A stretch of DNA of 64,000 nucleotides from Escherichia phage A4, in sequence record ON286972. One strand, 5' to 3'. This document shows, in pieces, positions 1 through 64,000 of this stretch. A model generated the notes under the pieces. That model was not told where the DNA came from. It saw only the letters and a list, made by a program, of their open reading frames with translations, and searched no databases. The position numbers and the translations under genes are program-made. How positions within the stretch are numbered: the stretch's first letter is position 1; each line of letters begins with the position of its first letter.

Positions 1-48
1 ATTTCCTCCTTTATTCATTATACTATATTTAATCAAAAAAGAAAACCC

Positions 49-77
49 TTGACACCCTTTCAGTACTGATGTACTAT
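49..77 (+). promoter_or_regulatory. sigma70-like promoter ahead of family A array
   Basis: TTGACA 49-54, 17-bp spacer, TACTAT 72-77; AAGGAGA SD 89-95 before ATG 103. Confidence 0.5.
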
Positions 78-102
78 ATAAGAAATATAAGGAGAATCGT
101 AC

Positions 103-330
103 ATGCCATATGCTCTAAAGTACTACATCAATGAACTAAATGAACTAGAGTACGCAAAGGTTCTCTCTGACCAATCGTGGCTAATTGAACTAAAAAATAA
201 GAAGAGCACTGGGTGTAACCTTATGCTTGGTAGTGCACTGAACACCCTTACTGTGAGCATTGTACACAATACACTATTAGGGGATACCCGTAAACAATTT
301 TTAAACATCTTAGTACTAGTGGCTATATGA
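103..330 (+). CDS. hypothetical small protein, tandem paralog family A
   Basis: 75-aa ORF after strong SD; N-term ALKYYINEL resembles family A KE[YF]Y start. Confidence 0.6.
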   Translation: MPYALKYYINELNELEYAKVLSDQSWLIELKNKKSTGCNLMLGSALNTLTVSIVHNTLLGDTRKQFLNILVLVAI

Positions 331-527
331 ACATTAACCCGTACTACATCAATGCATTGCACCCTGGGCTACAAGATGCAATGAAGAACCAAAAAACAGT
401 ACTGAAAAATGCTAAACGCACTCCAGGACTCCTGAACTCAAACAGGAATAACCTCATCTGGAATGCAATAGAAGGTAACGAAAGTATGCAGTACTATTTC
501 ATCTTAACACTACTATTGGAGTACTAA
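327..527 (+). CDS. hypothetical small protein, family A
   Basis: 66-aa ORF, ATGA start/stop overlap with upstream gene; C-terminal Leu/Tyr tail. Confidence 0.6.
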   Translation: MNINPYYINALHPGLQDAMKNQKTVLKNAKRTPGLLNSNRNNLIWNAIEGNESMQYYFILTLLLEY

Positions 528-528
528 T

Positions 529-738
529 ATGAAAACTGAACATAAAGAATTCTACACCAAATATCTCAGCAACGAAGAACAAATGTTTCTAAGGAGTGTA
601 CCACCTGTAAGTATAGACACACCCAACACAAGGAATTGCTTTAATAATTGTATACGTAGTACTCTAGAAGCTATTGAATACAATAACAAAAATATGCAGT
701 ACTCAAGTTTAATCGGACTAATATACTTCTATGAATAA
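529..738 (+). CDS. hypothetical small protein, family A
   Basis: 69-aa ORF; N-term HKEFYTKYLS; starts 2 nt after previous stop. Confidence 0.65.
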   Translation: MKTEHKEFYTKYLSNEEQMFLRSVPPVSIDTPNTRNCFNNCIRSTLEAIEYNNKNMQYSSLIGLIYFYE

Positions 739-922
739 TCATAAAGATTTCTACTGTAGTAAACTACACGAACAATACAGGGACTCATTCCCTCAAGAAC
801 CTATGAGAAAGAATAGTCCCTTTTATAATTACGATTTCAGGTTGGAGACACGTTATGCAATAGAACAACCATTTACTTCAACTAAGTACCGCTCTATCCT
901 GAACCTCATCTTTAAGTTCTAA
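731..922 (+). CDS. hypothetical small protein, family A
   Basis: 63-aa ORF; N-term NNHKDFY; overlaps previous stop. Confidence 0.6.
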   Translation: MNNHKDFYCSKLHEQYRDSFPQEPMRKNSPFYNYDFRLETRYAIEQPFTSTKYRSILNLIFKF

Positions 923-933
923 AAAGGTACTAT

Positions 934-1143
934 ATGAAAATTACAAACATTCATCAGTACTACATAGATATTCTACCTAAAGATGTACAGTTCATCCTTA
1001 AACAAGAATTCAGTACTTTTAAAAAACTAAAAAGAACCGCACCTAATGTACTCATCCAGCACCAAAAAAATGTAGTTGATAATATTCTACAAGGTGCAAC
1101 AGGGACCGAGTACTTTAATATAGTAAGGCTAATTACATTATAA
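934..1143 (+). CDS. hypothetical small protein, family A
   Basis: 69-aa ORF; N-term IHQYYIDILP. Confidence 0.6.
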   Translation: MKITNIHQYYIDILPKDVQFILKQEFSTFKKLKRTAPNVLIQHQKNVVDNILQGATGTEYFNIVRLITL

Positions 1144-1328
1144 TGAATCATATAAGCTACTATTACCAACAACTATCCGACAGGGACAAGTACAGCCACA
1201 ACTCCCATGTATGGTACTACAAACGCGGTAGTATAAGGGACAAACAACATTACTTCTGTACTGCTATAAAAGAAGTACTAACAACTAAGTACACGTACAG
1301 AGCAGTACTTAAACTTATTGAAATGTAG
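1143..1328 (+). CDS. hypothetical small protein, family A
   Basis: 61-aa ORF; C-term YTYRAVLKLIEM shared with the next three members. Confidence 0.6.
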   Translation: MNHISYYYQQLSDRDKYSHNSHVWYYKRGSIRDKQHYFCTAIKEVLTTKYTYRAVLKLIEM

Positions 1329-1336
1329 AGAATACA

Positions 1337-1516
1337 ATGCTAGAATACTACCTAAGCGTAATTTACCCAGAAGATAGATACGGCTTCAATTACTTCTCAA
1401 TGAGCTATCATTGTAGTTCGCAAAGAAAACAAAGAAAATTACTCCTGAATTGTACTAAATTGGCACAGGACGAAATGTTCACATATAATGAAGTACTGAA
1501 ACTAATTTCTATCTAA
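1337..1516 (+). CDS. hypothetical small protein, family A
   Basis: 59-aa ORF translated by hand (MLEYYLSV...YNEVLKLISI); below the ORF-track length cut-off. Confidence 0.55.
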   Translation: MLEYYLSVIYPEDRYGFNYFSMSYHCSSQRKQRKLLLNCTKLAQDEMFTYNEVLKLISI

Positions 1517-1524
1517 GGTACACT

Positions 1525-1704
1525 ATGCAAGAATTCTATATCTATAAACTCCAGAACAAAGATAGATATATCTATAATCAATTCCAAAGGTACTACACAG
1601 TAGGGAACAAAAGAGATAAAAAACGATACCTGCTATCATGTACAGTAGAAGCACAAAACGAAAAGTACACGTACAGAGAAGTACTGAAACTAATCTCTAT
1701 ATAA
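1525..1704 (+). CDS. hypothetical small protein, family A
   Basis: 59-aa ORF translated by hand (MQEFYIYKL...YREVLKLISI). Confidence 0.55.
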   Translation: MQEFYIYKLQNKDRYIYNQFQRYYTVGNKRDKKRYLLSCTVEAQNEKYTYREVLKLISI

Positions 1705-1714
1705 GGAATAAACT

Positions 1715-1894
1715 ATGCTAGAGTACTACACCGATAATCTCAGTACTAAGGATCGTTTCATGTACGACACCTTCGTGAAGTACTACAACCTGGGAACAAA
1801 AAGTACTAAAACTATTAATCTCAATAGCTGTATTCATCACGTCCTGACAAAAAATAACCCATACAGAGAAATAATCTCGCTTGTAACAGTATAA
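1715..1894 (+). CDS. hypothetical small protein, family A
   Basis: 59-aa ORF translated by hand (MLEYYTDNL...YREIISLVTV). Confidence 0.55.
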   Translation: MLEYYTDNLSTKDRFMYDTFVKYYNLGTKSTKTINLNSCIHHVLTKNNPYREIISLVTV

Positions 1895-1913
1895 GCAATT
1901 TAAGGAGACTAAA

Positions 1914-2585
1914 ATGAAACTCAATCCACAAAGCAAACGATACCTACAGCACTTTAAGTACCTGCAATCAATCCAGGCTGAATCTACCACTAATGCATAT
2001 ACTTATCATCCTAATGTACTAAAGAACCTAAAGAAAAGTAAAAAAACCAGTACAAATGGAGTTAACGTATCAAAGAACCTTGAATTGTACATGAAGAAAA
2101 ATAATATAGCTGTTCATTATATGAATATCTATAATACTGATTTAAAAGTATTGAGTACTAATACGAGCATGAAGGTACTAAAGAACGCATCCTTCATCAT
2201 CCATATGCAGTTGGATAATACCCCGTGCACTTTAATGCTATACTTCGGGAATACATACTTCTTCGGGAATTGTAACACCTCCCACGATGTCAATACAGCA
2301 CAATTCCAAATGGGTGGCATATACAGTATGGGTTCAGAAGAAATACACGATAACATGCATTTCTTCCAACAGCAACGTACAGAAGAAACTAAATCAATTG
2401 TAGAATTCCTCAAAGAACTACAAGGCAAAGAATTATCAGAAGAAGAACTATTCATGTACAGTACTGTAATCAATAATCCTGTACTGTACAAAAACGCGTA
2501 CAATCTAACAAAACATGTACATGAACTTATCAGTACTAATAAGAAAATTCATCACCTCATTACGTATATTACAAACTATGTATAA
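1914..2585 (+). CDS. hypothetical protein with family C-like motif, inside family A array
   Basis: 223-aa ORF after TAAGGAGA SD; carries SEEELFMYSTV, a variant of the family C FQxS motif. Confidence 0.65.
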   Translation: MKLNPQSKRYLQHFKYLQSIQAESTTNAYTYHPNVLKNLKKSKKTSTNGVNVSKNLELYMKKNNIAVHYMNIYNTDLKVLSTNTSMKVLKNASFIIHMQLDNTPCTLMLYFGNTYFFGNCNTSHDVNTAQFQMGGIYSMGSEEIHDNMHFFQQQRTEETKSIVEFLKELQGKELSEEELFMYSTVINNPVLYKNAYNLTKHVHELISTNKKIHHLITYITNYV

Positions 2586-2760
2586 AGAATACTACATAAG
2601 TTTTCTTAGTATTGATCTACAAAAGCTTATTCCCCAAAAACCTGTAGATTTCAAAGATAAGAGCCAAACTATATTCTACCGATATCAAACAGAATCTGCA
2701 ATAAATGAAGATGATATCTATAACCTGTACAATGTACTAACACTTATATACAGGTACTAA
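2578..2760 (+). CDS. hypothetical small protein, family A
   Basis: Internal ATG 2578 gives MYKEYYISFLS start; ORF-track start 2515 judged an upstream extension. Confidence 0.6.
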   Translation: MYKEYYISFLSIDLQKLIPQKPVDFKDKSQTIFYRYQTESAINEDDIYNLYNVLTLIYRY

Positions 2761-2761
2761 T

Positions 2762-2950
2762 ATGCATAAAGAATACTACACAAAATATTTCCCAATGTAC
2801 CTCAGAACTAATCTATTAGATAAACCTCGCGGTATCAATACACAAAACGATAAAAAGTACTTTACTATGTGCACTAAAGCATGTATACAAGATTATGATA
2901 GCTATCATCGAGTACTGTACCACACCCTGTACCTCGCATTCGTGTACTAA
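2762..2950 (+). CDS. hypothetical small protein, family A
   Basis: 62-aa ORF, MHKEYYTKYFP...LYHTLYLAFVY. Confidence 0.65.
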   Translation: MHKEYYTKYFPMYLRTNLLDKPRGINTQNDKKYFTMCTKACIQDYDSYHRVLYHTLYLAFVY

Positions 2951-2959
2951 GGAAATCAT

Positions 2960-3160
2960 ATGCATAAAGAATACTACATAAAAGAACTACCAAAGTTTCT
3001 ACAAGGCAATCTATTAGATGATGAACCTCGCGACATTAACTGTATATACGAAGCTGATTACTTCCGTACATGTACTGAACAAGTACTTAATGAAGAAGTT
3101 AATGAAAACAATTCTCAAGTACAACTGTACCACACTCTGTATCTCGCGTTCCAGTACTAA
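2960..3160 (+). CDS. hypothetical small protein, family A
   Basis: 66-aa ORF, MHKEYYIKELP...LYHTLYLAFQY. Confidence 0.65.
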   Translation: MHKEYYIKELPKFLQGNLLDDEPRDINCIYEADYFRTCTEQVLNEEVNENNSQVQLYHTLYLAFQY

Positions 3161-3168
3161 GGACTAAT

Positions 3169-3351
3169 ATGTATAAAGAATTTTATAAAGATCATCTCCC
3201 AATGCATCTCCAACACCTTGTACCAACAGAACCAATAGGAATAAAAGATCACGCAAAGATAATGTTCCAACAATGTACTAAGTACACCCTAATATATGAT
3301 GACAATCCATATATGCTGTACTACATGGTAATGCTAACATTCAGGTACTAA
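3169..3351 (+). CDS. hypothetical small protein, family A
   Basis: 60-aa ORF, MYKEFYKDHLP...MVMLTFRY. Confidence 0.65.
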   Translation: MYKEFYKDHLPMHLQHLVPTEPIGIKDHAKIMFQQCTKYTLIYDDNPYMLYYMVMLTFRY

Positions 3352-3352
3352 T

Positions 3353-3553
3353 ATGTATAAAGAATACTATATGAGTAAACTATCAACCACCGAAAGAATC
3401 TGGTGCGGAGCCGCCGCCCCCGTTAATCCAAAAAGTGCATACGCAAAAATGTGCTTTAGGAAAGCTACAACGAACTCAATTGAAGCTCTAGAACAAGATA
3501 ACACTAAAGCACTATACTCTAACCTAATGTTGCTAGTATATATCTATGGATAA
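3353..3553 (+). CDS. hypothetical small protein, family A
   Basis: 66-aa ORF, MYKEYYMSKLS. Confidence 0.65.
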   Translation: MYKEYYMSKLSTTERIWCGAAAPVNPKSAYAKMCFRKATTNSIEALEQDNTKALYSNLMLLVYIYG

Positions 3554-3734
3554 TTATAAAGAATTCTACTTAAGTACTCTCCCTACAGTACTATCACTTA
3601 GTGCTCAATATAAAGTTCCCCTGGATAATGCATACTCCAAGTATAACTACTCCCTAACTGTTAAACGCTGTATAGAGAATCTTAGCAGTACTAATCAGTA
3701 CTATAACATCGTACTACTTATATTCAGGTACTAA
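3546..3734 (+). CDS. hypothetical small protein, family A
   Basis: 62-aa ORF, MDNYKEFYLSTLP...LLIFRY; 8-nt overlap with previous gene. Confidence 0.65.
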   Translation: MDNYKEFYLSTLPTVLSLSAQYKVPLDNAYSKYNYSLTVKRCIENLSSTNQYYNIVLLIFRY

Positions 3735-3735
3735 T

Positions 3736-3921
3736 ATGTATAAAGAATACTATAAACAATTTGTTAAAGAGAACTACAAACATGCCGTCCCCGTAATCCC
3801 TTTAAATTCCCATGACCCAAGTTCTATATTCTTGTTTAAGGACGCAATACGTACAGTACTCAATACTAAAGATGAACAGGTGCAGTACGTATTCTTACTA
3901 TTACTTATATACAGACACTAA
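3736..3921 (+). CDS. hypothetical small protein, family A
   Basis: 61-aa ORF, MYKEYYKQFV...LLLIYRH. Confidence 0.65.
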   Translation: MYKEYYKQFVKENYKHAVPVIPLNSHDPSSIFLFKDAIRTVLNTKDEQVQYVFLLLLIYRH

Positions 3922-3938
3922 AGCACTAAGGCACTAAT

Positions 3939-4139
3939 ATGAATAAAGAACATAAAGACTTCTATATAAGAGAACTCAAAGAGAATGAACAAGTATGGAT
4001 TAAATCTCTCATAGAACTACCCTTTAATAGATATGAATTGTATAGATGTACTAATATAGCAATAGACCCTCCTCCTTTTGAAGAGAATGTAGAGTACAAA
4101 CAGTACTACTATATCTTAATGCTTATATATAGGAAGTAA
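3939..4139 (+). CDS. hypothetical small protein, family A
   Basis: 66-aa ORF, MNKEHKDFYIREL...LMLIYRK; last member before the non-coding hub. Confidence 0.65.
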   Translation: MNKEHKDFYIRELKENEQVWIKSLIELPFNRYELYRCTNIAIDPPPFEENVEYKQYYYILMLIYRK

Positions 4140-4800
4140 TATAGCTAGGGGAAGCTCCATAGTGCAAGCATTATACAGGCTTTAACATATGTTGCATATG
4201 TTAAAATTCAGCCTGGACAAATGCGATCACTAGGATTCTCCCCAGGCTAAACCCCGTAATCATAGGTAGTCATAAGTAATCATATATAAACATTTAAGTA
4301 ATCATTTATAATCATGGTAGTGATTAGTATTGAGTACTAGAGTGTAATAGAGTACAGGAAAGTATTCAGTACTGAAGGATTACCCCTATATGATTCAGTA
4401 CTGATATCCCACTAAGTAGGCAAATGAAGTCGCCCAAAATTTACATAATTTTACAGTACTGAACAATTGCAAAACAAATCATTTCCAATCAAAAGTAATC
4501 ACGGAATGACCAGTACTGAAAACTCCCAATCACCTATTCAAAAAAGTTCAATTTACCCTTCGTCAAAAATCCCGAATACCCATTGGGGAAAATTCCGAAT
4601 ACCCCTTGAGGCTCCAGCAAAAAGTTGGTTAGTACTCCATCGTAAATCTGGATCGTAAAAATTTTGGAGTACCTATGAAATAAAAGTTGGATCTTCGAAA
4701 GTTGAAATTTACATTGGGACATATAGGATTAGTGGGATATAATGAGTTTTGAAGAGATACAGAGTATACGATTTCAGTACTGAATGGTGAAAGAAAGTTA

Positions 4801-4828
4801 TTGACTTTATGATTCAGTACTGTATAAT
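4801..4828 (+). promoter_or_regulatory. sigma70-like promoter with no downstream ORF
   Basis: TTGACT 4801-4806, 16-bp spacer, TATAAT 4823-4828; no ORF of 60 aa or more follows. Confidence 0.35.
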
Positions 4829-5204
4829 GTTCTACATAGAGTGATGGATTGCCGCAAACAATTCAGAGCCTTAACCCTCCTGTCGTGAGACAGTACAGAA
4901 GAGATTGAATCCTCCTATGCAGTGGTTCATCTTTGACAACCTCTTTTTTCGTAATATAAACAGTACTGTTATTAACAGAATGGTAGCAGTACTGATATTA
5001 ATCTAATATAATGTTACCATGCAATGTGGTGAATTCCCCTTAACAGTATTCAGTACTACATGATAGTCTTCATCCTCCTAGGGTAACATAGTGAGGGCTA
5101 TGATGGCAGTACTGAATACTCCCTTCTTAAAGATAGATCTATGGTATAGTACTGACGGATTTTGGGCGTAGTAACCCTGGGTGGATTTTGGACGTAGAGA
5201 TGTC

Positions 5205-5350
5205 TAGACCTCCAGATGGCTGGAAGTAAAGATGGCTATCCCTCTAGACGGCTAGACGGCTGGATGGCTAGATTTCTAGATGGCTGTACTGCTAGACGTT
5301 TGGACGGCTAAACGGCTAGATGGTTACACGTCTGGATGTATAGACGGCTA
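5205..5350. repeat. iteron-like array of about 14 contiguous 8-9-bp repeats (consensus RGAYGGCT)
   Basis: tagacggct / agatggct / ggatggct / ggacggct units run head to tail through 5205-5350. Confidence 0.7.
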
Positions 5351-5534
5351 AATCAAAATTTTATACTGTTTTTTTCCATTAGTTCCCCTACCGCGTGGGG
5401 ATGGTTTCCCCGCAGTATCTGGAGTTAGATTTTTCTGAATCTGGAATCATTATCTAATAAACTGGGGGCAATGTCAACCGCCTGGATGAATATTTTTAAA
5501 AAATAATCTAGTACTGAATTTTGGGCGTAACTAT

Positions 5535-5590
5535 GCACCCGGTGGGCTAGAGTCTTTCTCGACTTGATGAAATAATTATAGCAGTACTGG
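5535..5590. repeat. 56-bp dispersed repeat, copy 1
   Basis: gcacccggtgggctag...cttgatgaaataattatagcagtactgg; about 80 percent identical to copy at 9830-9885. Confidence 0.55.
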
Positions 5591-6053
5591 AAAAATAAAG
5601 CAATACCCTGGATGCAAAAAGTTTTAATTAATTTGCTTGCCATCCTGGGGCGTACTATGGTACTATGATTCAGTACTGAGAAAGTGCTTTGACCTGCTAG
5701 GGTGCGGGAGTGTATCCTTTTTAAATTTTATGAATTTTGGACGGATCTTCCCACCCCCTGGGGTATCCGCTTTCTCGCGTCTATGTAGTAATTATACGCT
5801 TTTTTAGTACTGAGTCAATAGCTAAAAACAAAATAATTGAAAATAATTTAACGCGTTTAAACGGCCCGTAAAGCCCTGGATTGGTGGGAGTGGTGCAAAT
5901 GTATAGCTTAGGTGTATTAATGCGTTAGAACGCGATTGAGGCCGTTTTAATGGTATAGTACTGAATAATTGTACTCACTGGATTGATTCAGTACTGAATG
6001 ATAGTACTCCTATATAGAAAGAAAACTATTTTAAAAGTATTTGTAGAAAGTAC

Positions 6054-6081
6054 TTGCATACTATGTTTAACGGCGTATAAT
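6054..6081 (+). promoter_or_regulatory. class A early promoter
   Basis: AGTACTTGCAT -35 region and TATAAT 6076-6081, 16-bp spacer; followed by G-rich leader and ATG 6138. Confidence 0.55.
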
Positions 6082-6137
6082 GTTTTACATCGAGACGGGG
6101 GAAACGCTCCTAACTCACTTTAATAGGAATTAAAACG

Positions 6138-6500
6138 ATGGCGACTCAAATCACTAAAATCATTGCTAACCTGGTTAACTTTCGCGAAGAGATGAAAGAT
6201 CTTCCGGCTGAGACTGTAAAGATTCATATTTCAGCTTATCGGGAATTGATTGCAATGTTGCCGCTTAAGCGTGAACAATACGCCGCTACTGTGATGCTTG
6301 ATGCGATGATCCACAAGATGATTGCCAGTGATTTAACGATGGCTTATCAGTACATGGGCGAACTATTTGCGGTGTATAGTAAACCAGTGCCTGGGATGGA
6401 AAGTACCGAAGTATTGCACGGCTTAAACTTAAAACAAGATGCATGGGATAATATGCCTCGTTTCCTGGTATGGGCTGACAGTGGCAAGATTTACGAATAA
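6138..6500 (+). CDS. hypothetical protein
   Basis: 120-aa ORF downstream of promoter and purine-rich SD. Confidence 0.7.
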   Translation: MATQITKIIANLVNFREEMKDLPAETVKIHISAYRELIAMLPLKREQYAATVMLDAMIHKMIASDLTMAYQYMGELFAVYSKPVPGMESTEVLHGLNLKQDAWDNMPRFLVWADSGKIYE

Positions 6501-6514
6501 GTTTTAAAAAGTAC

Positions 6515-6573
6515 TTGCATACTAAGTTTAAAAGCGTATAATACTTTCTATCAGGTGGGGAATAGTTCCCCAC
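6515..6573 (+). promoter_or_regulatory. class A promoter plus 5'-UTR hairpin
   Basis: TTGCAT 6515-6520, TATAAT 6537-6542; hairpin GTGGGGAA-tag-TTCCCCAC 6555-6573. Confidence 0.6.
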
Positions 6574-6594
6574 TATAATTAAGAGATTAATTTT

Positions 6595-6828
6595 ATGAGT
6601 ACTATCTTAACTGTTTCTCAATCCGTTGCACTGGCTGAATTGATGGAAGCTCTGAGCCGTTGCACTGAGGTTGGCTTGTTTGATGTGGTTGACGTTGCAC
6701 CGGACGTTATTAATCATTTTTGTGATGCAATGGAAGAGTGCAAGGAAGATGATAGCCGTATGATGGCGGCCACCTTTGAGGAAGTACAGCCAGGTGAGAT
6801 CAAAGGTTTACCAGTACTGAAAAAATAG
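6595..6828 (+). CDS. hypothetical acidic protein
   Basis: 77-aa ORF after promoter, hairpin and SD (AAGAGA). Confidence 0.7.
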   Translation: MSTILTVSQSVALAELMEALSRCTEVGLFDVVDVAPDVINHFCDAMEECKEDDSRMMAATFEEVQPGEIKGLPVLKK

Positions 6829-6831
6829 TAC

Positions 6832-6892
6832 TTGCAAACTAAGTTTAAAAGCGTATAATACTTTACATCGAGGCGGGGGAATGGTTCCCCGC
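6832..6892 (+). promoter_or_regulatory. class A promoter plus 5'-UTR hairpin
   Basis: TTGCAA 6832-6837, TATAAT 6854-6859; hairpin GCGGGGGAATGGTTCCCCGC 6873-6892. Confidence 0.6.
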
Positions 6893-6914
6893 TCAATCAA
6901 ACGAGGATTTAAAA

Positions 6915-7154
6915 ATGGCTAAATCAAAAATGTTCTTAGGTCACAAAAACAAAACTCAATGGAATGTAAGCCTTTGGATTAATAACGATGAATCATTATA
7001 CCGGTTGGCCCAGGACTTTATTGCCGCTAACACTAATCGCAATGATGCGGCCCGTCATATGATGCTATTTTTAGAACAGACTGGACAAGATAAAACGCCG
7101 GACGGATTCAAGTACAGTACTACGGCGATCCGTGCGGCGATGGTTGGAATGTAA
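6915..7154 (+). CDS. hypothetical protein
   Basis: 79-aa ORF; SD GAGGA 8 nt upstream. Confidence 0.7.
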   Translation: MAKSKMFLGHKNKTQWNVSLWINNDESLYRLAQDFIAANTNRNDAARHMMLFLEQTGQDKTPDGFKYSTTAIRAAMVGM

Positions 7155-7236
7155 TAGAATAGATTTAAAGTACTATTGCACGGTGATAGTACTTTATAAT
7201 AGGATTTTATTCATACATCAACGATGGGGTAACAGC

Positions 7237-7500
7237 ATGAATATTATATACTTTGCAACGCGTGAACAAGCTCGGATCGCCGCTCGCCAGGACGGGGCAA
7301 CGTTTAAAGATATGGGCGTGCAATCGGAACGTGGTAAACGTTGGGCGGTAGTAAAGCAAAGTACAGCCAGATCCTTACAGTACTGGTTAGCGGCGTTAAA
7401 AAGTCCTGCTAGTGTATCGCGTCGAGTGGTAGAAATAAAGCACGACCGCAAGGGCAACCGTGTTACTGTGTACAGTACTAAAAAGATAGCAGTACTATAA
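7237..7500 (+). CDS. hypothetical protein, paralog of gene at 19204
   Basis: Start MNIIYFATREQARIAARQ; C-term HDRKGNRVTVYS shared with 19204..19599; ORF-track start 7132 judged an extension. Confidence 0.65.
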   Translation: MNIIYFATREQARIAARQDGATFKDMGVQSERGKRWAVVKQSTARSLQYWLAALKSPASVSRRVVEIKHDRKGNRVTVYSTKKIAVL

Positions 7501-7509
7501 AAAAAGTAC

Positions 7510-7568
7510 TTGCAAAGTAATTAGATTAATGTATAATACTTTCTATCAGGTGGGGAATACTTCCCCAC
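7510..7568 (+). promoter_or_regulatory. class A promoter plus 5'-UTR hairpin
   Basis: TTGCAA 7510-7515, TATAAT 7532-7537; hairpin GTGGGGAATACTTCCCCAC 7550-7568. Confidence 0.6.
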
Positions 7569-7589
7569 TACAATGAAGAGGATTTTAAA

Positions 7590-7820
7590 ATGGCTATTAT
7601 GTATATGACCGAAGTTAAAACCGTAAAAGATACTACCACTAATAAAACTACTTACTTACAGCGGGTATGCGGTGTATGGCAACGTATTAGTAAAGCAAAG
7701 TACTATAAATTAACTTCATATGCTAATCGTTCGGATTCATTCAGTACTGAAATAAAAGGTAATAAATTACACCAATACGGCACTTATTATTATTATAGCC
7801 TGGACGCGATTGCAGTCTAA
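7590..7820 (+). CDS. hypothetical protein
   Basis: 76-aa ORF after promoter, hairpin and SD. Confidence 0.7.
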   Translation: MAIMYMTEVKTVKDTTTNKTTYLQRVCGVWQRISKAKYYKLTSYANRSDSFSTEIKGNKLHQYGTYYYYSLDAIAV

Positions 7821-8070
7821 GCAGTTTACAAATCTTTACAATTGCCAGTATTGACTTATTTTGTCAGTACTGGCATAATGTATCTATTGAAACGAACAAT
7901 TTGGCCCACGGGGTGCGGGAGTGTATCTATAGAAAAAGTAGTTTAGTACAGTTACAATTGTGCACCCTATGGGTTAGCTGTTGTCATGGGGTATATTATA
8001 CCAGTACTGGATAGTGCTGTCAATACCTTTTTTTTACTATTCAGTACTGAAAACTATTTTTAAAAAGTAC

Positions 8071-8098
8071 TTGCAAACTATGTTTAAAGGCGTATAAT
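8071..8098 (+). promoter_or_regulatory. class A promoter (first of a tandem pair)
   Basis: TTGCAA 8071-8076, TATAAT 8093-8098; exact TTCAGTACTGAA palindrome at 8040-8051 upstream. Confidence 0.55.
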
Positions 8099-8106
8099 GT
8101 TTTACA

Positions 8107-8185
8107 TCAGGACGGGGAACGAAATAAGTAACTCCCCATTAAGTAGCCCAGGAGTAAGGCACACGAAAAACTCCCCTGATAAAAT
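8107..8185 (+). other. conserved ~80-nt structured leader / candidate small RNA (copy 1)
   Basis: caggacggggaacgaaataagtaactcccc...ctcccctgat, near-identical to 18008-18085; internal GGGGA/UCCCC and AUCAGG/CCUGAU pairings. Confidence 0.4.
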
Positions 8186-8188
8186 AGT

Positions 8189-8216
8189 TTGAAAATTGTT
8201 TTTAAAAGCGTATAAT
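8189..8216 (+). promoter_or_regulatory. second promoter of tandem pair
   Basis: TTGAAA 8189-8194, 16-bp spacer, TATAAT 8211-8216; ATG 8249 follows. Confidence 0.5.
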
Positions 8217-8248
8217 ACTTACATCAACTACTGAATGAGGGTTACAAA

Positions 8249-8860
8249 ATGAAAACTATCACTACTACTACTTTCGTTATGGATTTTTCTGAATTGAACG
8301 CAGAACAAAAAACGTCAGCTATCGAACTGGTTCGGGAACGTGAAAAAAACTCAAACGACAATTATTTTTCTGAAAGTGAAATTGAATACTATAAAGAAAC
8401 AGTACTACCGGAATATGGCATTAATGACGCTGAAATACAATTCAGTGGTTTTTGGTCCCAGGGTGACGGTGCATCAATCAGTACTGACCACGTTGACGCA
8501 GTGAAGTTTTTACGCAAGGTAAGAGCATTAACTAAGTATCGCTCAATCCGTCACCTGCTGAATGAAGATGATTTGGCGATGAGTGTAAAGCGTTCGCACT
8601 CCCACTACTCGCATGAGAATACTGTAAGCGGGTACATTGAATCGGCTTACACTGATTTAACCGCAAAACAAGAAACGTTAGTTAATGAGCTTGAGGAACT
8701 ACTCACTGAAACTATTCGTGAATTATCCCGCAAGTTGTACCGTGATTTAGAGAATGCATATGAGGATCAATTCACTACTGAAAACATTACGGCACTGATT
8801 GAGGGTAACGAATATCAATTCAATGTTATTGATGGCGTAGTAGAATCAATCGAATATTAA
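8249..8860 (+). CDS. hypothetical acidic protein
   Basis: 203-aa ORF; SD GAGGG upstream; no family recognised by eye. Confidence 0.7.
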   Translation: MKTITTTTFVMDFSELNAEQKTSAIELVREREKNSNDNYFSESEIEYYKETVLPEYGINDAEIQFSGFWSQGDGASISTDHVDAVKFLRKVRALTKYRSIRHLLNEDDLAMSVKRSHSHYSHENTVSGYIESAYTDLTAKQETLVNELEELLTETIRELSRKLYRDLENAYEDQFTTENITALIEGNEYQFNVIDGVVESIEY

Positions 8861-8872
8861 TTTAAAAAGTAC

Positions 8873-8932
8873 TTGCATTGTAGTTAGATTAACGTATAAT
8901 ACTTTACATCGAGGCGGGGAATGGTTCCCGCC
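8873..8932 (+). promoter_or_regulatory. class A promoter plus 5'-UTR hairpin
   Basis: TTGCAT 8873-8878, TATAAT 8895-8900; hairpin GGCGGGGAATGGTTCCCGCC 8913-8932. Confidence 0.6.
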
Positions 8933-8950
8933 TTTACTGAGGGTTATCTA

Positions 8951-9232
8951 ATGAGCAAAGTAATTAACTATACAGTGTTAAGCAAGTCATTGTCTATTAG
9001 CCAATGTACTGATGGTTATTGGCTTTATGATGAAACGCGTGGCATGAATTTAGCTATGCAGGAGAAAACTACTGATGCGGCATATCTTAAAGCACTGGAA
9101 TACTACCAGAAGCGTTTAAAGGAAGTAGAAAACGATTATAATAACCTGAAAGCGAAAGTAGATAATTTCGTTGGTCAATTCGTTGACGATGACGAGGGGC
9201 ACTACTGCGACCGTTGCGGATCTTACAGTTAA
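8951..9232 (+). CDS. hypothetical protein
   Basis: ATG 8951 after GAGGG SD; ORF-track start 8921 lies in the leader hairpin. Confidence 0.65.
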   Translation: MSKVINYTVLSKSLSISQCTDGYWLYDETRGMNLAMQEKTTDAAYLKALEYYQKRLKEVENDYNNLKAKVDNFVGQFVDDDEGHYCDRCGSYS

Positions 9233-9249
9233 GTACTGAGGATTATCTA

Positions 9250-9453
9250 ATGAGTGATTTAATTGAACGTATCAAAGAGCTTGAAGAAAAAGAATTGCAG
9301 TTAATCGGCTTACAGAATAAAATCTATCATGATTTGGGGAGTTTTATCAATGCTTGGGATAGTGGCGATCCTGATGCGTTACCTGCTAACCGCCAGGCGA
9401 TGATCAATGATGTGCGTAGTGTCTTTGAGTATGTTTTAAAGCAATTAAATTAA
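9250..9453 (+). CDS. hypothetical protein
   Basis: ATG 9250 with GAGGA SD 8 nt upstream; no own promoter, likely co-transcribed. Confidence 0.6.
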   Translation: MSDLIERIKELEEKELQLIGLQNKIYHDLGSFINAWDSGDPDALPANRQAMINDVRSVFEYVLKQLN

Positions 9454-9462
9454 AAAAAGTAC

Positions 9463-9490
9463 TTGCAATTAGTTTTTAGTACTGTATAAT
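9463..9490 (+). promoter_or_regulatory. class A promoter
   Basis: TTGCAA 9463-9468, AGTACTG then TATAAT 9485-9490; G-rich hairpin follows. Confidence 0.55.
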
Positions 9491-9541
9491 GGTTTACATA
9501 GAGGGGGGGAAATGGTTCTCCCTGGTAATGAGGAAAATACA

Positions 9542-9763
9542 ATGGCTAATATCACTACTCTTTCCCAACTGGAAGCACTGGTTAAATCTATGCGGGAACA
9601 TGCCGACAATATCGGCGTAAAAGATCCAGCCGTTTGCTTCTGCGACGAATTGAATGATGATACCCTGGTAATAGCAGAAGTCCAGGACGTTTCTAACTAT
9701 TCCTCGCGTTACACTGGCGGTGTAGCAAATAAAGGTGACTTCTGTTTATACCTTACAAAATAA
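9542..9763 (+). CDS. hypothetical protein
   Basis: ATG 9542 after GAGGAAAA SD. Confidence 0.65.
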   Translation: MANITTLSQLEALVKSMREHADNIGVKDPAVCFCDELNDDTLVIAEVQDVSNYSSRYTGGVANKGDFCLYLTK

Positions 9764-9766
9764 CAA

Positions 9767-9798
9767 CGCGGGGAGATAATAACTCCCCGTTACTTTTT
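9767..9798 (+). terminator. rho-independent terminator
   Basis: Stem CGGGGAG/CTCCCCG with 7-nt loop, then TTTTT. Confidence 0.6.
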
Positions 9799-9829
9799 CA
9801 GTACTGAATCATTTAATAGACGGATCTCG

Positions 9830-9885
9830 GCACCCGGTGGGTTAGTGACTGTTTCGTCTTGATGTAGTAATTATGCCAGTACTGG
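9830..9885. repeat. 56-bp dispersed repeat, copy 2
   Basis: gcacccggtgggttag...cttgatgtagtaattatgccagtactgg; weaker relatives near 5745 and 7963. Confidence 0.55.
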
Positions 9886-9931
9886 ATGCACTTGTCAACA
9901 ATTATTTTTCAAATACTTTTTATTAAAATAC

Positions 9932-9959
9932 TTGCAATTAGTTTTTAAACGCGTATAAT
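9932..9959 (+). promoter_or_regulatory. class A promoter
   Basis: TTGCAA 9932-9937, TATAAT 9954-9959; GGGGGAGCGGTTCCCC hairpin follows. Confidence 0.55.
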
Positions 9960-10006
9960 GTTTTGCATAGGGGGAGCGGTTCCCCTGGTAACTAAGGAAT
10001 AAGAAA

Positions 10007-10243
10007 ATGGTCGAACAAATCAAATCAACGTCTTCGAATGTAACGGGAACGGTAGCACACTTTACTAGTGATGAATCGCGGGGCGTTCCCTATTGTGCTG
10101 TACATGTAAACACTGAGGGTAACTACTGGTTTACGGTTTACGGATCATATTCATTTGGACGGCCAGGGCATCAAAAAATTCTGGATAAAGTACAGCCAAC
10201 GGGTAAAAATATCACTGCTGAAATGTTTTATAAAAAATCATAA
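10007..10243 (+). CDS. hypothetical protein
   Basis: 78-aa ORF; SD TAAGGAA. Confidence 0.7.
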   Translation: MVEQIKSTSSNVTGTVAHFTSDESRGVPYCAVHVNTEGNYWFTVYGSYSFGRPGHQKILDKVQPTGKNITAEMFYKKS

Positions 10244-10328
10244 AGTACTTGATAATAGTTTTTAGTACTGTATAATATTTTACATCGCAAGGGGGGAGCG
10301 GTTCCCCCTGGTAACTAAGGATAATCAA

Positions 10329-10628
10329 ATGAAAATTGCAATCATCGCCCTGGCTTTATCTGTTTCCTCTTTCGCTGTTAATGCGTCGTTAGATGTAAGT
10401 AGTGAAAAATTCATTCAGTGCACCGTAGCAATGACAGATGAAAGTACTGGCGAGATTGTTTTAAAGGATTTAGAGATCCAGCCAGAAGCATTTAAAAACG
10501 GGCCGTTCCATGAAGAAGACGAAAAAGGTAGCACGACAATTTATTACGATGCAAGTACTAAACGCGGTTCGGTCACTGTTATGGATACTGAGAAAGTAAC
10601 TCATACTGGCGTTATTAATTGCCGTTGA
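10329..10628 (+). CDS. small secreted/periplasmic protein (predicted signal peptide)
   Basis: N-term MKIAIIALALSVSSFAVNA has positive-hydrophobic-AxA signal-peptide shape. Confidence 0.65.
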   Translation: MKIAIIALALSVSSFAVNASLDVSSEKFIQCTVAMTDESTGEIVLKDLEIQPEAFKNGPFHEEDEKGSTTIYYDASTKRGSVTVMDTEKVTHTGVINCR

Positions 10629-10649
10629 TAGATACTACGGGGTAACATC

Positions 10650-10880
10650 ATGACTAAGCGAATTGTTTTACTTAACGAAAGCAGTACTACACAACTACTT
10701 AACGCCGTGCATTATGATATTGAAACGAGCGTTAATCTTATCAGTACTGTAGTACTGTTGGACACTGGAAAGGTCGCCAATGATAAAGCGATTGCAGGTA
10801 TACTAACGGATCTTGAGCCTGGTAGCAGTGCACCAATAACGTTAAATGGTAAAGTGTTTAACATTTTACTTACTGATTAA
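10650..10880 (+). CDS. hypothetical protein
   Basis: 76-aa ORF 20 nt after previous stop. Confidence 0.6.
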   Translation: MTKRIVLLNESSTTQLLNAVHYDIETSVNLISTVVLLDTGKVANDKAIAGILTDLEPGSSAPITLNGKVFNILLTD

Positions 10881-10886
10881 GTACAT

Positions 10887-10909
10887 AGCCCACCTGGTGG
10901 GCTTTTTTG
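10887..10909 (+). terminator. rho-independent terminator
   Basis: Stem AGCCCAC/GTGGGCT, loop CTG, then TTTTTT. Confidence 0.7.
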
Positions 10910-10962
10910 TTTTTGTAGTATCGTAGTACTGAGATACTTTGAAAATAGTTTTAAAAAAGTAG

Positions 10963-10990
10963 TTGACATTACCGCAGAAAAGCGTAGAAT
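10963..10990 (+). promoter_or_regulatory. sigma70-like promoter
   Basis: TTGACA 10963-10968, 16-bp spacer, TAGAAT 10985-10990. Confidence 0.5.
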
Positions 10991-11113
10991 GTATTACATC
11001 AAGACGGGGAGCACTAAGTAGACCGCCAGTAAGTCGAACGAAAAACTGGACACGTCGAGAAAACTTTGATACACTAATAAACGTAAACTAAACTTTAATT
11101 GAGGATTTATAAA

Positions 11114-11596
11114 ATGGCTAATGTAAAATCATTCATCAAAGCACTGGTAGCAAATGAAACTAACGTAGCGGCAGAGATCCTGGCTGAACTGGATAACGAT
11201 ACCATGAAAGCGGTACGCAATAATTTTAACATCGCTTACAGTACTGCGAAAGAACTACAAGCAAATAAAGCGGCGGCACTTGAAGCTGAGAAGGCAGCAC
11301 GCGAAGCAGAATTGCAGAAAACGATTGAAGATATTAACGCCGCCGTCGCTGGGCTTGATCTGGAAGTAGTTACCGAAATGGCACGTAAAGCCCTGGCAGC
11401 GAAATACGGGGAAGACAAGCCAGAAGTAAAAGCTAAAAAATGGATTCAAGAACGTGTGACGGTTGTACTGGATAATGGCGAGGAATACACTGTACCAGTA
11501 CGCGGTAACTGCATTGCCGTAGTACTGGATGCTATCAAAGAAAGCGGTTTGACCCGTGAGGAATGGATCGAAGCTCATCGCAAAGTTGAAGCATAA
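11114..11596 (+). CDS. hypothetical Ala-rich protein
   Basis: ATG 11114 after GAGGA SD; 160 aa. Confidence 0.7.
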   Translation: MANVKSFIKALVANETNVAAEILAELDNDTMKAVRNNFNIAYSTAKELQANKAAALEAEKAAREAELQKTIEDINAAVAGLDLEVVTEMARKALAAKYGEDKPEVKAKKWIQERVTVVLDNGEEYTVPVRGNCIAVVLDAIKESGLTREEWIEAHRKVEA

Positions 11597-11617
11597 CAAT
11601 TAAAGTACTGAATCACT

Positions 11618-11645
11618 AGCCCACCTTAAACAGTGGGCTTTTTTG
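11618..11645 (+). terminator. rho-independent terminator
   Basis: Stem AGCCCAC/GTGGGCT, 8-nt loop, then TTTTT. Confidence 0.7.
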
Positions 11646-11798
11646 TGTCTATAGTATTCCAGTCCACTAGCACCGCCTAGAATCGATTCTAACGCATTAA
11701 ACTGATTATCTGATGTATCGCCCTAGCTGGTGGCGTTAAGGTCGTTAGAACGCGATTGAGGGCGATTAAAGTATTTTATAAAAACTAATAAAAAGTAC

Positions 11799-11826
11799 TT
11801 GCACGATTAAGAGATTAGCGTATAAT
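11799..11826 (+). promoter_or_regulatory. class A promoter
   Basis: AGTACTTGCAC -35 region, TATAAT 11821-11826. Confidence 0.5.
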
Positions 11827-11871
11827 TAATTACATCAAGGCGAGACACCTTAACTAACTGAGGATATAAAG

Positions 11872-12024
11872 ATGAATACTTATGAACTGGATTGTTTCAC
11901 TTTACAAGTAATGTCAGTATGCAGCAAGAAAGATTGGTCATCAAAGGAATTTAAAGCAGTTATCGCGTGTGCAAAACACGGCAAGACTATCAATGAAACG
12001 GCATCAATCATTGATAAACTTTAA
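11872..12024 (+). CDS. hypothetical small protein (50 aa)
   Basis: Hand-translated MNTYELDCFTLQV...; SD TGAGGA upstream. Confidence 0.5.
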   Translation: MNTYELDCFTLQVMSVCSKKDWSSKEFKAVIACAKHGKTINETASIIDKL

Positions 12025-12032
12025 AAAATAGT

Positions 12033-12061
12033 TTGACAATAGTTTTAAGTACTGACATAAT
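12033..12061 (+). promoter_or_regulatory. sigma70-like promoter
   Basis: TTGACA 12033-12038, 17-bp spacer with AGTACTG, CATAAT 12056-12061. Confidence 0.55.
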
Positions 12062-12094
12062 ACATACATCAACTACTGAATAGGAATCAAAACA

Positions 12095-12322
12095 ATGGCT
12101 ATCGTAATCACTCGCGTAACTGGTACTACTGGCACTGCTTCAACTGTTGCTGTAATTACTAATAAGAAAGGTGCGGAATTACATTTTGCAATGAATACCT
12201 GGGCGGTGAATGAGTTCGGTCAGTGGGCAAGTGTAGAATACATTGAAACCTATCAAGTGCCATCGATTAGCTTAACTGATTTAGGTGTAGAACGTATCCT
12301 TTGCCTGGATGAATTAAATTAA
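12095..12322 (+). CDS. hypothetical protein
   Basis: 75-aa ORF; SD AGGAA. Confidence 0.7.
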   Translation: MAIVITRVTGTTGTASTVAVITNKKGAELHFAMNTWAVNEFGQWASVEYIETYQVPSISLTDLGVERILCLDELN

Positions 12323-12330
12323 AAAAGTAC

Positions 12331-12358
12331 TTGCAAAGTAAATCGGATAAAGTATAAT
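12331..12358 (+). promoter_or_regulatory. class A promoter plus hairpin
   Basis: TTGCAA 12331-12336, TATAAT 12353-12358; hairpin GGGGAGAAATGATTCTCCCC follows. Confidence 0.55.
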
Positions 12359-12408
12359 ACATTACATCAAGGGGAGAAATGATTCTCCCCACTAAGAGGA
12401 AACTAAAA

Positions 12409-12552
12409 ATGAAAACTTGTCAATGTGGTAAAAAATCTATTACTGGTTTAAAGCGGGGCGTTGCTCTTTGCCAGTATCATTATAATGCTCAAGTATGGGG
12501 TAAAGAGTGGGCCGACCAGGTTGAAGCATCAAAGAAAGCAAAAAGTAAGTAA
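12409..12552 (+). CDS. small Cys-rich protein (47 aa), possible zinc ribbon
   Basis: Hand-translated MKTCQCGKK...CQYHYNAQ; CxC...CxxH spacing. Confidence 0.5.
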   Translation: MKTCQCGKKSITGLKRGVALCQYHYNAQVWGKEWADQVEASKKAKSK

Positions 12553-12571
12553 AAATATTATCACAGTACTA

Positions 12572-12600
12572 TTGACATAGTTTGATAGTACTGGCATAAT
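12572..12600 (+). promoter_or_regulatory. class B promoter flanked by inverted AGTACT half-sites
   Basis: CAGTACTAT-TTGACA-17 bp-CATAAT, with ATAGTACTG inside the spacer. Confidence 0.6.
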
Positions 12601-12633
12601 AGATTTTATCAAGACAACTAAGAGGAAACAAAA

Positions 12634-12846
12634 ATGGCTATCATTACTAAAATCAAAGTAAACAAAACACTGGTTAAGCTGGAACAAGTGAAAGCAGGTT
12701 ATAAAGTATCTTGGTGCGGTATGTATCGGACGTTCGCAGAGGTTGACGATGCAATCAAGTACTACACTGATACGGTTGCTAACTTTGTTCGTGCTGATGT
12801 AGTAATGGCAGTGGCAACACATAAAGCAGCGAAAGAAAGTAAGTAA
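12634..12846 (+). CDS. hypothetical protein
   Basis: 70-aa ORF; SD AGAGGAAA. Confidence 0.7.
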   Translation: MAIITKIKVNKTLVKLEQVKAGYKVSWCGMYRTFAEVDDAIKYYTDTVANFVRADVVMAVATHKAAKESK

Positions 12847-12865
12847 AATTATTATCACAGTACTA

Positions 12866-12894
12866 TTGACATAGATTGATAGTACTGGCATAAT
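12866..12894 (+). promoter_or_regulatory. class B promoter
   Basis: Near-identical copy of the 12572 cassette. Confidence 0.6.
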
Positions 12895-12937
12895 AGATTT
12901 TATCAAAACAACACATATTAATTTAAGGAATACTAAA

Positions 12938-13282
12938 ATGGCTAACATCAACACTATCGCATCACAAAATATCAACCTGTCTTCTGTTGAAGTTGTACAT
13001 ATTGCCGCTCGGCGTTGGTTCCAGGCTTCATATGGTAACACTTATTTCTCTTTAAGTGTAGACGTTGAAATTGATGGTAATTTTATTGAAGTAGTAAACG
13101 TGCCGTTCCAATATGGATACGGGGATCACTTTGACACTGTAGCAATGGAAGAATTTAGCAAGGTTATTAATATGGAAGGTAAAGAGTTTTTACGCGGTTC
13201 TTATCTTTCCCGTTTTTGCCGTGACAATAATATCACTGTTTACAGTTCGGTAACTGATGTTAAACGCAAAAAAGATCTTTAA
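12938..13282 (+). CDS. hypothetical protein, paralog of gene at 18785
   Basis: 114 aa; shares GNTY...YGYG and C-terminal DVKRKKD with 18785..19108. Confidence 0.7.
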   Translation: MANINTIASQNINLSSVEVVHIAARRWFQASYGNTYFSLSVDVEIDGNFIEVVNVPFQYGYGDHFDTVAMEEFSKVINMEGKEFLRGSYLSRFCRDNNITVYSSVTDVKRKKDL

Positions 13283-13362
13283 TTAGCTTTACTTTATGCA
13301 GATACTTTGATATAGTGTCTGCATAGGGGAAAGAAATTAAATTAACTTAAGAGGATAGTATA

Positions 13363-13632
13363 ATGAAAAATATCAGTACTTTAATCGATGCAGGTACGCA
13401 TGTTCGTCGGTCTATGGTTGCAACCAGCACTACAAAACAAGTAGCAAGCGGTTATCTTGTATTTGTACACGATGGAAAACTCCTGGAACGTTCAATCAAT
13501 TTTGATGTTAAGAACAATTGTCGTTTTATTATCTTTAAGCGTGAGCAATATAAAATTGATTTACCAGCGAAGCCCATTAGCGGGGCGTACAACGTGCAAT
13601 CATTGTTTGAGCGTCAACCATACACCTATTAA
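13363..13632 (+). CDS. hypothetical protein
   Basis: 89-aa ORF; SD AAGAGGA. Confidence 0.65.
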   Translation: MKNISTLIDAGTHVRRSMVATSTTKQVASGYLVFVHDGKLLERSINFDVKNNCRFIIFKREQYKIDLPAKPISGAYNVQSLFERQPYTY

Positions 13633-13683
13633 TCAAAACAACGTTAGCGGTTGATTTGGGCCGCTAATTTTGAGGATAATACT

Positions 13684-13854
13684 ATGAATGTTAATCAAGT
13701 ACTAAATGAAGTTGAAAGCATCATTAAACCAATGAAACGTATTGATGCTATTCCTACGCCGGAAGAATGCAGACTATACGAACAATACAGCGTAGAACAA
13801 GCCCAGGCGATGGCCCGTATCCGTCCGGTTGCTAGTACTGATAAGGCGGCGTAA
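13684..13854 (+). CDS. hypothetical small protein
   Basis: ATG 13684 after GAGGA SD. Confidence 0.55.
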   Translation: MNVNQVLNEVESIIKPMKRIDAIPTPEECRLYEQYSVEQAQAMARIRPVASTDKAA

Positions 13855-13897
13855 TATTCTTACTGTACAGGATAAGATCGACATCTTAAAGGTTAAT

Positions 13898-14065
13898 ATG
13901 TATGTGATTGATGCCGTACCTGGTAAAGTATTTGCATACGATGATTCTAATCGCAGTCCTTTCTATTGTAGTCATGTAGTTGGATACGTGCCGTTAGCGT
14001 ATGTTATTGAAAGAGTGGTTGATGCAGCATACAATCATTTTTTAGAAAATAATACTTGCAATTAG
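13898..14065 (+). CDS. hypothetical small protein
   Basis: ATG 13898 after AAAGG. Confidence 0.5.
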   Translation: MYVIDAVPGKVFAYDDSNRSPFYCSHVVGYVPLAYVIERVVDAAYNHFLENNTCN

Positions 14066-14083
14066 TTTTTAGTACTGTATAAT
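14056..14083 (+). promoter_or_regulatory. class A promoter
   Basis: TTGCAA 14056-14061, TATAAT 14078-14083. Confidence 0.55.
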
Positions 14084-14137
14084 GTTTTACATCGAGGGGG
14101 GGGGAAATGGTTCTCCCCACTAATTAAGGAATATGAA

Positions 14138-14284
14138 ATGAAAGCATCAAAAAAGAGTAATACTAAGAAAGCATGTTCACCTTTCGCTGGGGTATTCCCT
14201 TTACGTTTCGTTGATGAAGTGGTTTCCTACCCGCCGGGCCTTACTCCTGAGATGGTAGAAAGTTTGCGTAAATCTAAAAAATAG
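14138..14284 (+). CDS. hypothetical small basic protein (48 aa)
   Basis: Hand-translated MKASKKSNTKKACSPFAG...; SD TAAGGAA. Confidence 0.5.
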   Translation: MKASKKSNTKKACSPFAGVFPLRFVDEVVSYPPGLTPEMVESLRKSKK

Positions 14285-14287
14285 TAC

Positions 14288-14315
14288 TTGCAATTAGTTT
14301 TTAGTACTGTATAAT
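14288..14315 (+). promoter_or_regulatory. class A promoter
   Basis: TTGCAA 14288-14293, TATAAT 14310-14315; GCGGGAACTATTCCCGC hairpin follows. Confidence 0.55.
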
Positions 14316-14369
14316 GTTTTACATCGAGTGCGGGAACTATTCCCGCCTAACTCAAAGAGAGAAAATATA

Positions 14370-14612
14370 ATGGAAACCATTTTAATCAAAGACACTGCTA
14401 CTACTGTAACTTATGATAATGATTGTATTATCCCTGGCACTGATTACGGCGAACGTGTACCCGTTCAAGTCGAGATTGATACTACATACATTGACCAGGC
14501 TGAAAAGTGTATCACTATTGTTATTGGTGAATATCGTTTTCTACCAGAAGAGATCCAAAAATGGCAGTATATGATTGACCGTGCGAAATTAGTCGCACAA
14601 AGTTTAAAATAA
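14370..14612 (+). CDS. hypothetical protein
   Basis: ATG 14370 after AAAGAGAGA SD. Confidence 0.65.
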   Translation: METILIKDTATTVTYDNDCIIPGTDYGERVPVQVEIDTTYIDQAEKCITIVIGEYRFLPEEIQKWQYMIDRAKLVAQSLK

Positions 14613-14693
14613 TACTTGCAATTAGTTTTCAGTACTGTATAATGTTTTACATAGAGGGGGGAAATGGTTCTCCCCGATACTAGGAGAATCAAA

Positions 14694-14846
14694 ATGAAAC
14701 AATATAATGCTCGGTTTGATGTTACTATCGGCAACGGCAAAGGTCAATTTTCTTTCAGTACTCGCCGCAGTTATACAGAAAACTTCCTGCGTAATTGTGC
14801 ATTGACCGCCGCACAAATTAAACATTACTTCCAGGCTAAAAAATGA
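14694..14846 (+). CDS. hypothetical small protein
   Basis: ATG 14694 after TAGGAGA SD. Confidence 0.6.
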   Translation: MKQYNARFDVTIGNGKGQFSFSTRRSYTENFLRNCALTAAQIKHYFQAKK

Positions 14847-14932
14847 AATCATTGGCTTATTACAGTTCGGCGGTGATCGGTGCATTGATCGCGGCATTGT
14901 TAGTAACCTATCTATTCTTTATGGTGATTTAA
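14843..14932 (+). CDS. 29-aa hydrophobic peptide (single predicted TM helix)
   Basis: ATGA overlap with upstream stop; MKSLAYYSSAVIGALIAALLVTYLFFMVI. Confidence 0.45.
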   Translation: MKSLAYYSSAVIGALIAALLVTYLFFMVI

Positions 14933-15070
14933 ATGAATCCTAACGGTTTAATTTACAGTACTCCTAAAACGAAAGCAGATAAAGCGAAAGCACGTAAAGC
15001 GAAAGTAAAGGAGTACATCAAGCAAGGCATGACGCGAAAAGCAGCAGTACTAAAAGCTAAAAATAAATGA
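14933..15070 (+). CDS. hypothetical small Lys-rich protein (45 aa)
   Basis: ATG immediately after TAA of the upstream peptide; MNPNGLIYSTPKTKADKAKARKAK... Confidence 0.45.
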   Translation: MNPNGLIYSTPKTKADKAKARKAKVKEYIKQGMTRKAAVLKAKNK

Positions 15071-15155
15071 AAAAAGTGGTTGACTTCGGTCAGCCATTTT
15101 GCTATTATATATTCATTGAGAGATAGCTCACTAGCCCACAGGGTGCGGAAGTGTA
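15071..15155 (+). repeat. composite hairpin/promoter/conserved-box module, copy 1
   Basis: A-run, hairpin with TTGACT -35 in its arm, 17 bp, TATTAT; then box AGCCCACAGGGTGCGGAAGTGTA. Confidence 0.55.
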
Positions 15156-15189
15156 AATAAAATATATCAATCTAATAAGGAGTACTACA

Positions 15190-15372
15190 ATGTTTAAACC
15201 AATCGAACTAGCGGCATCACATATCATCGGTAAACCTGCCGTTATCATACGCCAGGAAGACGTAAACCTATGGATCATCTATCTAGACATGAAAGAGATT
15301 GAGCGTCACGATGATTTCAAATCAGCGTCAATTGCGTATGATATGGCGTTATGTGAGTATCAAAGAGATTAA
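15190..15372 (+). CDS. hypothetical protein
   Basis: 60-aa ORF; SD TAAGGAG. Confidence 0.65.
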   Translation: MFKPIELAASHIIGKPAVIIRQEDVNLWIIYLDMKEIERHDDFKSASIAYDMALCEYQRD

Positions 15373-15392
15373 AAGTATTTTGCAAAAAGTAC

Positions 15393-15420
15393 TTGCATTG
15401 TACTTAGAATCAAGTATAAT
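15393..15420 (+). promoter_or_regulatory. class A promoter
   Basis: TTGCAT 15393-15398, TATAAT 15415-15420; GGGGAAACGGTTTCCCC hairpin follows. Confidence 0.55.
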
Positions 15421-15472
15421 GTTTTACATAGCAAGGGGAAACGGTTTCCCCTGGTAACTAAGGAAACATATC

Positions 15473-15814
15473 ATGACTATTGCAATTGCTCAATCTAACT
15501 TTGAAAACGAATTCATCGCTCAGGCACTGCGTTTAAATGATGGTCGGGCCGAAATCAATTACGGTTTCAATTCAGGCGGTTGTGAAAACTATCAGTACTT
15601 TATAACTGCTGATGGCGGTGTCCTGGGTATCAATACAGTTATTGTAAACATTCAGAAAATTAATTTCAATGATCCAGACGATAGCCAGTTTTACATTGTA
15701 GGCGTTGACGTGAACTATGAGGATGACTCACTAACTGATGATTGCACTGGAGAGAAGTTAGAAAGTGCATACGGTGAAGATGATTATCAGTCCGGTCCAG
15801 AAGATTTCGAATAA
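15473..15814 (+). CDS. hypothetical acidic protein
   Basis: 113-aa ORF; SD TAAGGAAA. Confidence 0.7.
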   Translation: MTIAIAQSNFENEFIAQALRLNDGRAEINYGFNSGGCENYQYFITADGGVLGINTVIVNIQKINFNDPDDSQFYIVGVDVNYEDDSLTDDCTGEKLESAYGEDDYQSGPEDFE

Positions 15815-15827
15815 TATTAAAAAATAG

Positions 15828-15855
15828 TTTGACAATAGATTATAGTACTGTATAA
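15828..15855 (+). promoter_or_regulatory. sigma70-like promoter
   Basis: TTGACA 15828-15833, TATAAT 15850-15855; hairpin GGGAAGTACCAGTACTTCCC follows. Confidence 0.55.
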
Positions 15856-15916
15856 TAGTTTACATCAAGGCACGGGAAGTACCAGTACTTCCCTACTAAC
15901 AAAGAGAGAAAACAAA

Positions 15917-16129
15917 ATGGCTAATATCCGCACTGTACTGAAAAATGCAAAACAAGTTTTATTTTCTGATCATGAAAATTTCAACAAGGATATCACAGGC
16001 GTTCGGAATATCAAAGATGTAAAAAATGTTATGGGTATCTATTGCAATATGAAACGTGTTGGTACTTTCGGCGACAAGGTACTATACCAGGCAGGGGATT
16101 ACAATTTTACACTGACTATCATTAACTAA
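15917..16129 (+). CDS. hypothetical protein
   Basis: 70-aa ORF; SD AAGAGAGA. Confidence 0.7.
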   Translation: MANIRTVLKNAKQVLFSDHENFNKDITGVRNIKDVKNVMGIYCNMKRVGTFGDKVLYQAGDYNFTLTIIN

Positions 16130-16148
16130 AAATATTATCACAGTACTA

Positions 16149-16177
16149 TTGACAAAGATTGATAGTACTGACATAAT
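16149..16177 (+). promoter_or_regulatory. class B promoter
   Basis: CAGTACTAT-TTGACA 16149-16154, CATAAT 16172-16177. Confidence 0.6.
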
Positions 16178-16220
16178 AACTTTTATCAAGACAACGCATA
16201 TTAACTTAAGGAATACTAAA

Positions 16221-16400
16221 ATGGCTATTATCGCAAAAACTGAAATCATCGGTCTGGATTCTATCATCATGACGTTTGAAGAACAAAAAGGTATGTATGT
16301 AGTTTCCTATGGTGATTATGTTCGGGAGTATGAAACGGTAGACGAAGCCTTTGAAAGTTACATTCGCCAGGTGAATAAAGCATACGACGACTACCGCTAA
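16221..16400 (+). CDS. hypothetical small protein
   Basis: ATG 16221 after TAAGGAA SD; weak resemblance to 12634 gene (MAII...). Confidence 0.6.
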   Translation: MAIIAKTEIIGLDSIIMTFEEQKGMYVVSYGDYVREYETVDEAFESYIRQVNKAYDDYR

Positions 16401-16427
16401 AATATATTACCAGTACTATTAAAGATA

Positions 16428-16455
16428 TTGACAACGTTTGATAGTACTGTATAAT
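16428..16455 (+). promoter_or_regulatory. class B-like promoter
   Basis: TTGACA 16428-16433, 16-bp spacer, TATAAT 16450-16455. Confidence 0.5.
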
Positions 16456-16499
16456 AAGTTTTATAAACAGTAGTTAACTTAACCTAAGAGAGAAACAAA

Positions 16500-16643
16500 A
16501 TGATCGCACTGGATTCATTCATCGACGCAGTACTGGCAAAAACTGGCGAAGATCTGACCGCAGAACAATACGCAATGATCGAACAATGCCAGCAAGACGG
16601 TAAATCGGTGAAAGATACTGTTAAGATTATCCGCAAGATGTAA
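16500..16643 (+). CDS. hypothetical small protein (47 aa)
   Basis: Hand-translated MIALDSFIDAVLAKTGEDL...; SD AAGAGAGA. Confidence 0.5.
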   Translation: MIALDSFIDAVLAKTGEDLTAEQYAMIEQCQQDGKSVKDTVKIIRKM

Positions 16644-16649
16644 GATTAT

Positions 16650-16680
16650 AGCCCACTGGTTAACGCTGGTGGGCTTTTTA
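16650..16680 (+). terminator. rho-independent terminator
   Basis: Stem AGCCCAC/GTGGGCT then TTTTT. Confidence 0.65.
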
Positions 16681-16763
16681 GTATATACCTATCCGATAGT
16701 ACTACAAAATAGATTAGCTCGTTAGAATGCGATTGAGAGCGTTTAAATAAGTACTAAAAAGTA

Positions 16764-16791
16764 TTGACAGTACTGAAAGATAGTGTATAAT
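16764..16791 (+). promoter_or_regulatory. sigma70-like promoter
   Basis: TTGACA 16764-16769, TATAAT 16786-16791. Confidence 0.55.
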
Positions 16792-16840
16792 GTTTTATAT
16801 CAAGGGGAGGATAACCCTTCCCAGTACTGAGGAAAACAAA

Positions 16841-17029
16841 ATGGAACAATTATCAAGTATTTTAGTACAAGATGAATACGGCAATCCAGGAAGTGCTATC
16901 ATTGTTCGGGGTAATAAGGCAACATTTGTTATTGCTGGTGGACCTGTACAGCGTAGCATTAAAAACAATGCCGTTACTATTAATAATGTACGCTATCGTT
17001 TAGATAAAGAATTAATTCATAAACTTTAA
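16841..17029 (+). CDS. hypothetical protein
   Basis: ATG 16841 after TGAGGAAAA SD. Confidence 0.65.
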   Translation: MEQLSSILVQDEYGNPGSAIIVRGNKATFVIAGGPVQRSIKNNAVTINNVRYRLDKELIHKL

Positions 17030-17115
17030 AAAAGTACTGGACAATAGATTATAGTACTGTATAATAGTTTACATGAAGGGGAGAAATGATTCTCCCCAGT
17101 ACTGAGGAAAGAAAA

Positions 17116-17328
17116 ATGCAAGGTCAACTAATCGTTCGTAAATGGTCTGATACTAACGAAAAACCGTGGGATGTACAATACATCGCCCCCAATGGTGAAT
17201 CCAGATATCAACCTGGCGTAACGCATAGTACTGAGCAATTCGCCGCTGCTCACCGTGAACGCCTGTTACAATCCATGCAGCAAGGCTTCGGTGAAAAATT
17301 CATCCAAGATCATTGGCTGAAAGATTAA
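17116..17328 (+). CDS. hypothetical protein
   Basis: ATG 17116 after TGAGGAAAGAAAA. Confidence 0.65.
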   Translation: MQGQLIVRKWSDTNEKPWDVQYIAPNGESRYQPGVTHSTEQFAAAHRERLLQSMQQGFGEKFIQDHWLKD

Positions 17329-17336
17329 AAAAGTAT

Positions 17337-17364
17337 TTGACAAAGTATCACAGTACTGTATAAT
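17337..17364 (+). promoter_or_regulatory. sigma70-like promoter
   Basis: TTGACA 17337-17342, TATAAT 17359-17364; hairpin GGGGAGAAGTTTTCTCCCC follows. Confidence 0.55.
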
Positions 17365-17415
17365 TAATTACATCAAGGGGAGAAGTTTTCTCCCCACCAT
17401 ATAAGGGTAACAGTT

Positions 17416-17505
17416 ATGCACATGAATCCGTTCATAGTAGTAATTGCAATCATTATGGCAGTACAGGCCGTATTAGTTTACTTAAGCAAAGCAGGAGTTA
17501 TCTAA
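17416..17505 (+). CDS. 29-aa hydrophobic peptide (single predicted TM helix)
   Basis: MHMNPFIVVIAIIMAVQAVLVYLSKAGVI; SD TAAGGG upstream. Confidence 0.45.
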   Translation: MHMNPFIVVIAIIMAVQAVLVYLSKAGVI

Positions 17506-17506
17506 A

Positions 17507-17680
17507 ATGATCCATGTAGAATTGTCAGTACTGAAAGATCTGTTTTATCGGATGGGTACTACTGGCGAATATCCGAAGGGTGATACCGCAAAACTTTTTG
17601 TATCACTCGACTTATGGCAACGCGAACAATTAGTAACGTCCTGGCGTAAAGGTAAAGCCGACAAGGGGGTCGTAGCATGA
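17507..17680 (+). CDS. hypothetical small protein (57 aa)
   Basis: ATG 1 nt after upstream stop; MIHVELSVLKDLFYRMG... Confidence 0.45.
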   Translation: MIHVELSVLKDLFYRMGTTGEYPKGDTAKLFVSLDLWQREQLVTSWRKGKADKGVVA

Positions 17681-17826
17681 AAGAATACATTTTCGAAGTT
17701 ACGTTTTTGGGTAAAGGTATGCATCAACTGATACGGTCCAGCGGATACAGTGTTAACCAGGCGTGGAATAACTTAAAACAAATGTACCCGAACGCTATCA
17801 CATATCGCAACCCTCGCGAGGCATAA
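17677..17826 (+). CDS. hypothetical small protein (49 aa)
   Basis: ATGA overlap; MKEYIFEVTFLGKGMHQL... Confidence 0.45.
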   Translation: MKEYIFEVTFLGKGMHQLIRSSGYSVNQAWNNLKQMYPNAITYRNPREA

Positions 17827-17835
17827 AATAAATTG

Positions 17836-17918
17836 AAAAAAGGGATTGACTCCGGTCAGTCCCTTTGCTATTATATACGCATAGACAAAAACTAGCCCAC
17901 CGGGTGCATAAATGTATC
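17836..17918 (+). repeat. composite hairpin/promoter/conserved-box module, copy 2
   Basis: Hairpin GGGATTGACTCCGGTCAGTCCC 17842-17863 (TTGACT 17846-17851), TATTAT 17869-17874, box AGCCCACCGGGTGC. Confidence 0.55.
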
Positions 17919-17974
17919 TATTGTTTGCTGGTGGCCTGTATTGTCTAGTACTGAAAACTATTTTAAAAAAGTAC

Positions 17975-18002
17975 TTGCATTGTACTTAGAATCAAGTATA
18001 AT
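17975..18002 (+). promoter_or_regulatory. class A promoter (first of tandem pair)
   Basis: TTGCAT 17975-17980, TATAAT 17997-18002. Confidence 0.55.
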
Positions 18003-18007
18003 GTTTT

Positions 18008-18085
18008 ACATCAGGACGGGGAATGAAACAAGTAACCCCGTTAAGTAGTCCAGGAGTAAGACATACGAAAACCTCCCCTGATAAA
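18008..18085 (+). other. conserved ~80-nt structured leader / candidate small RNA (copy 2)
   Basis: Near-identical to 8107-8185, with compensatory-looking changes. Confidence 0.4.
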
Positions 18086-18090
18086 ATAGT

Positions 18091-18118
18091 TTGACAATAG
18101 AAAGTAAACGAGTATAAT
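18091..18118 (+). promoter_or_regulatory. second promoter of tandem pair
   Basis: TTGACA 18091-18096, TATAAT 18113-18118. Confidence 0.55.
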
Positions 18119-18150
18119 ACTTACATCAACCACTGATAAGGAAACATAAA

Positions 18151-18426
18151 ATGCGGATTCTACTGACAGCTAACGAAATCGAACAAGTACTGACTACTAA
18201 CCTGCAAGACTGGAAACGTGAAGCAGATATCCAGGCGGTTCAATGGCTTAACGATAAGTTAACGCCGGATGACTTAAGCAAGATTGTAGATCCTCAATTC
18301 TACGAAGATATTCACGACACCGCGTTAAGCGTCGAGGATGTACTTGATAAGCACTACATTGATACTGATTTACAGGTTTACGGTCGTAAAAACTTTATCA
18401 CTATTCACGACATTTACAATACTTAA
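18151..18426 (+). CDS. hypothetical acidic protein
   Basis: 91-aa ORF; SD TAAGGAAA. Confidence 0.7.
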   Translation: MRILLTANEIEQVLTTNLQDWKREADIQAVQWLNDKLTPDDLSKIVDPQFYEDIHDTALSVEDVLDKHYIDTDLQVYGRKNFITIHDIYNT

Positions 18427-18513
18427 GTATTGACAAAGTATCTTAGTACTGTATAATAGTTTACATCAAGGCGGGGAAATGGTTCCCCTCCTAACTAAAA
18501 GAGAGAAATTAAA

Positions 18514-18696
18514 ATGGCTAAGTGCACTATCTGTAAGAAAGAAATCGTATTAGTTCCAAGTGCCCGTGAACGTGCCGCTCGGTTCGGTGGCAAAGCGTCA
18601 GACTATACAAAAATGTTTACTGCCCATGCAGATTGCCAGGTAGCAAAACGTTCACAAGAAAGCGTAGAATTAATGCGTAAACTTTCCAAAAAATAA
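18514..18696 (+). CDS. small Cys-containing protein, possible zinc ribbon
   Basis: MAKCTICKK...HADCQ; own promoter and GGCGGGGAAATGGTTCCCC hairpin upstream. Confidence 0.65.
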   Translation: MAKCTICKKEIVLVPSARERAARFGGKASDYTKMFTAHADCQVAKRSQESVELMRKLSKK

Positions 18697-18784
18697 GTAT
18701 TGACAAAGTATCTTAGTACTGTATAATAGTTTACATCGAGTGAGGGGAAACGGTTCCCCTCCTAACAAAGAGAGAGAAATAAAA

Positions 18785-19108
18785 ATGGCTATGATCCTTA
18801 CCCAGAAAGTAGAACTGAAAATTGTAACCTCCTTTGACATTAAAGTTAATCGGTGGACTGATTCACACGGCAATACTTACCACTCTTGCTACGTGTCTGC
18901 TTTGATTGGTGATCGCTGGGAGGATTTAGGACATGAAACCTTTACTTACGGTTACGGCACACAAGGCGAATACACGGGCTTGGAGATCATTAAAGAAACG
19001 GTTATAGGTTTCAACCCGAAAGAAAAAGTTATTCATCAAATAGAAAAAGAGATCAACAAAGAAATAACAGTTCGCTACAACGATGTAAAACGTAAGAAAG
19101 ATATGTAA
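18785..19108 (+). CDS. hypothetical protein, paralog of gene at 12938
   Basis: ATG 18785; shares GNTY, YGYG and terminal DVKRKKD with 12938..13282. Confidence 0.65.
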   Translation: MAMILTQKVELKIVTSFDIKVNRWTDSHGNTYHSCYVSALIGDRWEDLGHETFTYGYGTQGEYTGLEIIKETVIGFNPKEKVIHQIEKEINKEITVRYNDVKRKKDM

Positions 19109-19130
19109 TAGAATCCATTTAAAGTACTAT

Positions 19131-19159
19131 TTGACATTGCCCAGATAGTACTTTATAAT
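19131..19159 (+). promoter_or_regulatory. class B promoter
   Basis: AGTACTAT-TTGACA 19131-19136, 17 bp, TATAAT 19154-19159; the paralogous site near 7176 has a 13-bp spacer. Confidence 0.5.
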
Positions 19160-19203
19160 AGACTCTCGCTTGTAGTACTAACTTAACTAATAGGATGTAT
19201 ACC

Positions 19204-19599
19204 ATGATTACTAAATTCTACGCTACCCGTGAAGCTGCCCGTATTGTTGCACGCGAGGAAGGAGCAGCATTTAAAGACATGGGCACGACCGCACCGAAAG
19301 GTCAACGCTGGGCCGTACAGTTCAAAGAAATCTCTGATATTGTGAATTCACCTGAGCCAGTACTGACAGCAGCAGAACAGAAGAAAGCTGATGAACTGTC
19401 AGCAGTACTTAACGCTCAAGATGAATTTATCGCTGGTTCTGATATTAAAGTACAGGTAAATTCGAATGCATGGACTCACGCGGATCACCTGGCTAACCTG
19501 AAGCGTCCAAGTGAACTGATTCGCAACAAACGAGAGATCCGTCATGACCGCAAGGGAAACCGTGTTACCGTATACAGTAAACGCCGCCAGGTTATCTAA
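19204..19599 (+). CDS. hypothetical protein, paralog of gene at 7237
   Basis: MITKFYATREAARIVAREEGAAFKDMG...HDRKGNRVTVYS. Confidence 0.65.
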   Translation: MITKFYATREAARIVAREEGAAFKDMGTTAPKGQRWAVQFKEISDIVNSPEPVLTAAEQKKADELSAVLNAQDEFIAGSDIKVQVNSNAWTHADHLANLKRPSELIRNKREIRHDRKGNRVTVYSKRRQVI

Positions 19600-19621
19600 T
19601 AACTTGCAGTACTAACAACAC

Positions 19622-19646
19622 GGCGGGATCAGTTCCCGCCTTTTTT
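19622..19646 (+). terminator. rho-independent terminator
   Basis: Stem GGCGGGA/TCCCGCC, loop TCAGT, then TTTTTT. Confidence 0.7.
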
Positions 19647-19661
19647 ATAGGATAAACTAAA

Positions 19662-19916
19662 ATGATTAAGGTACAACTATCTAAAGATAATATCTTGCGG
19701 GTACACTATAAAGCCCCACAGAGAATCATCACAAAGGCCGTACAGCTTGCTAATGAGTTTATTAATGGTAATCTATTACCGAGGAAGTTAAGCAACGGAA
19801 AACTGCGTGTAATCGACGTGGACACCAACAACAGAATAGTAATCGAGAATACCGGAAAGATAAACCTATATGAACACCAACAATATAATAAGAAAATAAA
19901 ACTAATATCACGTTGA
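19662..19916 (+). CDS. hypothetical protein
   Basis: 84-aa ORF; SD TAGGA. Confidence 0.65.
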   Translation: MIKVQLSKDNILRVHYKAPQRIITKAVQLANEFINGNLLPRKLSNGKLRVIDVDTNNRIVIENTGKINLYEHQQYNKKIKLISR

Positions 19917-19970
19917 CAGTACTCAAATGTTTTAGTACTATGTATCTATACCAACACGGGGAGTAACAAA

Positions 19971-20189
19971 ATGAATTTATCTAAAGTCGAAAAGAAAACT
20001 ATTGATGTAGCTATCCAACATGGTTACACCTTTCGTAATGATTCACATTTTACCAATTTTCAACAAGGCCAACGAACTATTAAAAAACTAATTGACAAAG
20101 GTTTATTAGTTAAAGTAGATAACGGTAACGGCGTGGAGTATCAGCCAACACAAGACGCATTATCTTTAAAGAAATATGCAATTATCTAA
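19971..20189 (+). CDS. hypothetical protein
   Basis: 72-aa ORF; TTGACAGTACT promoter element and SD GGGGAG upstream. Confidence 0.65.
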   Translation: MNLSKVEKKTIDVAIQHGYTFRNDSHFTNFQQGQRTIKKLIDKGLLVKVDNGNGVEYQPTQDALSLKKYAII

Positions 20190-20254
20190 TTGACAGTACT
20201 CAAATGTTTTAGTACTATATGTACATACCAACACGGAATAACTGGAGAAACAAA

Positions 20255-20482
20255 ATGATTAATATCTTAGAACGCATCAAAGAAACTACTACGCTGGTGG
20301 ATCTACTCAATGTACTGACTTTTAAAGTAACTCGGTTTAGTACTCCTGAATTTATCAACCTCATTGATAGTAAAGGTGAATACCGCATCACTATTGAAAA
20401 TGGTCGTGCTAATGTATTCAGTACTAAATCAGGTAAAACCGCAATTCATTCAGTAATTGCAAATAAAACTGTTGCAATCTAA
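20255..20482 (+). CDS. hypothetical protein
   Basis: ATG 20255 after TGGAGAAA SD; upstream region duplicates that of 19971. Confidence 0.6.
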   Translation: MINILERIKETTTLVDLLNVLTFKVTRFSTPEFINLIDSKGEYRITIENGRANVFSTKSGKTAIHSVIANKTVAI

Positions 20483-20551
20483 TTAGTACTAACATATAAT
20501 AGTCACATCAAGGCAGGGAATACCTCCCTGCTATCTTAAAGAGTAAATGCA

Positions 20552-21136
20552 ATGCGTAATTATACTAAATTCATCCGTACACTGGGAGAAATGGAAACTA
20601 ACAAAGAGATCCTTACAGCTTGTCGGTTGGCTGGTCTGGAGATCATCGGGGCCGGATCATCCCGTATCGTATTCGCTTTAAATGATCGGTTAGTGATTAA
20701 GGTCGCTAATTGTGACGCTGGCGTAGAACAAAATGAAACAGAATGTAAGGTATGGAATTTTTTAGATTATGACCGCCCTCACCTTAAACAGTACTTTGCA
20801 AAGGTGCATATGCATTTATGCGATCCTGATAATATGTTTATCGTTATGGATCGGTTGAGTACTGCAAGTAAAGGCAGTGTAAAGCACGTAAACGCGTGCA
20901 ATGAATTAAAGTACAATATTAAACGTAATGCCATTGAACGCCAGCACCGCTTTGCTGATGCACTACAACACGTTGATGATACATTATCAACACTAACGAT
21001 AAGAGATATCAGAAAACAGAATATCGGCCAGGATCGTAATGGCCTTATTAAAGTACTTGATTACGGTTTAACCCGCAATATCTGGAATCAGTACTATAAA
21101 AAGCGTGATGTAGAAGCAAGTAAGGTAACACGATAA
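20552..21136 (+). CDS. putative protein kinase-like protein (minimal kinase fold)
   Basis: IGAGSSRIVF (Gly loop), VIKV (Lys), DIRKQN (catalytic-loop-like), DYG (DFG-like) in kinase order. Confidence 0.45.
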   Translation: MRNYTKFIRTLGEMETNKEILTACRLAGLEIIGAGSSRIVFALNDRLVIKVANCDAGVEQNETECKVWNFLDYDRPHLKQYFAKVHMHLCDPDNMFIVMDRLSTASKGSVKHVNACNELKYNIKRNAIERQHRFADALQHVDDTLSTLTIRDIRKQNIGQDRNGLIKVLDYGLTRNIWNQYYKKRDVEASKVTR

Positions 21137-21145
21137 AAAAGATTA

Positions 21146-21231
21146 AAAAAGGGATTGACTCCGGTCAGTCCCTTTGCTATTATATATTCATTGAGAGATA
21201 ACTCACTGACCCATAGGGTGCGGAAGTGTAT
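21146..21231 (+). repeat. composite hairpin/promoter/conserved-box module, copy 3
   Basis: Hairpin GGGATTGACTCCGGTCAGTCCC 21151-21172, TATTAT, box CCCATAGGGTGCGGAAGTGTATC. Confidence 0.55.
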
Positions 21232-21359
21232 CTATTATATAAGTATTCAGTACTGAAAACTATTTGATAAAAAGTACTTGCATTGTACTTAGAATCAAGT
21301 ATAATGTTTTATATCGAGAGGGGGAAATGGTTCTCCCTGGTACATTAAGGAATAAAATC

Positions 21360-21581
21360 ATGACTACAATGACTTGCATTCACGCTTCAAACCTGCTTAA
21401 TGATGCGGCCTTTAATGTTGATTCAGAATATCAATGTTATCGGGATGAAAATAAAAAAGTTTTTGTAGTTGATAATAATGGTTTCCATATTGAATTACAA
21501 TCCGGTTTCACTGGTGTTGATGGTAAATCAGTGTGGGGCGTACAGGATGATAAAGGCACATATCATTTTAAACGTAATTAA
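21360..21581 (+). CDS. hypothetical protein
   Basis: ATG 21360 after TAAGGAATAAA; class A promoter and hairpin upstream. Confidence 0.65.
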   Translation: MTTMTCIHASNLLNDAAFNVDSEYQCYRDENKKVFVVDNNGFHIELQSGFTGVDGKSVWGVQDDKGTYHFKRN

Positions 21582-21667
21582 GTATTGACAAAGTATATCA
21601 TCAGTACTGTATAATAGTTTACATCAAGGGGAGAATAGTTCTCCCCAATACAATAAGGAATAAAATC

Positions 21668-22075
21668 ATGTCTACTACTACTAATCTCGCTCGGAACATC
21701 ACTAACGATAAAAATCATGCTGCAATGGTTGTAGCTTACATTGAAGCTATGCAATTCAGTACTGTACATAATGATAACGGCGATTACCTGGAAGATTATG
21801 AGTTATCTGATGAAGCACGTCAAGCGGCGGTGATTGCATGTTCTCGCTTCATTGAGAAACACGGTAATGATCTGGAAGTAGTTCGCGGTATGTTTATTGA
21901 TTACGGTTATGAGCAAGCTGGTCATGATCTGTTCCTTACCCGCGAAGGTCACGGAACTGGTTTTTGGGATCGTGGTTTAGGTCACTATGGCGATGTATTC
22001 ACGAAGTACTGCGAAGAAATCAACGTTTGCGATCCCTATGTAGGCGATGATAACTTAATCTATATGGGCGAATAA
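21668..22075 (+). CDS. hypothetical protein
   Basis: 135-aa ORF; promoter and GGGGAGAATAGTTCTCCCC hairpin upstream. Confidence 0.7.
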   Translation: MSTTTNLARNITNDKNHAAMVVAYIEAMQFSTVHNDNGDYLEDYELSDEARQAAVIACSRFIEKHGNDLEVVRGMFIDYGYEQAGHDLFLTREGHGTGFWDRGLGHYGDVFTKYCEEINVCDPYVGDDNLIYMGE

Positions 22076-22164
22076 AAGTATTTGACAAAGTATATCAGTA
22101 CTGTATAATAGTTTACATCAAGGGGAGAATAGTTCTCCCCACACCAATAAAAGGAAACAAAATT

Positions 22165-22437
22165 ATGTCCAGCTACTCCGCTACTATGATCATTAAAGAT
22201 ATGAACGGTAATCCTACTTCTGCTGGTGGATCATTTGGAAACATTAATTTAGATGGTCGGTTATCCATGCAATCAGCCATCGATGCAGCGAAAGAAGTTT
22301 TTAAGAATGAATGTACTGTTAGTAAGCTGGATTATATGGGATTCGCTATCGAGAAAACTAATCGTTTTGTGAACTACAAAAATCCACTGATGATTGATAC
22401 TAACCTGAAAGCTAACGAAGTGGGGTACTTATTATGA
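22165..22437 (+). CDS. hypothetical protein
   Basis: 90-aa ORF; SD AAAGGAAA. Confidence 0.7.
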   Translation: MSSYSATMIIKDMNGNPTSAGGSFGNINLDGRLSMQSAIDAAKEVFKNECTVSKLDYMGFAIEKTNRFVNYKNPLMIDTNLKANEVGYLL

Positions 22438-22625
22438 CAGTAGAAGAAGTTAAAAAAGTACTGGCAGTACTACGCTATCATAATCATTGCAAGGTGAAGA
22501 ATGATCCTGATTATGTTGATTCATCCCTGGAGGAAGACACATTAAACGCAATAAGCCATATGCAAACATTAGCAAAGCGTATGACCGAAAAGAATAGACC
22601 GGACTATATCGGAAATAAAATTTAA
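22434..22625 (+). CDS. hypothetical protein
   Basis: ATGA overlap with upstream gene; 63 aa. Confidence 0.6.
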   Translation: MTVEEVKKVLAVLRYHNHCKVKNDPDYVDSSLEEDTLNAISHMQTLAKRMTEKNRPDYIGNKI

Positions 22626-22711
22626 AAAGTACTTGCATTGTAGTTAGATTAACGTATAATGTTTTACATAGAGCGGGGGAATAGTTCTCCCGCCAGTCCA
22701 GGAGATACACC

Positions 22712-22975
22712 ATGAACACTATCGAAATCACTATCAATGCACACGTATACGACAACGTAGCACTGCAAACTACTATGACCGCTAATGATACCAGTACTTT
22801 GCGGAATACTGTTATTAGTGCCGTATGTGCTGCAATCGGTGATGTCGCCCTGGAAAATGCAAAACACGTAAACGATGGTTTCACTATGTGCAAACGTGAT
22901 AACGCAAAACATATCATCGTGGAAGGTTACGGCGGTGTAGAATTTAATGTTTATATGAAAAAAGTACTTGCATAA
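22712..22975 (+). CDS. hypothetical protein
   Basis: 87-aa ORF; promoter and GCGGGGGAATAGTTCTCCCGC hairpin upstream. Confidence 0.7.
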   Translation: MNTIEITINAHVYDNVALQTTMTANDTSTLRNTVISAVCAAIGDVALENAKHVNDGFTMCKRDNAKHIIVEGYGGVEFNVYMKKVLA

Positions 22976-23042
22976 TAACTAAAACAAAGTATAATGTTTT
23001 GCATAGGGGGAGATATCCTCCCCCACTAAAAGGAGTAATAAA

Positions 23043-23267
23043 ATGGCTAACTTTGATGAACTGATGCGGGAAGTAGCTAACCTGGCAGAAGAGAAGAAAT
23101 CATTCGATTCTATCTATAACACCGCTCACCGTGATTCAGTACTGGCATGTAACCAGGATCAAAAAGATGAACTAATCGCCACCTATCATGAAGCATGGAA
23201 GTACTACCGACAATGGGAGAAAGAAGAAAGAGAGTCTACCATTGACGGCCTCAATAATCTAATCTAA
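23043..23267 (+). CDS. hypothetical protein
   Basis: 74-aa ORF; hairpin GGGGGAGATATCCTCCCCC upstream. Confidence 0.7.
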   Translation: MANFDELMREVANLAEEKKSFDSIYNTAHRDSVLACNQDQKDELIATYHEAWKYYRQWEKEERESTIDGLNNLI

Positions 23268-23343
23268 AAGTTTTATTTCAGTACTATTGACATAGCTTGA
23301 TAGTACTGATGTAATAACTTTACTAACTACAAGGGGAAACATA

Positions 23344-23601
23344 ATGGATCAATTCACACAATATCGGGTAAATCCTCAAGCTATGGCCTACGTAGAAGAC
23401 CATAAAACGTTACCAGTACTGCAACCAGTTAAAGGCCATATCTATCGTGCAATGTCGTGGAGTGCGGCCCAGGATGGCTATAAAACCGTAGCCGTGGGTA
23501 TGTATTGCGGTAATGGTGAATGGTTTGATCCAAATAATCCGGTAGCCATTGACAGTACTGAAAAAATGAAATGGGCCGACTACATCGAAGATATTTCATA
23601 A
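23344..23601 (+). CDS. hypothetical protein
   Basis: 85-aa ORF; class B-type promoter at 23287-23315. Confidence 0.65.
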   Translation: MDQFTQYRVNPQAMAYVEDHKTLPVLQPVKGHIYRAMSWSAAQDGYKTVAVGMYCGNGEWFDPNNPVAIDSTEKMKWADYIEDIS

Positions 23602-23691
23602 AAACTATTTGACAGTACTACAAGATAATGTATAATGTTTTACATAGAGCGGGGGAATAGTTCTCCCGCCAATAGTTTGGAGTTAAACATT

Positions 23692-23892
23692 ATGTCTATC
23701 GCTATCGCCCTGGTTGAAGTACTGAAAGAAGCTAAAGCCAACCTTATCGATGTACAGATTAAGGAATTGCAAAACGGCTTAATCGGCTGTACTTGTACCG
23801 CTGGTGGAGCGGCAGACTATCGAGAACACGAATCACTCGAATCACTGGTTCGGTATCTTACCATGATCGTTGATGATTGGAGAATCATCTAA
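23692..23892 (+). CDS. hypothetical protein
   Basis: ATG 23692 after TGGAG SD. Confidence 0.6.
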   Translation: MSIAIALVEVLKEAKANLIDVQIKELQNGLIGCTCTAGGAADYREHESLESLVRYLTMIVDDWRII

Positions 23893-23904
23893 CAAAAAAG
23901 AATA

Positions 23905-23986
23905 AAAAAGGGATTGACTCCGGTCAGTCCCTTTGCTATTATATACGCATAGACAAAAACTAGCCCACAGGGTGCATAGGTGTATC
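23905..23986 (+). repeat. composite hairpin/promoter/conserved-box module, copy 4
   Basis: Hairpin GGGATTGACTCCGGTCAGTCCC 23910-23931, TATTAT, box AGCCCACAGGGTGCATAGGTGTATC. Confidence 0.55.
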
Positions 23987-24137
23987 CAAAATATATAGTT
24001 AATAACGGTGAGTAACTATCTGCTGGTGGGGTGAAAACTATTAATAAAAAAAGTATTGACAAAGTATATCAGTACTGCAATAATGTATCTCGTAGGGCGG
24101 CAATGGTGCGACGGCCCACAAAGTTAGGAGATTCAAA

Positions 24138-24470
24138 ATGACTACTTCAATCGCTATCGTTAAAGCTTTCATCCGTACTAATGTTTCCTCTGTATTCATC
24201 GACGGCCTCGACCGTAACGTAGAATACTCAATCATTATCGCACAAACGGCAAACGGTTCTCGGTACATCCTGAATGATAGTGAAGCAAATCACTACTACT
24301 TCACTAAAGCCACTGGCTTTAAACGCATCGATGCTGATGTAGTATACGCTAAGATGAATAAGCTGGTAGATAAGATTAACGCTAAAGGTACTATAGATTT
24401 ACAGTACTGGACCGAAACCGATCCAGAATATGGATCTCACCGCTACCTGAATCCAGGTGTTAAAATGTAA
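24138..24470 (+). CDS. hypothetical protein
   Basis: 110-aa ORF; SD TAGGAGA. Confidence 0.7.
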   Translation: MTTSIAIVKAFIRTNVSSVFIDGLDRNVEYSIIIAQTANGSRYILNDSEANHYYFTKATGFKRIDADVVYAKMNKLVDKINAKGTIDLQYWTETDPEYGSHRYLNPGVKM

Positions 24471-24559
24471 AAAGTACTTGCATAGTACTTAGATTCAAGT
24501 ATAATGTTTTTCATAGAGAGGGGGAAATGGTTCTCCCTCCTAAATTAAGGAGTTTTATC

Positions 24560-24961
24560 ATGACCTTCTCAATCACTTCCTTCGCTGACGTTTTAGTACT
24601 GGCTCGGACTTTTGGTAAAGATGCACTGGAGTACGCTGTAAGTAATGGCACTATCCAACCGGAACAGTGCCGCATCATTGGAAACTGCAAACGTTGGGCG
24701 GTATCCAATACTATTGCACTGGAAAACTTCAACGATGGTAACAATGAGTATTCAGTTGATGCAGTATTCGAAGCCGTTGATCTTGGCGGTATCTATAACA
24801 CTAACCTAAATGATGTGCGTATCGTTCGCACGGGGTTCGGTGCTTATGATGTATCTATCCGTGAAGCTATGAACACCGGATACATTAGTAAGGACTTACT
24901 TGCTCACATCATGCAGCTATGGACGGAACGTAACGAAGCACGCACTATCTTAGGGCTGTAA
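24560..24961 (+). CDS. hypothetical protein
   Basis: ATG 24560 after TAAGGAG. Confidence 0.65.
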   Translation: MTFSITSFADVLVLARTFGKDALEYAVSNGTIQPEQCRIIGNCKRWAVSNTIALENFNDGNNEYSVDAVFEAVDLGGIYNTNLNDVRIVRTGFGAYDVSIREAMNTGYISKDLLAHIMQLWTERNEARTILGL

Positions 24962-25029
24962 GCAATACACATCACCAAACATCATAGGCCGCTCTCTAGC
25001 GGCCTTAACTATATCAGGAGTACACACAC

Positions 25030-25239
25030 ATGATCTATACAGTATACAGCGTTCTAGGTACTATTGCAGGCGTACACGATAACGTCGATGATGCTATGCG
25101 TACAGTACTGCAACAGGTTCCACTAAAGCCTAAGACTATTAAGCAGATGACAGCACGACTAACCAGGGCAAAGGCTGGCGGTGAAGTCTGGCAGGACTAC
25201 GCGGATACGCAGATTATCATTGCAGTAAGTAATGATTAA
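25030..25239 (+). CDS. hypothetical protein
   Basis: 69-aa ORF; SD CAGGAG. Confidence 0.65.
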   Translation: MIYTVYSVLGTIAGVHDNVDDAMRTVLQQVPLKPKTIKQMTARLTRAKAGGEVWQDYADTQIIIAVSND

Positions 25240-25278
25240 TGAATTAAATGATTCAGTACTAAAACTATTAGTCAGAAA

Positions 25279-25309
25279 ATAATTGAGTCAAAAAATAATT
25301 GACTCAATT
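25279..25309. promoter_or_regulatory. 11-bp perfect inverted repeat, operator-like
   Basis: TAATTGAGTCA-9 nt-TGACTCAATTA, about 130 bp upstream of a TATAAT at 25444-25449. Confidence 0.45.
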
Positions 25310-25479
25310 AAAAAATGAACCAATACCTTATAACCCCAGTGATAATAACGACCTGTTATTATAACTTAGGGCAACTAGGGGCGGGTAATTGCTTAGCTCG
25401 TGTGAAGGGGTTCGTGGGTGGGACAAAAATGTTTCGTATGCTATAATCATATCGAATATGAACATAGCTAGGAGACACT

Positions 25480-26298
25480 ATGCAGATTACCCGTTGTGGA
25501 AGAACCTTCCACTACATGGAGCCTAAAGATGTACAGATGATATACACTGTTCATAATAAGAAAACTCCAAACTTTTATATAAATGAAATTAAGAATAAAC
25601 ATAAAGATTTAAAAATATACGGTTATAACATAACATCATCTAATGAGTTCAACGGTAACAAAACACTTGTTCTTTATGAATTAAAAGGTGTATTACTTAC
25701 AGCTTCAGCAAATCAATTGATGAAGTCAAAGGATATATCAAGAATTCGTTACCGAGATGATGATATCGTTTACGTCACTAATTGTATATTGTTAAACGAA
25801 GGAAAAAATATTAGGTGTACTGGTTTTACACCAGGAAAACAAACTAAAAATACAACATATGGAAATCATGAATGTCATTTGGTGTGTGATGATTGTAATA
25901 GGGAATGGTCAAAACTTATTACAAATATTGTATCAGATGACAGAGAAACCTTTTGTTATTGTGCACAAAGAATATCTTTTAAGGGTAAATGTGCAGCTTA
26001 CTTTTATGTTAATAAATTCACTTATAATGGTGAAACTGTTTACAAATATGGAATAGCTCACAACACAATCAAAAGACGCACACTGTTCAAAAACAATAAT
26101 GGATTAGACTCTGAAGAAATCATAGCTGTACTGTTTGAAAACTCATTGGAAGCTGCTGATCTTGAAGACATGTTGAAGTATACTAATTTAATTAATCATA
26201 TGCGTCATGTTAAAATAAAAGATGGCTGTACTGAACTCACCGATGAAGCTGGACTAAAATTTATTATGGAAGAACTTACTTACATGGGTAAGCTTTAA
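25480..26298 (+). CDS. hypothetical protein with Cys/His cluster and possible GIY-YIG-like segment
   Basis: 272 aa; HECHLVCDDC...FCYC cluster; FYVNK...YKYGIAHNTIKRR loosely resembles GIY-(10-11)-YIG...R. Confidence 0.6.
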   Translation: MQITRCGRTFHYMEPKDVQMIYTVHNKKTPNFYINEIKNKHKDLKIYGYNITSSNEFNGNKTLVLYELKGVLLTASANQLMKSKDISRIRYRDDDIVYVTNCILLNEGKNIRCTGFTPGKQTKNTTYGNHECHLVCDDCNREWSKLITNIVSDDRETFCYCAQRISFKGKCAAYFYVNKFTYNGETVYKYGIAHNTIKRRTLFKNNNGLDSEEIIAVLFENSLEAADLEDMLKYTNLINHMRHVKIKDGCTELTDEAGLKFIMEELTYMGKL

Positions 26299-26301
26299 CA
26301 C

Positions 26302-26330
26302 TTGACATCATGCCTCGTATGGGGTATGAT
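26302..26330 (+). promoter_or_regulatory. sigma70-like promoter at head of family B array
   Basis: TTGACA 26302-26307, 17 bp, TATGAT 26325-26330. Confidence 0.6.
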
Positions 26331-26364
26331 GTTTTTTCATATATGAACCTATGGAATTTGCCCT

Positions 26365-26562
26365 ATGCGTATTTTAACACAAGAAGAGCATCACGAAAGA
26401 CTTATCAATAACATGGCTATGATAATGTATAAGTCTCATAAACGTGGTAATGCCTATAAACGTGAATTAGTTATGGAACTATTCTTAGGAACTAACTTAC
26501 AAAATGAATATGTTAAACTATATGTAAAAGAGTTATGTTTAGAGATAAATGGTAAACTATGA
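26365..26562 (+). CDS. hypothetical small protein, paralog family B
   Basis: motif FLGTNLQNEY. Confidence 0.65.
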   Translation: MRILTQEEHHERLINNMAMIMYKSHKRGNAYKRELVMELFLGTNLQNEYVKLYVKELCLEINGKL

Positions 26563-26759
26563 AAATGCGTACATTAACCCAAGATGAATATCATCATATA
26601 CTACGTAAAAACACGGCAAGGATTTACCAAAGCAATGTGCATTTAGAAAGAGTTGAGTTGTACCTGTTGATTACGATGGGAACCAACTATCAGGAAGTGT
26701 GGGTAACTCACTATTTGGAATCTTTGAAAGCTGACATACGAGCGAGGTGCAAACATTGA
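26559..26759 (+). CDS. hypothetical small protein, family B
   Basis: ATGA overlap; motif TMGTNYQEVW. Confidence 0.65.
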   Translation: MKMRTLTQDEYHHILRKNTARIYQSNVHLERVELYLLITMGTNYQEVWVTHYLESLKADIRARCKH

Positions 26760-26965
26760 AAATCATAACACAGACACAAGCATTTGGTCGTATATTGAAA
26801 TACCTTGATGACATGATAGATATACATAGTGACCTCCCTAAAACTGTAATCTACGCCAAAAGAGCAGAATATCGCATGATGGCTGTACTGAACACAAACT
26901 TTCAGGAAGAGTATGTAAATGATTGGATTGGATTTTTAATTGAAGATATAAAGAGTAAACTATGA
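26756..26965 (+). CDS. hypothetical small protein, family B
   Basis: Probable TTG start (GTG at 26747 possible); motif VLNTNFQEEY. Confidence 0.5.
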   Translation: MKIITQTQAFGRILKYLDDMIDIHSDLPKTVIYAKRAEYRMMAVLNTNFQEEYVNDWIGFLIEDIKSKL

Positions 26966-27174
26966 TTATATTAACACCAGAGCAATATAGGAAACGTTAC
27001 AATTCTAAGCAGATTGAAATCTTGCTGATATATGCAGACAGGGATGATGTATACTTATCAAAAGTTATGGAAAAAGAATTACTTATGGGTGTCTTCTTAG
27101 GAACTGACCACCAGAAATCTTATGTCCAAGAGTATCTAATAGCTCTTGAGAAATACATCAGGAGTAAACTATGA
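26962..27174 (+). CDS. hypothetical small protein, family B
   Basis: ATGA overlap; motif FLGTDHQKSY. Confidence 0.65.
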   Translation: MIILTPEQYRKRYNSKQIEILLIYADRDDVYLSKVMEKELLMGVFLGTDHQKSYVQEYLIALEKYIRSKL

Positions 27175-27395
27175 ACTGCATTAATAACTTTGAATACGAG
27201 GCTCGCTCAAGGTGTGCATCTCAAAAAGAGAACCACATTTACTTCACTATGATGTACTTATCTTGGAATGAAATTGAAGAAATGGTTGCTGAAGTATGGC
27301 TGTTTGAATTCATGGGGACGCAGTATCAGAATAGGTTTGTGGGTGAGTATCTTAATGTTCTTATGAAACATATAGAAAGAAAGGGAATGAACTAA
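27171..27395 (+). CDS. hypothetical small protein, family B
   Basis: ATGA overlap; motif FMGTQYQNRF. Confidence 0.65.
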   Translation: MNCINNFEYEARSRCASQKENHIYFTMMYLSWNEIEEMVAEVWLFEFMGTQYQNRFVGEYLNVLMKHIERKGMN

Positions 27396-27646
27396 TGAAA
27401 GTATTATCAAGCACTGAGTATCAATCTGCCCTATTCTCTTTACTAAACACCCTTCGCAAGAACAATGAACTTTATCCTTCCCCTGAGAATGATGTAGTTA
27501 ATGGTGACGTGTTTCTTCTTAAATTCATTGGAACTAATAAACAAGATACCTTTACTGATCGTTATATCAATGCACTAAGAAACCTTGTAGCGTATAAAAC
27601 CCGCCAGGCCAAAAGAGAATGGAAGAGACAATGCGATCCAGAATAA
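27395..27646 (+). CDS. hypothetical small protein, family B
   Basis: motif FIGTNKQDTF. Confidence 0.65.
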   Translation: MKVLSSTEYQSALFSLLNTLRKNNELYPSPENDVVNGDVFLLKFIGTNKQDTFTDRYINALRNLVAYKTRQAKREWKRQCDPE

Positions 27647-27879
27647 ATCACATTATGTACGTTAAACTATTTCAGAAACTAATCCACAAACACTATGATA
27701 CAGTATCTGATAAACTCACTAATGATATCAGCAGACTTATACACTGTGAAGCAGAGATGCTTGTACTGATGACGGGAGACGATACACAAACAATCTCTAA
27801 GGCAATAGAGAACTATCTGGAAGCATATCAACAACATATAAGAACGGAAGTCTGGAGACGAGAGAATGAAAATCCTTAG
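27631..27879 (+). CDS. hypothetical small protein, divergent family B member
   Basis: ATG 27631 after GGAAGAG; motif degraded to LMTGDDTQ. Confidence 0.5.
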   Translation: MRSRINHIMYVKLFQKLIHKHYDTVSDKLTNDISRLIHCEAEMLVLMTGDDTQTISKAIENYLEAYQQHIRTEVWRRENENP

Positions 27880-28081
27880 TGGGTATGAATATTACAGTCT
27901 GTTGCGAACTATACAAGCAAAAGTTTCTAGTATTTCTTTAGACAAATCTATTGCACAAGTGGACAAATGTGTTATAATAACTGAAATGAAGCTATCTATC
28001 TTCATTGGGACAAACTATCAAAGCATCTACACTGACGCATGGTTAGCAAGTCTACGTAACAAGGTGATATCCAGAGAATGA
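27866..28081 (+). CDS. hypothetical small protein, family B
   Basis: motif FIGTNYQSIY. Confidence 0.65.
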   Translation: MKILSGYEYYSLLRTIQAKVSSISLDKSIAQVDKCVIITEMKLSIFIGTNYQSIYTDAWLASLRNKVISRE

Positions 28082-28296
28082 AAAAATTACAAGGTTTTGA
28101 ATATATTAAGCTTCTTCAAACCTGTGAAATCCAAAGAAGAAAGATTCAAAAGGCTAAAAGAATTACCGCAGAACGAAAGTTTACACTGATAACTGAAGTC
28201 TATGTATTAAAACTCTTAGGCACAAACCATCAACACAAGTATGTAGACCTATGGATTGATGCACTCCAGAAAGAGGTTAAAAGTAAATGCAAATGA
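28078..28296 (+). CDS. hypothetical small protein, family B
   Basis: ATGA overlap; motif LLGTNHQHKY. Confidence 0.65.
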   Translation: MKKLQGFEYIKLLQTCEIQRRKIQKAKRITAERKFTLITEVYVLKLLGTNHQHKYVDLWIDALQKEVKSKCK

Positions 28297-28511
28297 TTAA
28301 TTTAAGTAAAGATGAATATTATGTACGTCTTGCAAAAACTTATTCATTACGCAAGGCCATTTATGAAAGTCACATTATTGAACAATCAAATAAGTGGATT
28401 GTAGTAAATGAGATCAAGATGCTTTCAGTCTTAGGAACAAACTATCAAGCGAGTGCTGTACTGAAGGTCATTAATGCACTTCAAAATGAGGTCCAAAGTA
28501 AATGCAAATGA
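28293..28511 (+). CDS. hypothetical small protein, family B
   Basis: ATGA overlap (alternative ATG 28287); motif VLGTNYQASA. Confidence 0.6.
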   Translation: MINLSKDEYYVRLAKTYSLRKAIYESHIIEQSNKWIVVNEIKMLSVLGTNYQASAVLKVINALQNEVQSKCK

Positions 28512-28765
28512 TTAATTTAAGTAAAGATGAATATAACGAGCGACTAGCAAAAATCTCACCTAAACGTAATGCAATCTATCACAGCCAAGAAATTCAACAC
28601 AGTAAGAAGATGATTATGTTTCGTGAGTTAAAGATGGGTGTCTTCTTAGGAACAAACTATCAAGAGACAGAAGTAAATCGCGTCATAACCGAGTTACTCA
28701 TGGAAATCAGAGGTAAGCTGTACTTTCATCAAATGACCCAACCACTGAGGTGTAATGAGAAATGA
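28508..28765 (+). CDS. hypothetical small protein, family B
   Basis: Start junction identical to that of gene 28293 (recent duplication); motif FLGTNYQETE. Confidence 0.6.
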   Translation: MINLSKDEYNERLAKISPKRNAIYHSQEIQHSKKMIMFRELKMGVFLGTNYQETEVNRVITELLMEIRGKLYFHQMTQPLRCNEK

Positions 28766-28998
28766 ATAAAATTAATAACATCAACTTAGCAGAAAGATTT
28801 GATAGAATTGGGGAAGCTCTGAGAAGATACGATAAAGCATATGGTCATTTAAGCTTTACCATAGAAACGAGATATGCCCTTGAAGAAGAGTTTAAAATGC
28901 ATAGTCTCTTAGGCACACAGTATCAAAAACAATATGTTCAAAAATGGATTGAATGTTTAATCCAAACAATTCATGTGAGGAACATAAAATGCAAATGA
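28762..28998 (+). CDS. hypothetical small protein, family B
   Basis: ATGA overlap; motif LLGTQYQKQY. Confidence 0.65.
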   Translation: MNKINNINLAERFDRIGEALRRYDKAYGHLSFTIETRYALEEEFKMHSLLGTQYQKQYVQKWIECLIQTIHVRNIKCK

Positions 28999-29243
28999 TA
29001 TACTTAACAGACGATGAAATAAAAGAAAGAATAATTAAATCCAGAAAACATACAAATCAACTTCCAAAAGACCCAAACCAAACCCCTGCTGCAAGGAGTG
29101 CAGAAGTATTATATCAACAACTCCTGTACTTTCTTGGAACTGATAGACAGGATTATTATGTTCGATCGATTCTTAGATATCTTAAAATGACTATTCAGGA
29201 AAAGATACATGACCAAATATATAAAAATCTTAACAGTCAATGA
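28995..29243 (+). CDS. hypothetical small protein, family B
   Basis: ATGA overlap (alternative ATG 28989); motif FLGTDRQDYY. Confidence 0.6.
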   Translation: MIYLTDDEIKERIIKSRKHTNQLPKDPNQTPAARSAEVLYQQLLYFLGTDRQDYYVRSILRYLKMTIQEKIHDQIYKNLNSQ

Positions 29244-29460
29244 ATATCATAAGATTATCATGAAGACTAATAGTGCAATTTCTAAAAAATCAAACCCCAA
29301 GTACATTCTGGAACACACATTTGAAGAACGACAATTAGCTTTAGTTGAAGCAAAACTTCTTGCACTATTAGGGACTAACTATCAAGACGAGTACGTAAGA
29401 AAACTAATATACCTTTTAACTAAACACATCAGGAAAAGAAATGCTGCACTTGACAAATGA
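29209..29460 (+). CDS. hypothetical small protein, family B
   Basis: motif LLGTNYQDEY. Confidence 0.6.
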   Translation: MTKYIKILTVNEYHKIIMKTNSAISKKSNPKYILEHTFEERQLALVEAKLLALLGTNYQDEYVRKLIYLLTKHIRKRNAALDK

Positions 29461-29671
29461 CGAATACGGTGTTATCATCCTTGATGTTATCAATAAAGAA
29501 TACCATAGGAAACAACGATACGCTTGTTATGAAGATAAACAGCTTTCTATAGCTGAACAACAATTAGTTCATTTATTAGGAACAAACTATCAAGAACAAT
29601 GCACTGAACGTTACCTGTACCTACTGTCGAGGAAAGCAAAAAGAGATTATGAAAATTTTAAACGAAGGTGA
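29441..29671 (+). CDS. hypothetical small protein, family B
   Basis: motif LLGTNYQEQC. Confidence 0.6.
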   Translation: MLHLTNDEYGVIILDVINKEYHRKQRYACYEDKQLSIAEQQLVHLLGTNYQEQCTERYLYLLSRKAKRDYENFKRR

Positions 29672-29864
29672 TGAAGTAATATTACTTATAGAGAATTCAA
29701 GTAAATTCTTAAACATATCACTGTCTGATATAGATGAAGATGACAAAGAAGTACTGAGAGCAGATTTAAGAGTACTGTTACATCTCGGAACAAACCTACA
29801 AGAACAATTTGTTGAGGACTACATCGATGAACTTAAAGAATCAGTACTGAGAAGATGTAAATGA
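29649..29864 (+). CDS. hypothetical small protein, family B
   Basis: motif HLGTNLQEQF. Confidence 0.6.
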   Translation: MKILNEGDEVILLIENSSKFLNISLSDIDEDDKEVLRADLRVLLHLGTNLQEQFVEDYIDELKESVLRRCK

Positions 29865-30103
29865 AAATGAAAATCCTTTCAAGCACAGAATACAACCAAC
29901 TATTAAGTAGTTTAATTCCAAAGTTGCATCGTAGCTGGTCAGCAGAATTATCACAGGATGAAAAAAATATTCTAATAAGTGAAATCTATGTTCTAGCTAC
30001 TATAGGAACTAACTATCAAGAACACATCATAGTGGATTATATTAATACACTCAAAAGGGTAATACAATTAAAATGCACAGACAGCACATACACAAACCCC
30101 TAG
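29861..30103 (+). CDS. hypothetical small protein, family B
   Basis: ATGA overlap; motif TIGTNYQEHI. Confidence 0.65.
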   Translation: MKMKILSSTEYNQLLSSLIPKLHRSWSAELSQDEKNILISEIYVLATIGTNYQEHIIVDYINTLKRVIQLKCTDSTYTNP

Positions 30104-30303
30104 GAACAGCAGAATACATTGAACTAATGGCAGCAAACTTCTCATCCTTTCAGAAACTGAGGCAAGAATCAAATAATGATTTAGAATATCATATCAAAAG
30201 TTCAGATTTAAGATTGTTACTCACTCTAGGAACAGACAGTCAGTACAAATTCGTACAGGAGCATATTAGAGCACTTTTAAATGGCATCAGGAATAAACTA
30301 TGA
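30073..30303 (+). CDS. hypothetical small protein, family B
   Basis: motif TLGTDSQYKF. Confidence 0.6.
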   Translation: MHRQHIHKPLGTAEYIELMAANFSSFQKLRQESNNDLEYHIKSSDLRLLLTLGTDSQYKFVQEHIRALLNGIRNKL

Positions 30304-30515
30304 AGGAAATATCAAACCAAGAGTACTTAGAACTATTCAGAAAAAATAAGAACGAATATATGGCACTTGATACAAGAACTGATATAGGGGAACTTGAAAA
30401 AAATCTTTTGCGTTCAGAGATGATAGTACTGACACTCTTAGGAACACAGCACCAAGAGAGAACTGTTAATTCACACATAGAAATACTTAAGAAGCTTATA
30501 CAGGAAAAGATATGA
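30300..30515 (+). CDS. hypothetical small protein, family B
   Basis: ATGA overlap; motif LLGTQHQERT. Confidence 0.65.
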   Translation: MKEISNQEYLELFRKNKNEYMALDTRTDIGELEKNLLRSEMIVLTLLGTQHQERTVNSHIEILKKLIQEKI

Positions 30516-30733
30516 GAATCATAACACAACAAGATATTCTTAAGTTCACAAGGGTTCATGCATCTGAATTTGATGCTATATTATCAAAAAGTTACAACAA
30601 CCCTTATACAGAAGATGTACACTACAGTGAATTATGGGTGTATATACTTTTAGGTACAGATCATCAAGAGCAAGCAGTACAGAAGTATTTGTTAGCTTTA
30701 CGTGATGCTACTGCTAATGGAGTAGGTGTTTAA
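30512..30733 (+). CDS. hypothetical small protein, family B
   Basis: ATGA overlap; motif LLGTDHQEQA. Confidence 0.65.
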   Translation: MRIITQQDILKFTRVHASEFDAILSKSYNNPYTEDVHYSELWVYILLGTDHQEQAVQKYLLALRDATANGVGV

Positions 30734-30735
30734 AA

Positions 30736-31077
30736 ATGAAAACTAATATTCAACTCAAGGTATACATATCGTATGAAAATATATACATCAAAAGTAGTCT
30801 ATGTAAAGATGTAATGGACTACAAAGGTAAGCCATTCACAGTTACTTACAGTTCTACAGGAGGTTTATATATATCTTTTGCTAATTACGAAAATAATATG
30901 TACGAACACATTGACATTGAAGATTTAAGTACTTTATCAGAAGAGGAATACTTTCAGGAATCATTAGTCTGGGATTTAGAGTTTCCTATGCCATTAGTAC
31001 ATAAAATGATAGTACTAATAAAAGAAACTAAACAGGAGCCTCGTGATAATTATGAAGAACACATTATTGAGTATTAA
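30736..31077 (+). CDS. hypothetical acidic protein, paralog family C
   Basis: motif EEEYFQESLVWD. Confidence 0.65.
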   Translation: MKTNIQLKVYISYENIYIKSSLCKDVMDYKGKPFTVTYSSTGGLYISFANYENNMYEHIDIEDLSTLSEEEYFQESLVWDLEFPMPLVHKMIVLIKETKQEPRDNYEEHIIEY

Positions 31078-31089
31078 GAGTACTGAACC

Positions 31090-31320
31090 ATGAAAAGATT
31101 ATCATTCGAAGAGTACTGCAAGCTTATTAATACTTTACAACCACAAATACAACAAATAAATTCTCTTCCTATACCCCAAGAAGAACGTGCAGTACTGAAA
31201 GATGAGTTAATTTTAAAATGCACAGTAGGTACTAACTATCAAGCTGATAGTGTTCGTTATCTAATTTGGGGTTTAATGTGCATAATAGAGAACAAAGCAG
31301 TTGACAGTACTCTAATGTAG
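31090..31320 (+). CDS. hypothetical small protein, family B
   Basis: motif TVGTNYQADS. Confidence 0.65.
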   Translation: MKRLSFEEYCKLINTLQPQIQQINSLPIPQEERAVLKDELILKCTVGTNYQADSVRYLIWGLMCIIENKAVDSTLM

Positions 31321-31359
31321 TGCTATAGTACTTCTACGTTCTAATATAGGGTACAGATT

Positions 31360-31605
31360 ATGTTAAAATTTTTAAATTTCCTTATCGTCTTGTGTATTGT
31401 TCTTGGGATTGCACCGTTTGTATTAGCGTATCTGGATTCAGATGAAATGCACAAGATGAATTGCACAAAGACAGGACAGAGTAGAAAAGAGACGGTTATG
31501 ATGCCCGTAACGGTTATTGTGAATAATATGCCGATTACGAACATGATTCCTACCCTAACGACAACGTATCAGTACTCTTGCGATGACGGAGAGAGGTGGA
31601 GATGA
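31360..31605 (+). CDS. small predicted membrane protein
   Basis: N-term LKFLNFLIVLCIVLGIAPFVLAYL hydrophobic helix; 81 aa. Confidence 0.55.
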   Translation: MLKFLNFLIVLCIVLGIAPFVLAYLDSDEMHKMNCTKTGQSRKETVMMPVTVIVNNMPITNMIPTLTTTYQYSCDDGERWR

Positions 31606-31931
31606 CACGTAAATTCAATTGTATTGTCAGAGATAAAATCTGTTTCATTGCGTTGTCCAATTTCCAGAGCAATTCTGGGGTTAAGGTATTTGAGTACAAT
31701 AAAGTTGATAATTGTTTCTATTGGGTAGACGGTGTAAAATCCACAGGAAACAAGATTGCAGTACCGAATCTAGTTGATATCTCTGAAGAAGAAGAGTTTC
31801 AGTACAGTTTAGTACATGATGATTCTTTTGGATTTACGTTCAATGAAATGAAGGAAGTACAAAGGCAGATGATATCGTATAGTAATCTTCCAAAGCATTT
31901 CATACAAGATGTGCATAGAATTGTAATATAG
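31596..31931 (+). CDS. hypothetical acidic protein, family C
   Basis: motif EEEEFQYSLVHD. Confidence 0.65.
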   Translation: MEMTRKFNCIVRDKICFIALSNFQSNSGVKVFEYNKVDNCFYWVDGVKSTGNKIAVPNLVDISEEEEFQYSLVHDDSFGFTFNEMKEVQRQMISYSNLPKHFIQDVHRIVI

Positions 31932-31938
31932 GGGATAT

Positions 31939-32274
31939 ATGAAATTCAACATTCACCGAATTAATTCCGGTTGTATATTTGCTTATACGCATGAGAATTA
32001 CAAGAAGTACATGAATCATGAAGTACATTATGTTTTCGAGGACGGTAAAGAATATTTTGCTTATTTGAGTCCCAGGAGTTTAGGTAAGTACGAGTTGCTT
32101 CAGGATCTTTCTCTTATGCAGGAAGATGAATTATTTCAGTACAGTCTAATTCATGACCCTTATATGTTTGATATAGATATTATGTGCAGTTTACAGAAGA
32201 GGATGAAAGAAGTTTGGGATTCGATTAAAAGAGGTGATTGTATAGAATATGATAGTATACAAGAAGATGCCTAA
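31939..32274 (+). CDS. hypothetical acidic protein, family C
   Basis: motif EDELFQYSLIHD. Confidence 0.65.
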   Translation: MKFNIHRINSGCIFAYTHENYKKYMNHEVHYVFEDGKEYFAYLSPRSLGKYELLQDLSLMQEDELFQYSLIHDPYMFDIDIMCSLQKRMKEVWDSIKRGDCIEYDSIQEDA

Positions 32275-32467
32275 CGGATATGAATTGAAGTACAGACATT
32301 TTATTCGAAATGTAGAATCAGATCCTTTTAATGTTAAAATGGCAGAGTTCGATTTATTATTTTATCTAGGAACGAGAGCACAGCCACAATTCGTTGATGC
32401 ATACATAAGGGCTTTACGAACAGAGATAGTATGCACACCAAAGGAGTCTAAATGTACAAAAATGTAA
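32249..32467 (+). CDS. hypothetical small protein, family B
   Basis: motif YLGTRAQPQF. Confidence 0.6.
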   Translation: MIVYKKMPNGYELKYRHFIRNVESDPFNVKMAEFDLLFYLGTRAQPQFVDAYIRALRTEIVCTPKESKCTKM

Positions 32468-32709
32468 ACCATCATTTGTACGCATCAAAGTACAGGGATT
32501 TTTGTTTACAAGGGGGCGATGAAGATTTTGCTTTGCGATTATCGGAATTTAATATGTTATTTTATCTTGGTACATCAGTACAAGAAGAAATGGTACAGAA
32601 ATTTATCAAGCACCTTGAACGAAAAATTCATACGCAAATTTTGGTTGTTAAGTTACAGAATGAGATAAATGAATACAATGCAGAATCTAACAGTAGTACA
32701 GGATCTTAG
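32452..32709 (+). CDS. hypothetical small protein, family B
   Basis: motif YLGTSVQEEM. Confidence 0.6.
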   Translation: MYKNVNHHLYASKYRDFCLQGGDEDFALRLSEFNMLFYLGTSVQEEMVQKFIKHLERKIHTQILVVKLQNEINEYNAESNSSTGS

Positions 32710-33070
32710 ACCAGTAATAATGATGTTAAATGCAAGACGAGATTTATGGCACGAAATGCATAACAACAAGGATTCATTTGCACAAATCAATTTAGTCTTT
32801 CAGGAGTTAATCCAGAGTGCATTGGATGTTATAGTACCAAAATACAAAGATGGTATATTCTGTGTAAAGAATGCAGTTCGTCCTCATGCAATTCCAAGGA
32901 AAATTAAGTTAGCCAGATTAACATTTGACGAGAGGGATTTCTTCAGTTATAATCCCAGTACAGCTTTATATTTTATTCCTGATTCAGACAAATATCATCC
33001 TATCCATTACGGATGGATTATGTCGTATGTAGTGAATGAAACGGAATACCCTATTAAATGGGAAAGATGA
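32669..33070 (+). CDS. hypothetical protein
   Basis: 133-aa ORF; only weak LVFQELIQS resemblance to family C. Confidence 0.5.
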   Translation: MNTMQNLTVVQDLRPVIMMLNARRDLWHEMHNNKDSFAQINLVFQELIQSALDVIVPKYKDGIFCVKNAVRPHAIPRKIKLARLTFDERDFFSYNPSTALYFIPDSDKYHPIHYGWIMSYVVNETEYPIKWER

Positions 33071-33255
33071 TGATAGATGCAAAGACATTAAATGCATTAA
33101 ATGCATTACAGGATTCATTATTAGATAGTATTAAGCTGTATTACAATATGCATTTGAGGGGTGGTATCAATGATTACAATTATTATTTGAGTGTAATTAT
33201 ATTTGAGCATCTTTCAGTACAGGATAGAATTTTACACAAGTACAAACATTATTGA
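33067..33255 (+). CDS. hypothetical small protein
   Basis: ATGA overlap; 62 aa. Confidence 0.5.
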   Translation: MMIDAKTLNALNALQDSLLDSIKLYYNMHLRGGINDYNYYLSVIIFEHLSVQDRILHKYKHY

Positions 33256-33266
33256 GGAAACAAAAT

Positions 33267-33617
33267 ATGTTCAATAAAATCATGTTCATTTTAACATTTG
33301 TGTTTTTATCATTTATAAACACCGCACATACAGCACAGGCATCATCGGATGTACCGTTATATGAAACATACAAATTTGATTGCAGATTACAGAATAATGA
33401 AATAATCAATATCTTTTTACACAATACAGAAGTACCTTATTTGCAGATTGAAGCAACGAAGTACATGTATTATGGTACGAATTCAGTACAGGAATTTTTA
33501 TTCAAACACACCAATCAGGATGTAATTATATCATTGCAGTACGTTGATAGTTCATTGTCTTTAATGCATTTCAAGAATGCAGAGGGATTAGTTACAGTGC
33601 TCAAATGCTATAGGTAA
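33267..33617 (+). CDS. predicted secreted protein (signal peptide) with family B-like GTNxxQ segment
   Basis: MFNKIMFILTFVFLSFINTAHTAQA signal-like N-term; YYGTNSVQEF echoes family B motif. Confidence 0.6.
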   Translation: MFNKIMFILTFVFLSFINTAHTAQASSDVPLYETYKFDCRLQNNEIINIFLHNTEVPYLQIEATKYMYYGTNSVQEFLFKHTNQDVIISLQYVDSSLSLMHFKNAEGLVTVLKCYR

Positions 33618-33623
33618 TAATAT

Positions 33624-34139
33624 ATGAATGAAATTGAATTATTAACGCACAAGATTAGTACAATAATGCTTATGCTCAAAAATAATCATCCTATACATAA
33701 GTACATTGATATAGATGAATTACGCATAGAAGATAGGCATGGTAAATTATCGTTTATGTTTCACAATGCAAATAATGCAGGGAATGTTAACGTTTGTATT
33801 GCAGCATTTACCCAAGCCAATCCAGTACAAACATCTCCTGTTGTATACGAAAATAAAGAAGGGTATTTGTGGGTAAACACAAACGATTATTTCTTTTATG
33901 ATTTGAAACAAGATGATGAAGTAGAAGAACGAATTGATTTAATTGATATTAGTACAGATTGTAGTGCTGAATTATTTCAGAAATCGTTATTATATAGTCC
34001 TCGTCAAATGCATTATCTAAAGTTATTCAGTTCATTGTACGCGAATCCTTTAATTAAGGGTTTTAAATTTTATATAAAAGTTCCTGACATTCAAGCAGTT
34101 TATGATATTTTGATGCAAGGATATAGTTATGAAGTATAA
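33624..34139 (+). CDS. hypothetical acidic protein, family C
   Basis: motif AELFQKSLLY. Confidence 0.65.
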   Translation: MNEIELLTHKISTIMLMLKNNHPIHKYIDIDELRIEDRHGKLSFMFHNANNAGNVNVCIAAFTQANPVQTSPVVYENKEGYLWVNTNDYFFYDLKQDDEVEERIDLIDISTDCSAELFQKSLLYSPRQMHYLKLFSSLYANPLIKGFKFYIKVPDIQAVYDILMQGYSYEV

Positions 34140-34437
34140 AATGCTTTATACAAAAGATATGATTTATGTTGAATTAGAAGGCGATGAAGACGGTTGGAAT
34201 TTGATTTATTCAAGTAGTTCAGGTTGGTACATGGCACATTTAAATGATAACGAAGTTACAGATTATTTTGTAGATTTCAATACATTATCAGACGAAGAAT
34301 TGTTTCAACAGCAATTAGTGATTGACACGGGTGGTTATGATGTGTTATTATTAAAAAAGATACAGAAAGCTGTTATGAATTTTAATGCCCAAGTATCCGA
34401 ATGGGAAAGGAAATATTATGACCTCGAAGTACAATAA
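34129..34437 (+). CDS. hypothetical acidic protein, family C
   Basis: motif DEELFQQQLVID. Confidence 0.6.
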   Translation: MKYKMLYTKDMIYVELEGDEDGWNLIYSSSSGWYMAHLNDNEVTDYFVDFNTLSDEELFQQQLVIDTGGYDVLLLKKIQKAVMNFNAQVSEWERKYYDLEVQ

Positions 34438-34786
34438 TACATTTGATATTAATAAGTTAACAGAATGGTTTTATAATATTGAAATTGAAGCTATTCCGTA
34501 TCACAAGTACGAACAACGTGATTTGCGTAGTATAGATATTCGTGAGTTGTACGAGTATTATCAGAGTGCATTAGAGATGCATAAGATATTTTTGAGTACA
34601 GAATACATGACACGTTGTAATGATGCGTTTGATGAATTCAAGAAGAATGATAATTTAGTACAGAAATATGTAATAGCAAAGTACATGTACCTTCAGGGAA
34701 TTACAAGTATAGTGGAATTCAATACAGTTCTTGCTTTAGTTGAGATTATTTTATTATGCAAAAATGTAAAGTGGAATTTAGTTTAG
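34418..34786 (+). CDS. hypothetical protein
   Basis: ATG 34418 after AAAGGAAA SD; no family motif. Confidence 0.55.
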   Translation: MTSKYNNTFDINKLTEWFYNIEIEAIPYHKYEQRDLRSIDIRELYEYYQSALEMHKIFLSTEYMTRCNDAFDEFKKNDNLVQKYVIAKYMYLQGITSIVEFNTVLALVEIILLCKNVKWNLV

Positions 34787-35253
34787 AGAGTGCTGTACAG
34801 TACGTTAAGTACATTGAAGGTGTATACAATATAATGAAAGCATATGAAGGAAAAGGATATGCTTCAATAAATCACAAATATGATTACATCAACAATCAGT
34901 TAGAAGAATCAAATTCAGGTAAAGTGCTTTTTAGTTTTTTATATTTTGCTCCTGACAATGTATATCCTGATGAAGATGATCTTCGTCTGGATAGAGATGA
35001 CCTGTGGTATATGTATCCAGGACGTGATAAGCCAATGGATGATGCTTTGTTGGAAATCAAATACAGTACAGAACCATTGACACCGGAGTTGTGGTTCCAG
35101 TACAGTACAATACATGAAGAAATTGATATCTTTTTCTACGCAATATACAAGATGCTTTATGAGAATGGTGTGCTTAAGAATCATGTATATTTTTATTTCC
35201 AGCAAATGAAAAATGTATATGAGTCCTTTTACCCAACCGAGCCTGTATCGTAA
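34756..35253 (+). CDS. hypothetical acidic protein, family C
   Basis: motif PELWFQYSTIHEE. Confidence 0.6.
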   Translation: MQKCKVEFSLESAVQYVKYIEGVYNIMKAYEGKGYASINHKYDYINNQLEESNSGKVLFSFLYFAPDNVYPDEDDLRLDRDDLWYMYPGRDKPMDDALLEIKYSTEPLTPELWFQYSTIHEEIDIFFYAIYKMLYENGVLKNHVYFYFQQMKNVYESFYPTEPVS

Positions 35254-35278
35254 GATATGGGCTTTTTTCGTTTTGGTA

Positions 35279-35307
35279 TTGACATAGAAGACCAAAGCTG
35301 TTATCAT
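35279..35307 (+). promoter_or_regulatory. sigma70-like internal promoter in family C array
   Basis: TTGACA 35279-35284, 17 bp, TATCAT 35302-35307; AAAGGAGA SD then ATG 35334. Confidence 0.55.
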
Positions 35308-35333
35308 GTGTATTCATTTTAAAGGAGACATTT

Positions 35334-35858
35334 ATGGCGAGTTTCATGATCCCAAGTACATACGAAGATGCATCAAGTGCAGTGTATAAGGTTCATTATA
35401 TTTTTAATTTAATTATTAGTGCATCAAAAAATAAAATGTATGCACCTCTTGTGAAATATGATAAAAATGAGGAAATTTTTGTTAGCACAGAACAAACGAT
35501 TTTTCCATATTTCAAAGAAGATAGATTGTGGTTCATGCATTCAGTCGTATTACAAAGATATAATATAACAAGGTCCAATGAGCATGATTATTTGGATATA
35601 CAATTAGATCAACCCGATATTGGAGAGGATGAATATTTTCAGTACAGCACAGTACACCACCATGAAGATATCTTTGCTGCTATGCTTATTGCTAAATTGA
35701 ACACCGTTGATTTGGAGCAGCACAAATACAATAATAAATCATGTAAGATCATAATCCCTGCATTCATTGCTCTTTATGATTACATTGTGCATAACAAAAA
35801 AGATGATACCTATGCTTTCAATGAAGAGTATTTGGATTTTTTTAAGGAGAACATATGA
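35334..35858 (+). CDS. hypothetical acidic protein, family C
   Basis: motif EDEYFQYSTVHHHED. Confidence 0.7.
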   Translation: MASFMIPSTYEDASSAVYKVHYIFNLIISASKNKMYAPLVKYDKNEEIFVSTEQTIFPYFKEDRLWFMHSVVLQRYNITRSNEHDYLDIQLDQPDIGEDEYFQYSTVHHHEDIFAAMLIAKLNTVDLEQHKYNNKSCKIIIPAFIALYDYIVHNKKDDTYAFNEEYLDFFKENI

Positions 35859-36379
35859 GCAGTTCAACAATACAGAAAGCAATGACATTCAATGAAATTG
35901 GTGCATTTAAAGATAAGATTATTGATTGTATTGAATACGCGATTTGTAGTAATATCAAAAGTATAGAGGTATTTAACAAGTCAAATCGCTCTTACCATAT
36001 GATGTACATTGCAAACAATAATGGTATCATTCCATTTGTTTCGGATAGTACAATATGGTTCGCTTGCGATGTGAAAAAATACACAATAGGTTCATATGTC
36101 TTCGGTAAACATGGTGATCTAATTATTCCTGAGCATTGTATGCAAGAAGAAGAATATTTTCAAAAGCAATGTGTACATGAACCATTAGAGATGGTTGCTT
36201 TATATATGATACCTTATATCTCTAAATGTGTTCATGAGAATAAAGCTCCGTGGAATCATGAATTTGTATCGTTGAAGTTATTGTATAATGTTTTAGTACA
36301 ATATTATGATTACAGGCACAATGGTACAATCAGTGATGTATGGGATTTCGAAAATTTAAGGGTAAGTACATATGCATAA
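35855..36379 (+). CDS. hypothetical acidic protein, family C
   Basis: ATGA overlap; motif EEEYFQKQCVHE. Confidence 0.65.
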   Translation: MSSSTIQKAMTFNEIGAFKDKIIDCIEYAICSNIKSIEVFNKSNRSYHMMYIANNNGIIPFVSDSTIWFACDVKKYTIGSYVFGKHGDLIIPEHCMQEEEYFQKQCVHEPLEMVALYMIPYISKCVHENKAPWNHEFVSLKLLYNVLVQYYDYRHNGTISDVWDFENLRVSTYA

Positions 36380-37010
36380 TTTTCCCAGAAATGCTTCACC
36401 GTATGAGGTGATGAAGTTCATGGAGCCTCATGTTCCTTATATGTTTGAAATGCTAAAGAAGTTCAATGCTATTTTCCCTGAGAATTCAAAATTGGAGATT
36501 CCATTTGATTCCGCATCCAGATACAGTGCATCCTGTGGTAAATTAGTTTTAGTTATCGGTAGTGACAGAATTGGTTTCAGGGAAGTATTTGACACGTCAT
36601 TAGCATTTGGTATATTCGATAACAACAATAACATCACATACATTGACAAGTACATTTGCGACATAGCAGGTTCCTCTAAGCCTGATTCCTTTGTGGATTC
36701 AGTTGCAGATTATGGTGTTTCAAAAGATGGTAATGTAATAAGTACAAAGACGTTCATATCATTATCGTTAGAAGATGACATATGTTACATTGCAGGTCAA
36801 GAGTACGAGGGTGTAGAGGAAGTGCTTTTTCAAATGTCCTTAGTACAGAAGGATATGGTGGACCCTACCGAAATCCTGAAGTTGTGCAAATATGCGAATG
36901 AGTACAAGAAATTGATTGAACCTGGGTTTAGTTTCAGTGCACAGAGTCCACATTTTCAGATAAAAGTATATGAAGATTTCATTTTGAAGTTAAAAGAGAT
37001 TGTGTTATAA
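36372..37010 (+). CDS. hypothetical acidic protein, family C
   Basis: motif EEVLFQMSLVQKD. Confidence 0.65.
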   Translation: MHNFPRNASPYEVMKFMEPHVPYMFEMLKKFNAIFPENSKLEIPFDSASRYSASCGKLVLVIGSDRIGFREVFDTSLAFGIFDNNNNITYIDKYICDIAGSSKPDSFVDSVADYGVSKDGNVISTKTFISLSLEDDICYIAGQEYEGVEEVLFQMSLVQKDMVDPTEILKLCKYANEYKKLIEPGFSFSAQSPHFQIKVYEDFILKLKEIVL

Positions 37011-37062
37011 TACGCTATAACATGCAATAACACACAATACAACAAAGACGGGAGTGATTGAT

Positions 37063-37599
37063 ATGATCCAGCACAAACATTTTGAGTACGAGTTCGCTGA
37101 CAATTTAGTAAAAATCGTACAGGCGTTTGAGGCTGGGGATTTTGACCACATCTATCCTAAGCACAAGGAAGGATGGCTTGAGCCTAAGAGCGATATTGAA
37201 CAGTATCCCTCTATTGTGTATTACAGGAGAGATACGGTAATGCACGCTGTAGGTGAGAAGATGCAGTTAGAGTATTGTCTTTTGTTCAATGCTATTACAT
37301 CGGCTACATCAGCATCTGAAGAGTTCGCTCCAGTGAATTGGATTCGTTATTTGGATATGAGCAAGAGAGAGGAAGAAACCTTTTTTGGTTTAACAAAGCA
37401 CGTTGATATTGCAACCTTAAATCCTAACATCCTGAGTCCTGAAGAATATTTTCAGGAGTCCTTAGTACAAGATCCTTATGTTTTACAGGTGCAGCAAGTA
37501 TATAATGTATTACGTGCTAATGTGAAAACGAATTTCTTTTTAGCTTTAACGTGGTACGATAGGTTAGTAAAAGATCTCAAAGAGATTAAGGGGGAGTAA
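37063..37599 (+). CDS. hypothetical acidic protein, family C
   Basis: ATG 37063 after GGGAG SD (GTG 37054 alternative); motif PEEYFQESLVQD. Confidence 0.6.
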   Translation: MIQHKHFEYEFADNLVKIVQAFEAGDFDHIYPKHKEGWLEPKSDIEQYPSIVYYRRDTVMHAVGEKMQLEYCLLFNAITSATSASEEFAPVNWIRYLDMSKREEETFFGLTKHVDIATLNPNILSPEEYFQESLVQDPYVLQVQQVYNVLRANVKTNFFLALTWYDRLVKDLKEIKGE

Positions 37600-38165
37600 T
37601 GCTGGACCTTCAGGACATAGAAAGTACATGCAAAGTGATAGAAGATGATTTAGAATACATCAAGGGGTTGTATTTAATTGTAGATAGGATTTACAAAAAT
37701 CCGAATGCGTTTCAGGAAACGTACCAGCATGATAAATTTCGTCACGATGCAATCATTACGCTTATGTCGGATTTATCGATTTACGAAAGAAAATCCAACA
37801 AATCACATAGTGTATTATTTGTGAGTACAGATAGATTTTACAGTACAACATCAATTTGTTCAGATGTATCATGTGCATGGTTCAGTTCAAATGAATATAT
37901 AACAGTTAAAAATAATGGCGAAAATGAGAAATTAAAAGTAAGTGAGCTTATTGATTTGATGCCATATAGTCCTGATGTAGTGTTTCAGTACAGTACATTG
38001 CACGATTATAATTCAATACGATATCGTTATTTTGTTAAGCATTATTATGATACCTTCGGGGAGTTAACGGAGAAGTTAACGTTGAGATTTGACAGAGATA
38101 TCGATCTCGTTGCATTGAATCAGTACCTTCAGGAAGTGTTTGATATAAACGCGGAAAAGGGGTAA
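37599..38165 (+). CDS. hypothetical acidic protein, family C
   Basis: motif PDVVFQYSTLHD. Confidence 0.65.
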   Translation: MLDLQDIESTCKVIEDDLEYIKGLYLIVDRIYKNPNAFQETYQHDKFRHDAIITLMSDLSIYERKSNKSHSVLFVSTDRFYSTTSICSDVSCAWFSSNEYITVKNNGENEKLKVSELIDLMPYSPDVVFQYSTLHDYNSIRYRYFVKHYYDTFGELTEKLTLRFDRDIDLVALNQYLQEVFDINAEKG

Positions 38166-38379
38166 TTTTAAAATGATAAATATAGGCTTGTTTTTGGGGG
38201 CGTTTTGGGGGGTCAAAAAAATTTTCGCTGAAAAACATGTTAAGGTATATGTTTAATATAAAATTTTATATTGTGTTTTTCAGAGTACAGTTCATGTTTC
38301 CTTAAACAAAAAATACCCCCCGCCGCCGAACGTGCTCCTTATATTGGAGTTTACCTTATTAATTATAGTAGAGGTTATT

Positions 38380-38736
38380 ATGAGCAATGATTTTGCTATT
38401 CACAGTTTTTTCTACAAAAAGGTTGAGTTCTATTGTAATCTCGTTAAGGGTGATACCAATCATTCGTTGGACCAATATATTAAGTACACCTCAAATGGAT
38501 TTTCTTTTGTTGATTACGGTCGAGTTGGTGGTGGTGTTAATGAACCTATGCTGGACTATACAGAAATGGATGAGGCTACTCTATTTCAGGAATCATTAGT
38601 GTTCGATAAGAAATATATTTGTACACTAGATGAAGTTATTGGTATTCAGAATATCATGAAAGAATACTCTGCGAAGTGCATGATGGAATTAACTCAAGAT
38701 AAGCACAAGACTGTTCAGTGCTATTTCAATCTTTAG
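38380..38736 (+). CDS. hypothetical acidic protein, family C
   Basis: ATG 38380 after AGAGG; motif EATLFQESLVFD. Confidence 0.6.
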   Translation: MSNDFAIHSFFYKKVEFYCNLVKGDTNHSLDQYIKYTSNGFSFVDYGRVGGGVNEPMLDYTEMDEATLFQESLVFDKKYICTLDEVIGIQNIMKEYSAKCMMELTQDKHKTVQCYFNL

Positions 38737-38747
38737 GGGTCTTAACT

Positions 38748-39092
38748 ATGACATACAATGAATACCGTGAAATAGATCTTCTCCAGAATACATTATATGA
38801 AATTGAAGATTTAATGCACGGATGGACAAGTCTTTCTTTCTTTAATGAAATGTTCGAAGAAATAAAAGTAGTACTACAGAAAAAACATAATGGTACTAAA
38901 ATTAAAATAAAGACTTTCACTGGAGAAGTCTGGTGCGGAGAAATTGTGAAATACATTATAACTCGCAATAACGCATCATTCTGTTTGAATACTGGTCATT
39001 ACAGAAATCATTTCAACAATAGCAGTACTCAAGTTATTTCCGAGGAAGAATACAATGAGCACTGTAATAAACTTCTTAAGAGTAGATTCTAA
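38748..39092 (+). CDS. hypothetical protein, divergent family C-like
   Basis: Acidic EEEY stretch present but the FQ dyad is missing. Confidence 0.5.
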   Translation: MTYNEYREIDLLQNTLYEIEDLMHGWTSLSFFNEMFEEIKVVLQKKHNGTKIKIKTFTGEVWCGEIVKYIITRNNASFCLNTGHYRNHFNNSSTQVISEEEYNEHCNKLLKSRF

Positions 39093-39418
39093 TGAATACT
39101 AAAATATATGTTTCTTCAAGTACAATGGGAAGTGGTTTTACTTATACGTGCTTTTTTACTACATTGAATAAAACACCTATATTGATTATTCGTGATTTCA
39201 ATGAATGTAATATTGAGTACGTATCCAAAACAGATAAGCTTCCTAATTACATCGAATGTGAATACATGGAGAACTATGAAAGTTTTATATTTCAGGAATC
39301 ATTAGTATGGGATAAAGAAATCGATTTCTTTATGTACCTTGCATTACAAAAGTACTACAGAGATAACAAGGACAAAATAGTTCGTTCTTGCATTTATTCT
39401 ATTAATCTGGAGTACTGA
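39092..39418 (+). CDS. hypothetical acidic protein, family C
   Basis: motif ESFIFQESLVWD. Confidence 0.65.
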   Translation: MNTKIYVSSSTMGSGFTYTCFFTTLNKTPILIIRDFNECNIEYVSKTDKLPNYIECEYMENYESFIFQESLVWDKEIDFFMYLALQKYYRDNKDKIVRSCIYSINLEY

Positions 39419-39588
39419 TGCTTAAAAAAGAACAAATGGAATCATTAATGAATGCAGTTATTCGTCGTTTTGTTAAAGACATTAGTCATAAAAACTGTAT
39501 TACAAATGACAGGTACGGTATAGAATTGTATATAGCTAATATTCACATGGCGTACAGAGAATATATTAAGACACGTCACAGGGGTTGA
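39418..39588 (+). CDS. hypothetical small protein (56 aa)
   Basis: ATGA overlap; hand-translated MLKKEQMESLMNAVIRRF...TRHRG. Confidence 0.45.
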   Translation: MLKKEQMESLMNAVIRRFVKDISHKNCITNDRYGIELYIANIHMAYREYIKTRHRG

Positions 39589-39589
39589 A

Positions 39590-40072
39590 ATGAGTTTAGA
39601 AAGTGCATTGAAAGAAGCAAAGAAGATTCATGAGTACATGAATATGGCAAAAGAAGGTTCAGTTTACGGTATTTTCAAAGACACAAGTACTCAATATTAT
39701 GTCTCTGATAACCTCATTGATAATGACTTCCCAGATACAGAAACGTGCGTACTAGATACCGACCCTAATGATTATGAATGTTTCATTGATATGCATAATG
39801 AGTACATGGTCTATGTTAATGATGGAGATATTACCATCTACAGTACTGTCCACGATACCGATGACATTATAATTCCGTGTGCAGTACTGGATGGTCCTTG
39901 GGATAGTGAAGAGTATTACTTCCAACAAAGTACTGTATACAATGAAGAAGAACTTGATTGTATTGTAATTATGTGGTACTTTAAAAGTATTGGTTCTGAG
40001 AACTTCTATTTCGATTACAGATACGTAAAGAAAACTGTAGATAACGGTATTAATAAACTTCACAGGGGTTGA
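39590..40072 (+). CDS. hypothetical acidic protein, family C (subfamily MSLxSAL, copy 1)
   Basis: motif SEEYYFQQSTVYNEEE; closely related to next three genes. Confidence 0.7.
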   Translation: MSLESALKEAKKIHEYMNMAKEGSVYGIFKDTSTQYYVSDNLIDNDFPDTETCVLDTDPNDYECFIDMHNEYMVYVNDGDITIYSTVHDTDDIIIPCAVLDGPWDSEEYYFQQSTVYNEEELDCIVIMWYFKSIGSENFYFDYRYVKKTVDNGINKLHRG

Positions 40073-40073
40073 A

Positions 40074-40544
40074 ATGAGTTTAGAAAGAGCATTAGAGATT
40101 GCGAAGTTAATTGATTTATGCAGCAAAGAAATTGTATCAAATTGTCTCAATGGATATCTATTCAAGGAAGGTAAATCATATTGTCGAATGATATACGATG
40201 ACAGTAGTGAATATATTCATATGTATGAAGAAAATTTAGATTCTTCTGAAACAACACTCATTGGATGTGATGTTAATTTGGAAGATAATTACATGTACTT
40301 CTGTCGTGATGCTGATATTTTAATCCAAGATTCATTTATTCAAACAGGTGCACCAGAGGTATATATTCCGTATTCAGTACTGGATAATGACTGGGGAAGT
40401 GAAGAGTTCTACTTCCAGCAGAATACTATCTACGAGGAAGATGTGCTTGACAAGCTTGTCATTCTGTGGTACTTTAACAACACTGATTGTCCTAGCTTCT
40501 ATATGGACTTGGATCTATTACGAGTTATAAAAGAGGATATATGA
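40074..40544 (+). CDS. hypothetical acidic protein, family C (copy 2)
   Basis: motif SEEFYFQQNTIYEED; upstream junction cacaggggttgaaatgagtttagaa duplicated. Confidence 0.7.
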   Translation: MSLERALEIAKLIDLCSKEIVSNCLNGYLFKEGKSYCRMIYDDSSEYIHMYEENLDSSETTLIGCDVNLEDNYMYFCRDADILIQDSFIQTGAPEVYIPYSVLDNDWGSEEFYFQQNTIYEEDVLDKLVILWYFNNTDCPSFYMDLDLLRVIKEDI

Positions 40545-40984
40545 GTTTAGTAAGTGCACTTGAACTGGCACACAAAATACATCACTTCCACGATAACATA
40601 AAAAGTGGGTTCTATGGTGATAAAGTAAGTGCTTTTGGTAATGAGTATTATCTATCAGGTATAAAGACATACTCTGCTGATATTTTACTTATGGGTCATG
40701 ATAAAGACAATACTATACAGTACTCTTCATGTAGTCAATATACTAGTTTTATGGTATATATTCCAGGTACTAAGATTACTTTTGACACATCAAATTCACC
40801 TGTTGACTTCGGGGTACTTGATGGCCCGTGGGGTACTGAAGAGTATTACTTCCAACAGAGTCTCATTTTTAACCAAGAAATGCTTGATTCCTTGGTTGTG
40901 TTGTGGTACTTTAAGGAATTGAATTTTGAACCATTCTTTCTTGACTGGGGAGCATGTGAATATTTAAGTACAGGGGATTTGTAA
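40541..40984 (+). CDS. hypothetical acidic protein, family C (copy 3)
   Basis: motif TEEYYFQQSLIFNQE. Confidence 0.7.
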   Translation: MSLVSALELAHKIHHFHDNIKSGFYGDKVSAFGNEYYLSGIKTYSADILLMGHDKDNTIQYSSCSQYTSFMVYIPGTKITFDTSNSPVDFGVLDGPWGTEEYYFQQSLIFNQEMLDSLVVLWYFKELNFEPFFLDWGACEYLSTGDL

Positions 40985-41439
40985 TGTCGTTACAAAGTGC
41001 ATTGAAAGAAGCAAAGAAGATTCATGAGTACATGATTAAGGTCAAAGGTGGAGAAATTCCAGGTATCTTCAAAATGTCAGAGACTGAATATTGCACGAAG
41101 AATATTGAGGATTTTGATGGTTCTGATACATTAGTACTGCAATGTGATGATTATGATCATGATAATTGTGGTTATAACCCTTTGTACTACTTTATCAATT
41201 ACTACCCAGGGTCAGATATAACCGTATACAACCCTGATTATTATGCTAAAGATTTGACAATTCCGTTTTCAGTACTGGATGGTCCGTGGGATAGTGAAGA
41301 GTATTACTTTCAGCAAAGTACTGTATATACTGAACATGAACTCGATACTCTGGTCATTATGTGGTACTTTAAAAGTATAGATTCAACATGTTTCTATATG
41401 GATTATGAATACATAGAGACACAGAAATATAAGAGGTAA
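40984..41439 (+). CDS. hypothetical acidic protein, family C (copy 4)
   Basis: motif SEEYYFQQSTVYTEHE. Confidence 0.7.
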   Translation: MSLQSALKEAKKIHEYMIKVKGGEIPGIFKMSETEYCTKNIEDFDGSDTLVLQCDDYDHDNCGYNPLYYFINYYPGSDITVYNPDYYAKDLTIPFSVLDGPWDSEEYYFQQSTVYTEHELDTLVIMWYFKSIDSTCFYMDYEYIETQKYKR

Positions 41440-41444
41440 TTGTA

Positions 41445-41891
41445 ATGTTTTTTTATTATTATGAAGTAAATGATAAGTTGGTTCAGGATATTGTACAAAT
41501 AATCAAGTACTTCAATGATAATCCTAACGTATTGGGTAGTGAGCTTGAATACGAGAAAGGTGGGTGTGTATATTTTACTTTCTGTGGTGGGTGCTCGGAA
41601 GAGCAATCATTTTTCAATTCTTATTCAAATTACATCTCCTATAATGCACTTGCAGACGAGTTGATTGTGGTACGTGACAGTAGTGATGACCGTACAGTGT
41701 ATACCAGAGAGACAATACAAAGTGTAGGTAATGAAGAAGGATACTTTCAATTGAGTACAGTACTGAATCATGAAGAACTACATGTATTACGTTTGTTTTA
41801 TCTTATTAGTACTATGAACTTGAAGCACGATCAGGTATACATTGATTTAGATTACTTTGAGTACTTACGTAAGATTAGTTCTAAAAAATAA
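41445..41891 (+). CDS. hypothetical acidic protein, family C
   Basis: motif EEGYFQLSTVLNHEE. Confidence 0.65.
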   Translation: MFFYYYEVNDKLVQDIVQIIKYFNDNPNVLGSELEYEKGGCVYFTFCGGCSEEQSFFNSYSNYISYNALADELIVVRDSSDDRTVYTRETIQSVGNEEGYFQLSTVLNHEELHVLRLFYLISTMNLKHDQVYIDLDYFEYLRKISSKK

Positions 41892-41901
41892 GTTCATGCT
41901 A

Positions 41902-41929
41902 TTGACAAGAGCCTGTACTGTGTTACAAT
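41902..41929 (+). promoter_or_regulatory. sigma70-like internal promoter
   Basis: TTGACA 41902-41907, 16 bp, TACAAT 41924-41929. Confidence 0.5.
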
Positions 41930-41963
41930 GCACAGTAATATTAATTAAAAAGGTGCACATGAA

Positions 41964-42497
41964 ATGATTATTAATGCTTACAATGCTGAGGAAATGCAGG
42001 AATTATCTCGTAAAATCAACATTATAGTTCCTTTGCTTAAGGATTGCAGTACTGGTTTGATTCCATCACGAGACATTATTAAAGAAGGATACTACCTACA
42101 GGCAGTCTATAAGGGTGGTACATTTCATCGTTGTCGTGTATTACGTGATGGCCTTCCTGCACTTACACTCATTGGTATTGGTATTGCCGTATGCGGTACG
42201 AACCGTTTGTACTTGAATGAAAAAAATCAAATCATGAATTTGTTTTATACAGGAAAAAGTACTGAATTATATTTTGGTATTCAGAACTGGTGGGATACCG
42301 TAAAGAGTAGTACTATTGAAATCCCGAAATACAATTACAACTCATTTGAAGAGCAGATGTTTCAATTGTCATGTACTGATGACATGTACATGATTCTACG
42401 TCTCTATATGGAGATGCAAATGAACTTCAGAAGTAATTTATACATTGATACTTCAACATTTGAATTCGAAGATGTATTCGTTGATGGTATATTATGA
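41964..42497 (+). CDS. hypothetical protein, family C
   Basis: motif EEQMFQLSCTDD. Confidence 0.65.
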   Translation: MIINAYNAEEMQELSRKINIIVPLLKDCSTGLIPSRDIIKEGYYLQAVYKGGTFHRCRVLRDGLPALTLIGIGIAVCGTNRLYLNEKNQIMNLFYTGKSTELYFGIQNWWDTVKSSTIEIPKYNYNSFEEQMFQLSCTDDMYMILRLYMEMQMNFRSNLYIDTSTFEFEDVFVDGIL

Positions 42498-42721
42498 AGT
42501 ATATTCCAAAACACCAGTACTACAGGATGTGTTCTGACATTTACACAAAATGGAATACATTTCATCCCCTTTTGAAGAAGAGGCGTCCATATCATGATTA
42601 TAAGTTGAATCATTTTCTTGGAACTAATTATCAAGAGGTTGTAATGAAAGATTACATTTTTAACCTTCAGAAATTAATTCAGAATAAAGTTCAAGGAAAG
42701 GGGGAGTCCACGTGGGTATAA
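42494..42721 (+). CDS. hypothetical small protein, family B (inside family C array)
   Basis: ATGA overlap; motif FLGTNYQEVV. Confidence 0.65.
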   Translation: MKYIPKHQYYRMCSDIYTKWNTFHPLLKKRRPYHDYKLNHFLGTNYQEVVMKDYIFNLQKLIQNKVQGKGESTWV

Positions 42722-42918
42722 GACACAGAGACATGCAAGATATTCTTAACCAATACAGTGCTCAAATGTTCACTGCAATCAGGTCTTCCAATCAAAATGA
42801 CGTGTCGGAATTACAGTTACTGATGTACATAGGGACACAATACCAGGAGGCTTCAGTTGAGACGTATATTAAGTACCTATTGGGTATTATAAGGATGAAA
42901 AATGGACAATACTTTTGA
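42712..42918 (+). CDS. hypothetical small protein, family B
   Basis: motif YIGTQYQEAS. Confidence 0.6.
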   Translation: MGIRHRDMQDILNQYSAQMFTAIRSSNQNDVSELQLLMYIGTQYQEASVETYIKYLLGIIRMKNGQYF

Positions 42919-43138
42919 ACAAGCACCAGCATCGGATTTTAGTTATGGGTTTATTATAGATATATTTTCTGGTACTGAAGCATCTGATATACCTCTTTAT
43001 ATCTTTGCTAATATGCGTTATATTTTTCGTATTGCAGAGGACAGTGATAAATCTGATATGTCTTTTATGATTAAAAAAATCATATACTTATCGTGCTATG
43101 AATATATGAATGAAATGAGCGAACACTATGACCTATGA
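42902..43138 (+). CDS. hypothetical protein
   Basis: 78-aa ORF; no family motif. Confidence 0.5.
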   Translation: MDNTFEQAPASDFSYGFIIDIFSGTEASDIPLYIFANMRYIFRIAEDSDKSDMSFMIKKIIYLSCYEYMNEMSEHYDL

Positions 43139-43676
43139 TGAGATAATTTCTTTTGCAAATAAGTTAAGTACACTAACCAAATTGACGGAAGTAGTACTGC
43201 AAGATGAGCGTATACTTTCTAGGAGTGAGCTAATTGTTTCACAAAACGATTCCATGACGTATATGTCTTTCAGATCGTCAGGCCGAACAATTATTAAGTT
43301 CGGTTCTGTTCCTGAAACAAATGGAAAATTATCTATGTGCACACATAATAATGGGGAATTGTATGGATTAGTGTACAGAAAAGATTCGACAGTACTGAAT
43401 ACTTTCAATGCAGGTGCGAGTGCAGTTGATGTTACATCATTGAGTGATGTTGACAAATACATAGATTTACCACACCTTGAAATTAATGAAGAAAGTGTTT
43501 TTCAGTTAAGTACAGTGCACAATGATATTGAAGTGTTTGGTATTTCTTTATGGAATATCCTTCGTTTAAGGGATGATGCTCCTGTATTTGTATATGCAAA
43601 TTATGAAGACATTGATACTTGTATTGATGAAATGGAGAAATACATTGATCAATTTAAACAAAACTTCCACATTTGA
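43128..43676 (+). CDS. hypothetical acidic protein, family C
   Basis: motif EESVFQLSTVHND. Confidence 0.65.
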   Translation: MTYDEIISFANKLSTLTKLTEVVLQDERILSRSELIVSQNDSMTYMSFRSSGRTIIKFGSVPETNGKLSMCTHNNGELYGLVYRKDSTVLNTFNAGASAVDVTSLSDVDKYIDLPHLEINEESVFQLSTVHNDIEVFGISLWNILRLRDDAPVFVYANYEDIDTCIDEMEKYIDQFKQNFHI

Positions 43677-44223
43677 TATTCACGAGAAAGCTAAGCTACT
43701 TATCAGTACTGCTGAATATTATTACGATACAGTACTGAGTCAATCACCTTCTACATTTCGTGATTTAGTTAAATCATTTAATAAAACACAAAAAGATTGT
43801 GAGCTTTCATATAATGGTGTGAACTTTATGTATATTAAACCATATATGTCAAAGCGTGATTTGATTAAATGCAATGATGATTTCAAGATTGATCGTGATT
43901 TAAATCGTTTCTTCTACGATGTAAGAAGCAATCTGTATCAACTTACATTAAATTCCAGTACTTCTTTCATTATTGGATTGGGTAAGAATTTAGGTACTGG
44001 TACTTCATTTTATAATAAAGGTGAAGTACAAGATGTGGATCTCAATCCAAGTACTGATGTTGCATTCCAACAGGATTTGATTATGGATGTGGATTCAGCA
44101 GCTACATACAGTTCTAATGTTCTGTGCAAGGAATTTCAGAATTCCAAAATTCTTGAGTTATTGTACATTGCGGATTGCAATATACTGTACAAATTTTGTA
44201 CTCATCTGAAGGAGATTTTATGA
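43645..44223 (+). CDS. hypothetical protein, family C
   Basis: Probable TTG start 43645 after GGAGA (ORF-track start 43573); motif TDVAFQQDLIMD. Confidence 0.5.
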   Translation: MINLNKTSTFDIHEKAKLLISTAEYYYDTVLSQSPSTFRDLVKSFNKTQKDCELSYNGVNFMYIKPYMSKRDLIKCNDDFKIDRDLNRFFYDVRSNLYQLTLNSSTSFIIGLGKNLGTGTSFYNKGEVQDVDLNPSTDVAFQQDLIMDVDSAATYSSNVLCKEFQNSKILELLYIADCNILYKFCTHLKEIL

Positions 44224-44588
44224 AAAAAGAAATTAGAATCCAATTCGGTATGAGGAAAAAAGAGGTCATTTGCACACTGAATCATGCGGTCGTGGAAAGG
44301 TTTGATGCATTACAAAAATTCTCCCATTTTGTTCTTGTACTATATGAAAATGGGTCTTTTAAAATCTTCACTTATGATGATTCAAAAAATTATCGTAATG
44401 ATTTTGTAAATCTTACAGTACTGTCAGAAGAGGAATTCTTTCAGGAAAGTACAGTCTGGGATTTACCAGGAGCACCAATTGAATACGTCCGTGCTACACA
44501 GGCAGAAATGATCAAAGCAATGCAGAACTATCCAGAAGATCATATGACTAAGTTTCCTGAATCTATTCATGTAGAGGTTGAGTACTGA
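44220..44588 (+). CDS. hypothetical acidic protein, family C
   Basis: ATG 44220 after GGAG, ATGA overlap; motif SEEEFFQESTVWD. Confidence 0.65.
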   Translation: MKKEIRIQFGMRKKEVICTLNHAVVERFDALQKFSHFVLVLYENGSFKIFTYDDSKNYRNDFVNLTVLSEEEFFQESTVWDLPGAPIEYVRATQAEMIKAMQNYPEDHMTKFPESIHVEVEY

Positions 44589-44926
44589 TGGATTTAGTAA
44601 AAGTTACTATAGCCAAACATCAGTACTATGTAATGATTGAGTTAGGTTATAACCACAAGAAAGAACATTTTTATTATCTTACATATGAAAAGAATATGTT
44701 CAAGATAATCACTAATAATTTAGCACGAGATGTATTTCATATTTTTGATTACAGTGATTATAGTGAGGAAGAGTTATTTCAGGAATCATTAGTATGGGAG
44801 TACAATAGAATTGTAGATATTGAAAAGTTAATTAAGTATCAACAACTAATGAAAGATATAATGAATAACTATCCATGTGAACTACAAAGAGAACTGGAAT
44901 TTATTGTCCAATACAAAGAGGTTTAA
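44588..44926 (+). CDS. hypothetical acidic protein, family C
   Basis: motif SEEELFQESLVWEY. Confidence 0.65.
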   Translation: MDLVKVTIAKHQYYVMIELGYNHKKEHFYYLTYEKNMFKIITNNLARDVFHIFDYSDYSEEELFQESLVWEYNRIVDIEKLIKYQQLMKDIMNNYPCELQRELEFIVQYKEV

Positions 44927-44928
44927 TT

Positions 44929-45465
44929 ATGTTAGATTATGACAGAATAGAGAAAGATGATTGGGACGGTACTCACCATTTAAAGGTTGACACTTTTGAA
45001 CACGCTCGCAGTACTGCTCAAGATCTTATGCAAATCCATGAGTTCATTTGTAATAACAGAGAGACTTCTATTTGGGTAAAATCTGACAGATTTATTGATT
45101 CAAGTTATGATTACTTCAGTATTCGTTCAAGAGGTCTGGATGATGACGGGTACAGTGTTGATATGTTCAATATCAACAAATTTAATGACCCTGAATATGA
45201 TCCAAAATACAGCGGTGGCTTTTTAAGTTATTCACCTGACTATGACAGAATAAAGTTCTTTTATGAAGAGGCAGACATTGTTATACCATTTATAGAAGAA
45301 GAACTTACCGAAGAACTGTTCTTTCAGATGAGTACTGTTGACGACCCGTACATAGTTGGTGTACAATTCATGTTCTCTTGGCTTAAACAGAATAACTTCC
45401 CTCCTTTTTATGTTGACCTTACTTTTTACGATCTAATTTGGAATTTTGTTCGTAATCCATCTTGA
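44929..45465 (+). CDS. hypothetical acidic protein, family C
   Basis: motif TEELFFQMSTVDDP. Confidence 0.65.
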   Translation: MLDYDRIEKDDWDGTHHLKVDTFEHARSTAQDLMQIHEFICNNRETSIWVKSDRFIDSSYDYFSIRSRGLDDDGYSVDMFNINKFNDPEYDPKYSGGFLSYSPDYDRIKFFYEEADIVIPFIEEELTEELFFQMSTVDDPYIVGVQFMFSWLKQNNFPPFYVDLTFYDLIWNFVRNPS

Positions 45466-45490
45466 CACCTCCTTCTGTGCATGATATAAT
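45462..45490 (+). promoter_or_regulatory. sigma70-like internal promoter
   Basis: TTGACA 45462-45467, 17 bp, TATAAT 45485-45490. Confidence 0.6.
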
Positions 45491-45521
45491 CTTTTTCATC
45501 TAATACGAAAAGGATCATATC

Positions 45522-46019
45522 ATGCAATTCAATCCTGAACTCTCATACAGTAATGCTATAACTTTTGCAGACAATTTAATTCGCATTCATAACTTTTTAA
45601 GAGATGTTGAAACTAATTTTGACGTTACATATGTGGACCCCAAAAGTGGAGAGATGTTTACCGATACAGTACAGGTATCCAGTATTCTGTCATTTCGTAT
45701 GCATATGCTATACAGCAAAGTTGAAGCACATAATAATGTAAGAATTCTTGGTTCGTCATTCTTTGGATTCAATGCGAAAGCGAAAGGTACACTTCGTTTT
45801 TATAAAGAATTTTTGGAGTGCGAAGAGATAGATCTCATTGATATCAATGATGAGTGTGAATACTTTCAGTACTGCACAATCTATTCAGAAGATGTGGTTT
45901 TTGCATTAACTGCAATATCTGAATTGCATAAAAAATTACCACCAGATGCCCAATTTTACTTTGACCTTAGTGATTATGATATCATGTTGGATCATATTAA
46001 TCGTGTAGGAGAATTGTAA
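45522..46019 (+). CDS. hypothetical acidic protein, family C
   Basis: motif ECEYFQYCTIYSED. Confidence 0.7.
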   Translation: MQFNPELSYSNAITFADNLIRIHNFLRDVETNFDVTYVDPKSGEMFTDTVQVSSILSFRMHMLYSKVEAHNNVRILGSSFFGFNAKAKGTLRFYKEFLECEEIDLIDINDECEYFQYCTIYSEDVVFALTAISELHKKLPPDAQFYFDLSDYDIMLDHINRVGEL

Positions 46020-46522
46020 TGCCTGATATTAGCAAACTTAATTACGATGAGATTGAACAGTACGCAAAAGATATCTACGAAATCTATGATGAATTCAAGA
46101 ACAATACTACAGCATTTGGTTCAATGTATTCTCGAAAAAAGAGTCTTAACAGGGATAGGAAAAGTTGTTTAACATATACACAGAAATCAGGCGAAATGAT
46201 GGAAATCTTCTGTGAATCATTTGATGATAGTGAATATAGTGTAGGCATGAATTACCTATCTTACTCAAAAGAAGGTGAAGTTGTAGTAGATTTACGTGAT
46301 GAAAAGGGTCGTAATAAAAAGAGTAGTATCAAGGAAGAAGATGTAAAACTAATTTCTGAAGAAGATTACTTTCAGTTAAGTACTACTATGAATATGTTGG
46401 TATTGAATGTCATAACACTCTACGGTTTCCTCCGATATAAGCATGAAATTGAAACTGACTTCTATTTTGATTTGAATGATTTTGAAGTATGCAAGGGATA
46501 TCTAAATGGGAAAAGTAGTTGA
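46019..46522 (+). CDS. hypothetical protein, family C
   Basis: motif EEDYFQLSTTMN. Confidence 0.65.
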   Translation: MPDISKLNYDEIEQYAKDIYEIYDEFKNNTTAFGSMYSRKKSLNRDRKSCLTYTQKSGEMMEIFCESFDDSEYSVGMNYLSYSKEGEVVVDLRDEKGRNKKSSIKEEDVKLISEEDYFQLSTTMNMLVLNVITLYGFLRYKHEIETDFYFDLNDFEVCKGYLNGKSS

Positions 46523-46844
46523 TATTGAGTACATGCACGATGGTGATGAAATTTTTATTGTCCAAAAAGAATGCAAGGCTGGACATTGGGTTATCTTCTC
46601 TGTAGAAGAGGATGAATCCATTGTATCTTTTATTTCTACTAAACATAAAGATACGAATTTGGAACTTCTTTACAATTTAAGTGAAGAAGAACTATTTCAA
46701 ATGAGCACTACATTTGAATATGATGTATACGAATTATTAGATGTACAGAATATTTTGTTGGAGTCTCTTCAGAAACTAAAACACAAAGATTTATTTCTGG
46801 TTAAATCATTTATGATGCACAAATTTACACTTGAGGTGGATTAA
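46506..46844 (+). CDS. hypothetical acidic protein, family C
   Basis: motif EEELFQMSTTFEYD. Confidence 0.6.
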   Translation: MGKVVDIEYMHDGDEIFIVQKECKAGHWVIFSVEEDESIVSFISTKHKDTNLELLYNLSEEELFQMSTTFEYDVYELLDVQNILLESLQKLKHKDLFLVKSFMMHKFTLEVD

Positions 46845-47275
46845 TGTATTTTGAAATTATAAAAGTTAAATCAAAGGCTTTACTTAATACAAGATTTCAA
46901 ACGTATGGTTGCACTCATAGTGTAATGCTGGATGATAATAACGAATTGTATTATTCTAAAGTAACACAACCAGTACCGGAGAATAAATTCTATATCTATT
47001 CTCACAAAGATAACTCACAATATGACATTGAGAATCTCGCTGTAATGCCACCTGACGAGCTATTTCAGTACAGCTTAGTATGTCCTTACCGTGGTGATAT
47101 TGACCTTCTCAAGAAGATTCAGGAGGGTTTAATGGACTTTGTGCCTAAGTCTAACCCTGAATATTTTTCAACTAATGTAGAGTTTTTAAAGATCGAAAGA
47201 GAAATTCCTGATTATATGCTTAGTGATGATGAGTTCTACGATAAGCATTTCCCAGGAAAAAAATGGAGAGATTAA
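46844..47275 (+). CDS. hypothetical protein, family C
   Basis: motif PDELFQYSLVCPY. Confidence 0.65.
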   Translation: MYFEIIKVKSKALLNTRFQTYGCTHSVMLDDNNELYYSKVTQPVPENKFYIYSHKDNSQYDIENLAVMPPDELFQYSLVCPYRGDIDLLKKIQEGLMDFVPKSNPEYFSTNVEFLKIEREIPDYMLSDDEFYDKHFPGKKWRD

Positions 47276-47745
47276 TGACATTCCAGGAAGATATTGATTT
47301 TGCAAAAAAGATTTACAAAATTCATCTTATAATGGAAAGTACTGAGTTCCAAAAGCGTTCATATGTCGATAAGATTAAAAGCTGTGATAAAAGTTCATTT
47401 GTCATAAAACTACCCACATTCAAATCCAAAAGAGAGGCCATCTACGCTACGATTTATGATGATTCAGAATACAATCTAATGGATTTGTACATGACCTTTA
47501 CCCCTGGGAATACACTTGTATGTTACTTCCAATGGGAGGAAGAGACAATTGTACTTGATAATATAGGTTCTTATAAGCCTACTGAAGAGACGCACTTTCA
47601 GTTATCTTTGATCTATACAGAAGAAACAGTTCGTGCTATAATGTTGTATTCATATCTCAATAGTGTAAATGCCAGTGCTTTCTATCTGGATTTAGTACAT
47701 CTTGAACTTATTGAGGAATTACTTGCAGAGGAACTTTCTCTATGA
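47263..47745 (+). CDS. hypothetical protein, family C
   Basis: motif EETHFQLSLIYTEE. Confidence 0.6.
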   Translation: MERLMTFQEDIDFAKKIYKIHLIMESTEFQKRSYVDKIKSCDKSSFVIKLPTFKSKREAIYATIYDDSEYNLMDLYMTFTPGNTLVCYFQWEEETIVLDNIGSYKPTEETHFQLSLIYTEETVRAIMLYSYLNSVNASAFYLDLVHLELIEELLAEELSL

Positions 47746-48212
47746 TAGAATCCGAAGAGTTAGTACTGGATGGTCACGTTATCCGATACGATTCATATGC
47801 GGCGTGTATTGATTTTGCAAAGATTTTGATGAAGATTTATCATGCTGGTAATAATGGTAAATTTGACAAAGTGTTTGGAAAATCATTTACTCATAATGCA
47901 TGGTATTACGCTGGTACTGAAGTTTTAAACATAGGGGAATCAGTGTGTGATGATGAATCATTCATGAGCTTTGATTACTATTATATTCAGTACCATTCAT
48001 ACCTTGATAAAATTTGTGTTCATGACAGTGATTTTAAAGTATTACCTTCATATATTGAAATATGTAATGAAGAGATGTACTTTCAAAACTCATTATTATA
48101 TACAAGTAATATACTTTTACTATCTGTGATTGTGACATACTTAAGAAGCGAAGGACTTAATTCCTTTTATATTGATTTGGATTTCTTTAATACATTTTTG
48201 GAACATTTATAA
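47742..48212 (+). CDS. hypothetical protein, family C
   Basis: ATGA overlap; motif NEEMYFQNSLLYTS. Confidence 0.65.
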   Translation: MIESEELVLDGHVIRYDSYAACIDFAKILMKIYHAGNNGKFDKVFGKSFTHNAWYYAGTEVLNIGESVCDDESFMSFDYYYIQYHSYLDKICVHDSDFKVLPSYIEICNEEMYFQNSLLYTSNILLLSVIVTYLRSEGLNSFYIDLDFFNTFLEHL

Positions 48213-48221
48213 AGGTGCTAT

Positions 48222-48728
48222 ATGTCGAGGAAACTATCAGAACTAATAAAGTTCGCAAAGGATTGTCTTGATACAATAACTTATTTGTACGTTAATGAAG
48301 TTAATTTGCATAGATATTTCGCTATCCATCACAGTACTGAATCGTCTTTCAATATTCGTCACGGTGCTCATAGTATATATTTTCATACTAAAGCTGAAGA
48401 TCGTCTGGCTCATTCTATGTTTGAGAAAGGTAAAACAGACTATATTCTATTTCGTTCAGATGGTTCTGATATAAAATATATTTCACACCAAAGAGGAAAA
48501 GCACAATTTATTAATCATATACTTCCGTACATTACGGATTTAACGGATGAAAATTATTTCCAAAATTCATTAATTTACAATGACTCTGAACTTAAAGCTA
48601 TGTTTATTCTATCGTACTTTAAAAAATATAGTGAGTTTCAGAGAATTAGTTTTGAATTTGCTTCAATGAAGCACTTTATTAAACAGGTAAGGATTTTAAA
48701 AAATGCTGACAAACGAAACAATAGATAA
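48222..48728 (+). CDS. hypothetical protein, family C
   Basis: motif DENYFQNSLIYNDS. Confidence 0.65.
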   Translation: MSRKLSELIKFAKDCLDTITYLYVNEVNLHRYFAIHHSTESSFNIRHGAHSIYFHTKAEDRLAHSMFEKGKTDYILFRSDGSDIKYISHQRGKAQFINHILPYITDLTDENYFQNSLIYNDSELKAMFILSYFKKYSEFQRISFEFASMKHFIKQVRILKNADKRNNR

Positions 48729-49317
48729 AATTAGTCAGATAAGTTTAGAACTAATTCGTATTCATGAATTTGCATGGCGTCTAACAAATCGTGTTATTTC
48801 ATTTCATACCAGTACTGAACAAAATTCTACATACAAATTTGACCGTGGTGACAAATGGTTTGATTTAATGGATGAAAATGATAAATGTATCATCTGCGTA
48901 AGAACTGAATTGACCGACCGCAACAGTGCAAGAGATTTAGATATATATATGCCCGGTTCTTATATTTGTATCTCAAGAAGCGATGGTATTTTTATTAGTT
49001 CATCTGGACTTAATTATCTTAATAAAGTCTACATTGATATGGATGAAGAAGAAGAATACTATGTTACAACACATGAACCTGAATTTCTGGATATTCCAGA
49101 TGATGATGTACTCGACGAAACATTGTTTCAGTACTCATTAATTCACAATGCCTGTGTTATTGATGCTATTAAATTTTGTAAAAATCTATCCCCTAAATTA
49201 CCATTAACAAAGTATATCAAATTAGAACCTGAAATATTCAAAGAACAGGACTGGGATGGGTTATTACTTAAATTAAAAAGTATTACTGAAGAAAACATAT
49301 GTACAATTGAGGATTAA
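48703..49317 (+). CDS. hypothetical acidic protein, family C
   Basis: motif DETLFQYSLIHNAC; 26-nt overlap with upstream gene. Confidence 0.55.
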   Translation: MLTNETIDKISQISLELIRIHEFAWRLTNRVISFHTSTEQNSTYKFDRGDKWFDLMDENDKCIICVRTELTDRNSARDLDIYMPGSYICISRSDGIFISSSGLNYLNKVYIDMDEEEEYYVTTHEPEFLDIPDDDVLDETLFQYSLIHNACVIDAIKFCKNLSPKLPLTKYIKLEPEIFKEQDWDGLLLKLKSITEENICTIED

Positions 49318-49321
49318 TTGA

Positions 49322-49954
49322 ATGAGTTCAAAAAGAAAACCAATTTCAAAGTACGTTTTTCATCGCCTAGAATATAAGCACTGCATTGCGTATGCACGAG
49401 CCTTAACGGACATATTACCACGTCTGAAAGATGATAAGTTCCTTGAATGTTATGACATGCGTTTTCATAACAATGTTCTTGAGTACATAGAATCAGATGA
49501 TAGTGAGTTGAATGAAGTATGGCTTGATTTCAGTCCTAGTGGTTTAGATAAAAATAGAGTTGGTAATTTGGGACCATTTTTTACGCACTGCTTGAACTTC
49601 GATTTGTCAGATAAAACATTAGTACTGGACAGTAATGAGGTACTTAGATTAAACCTCAATGATATGGATTATTCAGAAGAATCATTCTTTCAATATAGTT
49701 TATTATATGAACCGAATGATTTATTATATACTATTGTTTTCCCATATCTACATGAGCACCTTAAAGGTACTAAAGTTCAAAGAGCAGACATTGCCTTTAG
49801 TTTAGTAAATTTATTCAAGTACAGTGATGTGTTCAAAGAAATATGTATTGAAGGTGGTTACTTCGATGACCTTGCTGATTTGAATAACATGGCGTTTGAA
49901 AATGATAATTATTTTAACGATACCTATATAGGCGGTTCGAGGATAATGAAATGA
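49322..49954 (+). CDS. hypothetical acidic protein, family C
   Basis: motif SEESFFQYSLLYEPN. Confidence 0.65.
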   Translation: MSSKRKPISKYVFHRLEYKHCIAYARALTDILPRLKDDKFLECYDMRFHNNVLEYIESDDSELNEVWLDFSPSGLDKNRVGNLGPFFTHCLNFDLSDKTLVLDSNEVLRLNLNDMDYSEESFFQYSLLYEPNDLLYTIVFPYLHEHLKGTKVQRADIAFSLVNLFKYSDVFKEICIEGGYFDDLADLNNMAFENDNYFNDTYIGGSRIMK

Positions 49955-50502
49955 GTCTCCCATTAACAATAAACCCAGTACTAAAAGATCTATCTAAAGT
50001 TATTATGAACTTTTTTCCTATTGTACTACAAGATATAAAACCTATATCAAATCTTGGTTCATGTTATATTCGACACAGTAATAATAAAAACGGTTCTATA
50101 GGTACTTTGTACATTAGTGATAGTTCATTGTTTCTTTTGCACCCTGAGTTATCAGATGAAGAAATACAAGATGGATGCTCGGAGGCACAGAATCGTGTAC
50201 TCACACGTTATCCATATGTGTACATAAGCAGCATTAAACATAAAAATCTTGCTAATAACTTTTGCCAATGCAATCACGGTGATAACTTAATAGATTTAAA
50301 TGTTGACGATGGGGTGCTTTTCCAGTACAGTACTCTATATGATCAGTTAACAATGGATATCATTGAGTTGGATAAGTTAGTGCGTGATTACATCCCTGAT
50401 GGTTTCTATCTTACAATGGATCTTAATGTACTGAATTCCGTAATGGAACAAGGCACTCTACCAAACATTCTGAGAGACTTACGAGCATTTAAAAGACCCT
50501 GA
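49951..50502 (+). CDS. hypothetical protein, family C
   Basis: ATGA overlap; motif DGVLFQYSTLYDQL. Confidence 0.65.
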   Translation: MSLPLTINPVLKDLSKVIMNFFPIVLQDIKPISNLGSCYIRHSNNKNGSIGTLYISDSSLFLLHPELSDEEIQDGCSEAQNRVLTRYPYVYISSIKHKNLANNFCQCNHGDNLIDLNVDDGVLFQYSTLYDQLTMDIIELDKLVRDYIPDGFYLTMDLNVLNSVMEQGTLPNILRDLRAFKRP

Positions 50503-50515
50503 TGGGTCTTTTTTC
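50494..50515 (+). terminator. rho-independent terminator
   Basis: Stem AGACCC/GGGTCT, loop TGAT, then TTTTT. Confidence 0.65.
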
Positions 50516-50524
50516 GTTTATAGG

Positions 50525-50553
50525 TTGACATTAGTAATGTAGAATGTTAGAAT
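50525..50553 (+). promoter_or_regulatory. sigma70-like promoter upstream of the chemoreceptor-like gene pair
   Basis: TTGACA 50525-50530, 17 bp, TAGAAT 50548-50553. Confidence 0.55.
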
Positions 50554-50584
50554 ATTGTAACCTATTTAAAAGAGAGCGTATTTT

Positions 50585-51133
50585 ATGGACAGCATTGTAA
50601 ATATTATTGAATGCATGATTTATATTTTTAAAAACAGTCCTGATAATGAGACTGTTAATTTTGAGTTAGGTGAATTAAATATCAACCCAAAAGAATCTCC
50701 ATCAGTATATTCTAATATTACATTGTTCATTAGTGGTTTAGGTTATGTCGTAAAGATCATTAATGCAACACAACGTAGACAAGAATACAAGATGGAAATT
50801 CTACGCGGAGATAGTGAAATTCGTCTATATAATGTATCACGCTACACTAAGATACTGGTAAAACATTCTTATGAAGATGACGAGAAGTTAGCTGTAGCTA
50901 AAATTGATTCAAACACTTTCAAAGAACAAATGTTCATGGCTGCTATGTCATATGATCAATTAACTTATAATAAGCTAGAAATGGGTTATAAATTACTTAG
51001 GTTATTAGAAGATCATTATGAAATTACAATTATGGACAAATTGCTTACCAAAAGCCAAGAGGAACTAGAGAAAATGCATTTGTTATTAAAAAAATATATT
51101 GATGATAATTTAAATTATGGAGAAGTACGTTGA
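50585..51133 (+). CDS. hypothetical protein, divergent family C member
   Basis: 182 aa; motif degraded to [15 protein letters not shown]. Confidence 0.6.
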
Positions 51134-52542
51134 AAAGTAATTTAGAAAATATACGCAAAAAAGCCGATAATTTAGTACTATGTTGTATAGGGGCTTTATT
51201 TGCTGTTACTTTAGTTTCCGGTGTTGTTCATGGTAGTTTTATTATTGCACTTATCGGTGCAGTTTTATTATTAGTAATGCTAACTCCTTTACTATTTGTT
51301 GAAAGTAATGCATTCACTCGAACGTTATTAAGTATAAATGTGATGTGCTGGAGTGCGTTACTAATACATCTTGGCTTAGGGATGGTGGAATGGCACTTTA
51401 CAGTTTTTGTCTTTTTAAGTTTATTGATTGTATGGCGTGACTGGCGTTGTGTATTAGCAGGTTCAGTACTGATAGCAATACATCATTTATTATTTGGATT
51501 GTTGCAGGGTGCTGGAATTCCAATATTATTCGTGTTTTCTTTTCACCATATTTCGTTATGGCACATTATAGAGCACGCAATATATGTAGTAGTACAGGCA
51601 ATAGTTCTGATGTACGTTGCGTACATTATGGAGAAAGATGCAAATGAAGCAGATGAAATTCAACGAATTGCAAGATCAGTGAATTCTGAAGACGGCAATA
51701 TTACTTTAGAAATACAAAATAATCATTTCAACTCCGAATTTGCACAGACTTTTAGTAAAACAATATCAGCTATGCGTGAGGCAATTGAACAAGTACAAAT
51801 TACAGTTCAGTCAATGAAAAGCAACTCCTATCATCTCGAAAGTAAAAGTAATGATTTAGCTTTCAGAACTGAAACACAAGGACAGGCACTCACTCAAATC
51901 GCTGCTGCTATGGAAGAATTAAGTGCTACATCTGCAAATACATCTGATAACTCCAATACTGCAAAAAGTATGGTTAAAACTACAAAAGAATCCAGTACTA
52001 ATGCAATTGAAAGTATTAATAATTGCAAAGAGCAGATGAATAGAATTAAGGAAGATTCTAATGCTATAGTTGCTATACTCAAAAATATAGAAACTATTGC
52101 TTTCCAGACTAATATTCTTTCTTTAAATGCAAGCATTGAGGCTGCTAAAGCGGGTGAACATGGACGTGGATTCTCTGTTGTTGCACAGGAAGTTCGTAAC
52201 TTAGCAATGAAATGTGATACATGTAGTAAAGAAATTAAAGAAATCGTTGATAACTCCGTAAAAAACAACAACCAAGGAATTGAACAAATCAACGAGACAG
52301 CAAGTGATATTGATTCTATTGTAAAAAATGTTGATTCTCTCTTGCAGTTCATTGATGATTTAGCTATAATGGCTGAACAACAAAGTATTGCAATCCTTCA
52401 GGTCACTGAGAGTGTTAATATGATGGACCGTTCAGTACAGCAAAATGCGGAGCATGTCAAGGACACAATGCTGATGGTAGACAATCAACAGTCTGAAGTA
52501 CATGCTTTACAAAAAGCCACTTCGATTTTTAACGTGAAATAA
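51130..52542 (+). CDS. methyl-accepting chemotaxis protein-like polytopic membrane protein
   Basis: About 6 hydrophobic helices N-terminally; C-terminal [37 protein letters not shown] (nt ~52096-52206) matches the MCP signalling-domain core; TTG start with GGAGA SD. Confidence 0.8.
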
Positions 52543-52549
52543 TTTTAAA

Positions 52550-52576
52550 GCCAGGGTATTGACTCTGGCTTTTTTC
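52550..52576 (+). terminator. terminator hairpin overlapping next promoter
   Basis: Stem GCCAGGG/CTCTGGC then TTTTTT; TTGACT 52559-52564 lies in the hairpin. Confidence 0.55.
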
Positions 52577-52587
52577 TTTGCTATTAT
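52559..52587 (+). promoter_or_regulatory. sigma70-like promoter embedded in terminator hairpin
   Basis: TTGACT 52559-52564, 17 bp, TATTAT 52582-52587; same architecture as the four composite modules. Confidence 0.5.
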
Positions 52588-52615
52588 TTTAATATTATTT
52601 AACCGAGGATATCAT

Positions 52616-53170
52616 ATGGACAATTACCTATTAATCTTACAAATTTACAACGAACTGGGAAAACTTCTTGAAACGTGTAATTCACCGGGACGTAAATTAA
52701 GAATCGGTTTCGATTATGAAATTGAATACACAGGAGAGGGTATTGCAACGCAGCAGATGTTCACAGAAGAAAATAAAACTATTCTGTGCATTTACCCACA
52801 TGAAGGTGATGAGGAAGACTGTGTTGTTGATTTTTCATATGACAGTTCTTGGGCTTTTATTTCACGTAATCCTCGAATGAAAGAGGCAGTGGATTACAAA
52901 GAACCATCATATGATCCTATTGCGTTGTTCAGTACTGAGAATTTAGAAGAACAAAATTTCCAGAGTTCTGTAACTCACGATAAATTAATCACTGATGCAC
53001 TTACGATTGAAGCTTTAGCACGTAACTATAAATTTGATTTCAATCTCAATAATTATTATATGTCATATAGTGCAACAGCATCATTACTCACTGATGATCA
53101 ATTAGTAGTATTACTCAAGGACTTGAAAAACTACGCACAAACGAGAAAAGAACATGAAAACACTAATTGA
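52616..53170 (+). CDS. hypothetical acidic protein, family C
   Basis: ATG 52616 after GAGGAT; motif EEQNFQSSVTHDKL. Confidence 0.65.
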   Translation: MDNYLLILQIYNELGKLLETCNSPGRKLRIGFDYEIEYTGEGIATQQMFTEENKTILCIYPHEGDEEDCVVDFSYDSSWAFISRNPRMKEAVDYKEPSYDPIALFSTENLEEQNFQSSVTHDKLITDALTIEALARNYKFDFNLNNYYMSYSATASLLTDDQLVVLLKDLKNYAQTRKEHENTN

Positions 53171-53726
53171 TATTTTTAAAGTACTAGAAGAACTTACTCA
53201 TAAGTTAGATGAACAAAAAAGAACTGAGAATATTTTTCATTACTTCAACAATCCAATGTACCGATTAGTTTTTGATTGCAGTACTTTGTATCGTTATGCT
53301 AATATCCAAATACAACACTGCATTCAACATAAAACCAAAAATATATGGTCAGTTGATGCTTCTTATGTGGCATCAGGCAGAGAGAGTAAATTTCTGGGTT
53401 CAGTTTCTGATTGTAGTCTTACGGTTAATAAACTTAAAGAAACTAACGAATTAATCGTCAGAAATTTGTACGATGATTATTATGATGATGAAGAATATCT
53501 TCATATTGCACCTGAGCTACAAAATCCAGAAGAGCGAGAAGCATATCTTTTCCAGTTGTCGTTGCTTCCTGGTTATGATATGATAGCTAAAGCTGATTTT
53601 GTATATCAACTATCAATGCAACTTGGTAGTGGGGAGTGTTCTGCTTTCAATAATCTATACAATGAAAGTACTGAAACACAAGAAGAATTATTGGAGGAAT
53701 TAAATGCATTTCTCAAATCTTTATAA
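53154..53726 (+). CDS. hypothetical protein, family C
   Basis: motif EAYLFQLSLLPGYD. Confidence 0.6.
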   Translation: MKTLIDIFKVLEELTHKLDEQKRTENIFHYFNNPMYRLVFDCSTLYRYANIQIQHCIQHKTKNIWSVDASYVASGRESKFLGSVSDCSLTVNKLKETNELIVRNLYDDYYDDEEYLHIAPELQNPEEREAYLFQLSLLPGYDMIAKADFVYQLSMQLGSGECSAFNNLYNESTETQEELLEELNAFLKSL

Positions 53727-54282
53727 TTACATGTCCGAAGAGTATCAATATTACACTAAGATGGTTTTGAAAGTGAATGCTATTCTTAATAGTGATTTAT
53801 GTAAAACTAAAAAGACATTTAATCTCCCATATATGCGTTTGGCGATTACTAAAGACCAGGAAGGTATGTATGATCATGCAGTAGTTTTGATGAATGATCT
53901 ACGTGTCTTTCTGATAATTAAGTACAATAAAGAAGATTTAACCAATAACGATGGGTACATTAACTACGATTATATTATTGGAGGAAATGCTGAAGTTCCA
54001 GGGACAAGTGAATTTGCAGGGATTGTTATTTCAGGTAAAAAAATTCCAAAGATTAATCTTAACAGTAGTACTATAGAAGAAGAACTATTCCAGTTAAGTA
54101 CTATGTACAGTACTAACGAATTGGATTTATTACTTTTCAGTACAATCGTCAATCATGAACTGGATAAGAAAGACAAATACTGTCCATTACAACAAATTGT
54201 TCATCGTTTTAAACGTAGTGAATTTAAAAGAATTCATGAAGGTCTGGACAGTCTTATCAACAATACTGGGGAGTTCTCATGA
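53704..54282 (+). CDS. hypothetical protein, family C
   Basis: motif EEELFQLSTMYSTNE. Confidence 0.6.
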   Translation: MHFSNLYNYMSEEYQYYTKMVLKVNAILNSDLCKTKKTFNLPYMRLAITKDQEGMYDHAVVLMNDLRVFLIIKYNKEDLTNNDGYINYDYIIGGNAEVPGTSEFAGIVISGKKIPKINLNSSTIEEELFQLSTMYSTNELDLLLFSTIVNHELDKKDKYCPLQQIVHRFKRSEFKRIHEGLDSLINNTGEFS

Positions 54283-54839
54283 AATATAGTCTTTACAGTA
54301 GAGGAAAGTTTCTTGAGAAGTTCATTGAAGATTGTGTAGCTGCACTGAGTTTAATTCGTGAAGGTGAATACATTAAAGTCAATCACACTGTACTAAGAGA
54401 TCTTAATTTTTTTCTGAGTGGTGATTTGAATAATGATATGCACTTCACAATAACGTACAACCACAAAGATATCATTGAAATCAATACACAACAACGACAC
54501 ATAAAAGAATACACCCGATTACGCAATACCAAGACAAAGCGTGTAGTAATCAAAAAAGGTGATGTAGAGTTGATGTGTAAAGATAGTACTGCAATAGATA
54601 TCAGTACTTACTTCGATAATGAAGAAGATATGGATTGTGATTGCTTCCAGAAGAGTTTAATTATTGATGATCCGTATGTACTGTACGGTGCAGTACTGGC
54701 TCCGTTCTGTCAGAAGAACTTACCAGATGGATGTACGGTTGAATTGAACTTGACAGAACTCATGAATGATGATATATTTGAGTACATGAGTACTAACTCC
54801 AAGGCAATGATTGAACATATTAAGGCAATCCAATGTTAA
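54279..54839 (+). CDS. hypothetical protein, family C
   Basis: ATGA overlap; motif DCDCFQKSLIIDDP. Confidence 0.65.
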   Translation: MKYSLYSRGKFLEKFIEDCVAALSLIREGEYIKVNHTVLRDLNFFLSGDLNNDMHFTITYNHKDIIEINTQQRHIKEYTRLRNTKTKRVVIKKGDVELMCKDSTAIDISTYFDNEEDMDCDCFQKSLIIDDPYVLYGAVLAPFCQKNLPDGCTVELNLTELMNDDIFEYMSTNSKAMIEHIKAIQC

Positions 54840-55318
54840 ATCCAGCAGACGTTATTAAATTTTGTAAAATTCTTGAGAAGTATTCTCATAAATTTGTGCA
54901 CGAAGTACAGATAATGATTGATGGCATTCCCTTTAACTTCGTGAAAAACAACGACATTATATCTGTGTTCTGTGGCTCATGGACATTTTGTGAACTCAAC
55001 TGTCAAGAATCTCAAAATGTTATTGTGAAACGAAACATGATCCTATCAAGGGAAAGTTCAGTATTCATTGAACCAAGTGGTGAAATCATATACGAGAAAA
55101 AGAACGGCGACAGAACTTTAGATGATTTTATGGCTGAATTGAGCCTTGATAATGAGTTTCATAGAAATGCAGTTCTGATACATAGTGCTATGGTGCATGA
55201 AACTAATTTAAATTCTATATCAATTAATTTCGGTGTTTATTCTTATTACAAATTTACATTTGATATGATATTTCAAACACTTAACAAACATCCTATATTC
55301 TGGAAATGCAATGAATAA
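54833..55318 (+). CDS. hypothetical protein
   Basis: 161-aa ORF; family motif not recognisable. Confidence 0.55.
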   Translation: MLNPADVIKFCKILEKYSHKFVHEVQIMIDGIPFNFVKNNDIISVFCGSWTFCELNCQESQNVIVKRNMILSRESSVFIEPSGEIIYEKKNGDRTLDDFMAELSLDNEFHRNAVLIHSAMVHETNLNSISINFGVYSYYKFTFDMIFQTLNKHPIFWKCNE

Positions 55319-55769
55319 AGACGATTACGAATTACTGAAAAAGTTAATCCAGTACTGCCTCAATGAACTGGATAATGGTAAAGCTCGAAAATCAGGTTCA
55401 TGGTTTGATGTAAGCTATCCATCAGACGGCGATGATATGATGACATTATGGTCAAATGAAAGATACATTGATTATAGTGTAATGGATAATACTACTATAG
55501 ATTATGTCAATGACAATGTATGGTATTTCAATACACAGTTAATCATTGATATTAAAAGTATAGATTTAAGTACTGAGATTGATGAAGCAACCATATTTCA
55601 ATTAAGTACTTTGTATTCTGATGAAGTGATATATCCGTTATTACTTCTCCTACAGTTGAGAGCCATTGCAGCGGAACGTGGTTTCACATCCATATCATTT
55701 GCTCATGACATTGATGTACGAAGAGCAGAAATTACAAAATTAGTTGAGGGATATGATGGAACACTTTAG
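55311..55769 (+). CDS. hypothetical acidic protein, family C
   Basis: motif DEATIFQLSTLYSDE. Confidence 0.65.
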   Translation: MNKDDYELLKKLIQYCLNELDNGKARKSGSWFDVSYPSDGDDMMTLWSNERYIDYSVMDNTTIDYVNDNVWYFNTQLIIDIKSIDLSTEIDEATIFQLSTLYSDEVIYPLLLLLQLRAIAAERGFTSISFAHDIDVRRAEITKLVEGYDGTL

Positions 55770-56247
55770 TACTAAAGACTTTGTGGAATTGCATAAAATT
55801 CTTGAAGAAAAATATATCAATGAACAATATGGTCGATTCGAACTGGCTCCAGATATTATTCTTAAAATACAAAAAGATGGTATGATCAGAGTTGTATTTG
55901 AGCAGAAAAGAGGTTTAGACCATGACATTTTCATGCTCTTTGATAGCAATAGTCCTATCTATGATGCACCAAGTTTCGATACAAGCACCATTGGTTCACA
56001 ATCCGCAGTCTTTCATCCAGGAACTACTGTTGTAAAAATCGATGGTGTAGATTGCAACATGCGACCTGTATCATTGGGTGAAATTGATGAAGTTGAATTT
56101 CAGAACAGTACTGTGAATAATTATAGTGCAATGTTCACCTACATGTGCTATCTTAACAGTACTTGTTGCAAATTTCTTATGTACACATCGTATGTAAATG
56201 AAGATGAAGTACTACACTATGTATTGAAAAAACTAAGAGAATTATGA
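55756..56247 (+). CDS. hypothetical protein, family C
   Basis: ATG 55756 after GAGGG; motif DEVEFQNSTVNNYS. Confidence 0.6.
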   Translation: MEHFSTKDFVELHKILEEKYINEQYGRFELAPDIILKIQKDGMIRVVFEQKRGLDHDIFMLFDSNSPIYDAPSFDTSTIGSQSAVFHPGTTVVKIDGVDCNMRPVSLGEIDEVEFQNSTVNNYSAMFTYMCYLNSTCCKFLMYTSYVNEDEVLHYVLKKLREL

Positions 56248-56248
56248 T

Positions 56249-56851
56249 ATGATCATTGACATGCCTATTCTTAATAAAATGCTTAACCCTGTCATTACGT
56301 TAGCTAAAAGTATTTCTAATAATGAAAAGTTGCATCTCCCATACTCTATGTTAACGTATGCAACTGATTTTTACAGGATTGAAATCTCGGCATGTGAACA
56401 ACGAATTACACTAGCATTCAAACGCCTTGGTGCTGGACTTGCAAATGATTTTGATATTTCACTGATACTTCATGGTGAATTAGAAGATAGTAAAATTCTG
56501 TCCTATGAAAGAATTCTTCGCAGTACAAATGAAATAAAATTATTCAAAACATTTTCACATTATAATGGTTCTGATGTTTCATATTATTTTGATAAGGATT
56601 CATTTAAGAATATCAAAAGTGTTGAAGTGAAAGATTTCAGCGAAGAATGGTATTTTCAAAATACATTAATTCATTCTTTACCTTCATATGAAGAAATGAA
56701 GATGAACATTGATCTTTATGAAAAATTAAAATCAGAACTGAAATGTAATTTTCTATTATCAATGAACTACAAAAAGATCAGTACTGATGTGGTATTAGAA
56801 GATGAACTAATGAAACGAATTTGGTCTGCTATACCAGTTATTAAGGAATAA
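56249..56851 (+). CDS. hypothetical protein, family C
   Basis: motif SEEWYFQNTLIHSLP. Confidence 0.65.
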   Translation: MIIDMPILNKMLNPVITLAKSISNNEKLHLPYSMLTYATDFYRIEISACEQRITLAFKRLGAGLANDFDISLILHGELEDSKILSYERILRSTNEIKLFKTFSHYNGSDVSYYFDKDSFKNIKSVEVKDFSEEWYFQNTLIHSLPSYEEMKMNIDLYEKLKSELKCNFLLSMNYKKISTDVVLEDELMKRIWSAIPVIKE

Positions 56852-56853
56852 TA

Positions 56854-57393
56854 ATGCACATTGCAACATTATCAAATACTAAAGAATTTGAGCTATGGCC
56901 TGAGAAAGTTAACAGCTTACGTCAGCGTTATGTTAATTTCTGCCGTGGCATCAGGAAAGCCAGTAGAATGTCACATTCACTAAGCATGTCAATTGATGGT
57001 TGTGTTATGAATGCAGATAAGAACCGTTTGTACGTTGAATCATACAGTTCGCAAGCTCTGTACATTATGCTTCATGCTGGTACACAAATCCCACAGAATT
57101 CGATTGGTTGTTATTCAATTACATGGTCTGGACGAAAGTCTACTAAATTATATCCGTGCAAAAGAAACGACCAATCGTTCAGTGTTGATATTAATTACTG
57201 TGAGTACACTGAAGAAGAACACTTTCAGCACAGTACTCTTCATGATATCATTGAGTACAATGAATGCATCAATGTACTGGATAAATGTTATGATTTAGAA
57301 CATAATACTGGTATCGTTGTAGTTAATAATTGCTTTTTTGATAGTGATGTACTTGATACATTAGATTATTTTTTAGAGGGTTACAATGACTAA
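56854..57393 (+). CDS. hypothetical protein, family C
   Basis: motif TEEEHFQHSTLHDII. Confidence 0.65.
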   Translation: MHIATLSNTKEFELWPEKVNSLRQRYVNFCRGIRKASRMSHSLSMSIDGCVMNADKNRLYVESYSSQALYIMLHAGTQIPQNSIGCYSITWSGRKSTKLYPCKRNDQSFSVDINYCEYTEEEHFQHSTLHDIIEYNECINVLDKCYDLEHNTGIVVVNNCFFDSDVLDTLDYFLEGYND

Positions 57394-58003
57394 CATTAGA
57401 ACAGAGTATGTTAAGTACGAGAAAGCACTACGTGATTTACTAAACATTGCACCGGATTTAATTAGAGCTAAACAAACACTATTTGACAAGTACGGTCCGA
57501 AAAGTGAACTCAAGCTATCAAAAAAGGGAAAACCCACACAATATACAACGCTGTATAATAGATATAGCGTTGGGATTTGTAATATCTATACAGATGAATT
57601 AGTACTGGAATTAACCCAAGACGATGATGAAGAAGCACATGATTTATTTCCTGAATTTGAAGAGTGCATGTTTAGTCCAGGTAATCCAGTGTTTTTAACC
57701 TTAAATGATGGAAGAAAAACGCTAAAAGAATCGTTCATCACATATGATGCCAAAACTAAAACACTAATGGATATTGAATCTGGGTATAAGACTGATCTGA
57801 AATCACTTGAAGATTGTAAGGGTGCATTGTTTCAGATGGGTGTAATCACAGAGGTTACCACTACACCAGAAGAATTATGGCTTATGGTTTCAGTACTGAA
57901 TGATTGGTACAAAGTGAAGAGTCTACGAAATATGTTCATTTATATCAAGCCTGATTGCATCAAGAAAGAAACACTAATTAACAATATGGTAATACCTGAA
58001 TGA
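57386..58003 (+). CDS. hypothetical protein, family C
   Basis: motif KGALFQMGVITEV. Confidence 0.6.
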   Translation: MTNIRTEYVKYEKALRDLLNIAPDLIRAKQTLFDKYGPKSELKLSKKGKPTQYTTLYNRYSVGICNIYTDELVLELTQDDDEEAHDLFPEFEECMFSPGNPVFLTLNDGRKTLKESFITYDAKTKTLMDIESGYKTDLKSLEDCKGALFQMGVITEVTTTPEELWLMVSVLNDWYKVKSLRNMFIYIKPDCIKKETLINNMVIPE

Positions 58004-58599
58004 AAAAAGATCCCAATGAAGACTTAATCAATTCTTTAAGTACTATCAAAGATTTGTGGTTACGATATCGTGGATTGTATAGTGTTAAAGATACAGAAAA
58101 TAACATACTCCAAAGTCTTAAAATCACGATTCGAATGCAATTCAAAAATGGAATGGCAGTTGATGTTGAGATGAACAAAACTGGAGTTTATGTATATGAT
58201 GGTTCTCGAACTGCAATCTTTATGGCAGAATTCATAGATGAAGACTGTAATCTATATTGTTCATACGACATTGAAAGTGGTGATATCGAAATGTTCGCTA
58301 ATGAACCTATCCTGCTCCGTTTCACTAAATCATGGAATGAAGATTACATTATATATCAAAATGGAGGCTTCTTAAATTCCGATGAGGAACCCATCGATAA
58401 CATAGAAGAAATGGCATTCCAGAGCAGTACTGTTAACGATGATGCATTATCTTATCAAGAAATCCTTGACACAGTGAATGGTTATGATAAAATACAGGCT
58501 GCAATGAAAGAGAACGGTATCTGTTATCTTACAGTACTGGACAAACTCTTCTACGATGAACTGTGTTCGTACCTGAACTGTATTCTCACTGAGGATTGA
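58000..58599 (+). CDS. hypothetical acidic protein, family C
   Basis: ATGA overlap; motif IEEMAFQSSTVNDD. Confidence 0.65.
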   Translation: MKKDPNEDLINSLSTIKDLWLRYRGLYSVKDTENNILQSLKITIRMQFKNGMAVDVEMNKTGVYVYDGSRTAIFMAEFIDEDCNLYCSYDIESGDIEMFANEPILLRFTKSWNEDYIIYQNGGFLNSDEEPIDNIEEMAFQSSTVNDDALSYQEILDTVNGYDKIQAAMKENGICYLTVLDKLFYDELCSYLNCILTED

Positions 58600-59015
58600 T
58601 GATGATTCTATACCATGCAAGTACTGTTAAAATTGACAACTTCTACATTCCTTATGGTGGTTTACATATGGGAGGGAAGCATAGTGCTCTTGAGGCTGCG
58701 TTACGCAAGCTGAGAAGCCCACTGAACGTTGTTGATGCTGACATGGTGTACTTGCATACCTTAGAAGTTGACGTTGATAACGTGCTTCTGTGTGAGGATA
58801 TGGGTAGTGATGACGAATGGCGTTCACTTATTGAGTATTGTGATACTGAAGGTTACGATGCAGTTCAGTACAAGAATGAATACGAGCCGGACAATGTTCC
58901 TAGTTATATGATTTGGGATACATCTAAAGTTCGTATTGTTGAAGTTGATACTATGCATATGGATGAAGCTGAAATGATTATCGAAGATTTTCTTGATGAA
59001 TATGAAGGTGTATAA
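58596..59015 (+). CDS. hypothetical acidic protein, not family C
   Basis: 139 aa; ILYHASTVKIDNFYIPYGGLHMGG N-term; no FQxS motif. Confidence 0.6.
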   Translation: MMMILYHASTVKIDNFYIPYGGLHMGGKHSALEAALRKLRSPLNVVDADMVYLHTLEVDVDNVLLCEDMGSDDEWRSLIEYCDTEGYDAVQYKNEYEPDNVPSYMIWDTSKVRIVEVDTMHMDEAEMIIEDFLDEYEGV

Positions 59016-59539
59016 TGACTGATCCAATGACAGTACTGGTACGTACTAAGTTACTATTGAAGATTGGTGAGATTTTCACAGATCTTATGCACAATCAAAT
59101 TGATATTACAGAACTAGATATTAAGCAACCGTGGGAAATTACAAGGTTCTCGGCGTTCCACCGATTGTCATATAAAGGTGAAACTGTTCTTGATTTTAAT
59201 CACAAAGCACAATTCCTGGATTATGCCGCGTTGTACCGAAATAATTATTCAGGTTGTATAACCAATAACTTCAAAGAAATAAAAGTACAGATTGAATCAA
59301 TTGAATTTAACGAATTACTATATCCAGAATTTAAGTTAACTGAAGAATCTATGTTTCAGTACTCACTAATTCTAAAAGATCTAGAAACTCTAGAGTACTA
59401 CAGAGAGTTAGTAGATATTTTTATGAATGTTCGTCTTTCAAAAGATATTGTGATATTCTGGTATACAGAGCGTATTACAGAGGAAGTACTTGAAGAATTT
59501 CTCGTAAATATGACAGCTATTAAGGAGAATTTATGTTAG
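59015..59539 (+). CDS. hypothetical protein, family C
   Basis: motif TEESMFQYSLILKD. Confidence 0.65.
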   Translation: MTDPMTVLVRTKLLLKIGEIFTDLMHNQIDITELDIKQPWEITRFSAFHRLSYKGETVLDFNHKAQFLDYAALYRNNYSGCITNNFKEIKVQIESIEFNELLYPEFKLTEESMFQYSLILKDLETLEYYRELVDIFMNVRLSKDIVIFWYTERITEEVLEEFLVNMTAIKENLC

Positions 59540-59997
59540 ACATTTTAGGAAACATTGATACGGTAAACTTTTTTATTCAAGACGCTATTATCAATATCAC
59601 ATCAAAGCCAATCCAAGTTAGAAGTAACTTTTATAGTGGTGATGGTTATATGGTTGATATTGTTGAAGTTAAGAAAAATGTTTTCCAAATCAATATTCTC
59701 ACCCAAACGAGAACACAGATTTCTCGTATCATCATTAATAAAGATGAAGCCGTCATTCGTTATAATTCAAAATTTATGATGTTCTTTAAAAAGAAAACTG
59801 GTATGTTCAGTACTAATCTCTTTGATGAATCATTTTATTCAACCGATGTGGAATCTACCTTCTTCACACAAAGTACATTTATCAAATTTGATAGTATTGA
59901 GTTCGATTCAAATATCATGTCAGAAACATTACAATGCCTAAAGGTATTACATAATGAATTTACCAACTTTATCGATAGCCGAAACAAGATTAACTAA
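59533..59997 (+). CDS. hypothetical protein, divergent family C
   Basis: AAGGAGA SD; motif ESTFFTQSTFIKFD. Confidence 0.6.
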   Translation: MLDILGNIDTVNFFIQDAIINITSKPIQVRSNFYSGDGYMVDIVEVKKNVFQINILTQTRTQISRIIINKDEAVIRYNSKFMMFFKKKTGMFSTNLFDESFYSTDVESTFFTQSTFIKFDSIEFDSNIMSETLQCLKVLHNEFTNFIDSRNKIN

Positions 59998-60412
59998 TAT
60001 AAATGAATTAGTTAATGCTATCTTATCATGCAAATTAAAAATTGATACCAAATGTAAGTACAATGGTATTAATTTATACAAATTAAAATATTCACGAATA
60101 CATAATTCAGTAAAATACATTTACGGTACTAGTCAAATCATCTTTGAAACGGTTACAGTGAACAGTAAATTACTTATTGATGTTTATATCAGTAATAAGA
60201 TTAAAAATTCACAAAAAGTGTTGACAGTTTCTTCTGATAATGTTACTATGTTTGATACCAACAATAAGAAGTTAGATATTGATTTAGATGTTATTCTTGA
60301 TGGTGACTTATTCCAGTACGAGTGTATTGGTCTAAATAATCCATTTGATAAATCAGTACTAGTCAATTTAATCAAACATATTAAGGGTATTTTAGATGAA
60401 ACTAACAACTGA
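59954..60412 (+). CDS. hypothetical protein, family C
   Basis: motif GDLFQYECIGLNNP; 44-nt overlap with upstream gene. Confidence 0.55.
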   Translation: MNLPTLSIAETRLTNINELVNAILSCKLKIDTKCKYNGINLYKLKYSRIHNSVKYIYGTSQIIFETVTVNSKLLIDVYISNKIKNSQKVLTVSSDNVTMFDTNNKKLDIDLDVILDGDLFQYECIGLNNPFDKSVLVNLIKHIKGILDETNN

Positions 60413-60896
60413 TATGAAACTTTGCATTTCTTTGATTATGCGTTCATTCGATGACAAAAGGACAAGTAAAGTTACTATCACCAATGACCATTTACAATGC
60501 AGTACACTCAATAGTACTGTAGTTTTCGGATTACATAGCCTCCGTTTGACGATAGTAAATAATATTGACAATACGGCGATGTGTATTACCCCCTGCCACG
60601 TTCAGGATGAACATGGTGTTTATCTTCACCACATGGGGACTTCGTATTTCATTTTCAATGAAGAAAAGGGAGTACAAAAAGACTTTAACACGTTGTGCGT
60701 AGACGGCGGTGAATTGTTCCAGATGGGAACTTTATATCAGTGTGATTTTACTGATACATCTGAAGTACTTCCATTATTTCTTGATCTCATTAAGAATTTA
60801 GGTTCATTTACTGGTCGCTATAACAAATCATTAAAGGCACAGGCAATTCAAAATATCTCGGAAGCAATAGAATATTACGAAAACGCTGTGTCGTAA
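60396..60896 (+). CDS. hypothetical protein, family C
   Basis: motif GELFQMGTLYQCDF. Confidence 0.6.
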   Translation: MKLTTDMKLCISLIMRSFDDKRTSKVTITNDHLQCSTLNSTVVFGLHSLRLTIVNNIDNTAMCITPCHVQDEHGVYLHHMGTSYFIFNEEKGVQKDFNTLCVDGGELFQMGTLYQCDFTDTSEVLPLFLDLIKNLGSFTGRYNKSLKAQAIQNISEAIEYYENAVS

Positions 60897-60936
60897 CACC
60901 AGCACATGGATGTGCGATGACGATCAAGGATAGATC

Positions 60937-61410
60937 ATGGAGATTAAAACTGTTGAAAACGGAAAGATTGATGACATTTTAGAGTTGGACGCTTTCAAAG
61001 TGCATGATATAATGTTTAACGTAAGAGACATTATCCAATGCCTTTTCTTGTGCAGCAAGTCAATGTATGAACATTTCCATTGCCCACGTACTAATATTTT
61101 TATACTAACTATCAGTACTGAAAACTCATTTATCATGGGTATTCCAATGAATACAAATGAAGAATATATTGATTGTGTTGTTCGTAATGATCCTTCTATC
61201 ACACCACAGAGTGAAGTGCATAAGAAGAAAAATACATATACTATTAAAGACGATAAAATTATGTTGTGCGTGACCAAGGGTTTTCTACTTGACAACTTCA
61301 TAATCAAAGATAGTTATCATGACTTTAAAGTATCTGAGAAGCAAGTCAATGTAGTTCTATATGCAAGTGATATCGAGAGCCTTACAGTGAAAGATCCAGA
61401 CCTGGAGTAA
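60937..61410 (+). CDS. hypothetical protein
   Basis: 157-aa ORF; SD AAGGA. Confidence 0.6.
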   Translation: MEIKTVENGKIDDILELDAFKVHDIMFNVRDIIQCLFLCSKSMYEHFHCPRTNIFILTISTENSFIMGIPMNTNEEYIDCVVRNDPSITPQSEVHKKKNTYTIKDDKIMLCVTKGFLLDNFIIKDSYHDFKVSEKQVNVVLYASDIESLTVKDPDLE

Positions 61411-61412
61411 TT

Positions 61413-61550
61413 ATGGCTAAGAAATCTAAAGTAAACAACTTTGTTGCAAAGCACTGTAATGAGTTTAATAAGGCTCAAGTGCACGTGGACCGCAAGAAAG
61501 CTGCAAAAAATGGAAAAATTAAACACCAGTCGAGATTTTATCTCGACTAA
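61413..61550 (+). CDS. hypothetical small basic protein (45 aa)
   Basis: Hand-translated MAKKSKVNNFVAKHCNEFNKAQVHVDRKK... Confidence 0.45.
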   Translation: MAKKSKVNNFVAKHCNEFNKAQVHVDRKKAAKNGKIKHQSRFYLD

Positions 61551-61557
61551 TTTTTTT
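61529..61557 (+). terminator. putative rho-independent terminator
   Basis: Stem GTCGAGA/TCTCGAC, loop TTTTA, then TAATTTTTTT. Confidence 0.5.
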
Positions 61558-61567
61558 GAGGTAAAAT

Positions 61568-62214
61568 ATGGTATTCAATTTTGGAATAAATGATTCTAAT
61601 GGTGATTCTTCAAGAAAACATAAAGATAACAATATCTATAATTCATGGTATAATATGTTAAAACGATGCTATTCACCATCATTTCACAAAATTGAACCAT
61701 CGTATATTGATATAACCGTTTGTGATGATTGGAAACATTATTCTAATTACAAACAATGGTTCAAGGAAAATTACATACAAGGATATGAAATTGACAAAGA
61801 TATAGCACATGGATATTCAAAAATATATTCACCAAGAACTTGTTTTTTTGTTCCCAAATTAATTAACAATTGTATTTTAGAAGGTACGAAAAAATATCAA
61901 AATATCCCATTGGTGTATCGTATAAAAATAAAAGTTCAAGTATGATTAATGAATACAAAAAACCATATTCTTCACATATTACACGTTATGGTAAACTAAA
62001 AAATAATGGCTATTATCATACACCTGAAGAAGCACATAAAGTTTGGCAAATGTCAAAAAAAGAATATATAGAAGAACTTATAGATATATACAAAAATGAT
62101 GTTTCTATACAAATCATATCAGGTTTACAAAACATAGTTGATATGTTAGATTATGATATACAAAATAATTTAATCACAAAATCGTTAAAATTTAATATAT
62201 GGTGTTCAAAATGA
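61568..62214 (+). pseudogene. HNH-type homing endonuclease, split by a frameshift near 61865-61872
   Basis: Frame 2 has NSWYNMLKRCYSP...ITVCDDW...YSPRTCFFVP nuclease module; frame 1 continues with the IGVSYKNK...GYYHTPEEAHKVWQ AP2-like module. Confidence 0.55.
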
Positions 62215-63050
62215 TGTTCTTAAACTTCAAAGAGTATTCAGTACTTGATCATATCAAGATTCTATCTGAGAATCCTGAAACATTTGGTGCAGTAAAAACA
62301 GCAAATGGAGAATCTTATGATGTTTATAACATTACAGGACATACTGTTTCTGTAAAAAACAATATCCGTCCTTCGACACTAGATATTAATATTCGTAATA
62401 ATGAAACTTATGAAACTTCACTATCATACGAATATGATTCAGATCTTAAGTCTGAAATATTCAACACACCATCAGTCCATTATTACAAGTCAGAAGATAC
62501 AATTCGTTACCGAGATACCACGATTAATGATATAGTTTTTAATCGTAGAATTAATGCCAGTGGTATAGTTTCAGTTCGTAGTACTGATAGATTTGCAAAA
62601 TATACTGTCGAAAATAATGTACGATCATTTGAAACAACTTTCCGTCTAACACAAGGTACAGAAGAAAGCAACATCACACTCCAAGAACGTTTGTCATCAG
62701 ACGGGATTATTATGCGTAGTGTTGCTTTTTTCAGATATAACACCGAAGATGGGCGTCCAGTGATGTGTGATTTGGATATCACTCGTACAGGTGATAAAAC
62801 AATCGCCACTATAACCTCTGGATACCGACATTCGTTTACATTAGAACTGGATGTACCTGATGCATCATTACTTGGTATTTTTGATCCGCTGGCAGCATTT
62901 CAAGCAGAGTTAGTGCTGAACCCTAAGCAGTACGAGATTCTTGATATCTTACGTAAAGGCATAGTTAATAAGTTGAAAACTTACCAACAGTTAGGTGGTA
63001 AGATGAGTATAGTTAATACTATTCTCGAAAATATTGAAAGAGTAAGTTAA
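62211..63050 (+). CDS. hypothetical protein
   Basis: About 280-aa ORF; start taken at ATG overlapping the endonuclease stop. Confidence 0.6.
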   Translation: MMFLNFKEYSVLDHIKILSENPETFGAVKTANGESYDVYNITGHTVSVKNNIRPSTLDINIRNNETYETSLSYEYDSDLKSEIFNTPSVHYYKSEDTIRYRDTTINDIVFNRRINASGIVSVRSTDRFAKYTVENNVRSFETTFRLTQGTEESNITLQERLSSDGIIMRSVAFFRYNTEDGRPVMCDLDITRTGDKTIATITSGYRHSFTLELDVPDASLLGIFDPLAAFQAELVLNPKQYEILDILRKGIVNKLKTYQQLGGKMSIVNTILENIERVS

Positions 63051-63070
63051 TACATGGAGATAGATTTAGT

Positions 63071-63373
63071 ATGGATACTAAATTTGAAATTAAATTCTTG
63101 ACACAACCATATACTCCTAATACTGGGAAACGTTTTATTCCTGAAGGAGCAGTAGAGGTTGTTCACCCTGATGGTACTAAATTGTATTTGAATCCATGTT
63201 CATATGAGCGTGCTGTTGAAATGCTTATCATGAACTGCAAGCACAATACAAAGACAGAGGACAGTAAGTACATCAGTTATCTATATAGCGAGCACATCCT
63301 CGACTTCCAAGACGAGAATATGTTCATTCTTGCAATTCAAGACTTTGAAAATTGGATTGAAAATATTGTCTAA
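63071..63373 (+). CDS. hypothetical protein
   Basis: 100-aa ORF. Confidence 0.6.
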   Translation: MDTKFEIKFLTQPYTPNTGKRFIPEGAVEVVHPDGTKLYLNPCSYERAVEMLIMNCKHNTKTEDSKYISYLYSEHILDFQDENMFILAIQDFENWIENIV

Positions 63374-63439
63374 AATCATCTGGACATATGACAATTCAAT
63401 GATATAATGTTCGCATCTTTTTGATAAACGGAGATAAAG

Positions 63440-63826
63440 ATGAATACAAGTTCTATTCTAAAAGCAATTGGTGGTGTACTTCTCATCGAAGTACAAGGTG
63501 AACCAAAACTATGTTGTTTAGAAGATATGAAACAAACTAAATTCTTTGGTACTGGTCAGATTTTCAATGCAATTCGCGTTTTGAATGATAAAACAGTAGG
63601 TGACTACGGTCGTGCATGGCCTAACTATCGCAATGACGAAGGTGAAATCAGTACTGACTGGAAAACAATTGAAGCTGTTCGTCAGAATTGTGATTCAGAT
63701 TGGGATTTCATTGTTGAAGTGTGTAATCAACTTCAAGAAGAAGTACCAGAGATTGTTGAACGTAAAGAAGTACTATCACAGCTAGAGAAGTTCCGTCACG
63801 GAACACTACAATACGAAGTACTGTAA
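63440..63826 (+). CDS. hypothetical protein
   Basis: 128-aa ORF; TGGACA-17-TATAAT promoter and GGAGA SD upstream. Confidence 0.65.
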   Translation: MNTSSILKAIGGVLLIEVQGEPKLCCLEDMKQTKFFGTGQIFNAIRVLNDKTVGDYGRAWPNYRNDEGEISTDWKTIEAVRQNCDSDWDFIVEVCNQLQEEVPEIVERKEVLSQLEKFRHGTLQYEVL

Positions 63827-63880
63827 TATCTCCGATTATTAAAACAAACTAATTAAACATTATATAAAAAGGAATTTAAA

Positions 63881-64000
63881 ATGGAAGACAACGGAATGAA
63901 ATTTGATATGTTTGAAGGTGTACCAGAGTTTGATTTCAACAAGCTTGAAAATGGCGAAGAAGCAGAACTCGTAAGTGTTACCTTAAAATCGGATACTAAG
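63881..64000 (+). CDS. hypothetical protein, 5' fragment (runs off window end)
   Basis: ATG 63881 after AAAGGAA; MEDNGMKFDMFEGVPEF... with no stop before base 64000. Confidence 0.5.
   Translation, partial: MEDNGMKFDMFEGVPEFDFNKLENGEEAELVSVTLKSDTK

Follow-up and report, generated by a model that had tools for sequence, protein, structure and literature searches.

Seventeen strongly diverged small paralogs in a putative operon beside the predicted terminal repeat of Escherichia phage A4

The multigene families MGF100, MGF110, MGF360 and MGF505 of ASFV and the 'genomic accordion' of poxvirus K3L are near-terminal arrays of diverged paralogs, which vary between isolates and modulate host range and evasion of innate immunity; in both, it is copy number and content that vary. 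The array described here (family A) resembles these accordion-type families in its adjacent, same-orientation paralogs and in a copy number and content that vary among close relatives. However, it has no sequence or fold relationship to them, its host is bacterial and its duplications are old rather than recent amplifications; a role in host range or immunity is known for the ASFV and poxvirus families, and only hypothesised for family A. Tandem paralog arrays of jumbo phages, including 121Q and Bacillus phage G, were reported by Hua et al. 2017 together with the capsid-genome ratchet (PMC5646251), and paralog arrays were also noted in phAPEC6 (PMC7247149). The 121Q arrays belong to the same lineage as family A and, like it, run head to tail in one orientation and are read as tandem duplications, but compared with those of the described jumbo-phage arrays, the proteins of family A are much shorter and have diverged much further (at most 47% identity). 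We did not find family A described as a family in the literature.

The pre-early genes of T5, the host-takeover genes of SPO1, the early ORFs of T4 and the early region of CBB (PMC5259590) likewise encode many very small proteins. In CBB, short hypothetical genes preceded by RpoD-like promoters lie close to the terminal repeat and were read as early host-takeover genes (PMC5259590). Family A shares with such blocks a strong sigma70-type promoter context and a position in or next to the terminal repeat. Unlike family A, which is one homologous family in a putative single operon, early-takeover blocks consist mostly of unrelated genes, often with their own promoters, and the T5 pre-early genes lie inside the terminal repeat, whereas the family A array would lie about 266 bp outside it, judged by homology with G17.

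The window analysed here is a 64,000-nucleotide stretch of Escherichia phage A4 (ON286972), an Asteriusvirus of the PBECO4/121Q group. On the + strand, positions 103-4139 hold 17 small ORFs (59-75 aa) and one embedded ORF of 223 aa; the features are listed below, with subgroups denoted g1 to g4.

49..77, +, promoter-like site of sigma70 type, TTGACA-17-TACTAT, from a promoter scan; palindrome CAGTACTG at 61-68 in its spacer
89..94, +, AAGGAG ribosome-binding site of the first gene, read in the sequence
103..330, +, member 1, 75 aa, g4, most divergent; g3 HMM E=1.9e-4; identical to A4_246
327..527, +, member 2, 66 aa, g3; BLASTP against member 5 E=2.8e-9; g1 HMM E=7.6e-5
529..738, +, member 3, 69 aa, g1 (BLASTP/HMM); among the 10 PHROG 11711 matches
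731..922, +, member 4, 63 aa, g1 (BLASTP/HMM); start overlaps member 3 by 8 nt
934..1143, +, member 5, 69 aa, g3 (BLASTP); identical to A4_249
1143..1328, +, member 6, 61 aa, g2; TAATG stop/start overlap; dN/dS 0.10
1337..1516, +, member 7, 59 aa, g2; close ortholog in 0/10 compared loci; identical to A4_251
1525..1704, +, member 8, 59 aa, g2 (BLASTP)
1715..1894, +, member 9, 59 aa, g2 (BLASTP); identical to A4_253
1914..2585, +, embedded 223-aa gene between members 9 and 10; PHROG 29152 match
2578..2760, +, member 10, 60 aa, g1; overlaps the 223-aa gene by 8 nt; 60-aa form identical to P0002
2762..2950, +, member 11, 62 aa, g1; protein chosen for the AF2 model
2960..3160, +, member 12, 66 aa, g1 (BLASTP/HMM)
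3169..3351, +, member 13, 60 aa, g1 (BLASTP/HMM)
3353..3553, +, member 14, 66 aa, g1; close ortholog only in metagenome locus L008
3546..3734, +, member 15, 62 aa, g1 (BLASTP/HMM)
3736..3921, +, member 16, 61 aa, g1 (BLASTP/HMM)
3939..4139, +, member 17, 66 aa, g1 (BLASTP/HMM); last gene of the array
4140..4405, no strand, spacer from the array end to the inferred inner DTR boundary, about 266 bp, by homology with G17

An earlier note, made from the DNA letters, had described 17 tandem paralogs of about 60 aa at the start of the window, and both the re-extracted ORFs and the profile comparisons agree with it; the 59-aa members at 1337, 1525 and 1715 lie where it had placed them, and the C-tails LYHTLYLAFVY and VLKLISI that it quoted are both found in array proteins. 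Its spacing of 0-10 nt gives way to a measured range of -8 to +19 nt, and the array, which does consist of small ORFs in tandem, is split between members 9 and 10 by the 223-aa ORF. The N-terminus M-x-K-E-[YF]-Y holds strictly for the ten g1 members, while the other seven deviate, four beginning with M-[LQ]-E-[YF]-Y or similar and three with x-x-[YQ]-Y-Y; Tyr6 is the sole residue of this pattern invariant across the 17 members. The start of member 10 is most likely the ATG at 2578 (MYKEYY, 60 aa) because homology favours it; the mechanical ORF (2515-2760, 81 aa) is open upstream of this ATG.

On the + strand, ORFs of 55 aa or more number 18 and occupy 97.7% of 103-4139, against a mean of 0.49 and a maximum of 4 such ORFs, with coverage of at most 19%, in 1000 first-order Markov simulations; the - strand of the interval has three (17% coverage). 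An AGG, GGA or GAG motif stands 5-13 nt 5' of 13 of the 18 starts, the remaining five overlap the preceding stop by 1-8 nt, and in each genome examined the array ORFs are unbroken and have start signals. Comparison of the array genes with nine related loci gave a pooled dN/dS of 0.22-0.31, a value biased downward by its input of ungapped orthologs at least 60% identical, which indicates that the array genes evolve under purifying selection. As the ratio is purifying and not positive, an ongoing arms race is not demonstrated. The array is almost certainly a genuine coding operon of paralogs.

BLASTP among the 17 members yielded three subgroups and a singleton, which profile-profile alignments connect along the full length. 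The paralogy claimed earlier has statistical support, since hhalign scores exceed the maxima of column-shuffled controls (100 shuffles, mean about 9, sd about 2): 32.5 against 16.1 for g1-g2 (P=9e-7), 30.2 against 17.5 for g1-g3 (P=3.6e-6) and 23.8 against 14.5 for g3-g4, that is, member 1 (P=3.3e-4 over 61 columns). Member 1 is the weakest link to the family (probability 38%, z about 8). These comparisons indicate that all 17 small ORFs form one homologous family with four subgroups. Ten members, all g1, match PHROG 11711 (HMM E<=0.01, best E-value 8.5e-27), and the seven members of g2, g3 and g4 gave no match in the PHROG search; the profile-profile comparison joins these three subgroups to g1. 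Searches of Pfam, NCBIfam and PDB sequences with family A gave no match, and an HMM search for further members elsewhere in the window found none, the best off-array hit (E=0.005) being antisense to a family C gene.

Family A was detected only in E. coli and Salmonella phages of the PBECO4/121Q group, as 34 clusters among 1.84 billion representatives, and tblastn with one member as query returned 33 records, every one an Escherichia or Salmonella phage. The search of other phage genomes proposed in the earlier note recovered the array in relatives, with 15-22 copies and a conserved block order. Individual types are present or absent in a mosaic manner among phages that otherwise have this region in common, and by these counts the repertoire of close relatives differs, each having 15-22 copies out of at least 34 sequence types. 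A gene junction of about 25 nt, GTACTAAT-ATG-nATAAAGAATAcTAc, is conserved and could be a substrate for unequal recombination, through which cassettes would be gained and lost. The array can be read as anciently duplicated, strongly diverged genes in one polycistronic operon. Every Asteriusvirus genome gives some 4 kb to family A. The family is under-annotated; in the PBECO4 record, for instance, only a handful of the small genes are annotated.

The position of the array was related to the DTR of G17, whose length is exactly 20,668 bp. The alignment pairs window 3952-6590 with G17 21121-18532, and by this homology the DTR of A4 would correspond to about window 4405-25391, so that the array, ending at 4139, probably sits just outside it. 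A terminal redundancy of about 20 kb was deduced from coverage by Korf 2019 (PMC6563267).

On the other flank of the terminal-repeat region, a 23-gene array at 26365-32709, taken here as family B (LGTNYQ motif, PHROG 4148), resembles family A as a same-orientation tandem array of small proteins (~75 aa), but it differs in its LGTNYQ motif and has no detectable homology to family A. The distant kinship of the two suggested earlier was not borne out by the profile-profile check: hhalign gave a probability of 0.2-3.1% and a score of 8.2, within the shuffled range (mean 6.6, maximum 11.4). Homology between A and B is therefore rejected, and the common 'EY..L' pattern is a compositional resemblance. 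Tyr codons are TAC in 38% of cases in family B and 67% in family A. The window and its immediate surroundings hold three more paralog arrays.

The promoter-like site at 49..77 is probably the single promoter of the operon. Nine phages share its three elements and the AAGGAG ribosome-binding site without change; across the 100-nt intergenic region the relatives reach 95% identity, while in the first protein identity is only 57-64%. This divergent control region is common to the array and the genes of an RCC1-like beta-propeller array. The TTGACA-17-TACTAT site, a T5-like trait in that it matches a host sigma70-type promoter in sequence in the nine phages, recurs at 19913 and 20190, and in the neighbouring DTR-equivalent region the array's strand carries 10 or more perfect TTGACA-16/17-TATAAT promoters. 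Scanning for promoters and terminators inside the array found 23 against 27 expected from shuffled sequence, that is, no excess, and scanning the window for non-coding RNAs gave no Rfam match and no tRNA. Palindrome CAGTACTG saturates the genome and is also present in promoters. The related phage PA5oct relies on host RNAP (PMC7318152). Early, sigma70-driven expression of the operon is likely on the promoter evidence; host RNA polymerase would transcribe it early, and translation may be coupled from gene to gene. We found no transcriptome or functional study of family A in the literature.

The AF2 model of member 11 (pLDDT 87.2) has helices at residues 3-7, 12-15, 28-43 and 48-61, and family A is predicted to be a small, soluble domain of helices around a conserved aromatic/aliphatic core. 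Nearly all columns of low entropy are hydrophobic (Y5/Y6, L10, L18, F34, L42, Y52, I55, L56, L58 and I59), and this core pattern is kept although paralog identity is at most 47%; surface columns reach 3-3.7 bits of entropy and the surface is almost fully variable across paralogs. Tyr makes up 11% of residues and the C-terminal helix is very aromatic. A fold search with the model gave no informative match, and no sequence or fold similarity was seen to characterised takeover, anti-defence or anti-CRISPR proteins.

The explanation that we tentatively prefer is a genus-specific operon of helical miniproteins of about 60 residues, expressed early as a diversified set of host- or defence-binding proteins; its functional part, a repertoire of binders aimed at the host or its defences, is a possibility to be held with some caution. 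The proteins would be small binders forming a diversified battery, each of which may engage a different host or host-defence target in takeover or counter-defence. If they are such early binders, the array would be a compact, naturally occurring library with at least 34 miniprotein variants, screenable for inhibitors of E. coli or Salmonella proteins or defences, and a tractable phage case of multigene-family evolution. A bolder, rather unlikely extension is that the A and B arrays bracketing the terminal repeat are cassette-like combinatorial binder libraries, family A on a new fold, with the 25-nt junctions as recombination joints. Each isolate's subset of the at least 34 types would then neutralise different host defences or factors, and the arrays would be to phages what the multigene families for host range and immune evasion are to ASFV and poxviruses.

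Among the alternatives to a host- or defence-binding set, the paralogs might serve the phage's own processes instead of acting on host proteins, as interchangeable subunits of a homo- or hetero-oligomer or as adaptors, chaperones or regulators of expanded families such as the divergently transcribed RCC1-like array or family C, which we regard as unlikely. Tight translational coupling, implied by intergenic distances of -8 to +19 nt, would yield the proteins in near-stoichiometric amounts, the aromatic C-terminal helix and high Tyr content fit protein-protein packing, and block order is kept across phages; however, mosaic presence of types is unexpected in obligate subunits, and across paralogs the surface is under almost no constraint. 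The part of the phAPEC6 table of virion proteins that was retrieved bears on both sides: it lists gp549 and gp551, RCC1-like proteins whose genes share the control region with the array, and a 4.66-kDa protein, but no family A member, with gp540c-548c all missing, a comparison limited by the several family A members left unannotated in the phAPEC6 record.

Somewhat less probable still is that the genes are largely dispensable duplicates of weak or redundant fitness effect, tolerated or locked in by the jumbo capsid through the capsid-genome ratchet. Hua et al. argue that the 121Q genome grew by tandem duplication (PMC5646251), copy number ranges over 15-22 with no obvious consequence, and there are the three other paralog arrays in or beside the window. 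Against this stand the dN/dS values, the intactness of every ORF with its start signals in the genomes examined, a promoter conserved more than the coding sequence and a core pattern kept despite paralog divergence below 47% identity. If the array is redundant filler after all, it would inform how jumbo genomes grow.

Nucleic-acid-binding or transcription-modulating proteins (anti-sigma-like or nucleoid-associated) that reprogram host or phage expression would suit small helical products of a probable early region, and the genome-wide palindrome CAGTACTG, also in promoters, needs a reader. The pI spans 4.5-9.6 across members, with 11 of the 17 at 7.8 or above, but six at 6.9 or below; sequence and fold searches detected neither an HTH nor any other family or fold that binds DNA, the family A alignment has no conserved basic surface positions, and 17 divergent copies fit poorly with a single conserved DNA motif, which makes this reading improbable.

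Scarcely credible is a non-coding array of chance ORFs or degenerate DNA tandem repeat, or one encoding small membrane or lysis proteins (holin, spanin): the regular unit length of about 190-210 bp, the hydrophobic C-termini and the many GenBank records that leave most units unannotated would fit, but ORF coverage, codon-level purifying selection and the finding of no unit-length repeat by Tandem Repeats Finder rule out the former, and the latter is ruled out by the lack of a TM segment, as 19-residue Kyte-Doolittle means peak at <=1.2 in all members.

Finally, the embedded 223-aa gene could not be demonstrated to be an 18th member. The C-terminus of its product resembles g2 over only 17 columns (score 18.5, where shuffled controls reach 15.3 at most), and its AF2 model is unusable (pLDDT 43.5). 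The gene keeps the same position within the array in all relatives, and in the UB record it is the only annotation in the array region.

The array of 17 paralogous genes that the earlier note had claimed for the start of the window is present at 103-4139, and its members form one family (family A) by profile comparison. It consists of 17 small ORFs of 59-75 aa on the + strand, plus one 223-aa ORF (1914-2585) embedded between small genes 9 and 10. ORFs of at least 55 aa give 97.7% coverage of 103-4139; composition-matched simulations (n = 1000) averaged 0.49 such ORFs, with coverage of 19% at most. Intergenic gaps range from -8 to +19 nt. An AGG/GGA/GAG motif lies 5-13 nt upstream of the start in 13 of the 18 genes, and the remaining five starts overlap the stop codon before them (as ATGA, as TAATG or by 8 nt), which reads as the signature of translational coupling. 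The mechanically called ORF 2515-2760 most probably has its true start at ATG 2578 (MYKEYY), and a protein identical to this 60-aa form is present in the database. Gene junctions have ~25 nt in common, GTACTAAT-ATG-nATAAAGAATAcTAc, because the ..RY* C-terminus and the MYKEYY N-terminus are conserved; these junctions could mediate unequal recombination.

BLASTP among the 17 proteins yielded four groups, three subgroups (g1-g3) and a singleton, listed here by start coordinate.

529, 731, 2578, 2762, 2960, 3169, 3353, 3546, 3736, 3939, + strand: g1, ten members
1143, 1337, 1525, 1715, + strand: g2, four members
327, 934, + strand: g3, two members
103, + strand: singleton (103-type)

The subgroups were enlarged with database relatives before comparison by hhalign, which returned full-length alignments for g1-g2 (P = 9e-7, probability 91%, score 32.5), g1-g3 (P = 3.6e-6, probability 87.5%, score 30.2) and g3 vs 103-type (P = 3.3e-4, probability 38%, score 23.8). 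Column-shuffled controls scored 9±2 with maxima of 14.5-17.5; homology among the members thus has statistical support, and all 17 were therefore assigned to one family, of which member 1 (103-330) is the most distant. The distant kinship with family B, taken to be the 23-gene array at 26365-32709, that was also proposed in the earlier note did not hold up, as the similarity was no better than noise in profile comparison with shuffled controls. An HMM search found no further family A members among the other ORFs of the window. The C-terminal region of the 223-aa protein resembles g2 over 17 columns only (score 18.5 vs a shuffled maximum of 15.3) and its AF2 model is unusable (pLDDT 43.5), so this protein was not counted as a member.

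Within the genus Asteriusvirus, about 40 jumbo phages of Escherichia coli and Salmonella (PBECO4, 121Q, slurp01, G17, phAPEC6 and others) match the first 6 kb of the window, with identity of ~84-87% over 70-80% of the length, and the deposited proteins A4_246, A4_249, A4_251, A4_253 and A4_254 of Escherichia phage A4 are 100% identical to proteins encoded here. Searching other phage genomes, as the earlier note had proposed, recovered the array in these relatives, with 15-22 copies in complete loci and a constant block order (103-type, g3, g1, g1, (g3), two to six g2, the ~222-aa gene, seven to 12 g1). In all relatives, the array starts where it meets, in divergent orientation, an array of ~380-aa RCC1-like (WD40_RLD) genes on the - strand, and ~2 kb free of ORFs lie downstream of it. 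The same architecture, including the ~222-aa gene, was found in the two more divergent metagenomic contigs examined, and the RCC1-like array is also visible upstream in the longer one (L008). These RCC1-like beta-propeller genes (~370-410 aa) lie divergently upstream of window position 1 in loci L001-L004 and L008, the last showing at least eight of them, and a 100-nt conserved control region is common to both arrays.

A tblastn search with one member retrieved 33 phage records, all from Escherichia or Salmonella phages, and only 34 clusters (41-69 aa) were retrieved at E<=1e-3 when 1.84 billion cluster representatives were searched with a profile. Relatives differ in which types they have: among ten loci compared, no ortholog of member 7 exceeds 46% identity, member 14 has an ortholog in L008 only, and member 12 has orthologs in phAPEC6, PBECO4 and L008 only. 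Since paralog identity within the window is at most 47% and the types are patchily distributed, the duplications are old, and the present repertoires are mosaics drawn from a larger pool. Public annotation of the array is very uneven among records (PBECO4, UB, phAPEC6, BF17): the ~222-aa gene is the only annotated gene of the region in UB, and five small ORFs, one of just 39 aa, are annotated in PBECO4, whereas 17-19 intact family A ORFs are actually present in each of the two; the numbers of genes given for these phages are therefore too low.

The 100 nt upstream of the first gene are 95% identical in nine phages, whereas the first protein is only 57-64% identical. Four elements of this region are invariant in the nine phages.

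49-54, + strand: TTGACA
61-68, + strand: CAGTACTG
72-77, + strand: TACTAT
89-94, + strand: AAGGAG

Within the array, sites resembling promoters or terminators do not exceed their frequency in shuffled sequence, from which we infer a single polycistronic transcript. According to previous studies, phage PA5oct depends on host RNA polymerase (PMC7318152), and RpoD-like promoters precede short hypothetical genes near the terminal repeat of phage CBB, read as an early host-takeover region (PMC5259590). Given these studies and the conserved promoter context, host RNA polymerase would be expected to transcribe family A early.

The AF2 model of member 11 (2762-2950), built on a 58-sequence alignment, is confident (pLDDT 87.2, pTM 0.69); in it, two short helices at the N-terminus (3-7, 12-15) are followed by a loop and two longer ones (28-43, 48-61). 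In the family A alignment, low-entropy columns are nearly all aromatic or aliphatic (Y/F5, L10, L18, F34, C37, L42, Y52, I55, L56, L58, I59, Y60, Y62), Y6 is invariant, and entropy is near maximum in the presumed surface columns. Tyr makes up 11% of residues, and pI ranges from 4.5 to 9.6. No conserved polar residues suggesting catalysis were found in the alignment, and sequence searches of Pfam, NCBIfam and PDB gave no matches; PHROG 11711 (unknown function) covers g1 only. Family A favours C-ending Tyr and Phe codons (TAC 67%, TTC 64%; 38-52% and 35-43%, respectively, in family B, family C and repeat-region genes), with no C-ending bias at Asn, His or Asp; a high level of expression, or the enrichment of GTAC(T) across the genome, could account for this preference.

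Taken together, the data firmly support a genuine operon whose 17 homologous miniprotein genes are confined to one genus, with the core conserved and both surface and content variable. Its most plausible function, put forward tentatively, is that of a diversified set of soluble proteins, made early, that bind targets in the host or its defences; such a repertoire would parallel, in logic, the multigene families known from large DNA viruses of eukaryotes. Oligomer or adaptor roles inside the phage seem rather unlikely; the excerpt covered of the phAPEC6 virion-protein table contains no family A product, and the virion proteins it names include gp549 and gp551, from the RCC1-like array next door, and a protein of 4.66 kDa (PMC7247149). 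Somewhat less probable still are weakly selected duplicates: in clear orthologs from nine related loci, pooled Nei-Gojobori dN/dS was 0.22-0.31 (dS ~0.3-0.4), a ratio biased downward by the use of gap-free orthologs at least 60% identical. Modulation of nucleic acids or transcription is improbable. That the region is non-coding, or that its products are membrane proteins, is scarcely credible: the ORFs are intact across the whole array in every related genome examined, and no 19-residue window in family A is hydrophobic enough for a membrane helix. On sequence grounds, then, the array genes are real. Tandem paralog arrays have already been noted in the Asteriusvirus lineage (PMC5646251; PMC7247149), and family A genes have already been deposited as hypothetical proteins; the family is an uncharacterised example of such arrays rather than a new kind of feature.

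Phage G17 carries an exact direct terminal repeat (DTR) of 20,668 bp, its authors having reported ~20 kb of terminal redundancy from read coverage (PMC6563267). Mapped by homology, the repeat corresponds to ~4405-25391 in the window, so placed that family A would end ~266 bp outside one boundary and family B would begin ~1 kb past the other. At least ten perfect TTGACA-16/17-TATAAT promoters (sequence matches, + strand) lie in the repeat-equivalent region, where terminator-like sites number ~2x shuffled expectation. Dozens of genes of 45-200 aa, all on the + strand, occupy ~6138-25391; the hairpin AAAGGGATTGACTCCGGTCAGTCCCTTT, one of the terminator-like sites, recurs at 17839, 21148 and 23907, and a leader, TACAT-n-RAGRGGRGAA-ATG, occurs 11 times (0.31 expected), so that several ORFs start with MVLP or MILP.

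No credible ORFs, Rfam matches or tRNAs were found in 4140-6137 (~2 kb), which straddles the inferred inner DTR boundary (~4405), in G17 also a physical genome end. In this stretch, short repeats of the GTAATCAT type lie at 4256-4315, the 8-mer CTAGACGG is repeated in tandem ~13 times at 5244-5350, and CAGTACTG occurs 12 times; it could be the site of signals for packaging, end recognition, replication origin or injection control. GC skew flips sign here; the negative skew of the array is accounted for by amino-acid composition, codons that start with G being few.

In the whole window, 72 copies of the 8-bp palindrome CAGTACTG were counted (0.86 expected from shuffles), and it is the most over-represented of all 8-mers (~25x order-2 expectation); for AGTACT, the ScaI site at its core, the count was 273 (~50 expected). 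The sites of the palindrome include 61-68, 4367-5996 (the 12 copies), 14630, 17351, 21602, 22096 and 24070, and its density peaks at 6 per kb in the ORF-free stretch. Many sigma70-like promoters have it in their spacer, immediately 5' of TATAAT; it is present also within family C coding sequence, and could be an operator, a binding site of a nucleoid-type protein or a modification target.

Between the repeat-equivalent end and family B, a 272-aa ORF (25480-26298) matches an endonuclease PHROG (phrog_681, E=3e-10) and may encode a homing endonuclease. Family B (26365-32709) comprises at least 23 tightly packed or overlapping genes of 50-96 aa (~75 aa) with the conserved motif L-G-T-[ND]-x-Q (LGTNYQ), assigned to PHROG 4148 of unknown function. 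Family C follows at ~33000-64000, with ~50 ORFs in a row on the + strand, roughly 110-280 aa long and assigned to PHROGs 12674, 30978, 34636 and others, all of unknown function. Within the family C region, a 470-aa ORF (51130-52542) has the signalling domain of methyl-accepting chemotaxis proteins (PF00015, E=4e-37), which is unusual for a phage.

Follow-up and report, generated by a model that had tools for sequence, protein, structure and literature searches.

Phage genomes typically avoid short palindromes. In Escherichia phage A4, a gene-free stretch at positions 4140-6137 of the 64,000 nt of record ON286972 analyzed here (the window) carries several copies of the 12-bp palindrome TTCAGTACTGAA, which raises the question of what this word does there. 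A first-pass annotation had described the stretch as a non-coding hub dense in this palindrome. The results show that it is more than a regulatory hub: it spans a terminal-repeat boundary and contains the physical left end of the genome. The window belongs to an Asteriusvirus, a 121Q/G17-like jumbo coliphage, and 4140-6137 (hereafter the hub) is a conserved untranslated region that extends across the left boundary of a direct terminal repeat of about 21 kb. Homology with relatives whose ends were mapped experimentally places the start of the packaged chromosome at 4415. Five records that contain both repeat copies start with AGTAGGCAGAGGAAGTCTGCC, which corresponds to the window from 4415 onward, and the inferred left end with the first repeat bases (AGTAGGCAAATGAAGTCGCCC) occupies 4415-4435 on the plus strand. 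The termini of fEgEco12 were verified with PhageTerm and by restriction digests (PMC13070987). This indicates where the phage A4 genome should be taken to start.

Comparison with the G17 repeat, in which 1-20668 equals 350150-370817, places the terminal repeat of the window at 4415-25392 (plus strand, about 21.0 kb); the right edge is approximate, as its position was derived via the start of the G17 record and the match at this edge is limited to a 10-nt motif. The repeat is annotated at 1-21525 in the vB_Ec-M-J record, and its length in relatives is 20,668-21,525 bp. The repeat carries early genes in the form of small ORFs, most of them with their own promoter-like site. The segment on the unique-sequence side of the hub (4140-4414) holds no ORF and forms the junction with the right-hand repeat copy in the packaged genome. 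It contains GTAATCA-type short repeats (4256-4315), tandem repeats with periods of 10-22 and, just before the cut, two 12-mers, and it is conserved in G17 and EC22.5-2.

The hub is non-coding, as had been proposed, and no credible ORF was found in it. Its longest candidate ORFs are broken by indels in relatives (1 nt, also 8 and 15 nt), and a coding potential was rejected because non-triplet indels disrupt the candidates. No relevant Rfam match to known RNA genes is found at E <= 1 in 1-30000, and ARAGORN detects no tRNA or tmRNA in the hub or the repeat. The relevant hub blocks are 95-100% identical among relatives. From left to right, the exact palindrome occurs at 4365-4376 and is followed by two 11/12 matches, TTCAGTACTGAT at 4394-4405 and TACAGTACTGAA at 4452-4463, both from a mismatch search. 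A second exact palindrome (4773-4784) lies 17 bp upstream of the -35 hexamer of an orphan sigma-70-type promoter-like site on the plus strand (4801-4828, TTGACT-16-TATAAT, 11/12 to the consensus, no ORF downstream), and TTCAGTACTGTA at 4813-4824 adjoins its -10 hexamer. The first-pass annotation had pointed to orphan promoter-like sites with this one as its example, and six phages share the site almost unchanged, the only differences being single-base variants at two positions of the spacer.

Further downstream, sequence and fold identify an imperfect inverted repeat at 5044-5121 with about 22 bp per arm and an AGTACT in each arm; it is predicted to form a long RNA hairpin and lies within a nearly 100% conserved block, and the RNA fold of 4836-5165 has a z of -5.0 against mononucleotide shuffles. 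Next comes an array of some 20 degenerate 8-bp units in tandem (5196-5357, consensus CTAGACGG), whose copy number differs among relatives, partly by single-unit steps. The promoter scan gives a minus-strand site pointing into this array (5449-5477, TTGACA-17-GATAAT), after which come a GGGGAAACCATCCCC hairpin and an ORF of just 8 codons. A 66-nt unit of repeat family D4, which on the minus strand starts with TATAAT and contains CCCACCGGGTGC, is present at 5515-5580 and again at 5731-5796, the second copy with a TTGACT-16-TATAAT promoter-like site running from 5818 to 5791; relatives of this unit recur in intergenic regions of the terminal repeat. Between the two copies, the mismatch search finds TTCAGTACTGAG (11/12) at 5669-5680. 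The third exact palindrome (5987-5998) lies upstream of the promoter of the first repeat gene, 56 bp before its -35 hexamer. This promoter (6049-6081, plus strand) reads AGTAC-TTGCAT, a 16-nt spacer and TATAAT, with an AGTACT that overlaps the first base of the -35 hexamer.

Counting against shuffled sequence, the check that the first-pass annotation had proposed, puts both the 12-mer and its core far above expectation. Exact TTCAGTACTGAA occurs eight times in the window (0.00 expected from 100 dinucleotide shuffles), and with at most one mismatch 28 times (0.32 expected). The three exact copies reported in the hub are real, with the positions of two corrected from 4783 and 5988 to 4773 and 5987. 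Among the 11/12 variants reported at about 4394, 4454, 4510 and 5670, those at 4394, 4452 and 5669 are genuine, the one at 4510 (ACCAGTACTGAA) matches only 10/12, and an additional one adjoins a -10 hexamer at 4813. Exact copies outside the hub start at 7740, 8040, 9797, 21246 and 57889, and exact 12-mers are thus also found at ordinary promoters and within genes. TTCAGTACTGAA is the full-length form of a motif with the core AGTACT, and the palindrome as a trait of the hub does not hold up: the window contains 273 AGTACT, 13.7-fold above the expected 19.9, and only 21 of them are in the hub, one per 95 bp. What distinguishes the hub is the quality of its sites, not the presence of the motif. 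It holds 7 of the 26 sites matching at least 11/12 in 3% of the window, the mean match of the AGTACT flanks is 3.7/6 in the hub versus 2.2-2.7 elsewhere, and 14 of the 21 hub sites are conserved in position across six phages.

AGTACT is a genome-wide word. In the relative EC22.5-2 (352 kb), it is the top hexamer (919 versus 101 expected, 9.1-fold), and the top 8-mer is CAGTACTG (204 versus 11 expected). Samples of RaK2, GAP32 and fHe-Yen9-04 show 8.7-9.9-fold enrichment, which is thus common to four enterobacterial RaK2-like genera, namely Asteriusvirus, Alcyoneusvirus, Mimasvirus and Eneladusvirus, and is not seen in Pseudomonas phage PA5oct or a phi92-like coliphage. Phage DNA of the clade has one AGTACT per 150-400 bp (2.6-7 per kb), versus three in a 50-kb sample of E. 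coli K-12, about one per 17 kb (0.06 per kb). The sites lie in non-coding DNA and in all three frames of coding DNA; two thirds are inside genes, and about 80% are unrelated to promoters. Plus-strand ORFs contain 178 copies versus 62 +/- 7 after synonymous shuffling, a threefold excess, and 82% of the sites are unchanged between the window and EC22.5-2, as compared with 58-62% for control hexamers. Tail-sheath orthologues with 66-85% protein identity carry 6-11 AGTACT each (about 0.7 expected), some at positions common across genera, and the PA5oct orthologue carries none. The AGTACT core is kept by selection, within and between genes, in the four genera.

The flanks of AGTACT are symmetric, with C at -1, G at +1 and T/A further out, and the enrichment of C and depletion of G at -1 are the same in the four genera. 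The gaps between sites are more regular than Poisson in three large segments (CV 0.77-0.83, p <= 0.004). Pair distances peak at 20-23 bp, and beyond this peak, which comes from two-site promoters, the spacing shows no clear helical period. About 11.8 kb is free of AGTACT (25.26-29.75 and 31.57-38.87 kb), which we place just inside the right edge of the repeat, and the 31.57-38.87 kb block is also site-free in EC22.5-2. Neither full-text searches of the phage literature nor the papers on RaK2, CBB, Sharanji and fEgEco12 or the jumbo-phage review mention AGTACT or CAGTACTG.

A precedent for such a word is HIP1, the highly iterated palindrome GCGATCGC of cyanobacteria, which has no settled function. 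AGTACT shows the signature of a HIP-type word, a many-fold excess in coding and non-coding DNA maintained across relatives. Like HIP1, it is a short perfect palindrome recurring once per few hundred to about a thousand bp, in all coding frames and in non-coding DNA, throughout related genomes. The words differ, however, and HIP1 belongs to a cellular lineage, whereas AGTACT belongs to a clade of virulent phages, with promoter phasing of some copies and a cluster of the best-matching ones at the chromosome end. The methyltransferase or repair-drive link proposed for HIP1 may not be mirrored here either: the corresponding depletion of neighboring words is missing, and a Dam-family enzyme is present in EC22.5-2.

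A positional bias relative to promoters, which the first-pass annotation had claimed, is confirmed on the plus strand, where AGTACT starts ahead of TAnAAT by precisely 7 nt in 16 cases and 27 nt in 20; the minus strand shows no such +7/+27 peaks. At about 50 strong promoter-like sites of the terminal repeat, the word adjoins the -35 or -10 hexamer; the repeat contains 11 promoter-like sites that match the consensus perfectly (12/12). An operator is expected to keep a fixed position adjoining or overlapping the promoter hexamers, and AGTACT does so at about 50 sites, on the plus strand only. The 12-mer had also been placed 25-30 bp upstream of three promoters. The exact palindromes at 8040-8051 and 21246-21257 are arranged alike, 19 bp before a AGTACTTGCAA-type promoter and 20 bp before its promoter, respectively, while the copy at 9797 follows a terminator, with the next plus-strand promoter about 145 bp off. 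An intrinsic sigma-70 promoter element was rejected. AGTACTG adjoins TATAAT directly and therefore makes no canonical extended -10, as the spacer base of TGnTATAAT is missing. The phi92-like coliphage has the same cassette design (promoter, 5' hairpin and small gene) without AGTACT, apart from a single cassette that shares about 90% identity with the window, and the word is therefore not needed for sigma-70 promoter function.

The earlier suggestion had been the binding site of a dimeric factor or a structural promoter element. The symmetric flank preferences fit a dimeric reader, and since about 80% of the copies are away from promoters and two thirds are in genes, a structural promoter element is not the whole explanation. 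The best explanation, which we hold at a little less than an even chance, is that AGTACT is bound by a dimeric protein specific to the clade, through which phage DNA is marked and early promoters are controlled. A putative sequence-specific dimer, common to the clade and probably phage-encoded, would read AGTACT flanked symmetrically by ttC...Gaa. With phage sites every 150-400 bp, as compared with about one per 17 kb in a host sample, selective and fairly even loading on phage DNA would therefore be expected. In the terminal repeat, the core lies at the -35 or -10 of about 50 strong promoter-like sites of the sigma-70 type, where a second or third site is often found 20-23 bp off, and occupancy there would compete with RNA polymerase, most simply turning early transcription off. 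Repression is suggested by this geometry alone, and activation or an effect of methylation would give the same phasing. The hub, as the densest cluster of best-matching sites, is located at the chromosome end, the place of cutting and packaging and perhaps the start of DNA entry; it may be read as the main loading or nucleation region for the putative AGTACT protein, next to other elements that appear specific to the end (the 8-bp array, the orphan promoter-like sites and the long inverted repeat).

A Pfam search of the 150 ORFs of the window gives no DNA-binding domain, only MCPsignal, DUF7249, ParE_like and DUF1033, and none of the PHROG families matched by the window ORFs has a named function. 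Because about 11.8 kb is free of AGTACT, a function requiring full coverage must tolerate gaps, and the regular spacing would suit a role in priming, topoisomerase action or packaging just as well. Dispersed operators are known on several replicons: the KorB OB sites on RK2, the C1 operators of P1, and the sites of TF1 on SPO1 and of p6 on phi29. Within the terminal redundancy of SPO1, TF1 favors sites at early promoters, and p6 covers the phage genome and turns early promoters off. As in these systems, AGTACT is present in many copies over the replicon, some at a fixed distance from promoters or overlapping them. It differs from them in that most copies lie inside genes and the reader is putative; the sites are one to two orders of magnitude more numerous than those of KorB and C1, and TF1 and p6 recognize modified or bendable DNA, not a hexamer.

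A wider reading takes in a second word. GCGC is absent from the 352 kb of EC22.5-2 and from the samples of RaK2, GAP32 and fHe-Yen9-04, versus 6.8 per kb in the E. coli sample. The clade could thus use a two-word code for self and non-self DNA, with GCGC purged and AGTACT accumulated, an AGTACT reader, a GCGC-directed nuclease acting on host DNA only, and the hub as nucleation center; we regard this as unlikely, though worth stating. A phage or hijacked host reader of AGTACT would then coat, organize or protect phage DNA, and might also time the early promoters and contribute to making the chromosome end.

Selection retains some 900 copies of a single restriction-type palindrome throughout a clade of 350-kb phages, at fixed early-promoter positions and with the best copies concentrated at the chromosome end. 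This pattern suggests an unrecognized DNA-reading protein or epigenetic mark, which could be central to telling phage from host DNA and to early-gene switch-off in poorly understood jumbo phages. The 12-mer offers a cheap handle on it, as bait for pull-downs and through ScaI digestion or methylome reads. A role is also proposed for a conserved 2-kb region that database records leave unannotated or fill with spurious ORFs.

Methylation of Dam sites (GATC) gates the P1 pac site, oriC through SeqA, and the IS10 promoter. AGTACT could similarly be the putative target of a phage DNA methyltransferase, its full, hemi- or unmethylated state gating early promoters and end cutting, a reading to which we give a small share of the probability. 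The word is palindromic, overlaps promoter hexamers and adjoins the chromosome end. A methyltransferase motif scan of EC22.5-2 finds one Dam-family ORF, a small phage-type Dam (PF05869, E = 6e-32) whose link to AGTACT is putative. In P1 pac, clustered TGATCA/G hexamers contain the Dam site, and regulation is by methylation. P1 pac resembles the hub in that copies of a short palindromic word flank the terminase cut site, but only one conserved AGTACT copy is near the cut here. Two or three methyltransferases are reported for RaK2 and Sharanji, RaK2 DNA is reported to be methylated (PMC3622015, PMC11895373), and AGTACT-specific viral methyltransferases occur elsewhere (PMC7253447). However, a modification target needs neither ninefold enrichment nor even spacing, and GATC is under-represented here (0.59 of expectation). 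Because a reader protein is still needed, methylation can coexist with the best explanation and does not exclude it.

The 12-mers of the hub could also serve the chromosome end itself, as putative pac-like or T5 iss-like sites for the small terminase subunit or for an injection or arrest factor, the genome-wide AGTACT excess being a separate matter; we consider this improbable to a similar degree. The best 12-mers are clustered in the hub, and the 8-bp tandem array is nearby; in T7, heptamer arrays adjoin the terminal repeat. The AGTACT at 4394-4405 is conserved in all six aligned phages, and in five of them the chromosome end follows 12 bp after the conserved CAGTACTGAT; EJP2 retains this AGTACT, but its sequence diverges directly after it. 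Nothing comparable is seen at the repeat's right edge, where the nearest 12-mer-like site (25252) is about 140 bp off, and exact 12-mers at ordinary promoters and in genes also speak against an end signal. Because the hub has one site per 95 bp, an end within 20 bp of an AGTACT is not improbable by chance, and only the conservation of AGTACT near 4415 would argue for a link to end formation.

The hub resembles Repeat Region 3 of T5, which is likewise 1-2 kb of untranslated DNA that straddles the edge of a long direct terminal repeat with early host-takeover genes, and which contains palindromes, inverted repeats and a run of direct repeats and is more conserved than the adjoining ORFs (10.1101/866236). 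However, a DnaA-box iss of the T5 type was rejected, since the hub contains no DnaA boxes, unlike the iss region of T5 with its paired boxes at the injection stop. The T5 region is at the inner edge of the left repeat copy, whereas the hub is at the left copy's outer edge, which corresponds to the right copy's inner edge. The phage group of the hub is not known to inject its DNA in two steps, and the T5 palindromes are not a genome-wide word, unlike AGTACT.

To our knowledge, SlmA is the only host protein with an AGTACT-centered site, and it is, as far as we know, absent from Pseudomonas. An AGTACT enrichment that is seen with four enterobacterial hosts but is missing from the Pseudomonas phage would fit sites that mimic those of SlmA (GTGAGTACTCAC), so that phage DNA distributed throughout the cell activates or titrates this nucleoid-occlusion factor and blocks division; we judge this very unlikely. 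The SlmA site is a 12-bp palindrome with a central AGTACT, is dispersed over the chromosome and is read by a dimeric helix-turn-helix protein (PMC3020112). The relaxed pattern T.AG..CT.A has 178 matches in 352 kb, and cells infected with Sharanji filament, with DNA filling the cell (PMC11895373), although filamentation has many other possible causes. The half-site of SlmA continues with A4, G5 and a pyrimidine at position 6 after a strong preference for G1, T2 and a purine as the third base (PMC3020112), whereas the phage flanks are the opposite, with C favored and G depleted at position 3, and GTR makes up 1% of half-sites. An SlmA-binding site was rejected: only A4, G5 and T6 are common to both, the required flanks are absent and even avoided, and the full pattern GTRAGYRCTYAC has no match in 352 kb. 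The densities also differ (about 900 per 352 kb here versus about 50 per 4.6 Mb for SlmA), and tblastn finds no SlmA homologue in the phage group, its hits being host contamination.

The least probable reading, already largely refuted, takes the AGTACT excess as a functionless by-product of duplicated cassettes and paralogues or of VSP-type biased repair or mutation: near-identical promoter cassettes and paralogue families fill the terminal repeat (phrog_4148 has 20 members) and do inflate local counts, but RaK2, GAP32 and fHe-Yen9-04 show equal enrichment in structural and metabolic genes that are single-copy, which rejects a duplicated-cassette artifact, the word is conserved above background hexamers and spaced regularly rather than clustered, and a VSP-like repair drive is rejected because the transition neighbors are not depleted as it predicts (AGTATT/AATACT 1.23, AGTGCT/AGCACT 1.78). 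As would suit a protein-binding site, most one-mismatch neighbors of AGTACT are mildly enriched (1.2-2.1-fold), and AGGACT/AGTCCT is the only one below expectation, at 0.6.

The hexamer AGTACT, the core of the 12-bp palindrome TTCAGTACTGAA, occurs 273 times in the window versus 19.9 expected (13.7-fold), and 21 of these copies lie inside the hub, the gene-free stretch of about 2 kb at 4140-6137. Many other GC-containing 6-bp palindromes have zero copies in the window. AGTACT has symmetric flanks: about half of the sites show C at -1 and G at +1, with T/A farther out, and two thirds of the sites are located in ORFs, where all three frames are used. The exact 12-mer is found 8 times in the window (three copies in the hub and five elsewhere) versus 0.00 expected from dinucleotide shuffles, and 28 times at no more than one mismatch versus 0.32, so the excess suspected in the first-pass annotation holds for both the 12-mer and its core. 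Three exact hub copies had been reported there; the one at 4365 stands, while the other two begin at 4773 and 5987 rather than at 4783 and 5988, and the supposed 11/12 variant at 4510 matches at only 10/12. Seven hub sites match the 12-mer at 11/12 or better, and the best-matching copies cluster at the chromosome end described below.

We put together EC22.5-2, an unannotated relative of 351,992 bp, from eight fetched segments. AGTACT is its most over-represented hexamer (919 versus 101 expected) and CAGTACTG its most over-represented 8-mer (204 versus 11). The 25 kb matching window 1-25 kb carry AGTACT at 7 per kb, and the remaining genome, late regions included, has 1-3.5 per kb. In three large genome segments the gaps between sites are more regular than Poisson (CV 0.77-0.83, p <= 0.004). 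The window and EC22.5-2 are 88% identical over 37 kb and agree at 82% of AGTACT sites, compared with 58% of all hexamers and 62% of hexamers within 40 bp of an AGTACT site, and within-gene shuffling of synonymous codons leaves 62 +/- 7 sites versus 178 observed. Hexamers one mismatch away from AGTACT are mostly in slight excess (1.2-2.1 fold), AGGACT/AGTCCT at 0.6 being the sole one under expectation, and transition neighbours show no depletion, which favours a degenerate binding motif and speaks against a VSP-like repair drive. Two blocks just inward of the right edge of the terminal repeat, 25256-29749 (4.5 kb) and 31572-38869 (7.3 kb), contain no AGTACT, and EC22.5-2, about 90% identical over the second, lacks it there as well. 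Both blocks may consist of foreign DNA still unadapted, or of genes exempt from selection.

AGTACT is also the top hexamer in representatives of the three other AGTACT-rich genera (Alcyoneusvirus, Mimasvirus, and Eneladusvirus), where mainly structural and metabolic genes were counted: Klebsiella phage RaK2 (119 versus 12 in 50 kb), Cronobacter phage GAP32 (64 versus 7.2 in 30 kb), and Yersinia phage fHe-Yen9-04 (58 versus 6.7 in 30 kb). The flank preferences are identical across all four genera, Asteriusvirus included. Their tail-sheath orthologues (66-85% protein identity) carry 6-11 sites each, with one position common to all four genera and two common to three. The Pseudomonas relative PA5oct has 1 AGTACT versus 8.8 expected, its sheath gene being free of the word, and a 50-kb sample of E. 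coli K-12 contains 3. A phi92-like coliphage builds its cassettes in the same way, from promoter, 5' hairpin, small gene, and terminator, and has one cassette in common with the window; it holds 2 AGTACT versus 5.8 expected, both inside that cassette. AGTACT is a palindromic word specific to this clade and kept by selection, with many copies on phage DNA and few on host DNA. The early-gene cassettes at 6822-9232 are 81-91% identical to those of phages of the phi92-like and rV5-like kinds with about 145 kb (JLBYU50 and phiWec179 among them), and this similarity indicates that early genes were exchanged recently between unrelated coliphage groups.

AGTACT is phased with early promoters. The direct terminal repeat of about 21 kb, which by alignment with relatives starts at 4415, is a run of small genes; most of these have a promoter-like site to themselves, and the repeat contains 11 perfect 12/12 matches to TTGACA-N16/17-TATAAT, 10 of them on the + strand. 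The first-pass annotation had placed AGTACT against the -35 and -10 elements, and the offsets prove to be fixed and confined to one strand: the first base of AGTACT is exactly 7 nt ahead of the -10 hexamer in 16 cases (AGTACTG-TATAAT) and 27 nt ahead of it in 20 cases (AGTAC-TTGCAA, overlapping the first -35 base), with no peaks at these offsets on the opposite strand. Promoters with both sites have an AGTACT pair 20-23 bp apart, and the full 12-mers at 8040 and 21246 are placed about two further turns upstream; the 12-mer at 9797 comes after a terminator and is not, as the first-pass annotation had it, 25-30 bp upstream of a promoter on the + strand. These promoter-phased kinds account for about 50 of the 273 sites, nearly all within the repeat.

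A GGGGAA-N-TTCCCC hairpin is predicted at the start of many transcripts, about 10-20 nt downstream of the promoter-like site and ahead of the ribosome-binding site (6557, 6876, 7552, 8916, 9971, 10293, 14102, 14332, 14659, 15435, 18473, 18744, 23007, and, in the hub, 5397); the phi92-like coliphage has the same promoter-hairpin order, and the element probably serves to stabilise the mRNA at its 5' end. A terminator hairpin with a 12-bp stem, AAAGGGATTGACTCCGGTCAGTCCCTTT, is present at 15073-15110, 17839-17876, 21148-21185, and 23907-23944 and doubles as a TTGACT-17-TATTAT promoter-like site. A conserved CCCAyNGGGTGC follows it by about 20-30 nt, with further copies at 5535 in the hub and at 7905, 7962, and 9830.

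Comparison with Asteriusvirus records (84-91% identity) places the hub at a chromosome end. The hub is present twice in several records of 370-384 kb; in G17, 1..20668 recurs at 350150..370817, and the vB_Ec-M-J record is annotated 'Direct Terminal Repeats 1..21525'. Terminal repeats of this genus are already published, with 20,993 bp for fEgEco12 by PhageTerm, backed by ten restriction digests (PMC13070987), and 20,668 bp for Sharanji (PMC11895373). The sequence AGTAGGCAGAGGAAGTCTGCC, which is the start or the reverse-orientation end of the G17, BF17, vB_Ec-M-J, fEgEco12, and WPEC3 records, aligns at window 4415 (AGTAGGCAAATGAAGTCGCCC), and the junction ...CAGTACTGATATsCCACTA|AGTAGGCA... is kept in the window, G17, EC22.5-2, 121Q, and Salmonella phage SD-6. 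Because the junction is conserved and the ends of relatives match 4415, the hub is, as judged from these alignments, an untranslated region spanning the repeat boundary, with about 275 bp in unique DNA and 1,723 bp forming the extreme left end of the packaged chromosome. The other edge, mapped via a short motif only, is at about 25,392, giving a repeat of about 20,978 bp. GC skew switches sign at the chromosome end; the 17 tightly packed + strand ORFs at 1-4139 (one of 223 aa, the other sixteen about 60 aa long) have a skew of -0.14 to -0.17, opposite to every other + strand gene in the window.

The hub contains no credible ORF, as the first-pass annotation had proposed, and a search for Rfam families, tRNAs, and DnaA boxes found none in it. 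GTAATCA-type short repeats immediately precede the chromosome end. The promoter-like site noted earlier at 4801-4828 is present as an orphan, its -10 hexamer adjoined by TTCAGTACTG. An inverted repeat with arms of about 22 bp (5044-5121) lies within a block nearly 100% identical among relatives and is predicted to fold well as RNA (z = -5.0 for the 4836-5165 fold versus mononucleotide shuffles). At 5196-5357, about 20 degenerate 8-bp units are arrayed in tandem, and their copy number varies between phages; three promoter-like sites on the - strand are directed back toward this array, and a 66-nt unit occurs in two copies. Fourteen of the 21 hub AGTACT sites are position-conserved across six phages, one of which, EJP2, is about 80% identical. 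Among described regions, the hub most resembles Repeat Region 3 in the terminal repeat of T5, a 1.2-kb untranslated block that spans the repeat edge, is rich in palindromes and direct repeats, is conserved above the ORFs, and is thought to hold the injection stop signal (10.1101/866236).

We infer that a dimeric DNA-binding protein common to the clade reads AGTACT. Since binding beside the -35 or -10 would exclude RNA polymerase, the simplest role at promoters would be early-gene shut-off, and the even genome-wide spread of AGTACT suggests an added role in coating, marking, or organising phage DNA, with a logic like that of phi29 p6 or SPO1 TF1, to neither of which it is related. Searches of the 150 window ORFs against Pfam and PHROG identified no candidate for this protein. 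A methylation mark would fit the presence of a Dam-family gene but leaves the enrichment and regular spacing unexplained. A terminase or injection signal confined to the hub could account for the conserved AGTACT site 12 bp from the cut, although the symmetric arrangement is absent at the other repeat edge. Mimicry of SlmA sites is attractive, given their common AGTACT centre and the filamentation of Sharanji-infected cells, yet the G1, T2, and purine 3 flanks required by SlmA are avoided, and 352 kb contain no full match. An excess without function is largely excluded by conservation above controls (82% versus 58-62%), the mildly enriched neighbours and undepleted transition neighbours, the top rank of AGTACT in RaK2, GAP32, and fHe-Yen9-04 too, the regular spacing, and the tail-sheath sites common across genera. 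We class AGTACT as a highly iterated palindrome, or dispersed operator, of a lytic phage clade; the literature searched, whose coverage is incomplete, mentions neither its excess nor the untranslated end region, and an earlier description is possible.

All eight Chi sites (GCTGGTGG) of the window are on the + strand within the terminal repeat (11726, 16665, 16934, 17927, 20293, 22222, 23800, and 24022), and the other strand has none. In EC22.5-2 the counts are 16 on + and 12 on - versus about 1.5 and 1 expected, and the repeat holds 9 of the 16; this orientation would block RecBCD coming in from the right end. A back-to-back Chi, CCACCAGC-nnnn-GCTGGTGG, lies about 600 bp from the left end in G17 (annotated as a terminator), EC22.5-2, BF17, vB_Ec-M-J, and fEgEco12, and corresponds to window 5015-5035 (approximately), where the version is degenerate. 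GCGC is absent from the 64-kb window, from EC22.5-2 (0 versus 180 expected in 352 kb), and from the RaK2, GAP32, and fHe-Yen9-04 samples, compared with 27 in 30 kb of PA5oct and 342 in 50 kb of E. coli; this absence suggests a GCGC-specific nuclease, host- or phage-encoded. Pfam matches were obtained for 4 of the 150 ORFs, one being a ParE-like toxin domain. The 421-aa protein encoded at 51277-52539 (+) contains the signalling domain of methyl-accepting chemotaxis proteins (PF00015, E = 3.5e-37), which is unusual in a phage. Large paralogue families of unknown function occupy 38-64 kb and 26-31 kb, with 20 members in phrog_4148, 12 in phrog_12674, 9 each in phrog_9317 and phrog_11711, and 7 in phrog_13866.

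Follow-up and report, generated by a model that had tools for sequence, protein, structure and literature searches.

The window analysed here, a stretch of 64,000 nucleotides from Escherichia phage A4 (sequence record ON286972), contains a tandem array of short repeats in a region devoid of genes. This region, pointed out in an earlier sequence-only reading, extends from 4140 to 6137 and is the longest stretch of the window without a plus-strand open reading frame (ORF) of at least 60 amino acids (1998 bp, the next longest being 822 bp). The same reading had described about 14 contiguous repeats of 8–9 bp; the array itself was recovered, while its period turned out to be strictly 8 bp, its size about 19 units and its start about 15 bp earlier. 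Tandem Repeats Finder reported a period of 8 with 13.4 copies at 5244–5350, a repeat search returned 16 overlapping copies at 5196–5357 with all spacings exactly 8 bp, and an in-register reading gave 19–20 units from about 5190 to 5349 with zero indels. Autocorrelation at lag 8 reached 0.57 at the array, the top value in the 64 kb (window mean 0.276, sd 0.041), and was higher still at lags 16 and 32 (0.64). The array is far beyond chance. A coding repeat was rejected, since the array is not spanned by any ORF and its period of 8 does not fit a triplet reading frame, not being divisible by 3.

Between positions 4100 and 6200, the window matches 41 phage records at 84–91% identity, nearly all of them from Asteriusvirus (121Q, PBECO4, G17 and relatives), and this similarity places it in that genus, as part of a 121Q/PBECO4-like jumbo coliphage. 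Its relatives are jumbo myoviruses with genomes of about 350 kb and with E. coli and Salmonella as hosts. Several of their records include the direct terminal repeat (DTR) in both copies, and the left end in the window was set by homology to three such genomes. The DTR is annotated as 1–21,525 in the record of vB_Ec-M-J and measures 20,668 bp in G17, as obtained by comparing both record ends. In fEgEco12, the DTR has 20,993 bp, with termini established by PhageTerm and restriction digests (PMC13070987). The first base of the DTR is identical in these three phages (AGTAGGCAGAGG…) and aligns to position 4415 of the window, 12 bp after a CAGTACTGA motif.

On this alignment, the array starts about 775 bp (0.8 kb) inside the inferred left genome end, and the mapping of termini that the sequence-only reading had proposed as a check thus bore out, by homology, a terminus close to the array. 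Since the DTR start maps to 4415, the gene-free region corresponds to a 1.7-kb untranslated leader at the left genome end; the early genes start at 6138 and are all on the plus strand. If the right boundary lies at about 25393, the DTR of the window would comprise approximately 20,979 bp, close to the length in fEgEco12. A complete collapsed DTR of about 21 kb would then be contained in the window, with the right boundary motif GGGCGGGTAA…/TTAGC. The coordinates of these and the other features are collected in Table 1.

Table 1. Features of the array region in the window and arrays located in other phages (window coordinates for the window, coordinates of the named phage otherwise; a slash within a sequence marks the boundary).
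Sequence	Feature	Position	Strand	Remarks
Window	Left physical genome end, DTR first base	4415	+	…CAGTACTGATATCCCACTA/AGTAGGCA…; inferred, homologous base in three relatives
Window	Untranslated DTR leader, 1.7 kb, holding the array	4415–6137	+	Between genome end and first early gene (6138)
Window	Sigma-70-like promoter match TTGACT-16-TATAAT (11/12)	4801–4828	+	Points to array, about 360 bp upstream; kept in fEgEco12
Window	Two GGATTTTGGRCGTA boxes running straight into the array	5157–5196	+	26 bp apart; further copies at 5516 and 5732
Window	Tandem array of 8-bp metbox-like units	5190–5349	+	Frame 5190+8k; modal unit AGACGGCT
Window	Sigma-70-like promoter match TTGACA-17-GATAAT (11/12)	5449–5477	−	Points into array, about 95 bp off; kept in fEgEco12
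Window	Sigma-70-like promoter match (11/12)	5818–5791	−	Third near-consensus match in the leader
Window	DTR right boundary	~25393	+	GGGCGGGTAATTGC/TTAGCTCG; placed by similarity of motifs, with less certainty than the left end
CBB	Array	685–804		DTR 22,456 bp
XbC2	Array	648–775		DTR 17,581 bp
PGT2	Array	38–109		Exact 260-bp terminal repeat
PR1	Array	9,620–9,691		Terminal repeat 10,461 bp
VF16	Array	~6,990–7,029		Terminal repeat 7,427 bp

The GC skew changes its sign at about 4.0–4.4 kb and is positive from there to the end of the window. An inflection of the skew had been suggested by the sequence-only reading as a check on a replication origin, and a sign change does lie within about 1 kb of the array, yet it coincides with the inferred terminus, 0.8–1.2 kb to the left, rather than with the array. 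The skew amounts to about −0.16 over an array of small-ORF paralogues (103–4139) and to about +0.1 rightward, and ORFs lie on the plus strand on both sides.

Further repeats accompany the two DTR boundaries. Tandem TAAGTAATCAT-type repeats (periods 10–12 and 22) occupy 4256–4316, just outside the left boundary, and a related copy is found inside the DTR at 4477–4501. At 4554–4604, some 140 bp inside the genome end, there are about 2.2 copies of a 23-bp direct repeat unit (TACCC.TCG.CAAAAATCCCGAA), which has diverged in relatives. At 25261–25307, some 100 bp to the left of the inferred right boundary, a repeat and palindrome of AAAATAATTGAGTCAA / TTGAGTCAAAAAATAATTGACTCAA is preceded by a GATTCAGTACTAAAA motif. 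In addition, an 8-bp palindrome, CAGTACTG, is present in 72 copies in the 64-kb window, where 0.86 are expected, in coding and non-coding sequence alike and most densely at 4367–5996. The 1.7-kb leader region holds 12 exact copies, or about 19 when near-matches are included; one copy precedes the inferred genome end by 12 bp, and others lie inside early promoter spacers in several cases (TTGACA…CAGTACTGTATAAT). The palindrome thus seems to be iterated throughout the genome.

Closer to the array, the repeated GATTTTGGRCGKA boxes noted previously were confirmed in four copies (5157, 5183, 5516 and 5732) against 0.14 expected. Of these four boxes, also readable as GRATTTTGGRCGKA, two are directly preceded by AGTACTGA, and those at 5516 and 5732 begin a 66-nt direct repeat (5515–5580 and 5731–5796; 71% identical). 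Two of the three promoter matches in the leader converge on the array. The GGGG/CCCC hairpin that had been remarked on is present at about 5384–5401, but it is not exceptional (−6.5 kcal/mol, z −1.7). A terminator hairpin at 5380–5405 was rejected, given this weakness and a T-run that is on the wrong side whichever strand is considered, and Rfam searches of 4100–6300 at permissive thresholds revealed no relevant known RNA.

When read in a frame one base later than the one first proposed, the array units follow the pattern RGAYGKCT. The units (AGACGGCT, AGATGGCT, GGATGGCT, AGACGTTT, ACACGTCT and others) are one or two positions off AGACGTCT, the consensus of the "metbox" recognised by MetJ, the methionine repressor of E. 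coli. Operators of MetJ consist of directly abutting 8-bp boxes, each binding one dimer, and at least two adjacent boxes are required (PMC3228920). The array was therefore scored with the published MetJ information matrix and its thresholds (Augustus & Spicer 2011, PMC3228920), according to which each box must reach at least a quarter of the consensus score and the site as a whole at least the consensus score (12.58 bits). Sixteen of the 19 contiguous slots from 5198 pass the single-box threshold, forming runs of 3, 1, 5 and 7 adjacent boxes. The array total is 126 bits, with a mean of 7.9 bits per box, and the longer runs sum to 22.5, 40.2 and 55.8 bits, compared with the threshold of 12.58. 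Zero sites elsewhere in the 64-kb window satisfy the same operator rules, and the longest run in 50 shuffled windows was 3 boxes.

As a control, the same code was applied to the metJ-metB-metF region of E. coli K-12, where it returned solely the two known operators, that of metB/J with 4 boxes and 31.2 bits (7.8 per box) and that of metF with 4 boxes and 24.9 bits, values identical to those of Table S1 in the same paper. The per-box score of the array is thus at the level of the metB operator (7.9 vs 7.8 bits). The exact 8-mers that dominate the array, AGACGGCT, AGATGGCT and GGATGGCT, also occur in natural met operators listed in that table (PMC3228920). In its units of exactly 8 bp, abutting without a spacer and passing the matrix thresholds, the array resembles a MetJ operator. 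It departs from one in size, as 16 passing boxes in 19 slots stand against 2–5 boxes in the natural operators compared and in the E. coli control, which makes it about four times longer than any bacterial operator among those compared. It also departs in position: promoter-like sites come no closer than about 95 bp on one side and 360 bp on the other, and neighbouring ORFs have no methionine function. A host with MetJ is indicated by the relatives of the window phage, which infect E. coli and Salmonella, and MetJ is found in all free-living Enterobacterales (PMC3228920). The array is rather likely to be a very long tandem run of host MetJ boxes that is bound by MetJ.

The array is kept in all 16 Asteriusvirus genomes examined, with 12–19 slots and 10–17 passing boxes. 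Arrays outside Asteriusvirus were found by sensitive BLAST with the array region and then scored with the MetJ matrix; arrays found in this way are bound to look like the query and may have a common origin with it, which limits their independence. Among Mimasvirus jumbo phages, XbC2 carries 14 boxes and CBB 13. In T5-like phages, PR1 has 9 near-consensus boxes (e.g., AAACGTCT GGACGTCT), Pontus 15, the Aeromonas phage AhSzq-1 28 and VF16 5, while the T7-like PGT2 and phiKT have 9 boxes each. In phages whose terminal repeats are given in the annotation or can be deduced, the array always lies inside the repeat, 38–840 bp from a boundary. It makes up 72 bp of the 260-bp terminal repeat of PGT2, and in T5-like phages it is found in the left terminal repeat, in the untranslated segment on the right-hand side. 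The record of Cilsick starts inside its own array, but it is flagged as circular, and hence no end is mapped by it. T5 itself and the first 4 kb of the terminal repeat of fENko-Kae01 contain no metbox array, which suggests an accessory element.

Scanning IMG/VR by pattern added 20 further loci, including arrays of 8–36 boxes, often less than 400 bp from a contig end, a position that is ambiguous as tandem repeats also break assemblies. The longest run observed comprises 36 consecutive AGATGTCT/AGATGTCC boxes (356 bits) at 16647–16934 of contig 3300031658_004036, 90 bp from the contig end; the primase of this phage is only about 32% identical to Achromobacter phage primases. Nucleotide searches with the array-bearing metagenomic contigs matched neither a host nor a relative. 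A protein search with one of them, L035, led to T5-like phages, the nearest being Vibrio phages.

The hosts named in the records of the BLAST matches support the MetJ reading. The occurrence of MetJ is restricted to Enterobacterales, Pasteurellales, Vibrionales, Aeromonadales and Alteromonadales (PMC3228920). Host orders with MetJ account for 96 of 97 BLAST matches obtained with the window query and for 94 of 95 obtained with an Aeromonas phage array (about 99%), although this argument is weakened by the fact that the array-bearing families mostly infect such hosts anyway. The exception is XbC2, whose reported host, Xanthomonas vesicatoria, lacks MetJ. The GC content of XbC2 is 37.5%, compared with about 65% for the reported host, and this phage is more than 50% similar to phages of Erwinia, Pectobacterium and Serratia.

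A binder encoded by the phages themselves was also sought. A tblastn search for a MetJ homologue in 50,697 phage records found none apart from records of bacterial contaminants, and a phage-encoded MetJ was rejected on this ground. Pfam searches of the 20 ORFs nearest to the array gave no ribbon-helix-helix, MetJ or other DNA-binding match. A linked binder gene was likewise rejected, as the proteins flanking the array in five phage groups have no cross-family similarity. Taken together with the host orders and the promoter placement described below, these results make a host factor more probable than a phage protein travelling with the array.

According to the sequence-only reading, arrays of this type serve as binding platforms for initiator, partition or terminase proteins, so that a replication origin, packaging site or centromere-like site might be present. 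What holds of this idea is the anatomy of a binding platform near a genome end. The location agrees with it: the inferred left end is 775 bp away, no other non-coding stretch is as long as the one around the array, the skew changes its sign within about 1 kb, and the distance to the repeat boundary is below 1 kb in all families with annotated repeats. The share of the PGT2 terminal repeat that is filled by the array (72 of 260 bp) likewise hints at an end-related role. However, the specific assignments are not borne out. The units are contiguous 8-mers, unlike the spaced 17–22-bp units of iteron origins, there are zero DnaA boxes in 4140–6137, and none of the 20 nearest ORFs has a domain recognisable as that of an initiator, ParB or other DNA-binding protein; their few Pfam matches include no member of the ParA/ParB family. 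The skew flips at the terminus rather than at the array.

As for a terminase site, the array lies 775 bp from the inferred left end here and 38 bp from it in PGT2, and thus near the cut but not at it; T5 and fENko-Kae01 (the latter in the first 4 kb of its terminal repeat) have no array although they package in the same way, and the number of slots drifts between 12 and 19 within one genus. Furthermore, T7-like, T5-like and Rak2-like phages use one unit sequence and yet share no array-flanking protein, which makes a family-specific initiator, ParB or terminase subunit an unlikely binder. The array is thus probably a binding platform near the terminus, whereas its being an origin, a packaging site or a centromere appears improbable, and an iteron-like platform for one of these phage proteins is considered unlikely. 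Two related candidates were rejected: a DnaA-box origin or analogue of the T5 injection stop, given that the region has no DnaA boxes, and Chi-like sites (GCTGGTGG), which the units match at 6 of 8 positions only, in an orientation that is wrong for protection of the left end.

Another protein with metbox-like specificity, either a phage ribbon-helix-helix protein or a different host factor, could bind the array instead of MetJ. One reason to consider it is position 6 of the box, where G is found in about 60% of the array units, the sole systematic departure from the metbox; it is frequent in all three phage families and might reflect the preference of such a protein. The persistence of the array in XbC2, with its reported MetJ-less host, points in the same direction, and most small early proteins of the window phage have no known fold or function. 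On the other hand, no flanking gene is common to the families, a MetJ-like gene is absent from all 50,697 phage records, and G at position 6 can be explained otherwise. In natural metboxes, this position is T in 87% of cases and G in 10%, the commonest deviation (PMC3228920). Single-strand folding yields −23 kcal/mol for the real array and −95 kcal/mol for an ideal array of (AGACGTCT)x19, so the breaking of the box palindrome by G may allow a long array to avoid hairpins. A binder other than MetJ seems quite improbable.

The least probable alternative is a neutral, slippage-prone 8-bp satellite without a binding partner, resembling metboxes by chance. Slippage would account for the array lengths in Asteriusvirus, where close relatives differ in copy number always by exact multiples of 8 bp, and some metagenomic matches are near-perfect simple repeats at contig ends. 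Likewise, when a degenerate 4-box pattern was run over bacterial genomes, the matches listed included tandem repeats of 8 bp from numerous MetJ-less bacteria, Streptomyces and Gemmatimonadales among them; because such generic repeats from MetJ-less phyla are among them, this pattern is unspecific on its own. Nevertheless, only 0.7% of random 8-bp tandem units would be expected to reach 7.9 bits or more in any rotation. Outer degenerate units are conserved across the 16 genomes, and the register of the array is maintained between Asteriusvirus and Mimasvirus. The arrays of other families centre on the MetJ consensus and not on the unit of the window, as the PR1 boxes illustrate.

The differences between units argue against a decaying satellite as well. 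When equal numbers of random substitutions, with transitions favoured 2:1, were simulated, the expected score was 50.6±14.5 bits for the window array, against 127 observed, and 348±36 bits for eight pooled arrays, against 846 observed; the observed score was reached in 0 of 5000 simulations. In these comparisons, units that arose by recent duplication are not independent, and the span was set by passing boxes in 5 of the 8 arrays, while that of the window was set independently by repeat finders. The imperfect units thus stay within the sequence space tolerated by the metbox far beyond random decay, and, by this measure, the differences between them are biased to changes that the metbox tolerates. 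A neutral satellite is therefore regarded as very unlikely.

Under the MetJ reading, host MetJ dimers with their co-repressor, S-adenosylmethionine (SAM), would bind one per box and polymerise cooperatively, and the resulting filament of MetJ·SAM would coat about 150 bp of each copy of the terminal repeat. The lack of consistent promoter placement argues against a classical promoter-occluding role. In the window, neither a promoter overlapping the array nor a methionine gene adjoining it was found, and nothing comparable to the promoter-like sites of the window was detected near the arrays of PGT2 and PR1. An operator of the classical, promoter-covering type was rejected accordingly. As some relatives do without the array, it is probably an accessory element of host manipulation and not part of the core machinery of replication or packaging.

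The consequence considered likeliest is titration. As the genome multiplies, the arrays may come to outnumber the MetJ of the cell, so that the repressor would be soaked up as by a sponge and the synthesis of methionine and SAM would be de-repressed. A cell contains roughly a thousand MetJ molecules. One genome would offer about 32 boxes, and a hundred replicated genomes about 3,000. A device that works by dosage would be in keeping with several features: copy number varies, there are more boxes than repression requires, each genome has the array twice, and its distribution is that of an accessory element.

Alternatively, the filament may act as a SAM-dependent nucleoprotein block near the repeat boundary, which could stop read-through, stall replication forks or mark the junction. 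The constant closeness to the boundary, and above all the presence of the array in the 260-bp repeat of PGT2, would fit such a block. In a SAM-sensing variant, the MetJ filament would gate an end-related step, namely read-through, fork passage, entry or packaging. A sponge and a roadblock are inseparable by sequence alone. In its widest form, the MetJ reading would mean that lytic phages with DTRs from at least three unrelated families (Rak2-like jumbo myoviruses, T5-like siphoviruses and T7-like podoviruses) carry an end-located "super-operator" for host MetJ, acting as a sponge or as a SAM-sensing filament gate; this is put forward tentatively, as a possibility slightly short of an even chance.

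If the MetJ reading is true, it would account for a conserved and so far unexplained array in the terminal repeats of jumbo coliphages and certain T5-like and T7-like phages. It would also indicate that phages can handle or sense the methionine and SAM metabolism of the host by means of DNA alone. Such arrays would represent a class of cis-acting phage elements that hijack a host metabolic regulator without encoding a protein. The role of untranslated, repeat-rich ends in terminal-repeat phages also becomes testable with simple reagents. No relevant paper linking MetJ, metboxes or AGACGTCT with phages turned up in full-text searches, and the genome papers on Asteriusvirus, CBB and XbC2 do not describe the repeat.

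Among known systems, the closest likeness is to the MetJ operators of E. coli (metA, metB/J, metC, metE/R, metF, metK and metNIQ), which share with the array contiguous spacer-less 8-bp units of the same consensus family. They differ in having 2–5 boxes in the operators compared and in lying at met promoters, whereas the array has 16–19 boxes in a phage terminal repeat. The phage boxes are also asymmetric because position 6 is often G. A different route to the same metabolism is taken by phage SAM lyases (T3 gene 0.3 and Svi3-3), which raise methionine biosynthesis through the MetJ/SAM system (PMC7877911) and show that phages are known to disturb this regulon. They act enzymatically, by destroying the co-repressor, unlike a DNA element that would bind the repressor, and the array would complement them.

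Titration of regulators by decoy sites has precedents in datA, which acts on DnaA, and in operator arrays on multicopy plasmids. As in the role proposed for the array, clustered sites of high capacity sequester a regulator there without controlling an adjacent promoter. Unlike decoys of the datA type, the array is borne by a lytic phage and would be aimed at a host metabolic repressor.

Host-protein boxes at the ends of phage genomes have been proposed before. The left terminal repeat of T5 contains conserved DnaA boxes in an untranslated "injection stop signal" that was suggested to bind host DnaA (Davison, bioRxiv 10.1101/866236). Like the array, this region is an untranslated, repeat-rich segment of a terminal repeat near its boundary with a host DNA-binding protein as its proposed partner, and the metbox arrays of PR1 and VF16 occupy the equivalent segment. 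T5 differs from the window in having about 8 spaced DnaA boxes in inverted repeats (IRD'/IRC') and no metbox array, while the window has its array at the other repeat boundary, upstream of the early genes, and no DnaA boxes in the leader region. Davison's paper covers PR1 and does not mention MetJ (bioRxiv 10.1101/866236). If the MetJ reading holds, the arrays would be a second case, beside the T5 proposal, of clusters of host-protein boxes at repeat boundaries.

The terminal repeat of T7 provides a further parallel. It is reportedly flanked by the short-repeat arrays SRL and SRR, which Dunn and Studier are said to have described in 1983 and which consist of irregularly spaced CCTAAAG-type units that are not metbox-like. 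In common with the array, these are short direct repeats at or in the terminal repeat of a DTR phage, with no assigned function. The T7-like PGT2 differs from T7 in carrying true 8-bp metbox units inside its 260-bp repeat. Directly after this repeat, at 261–330, PGT2 has a run of ATCTATCTTTTT-type repeats, which resemble the concatemer-junction pause signal of T7 (ATCTGTT).
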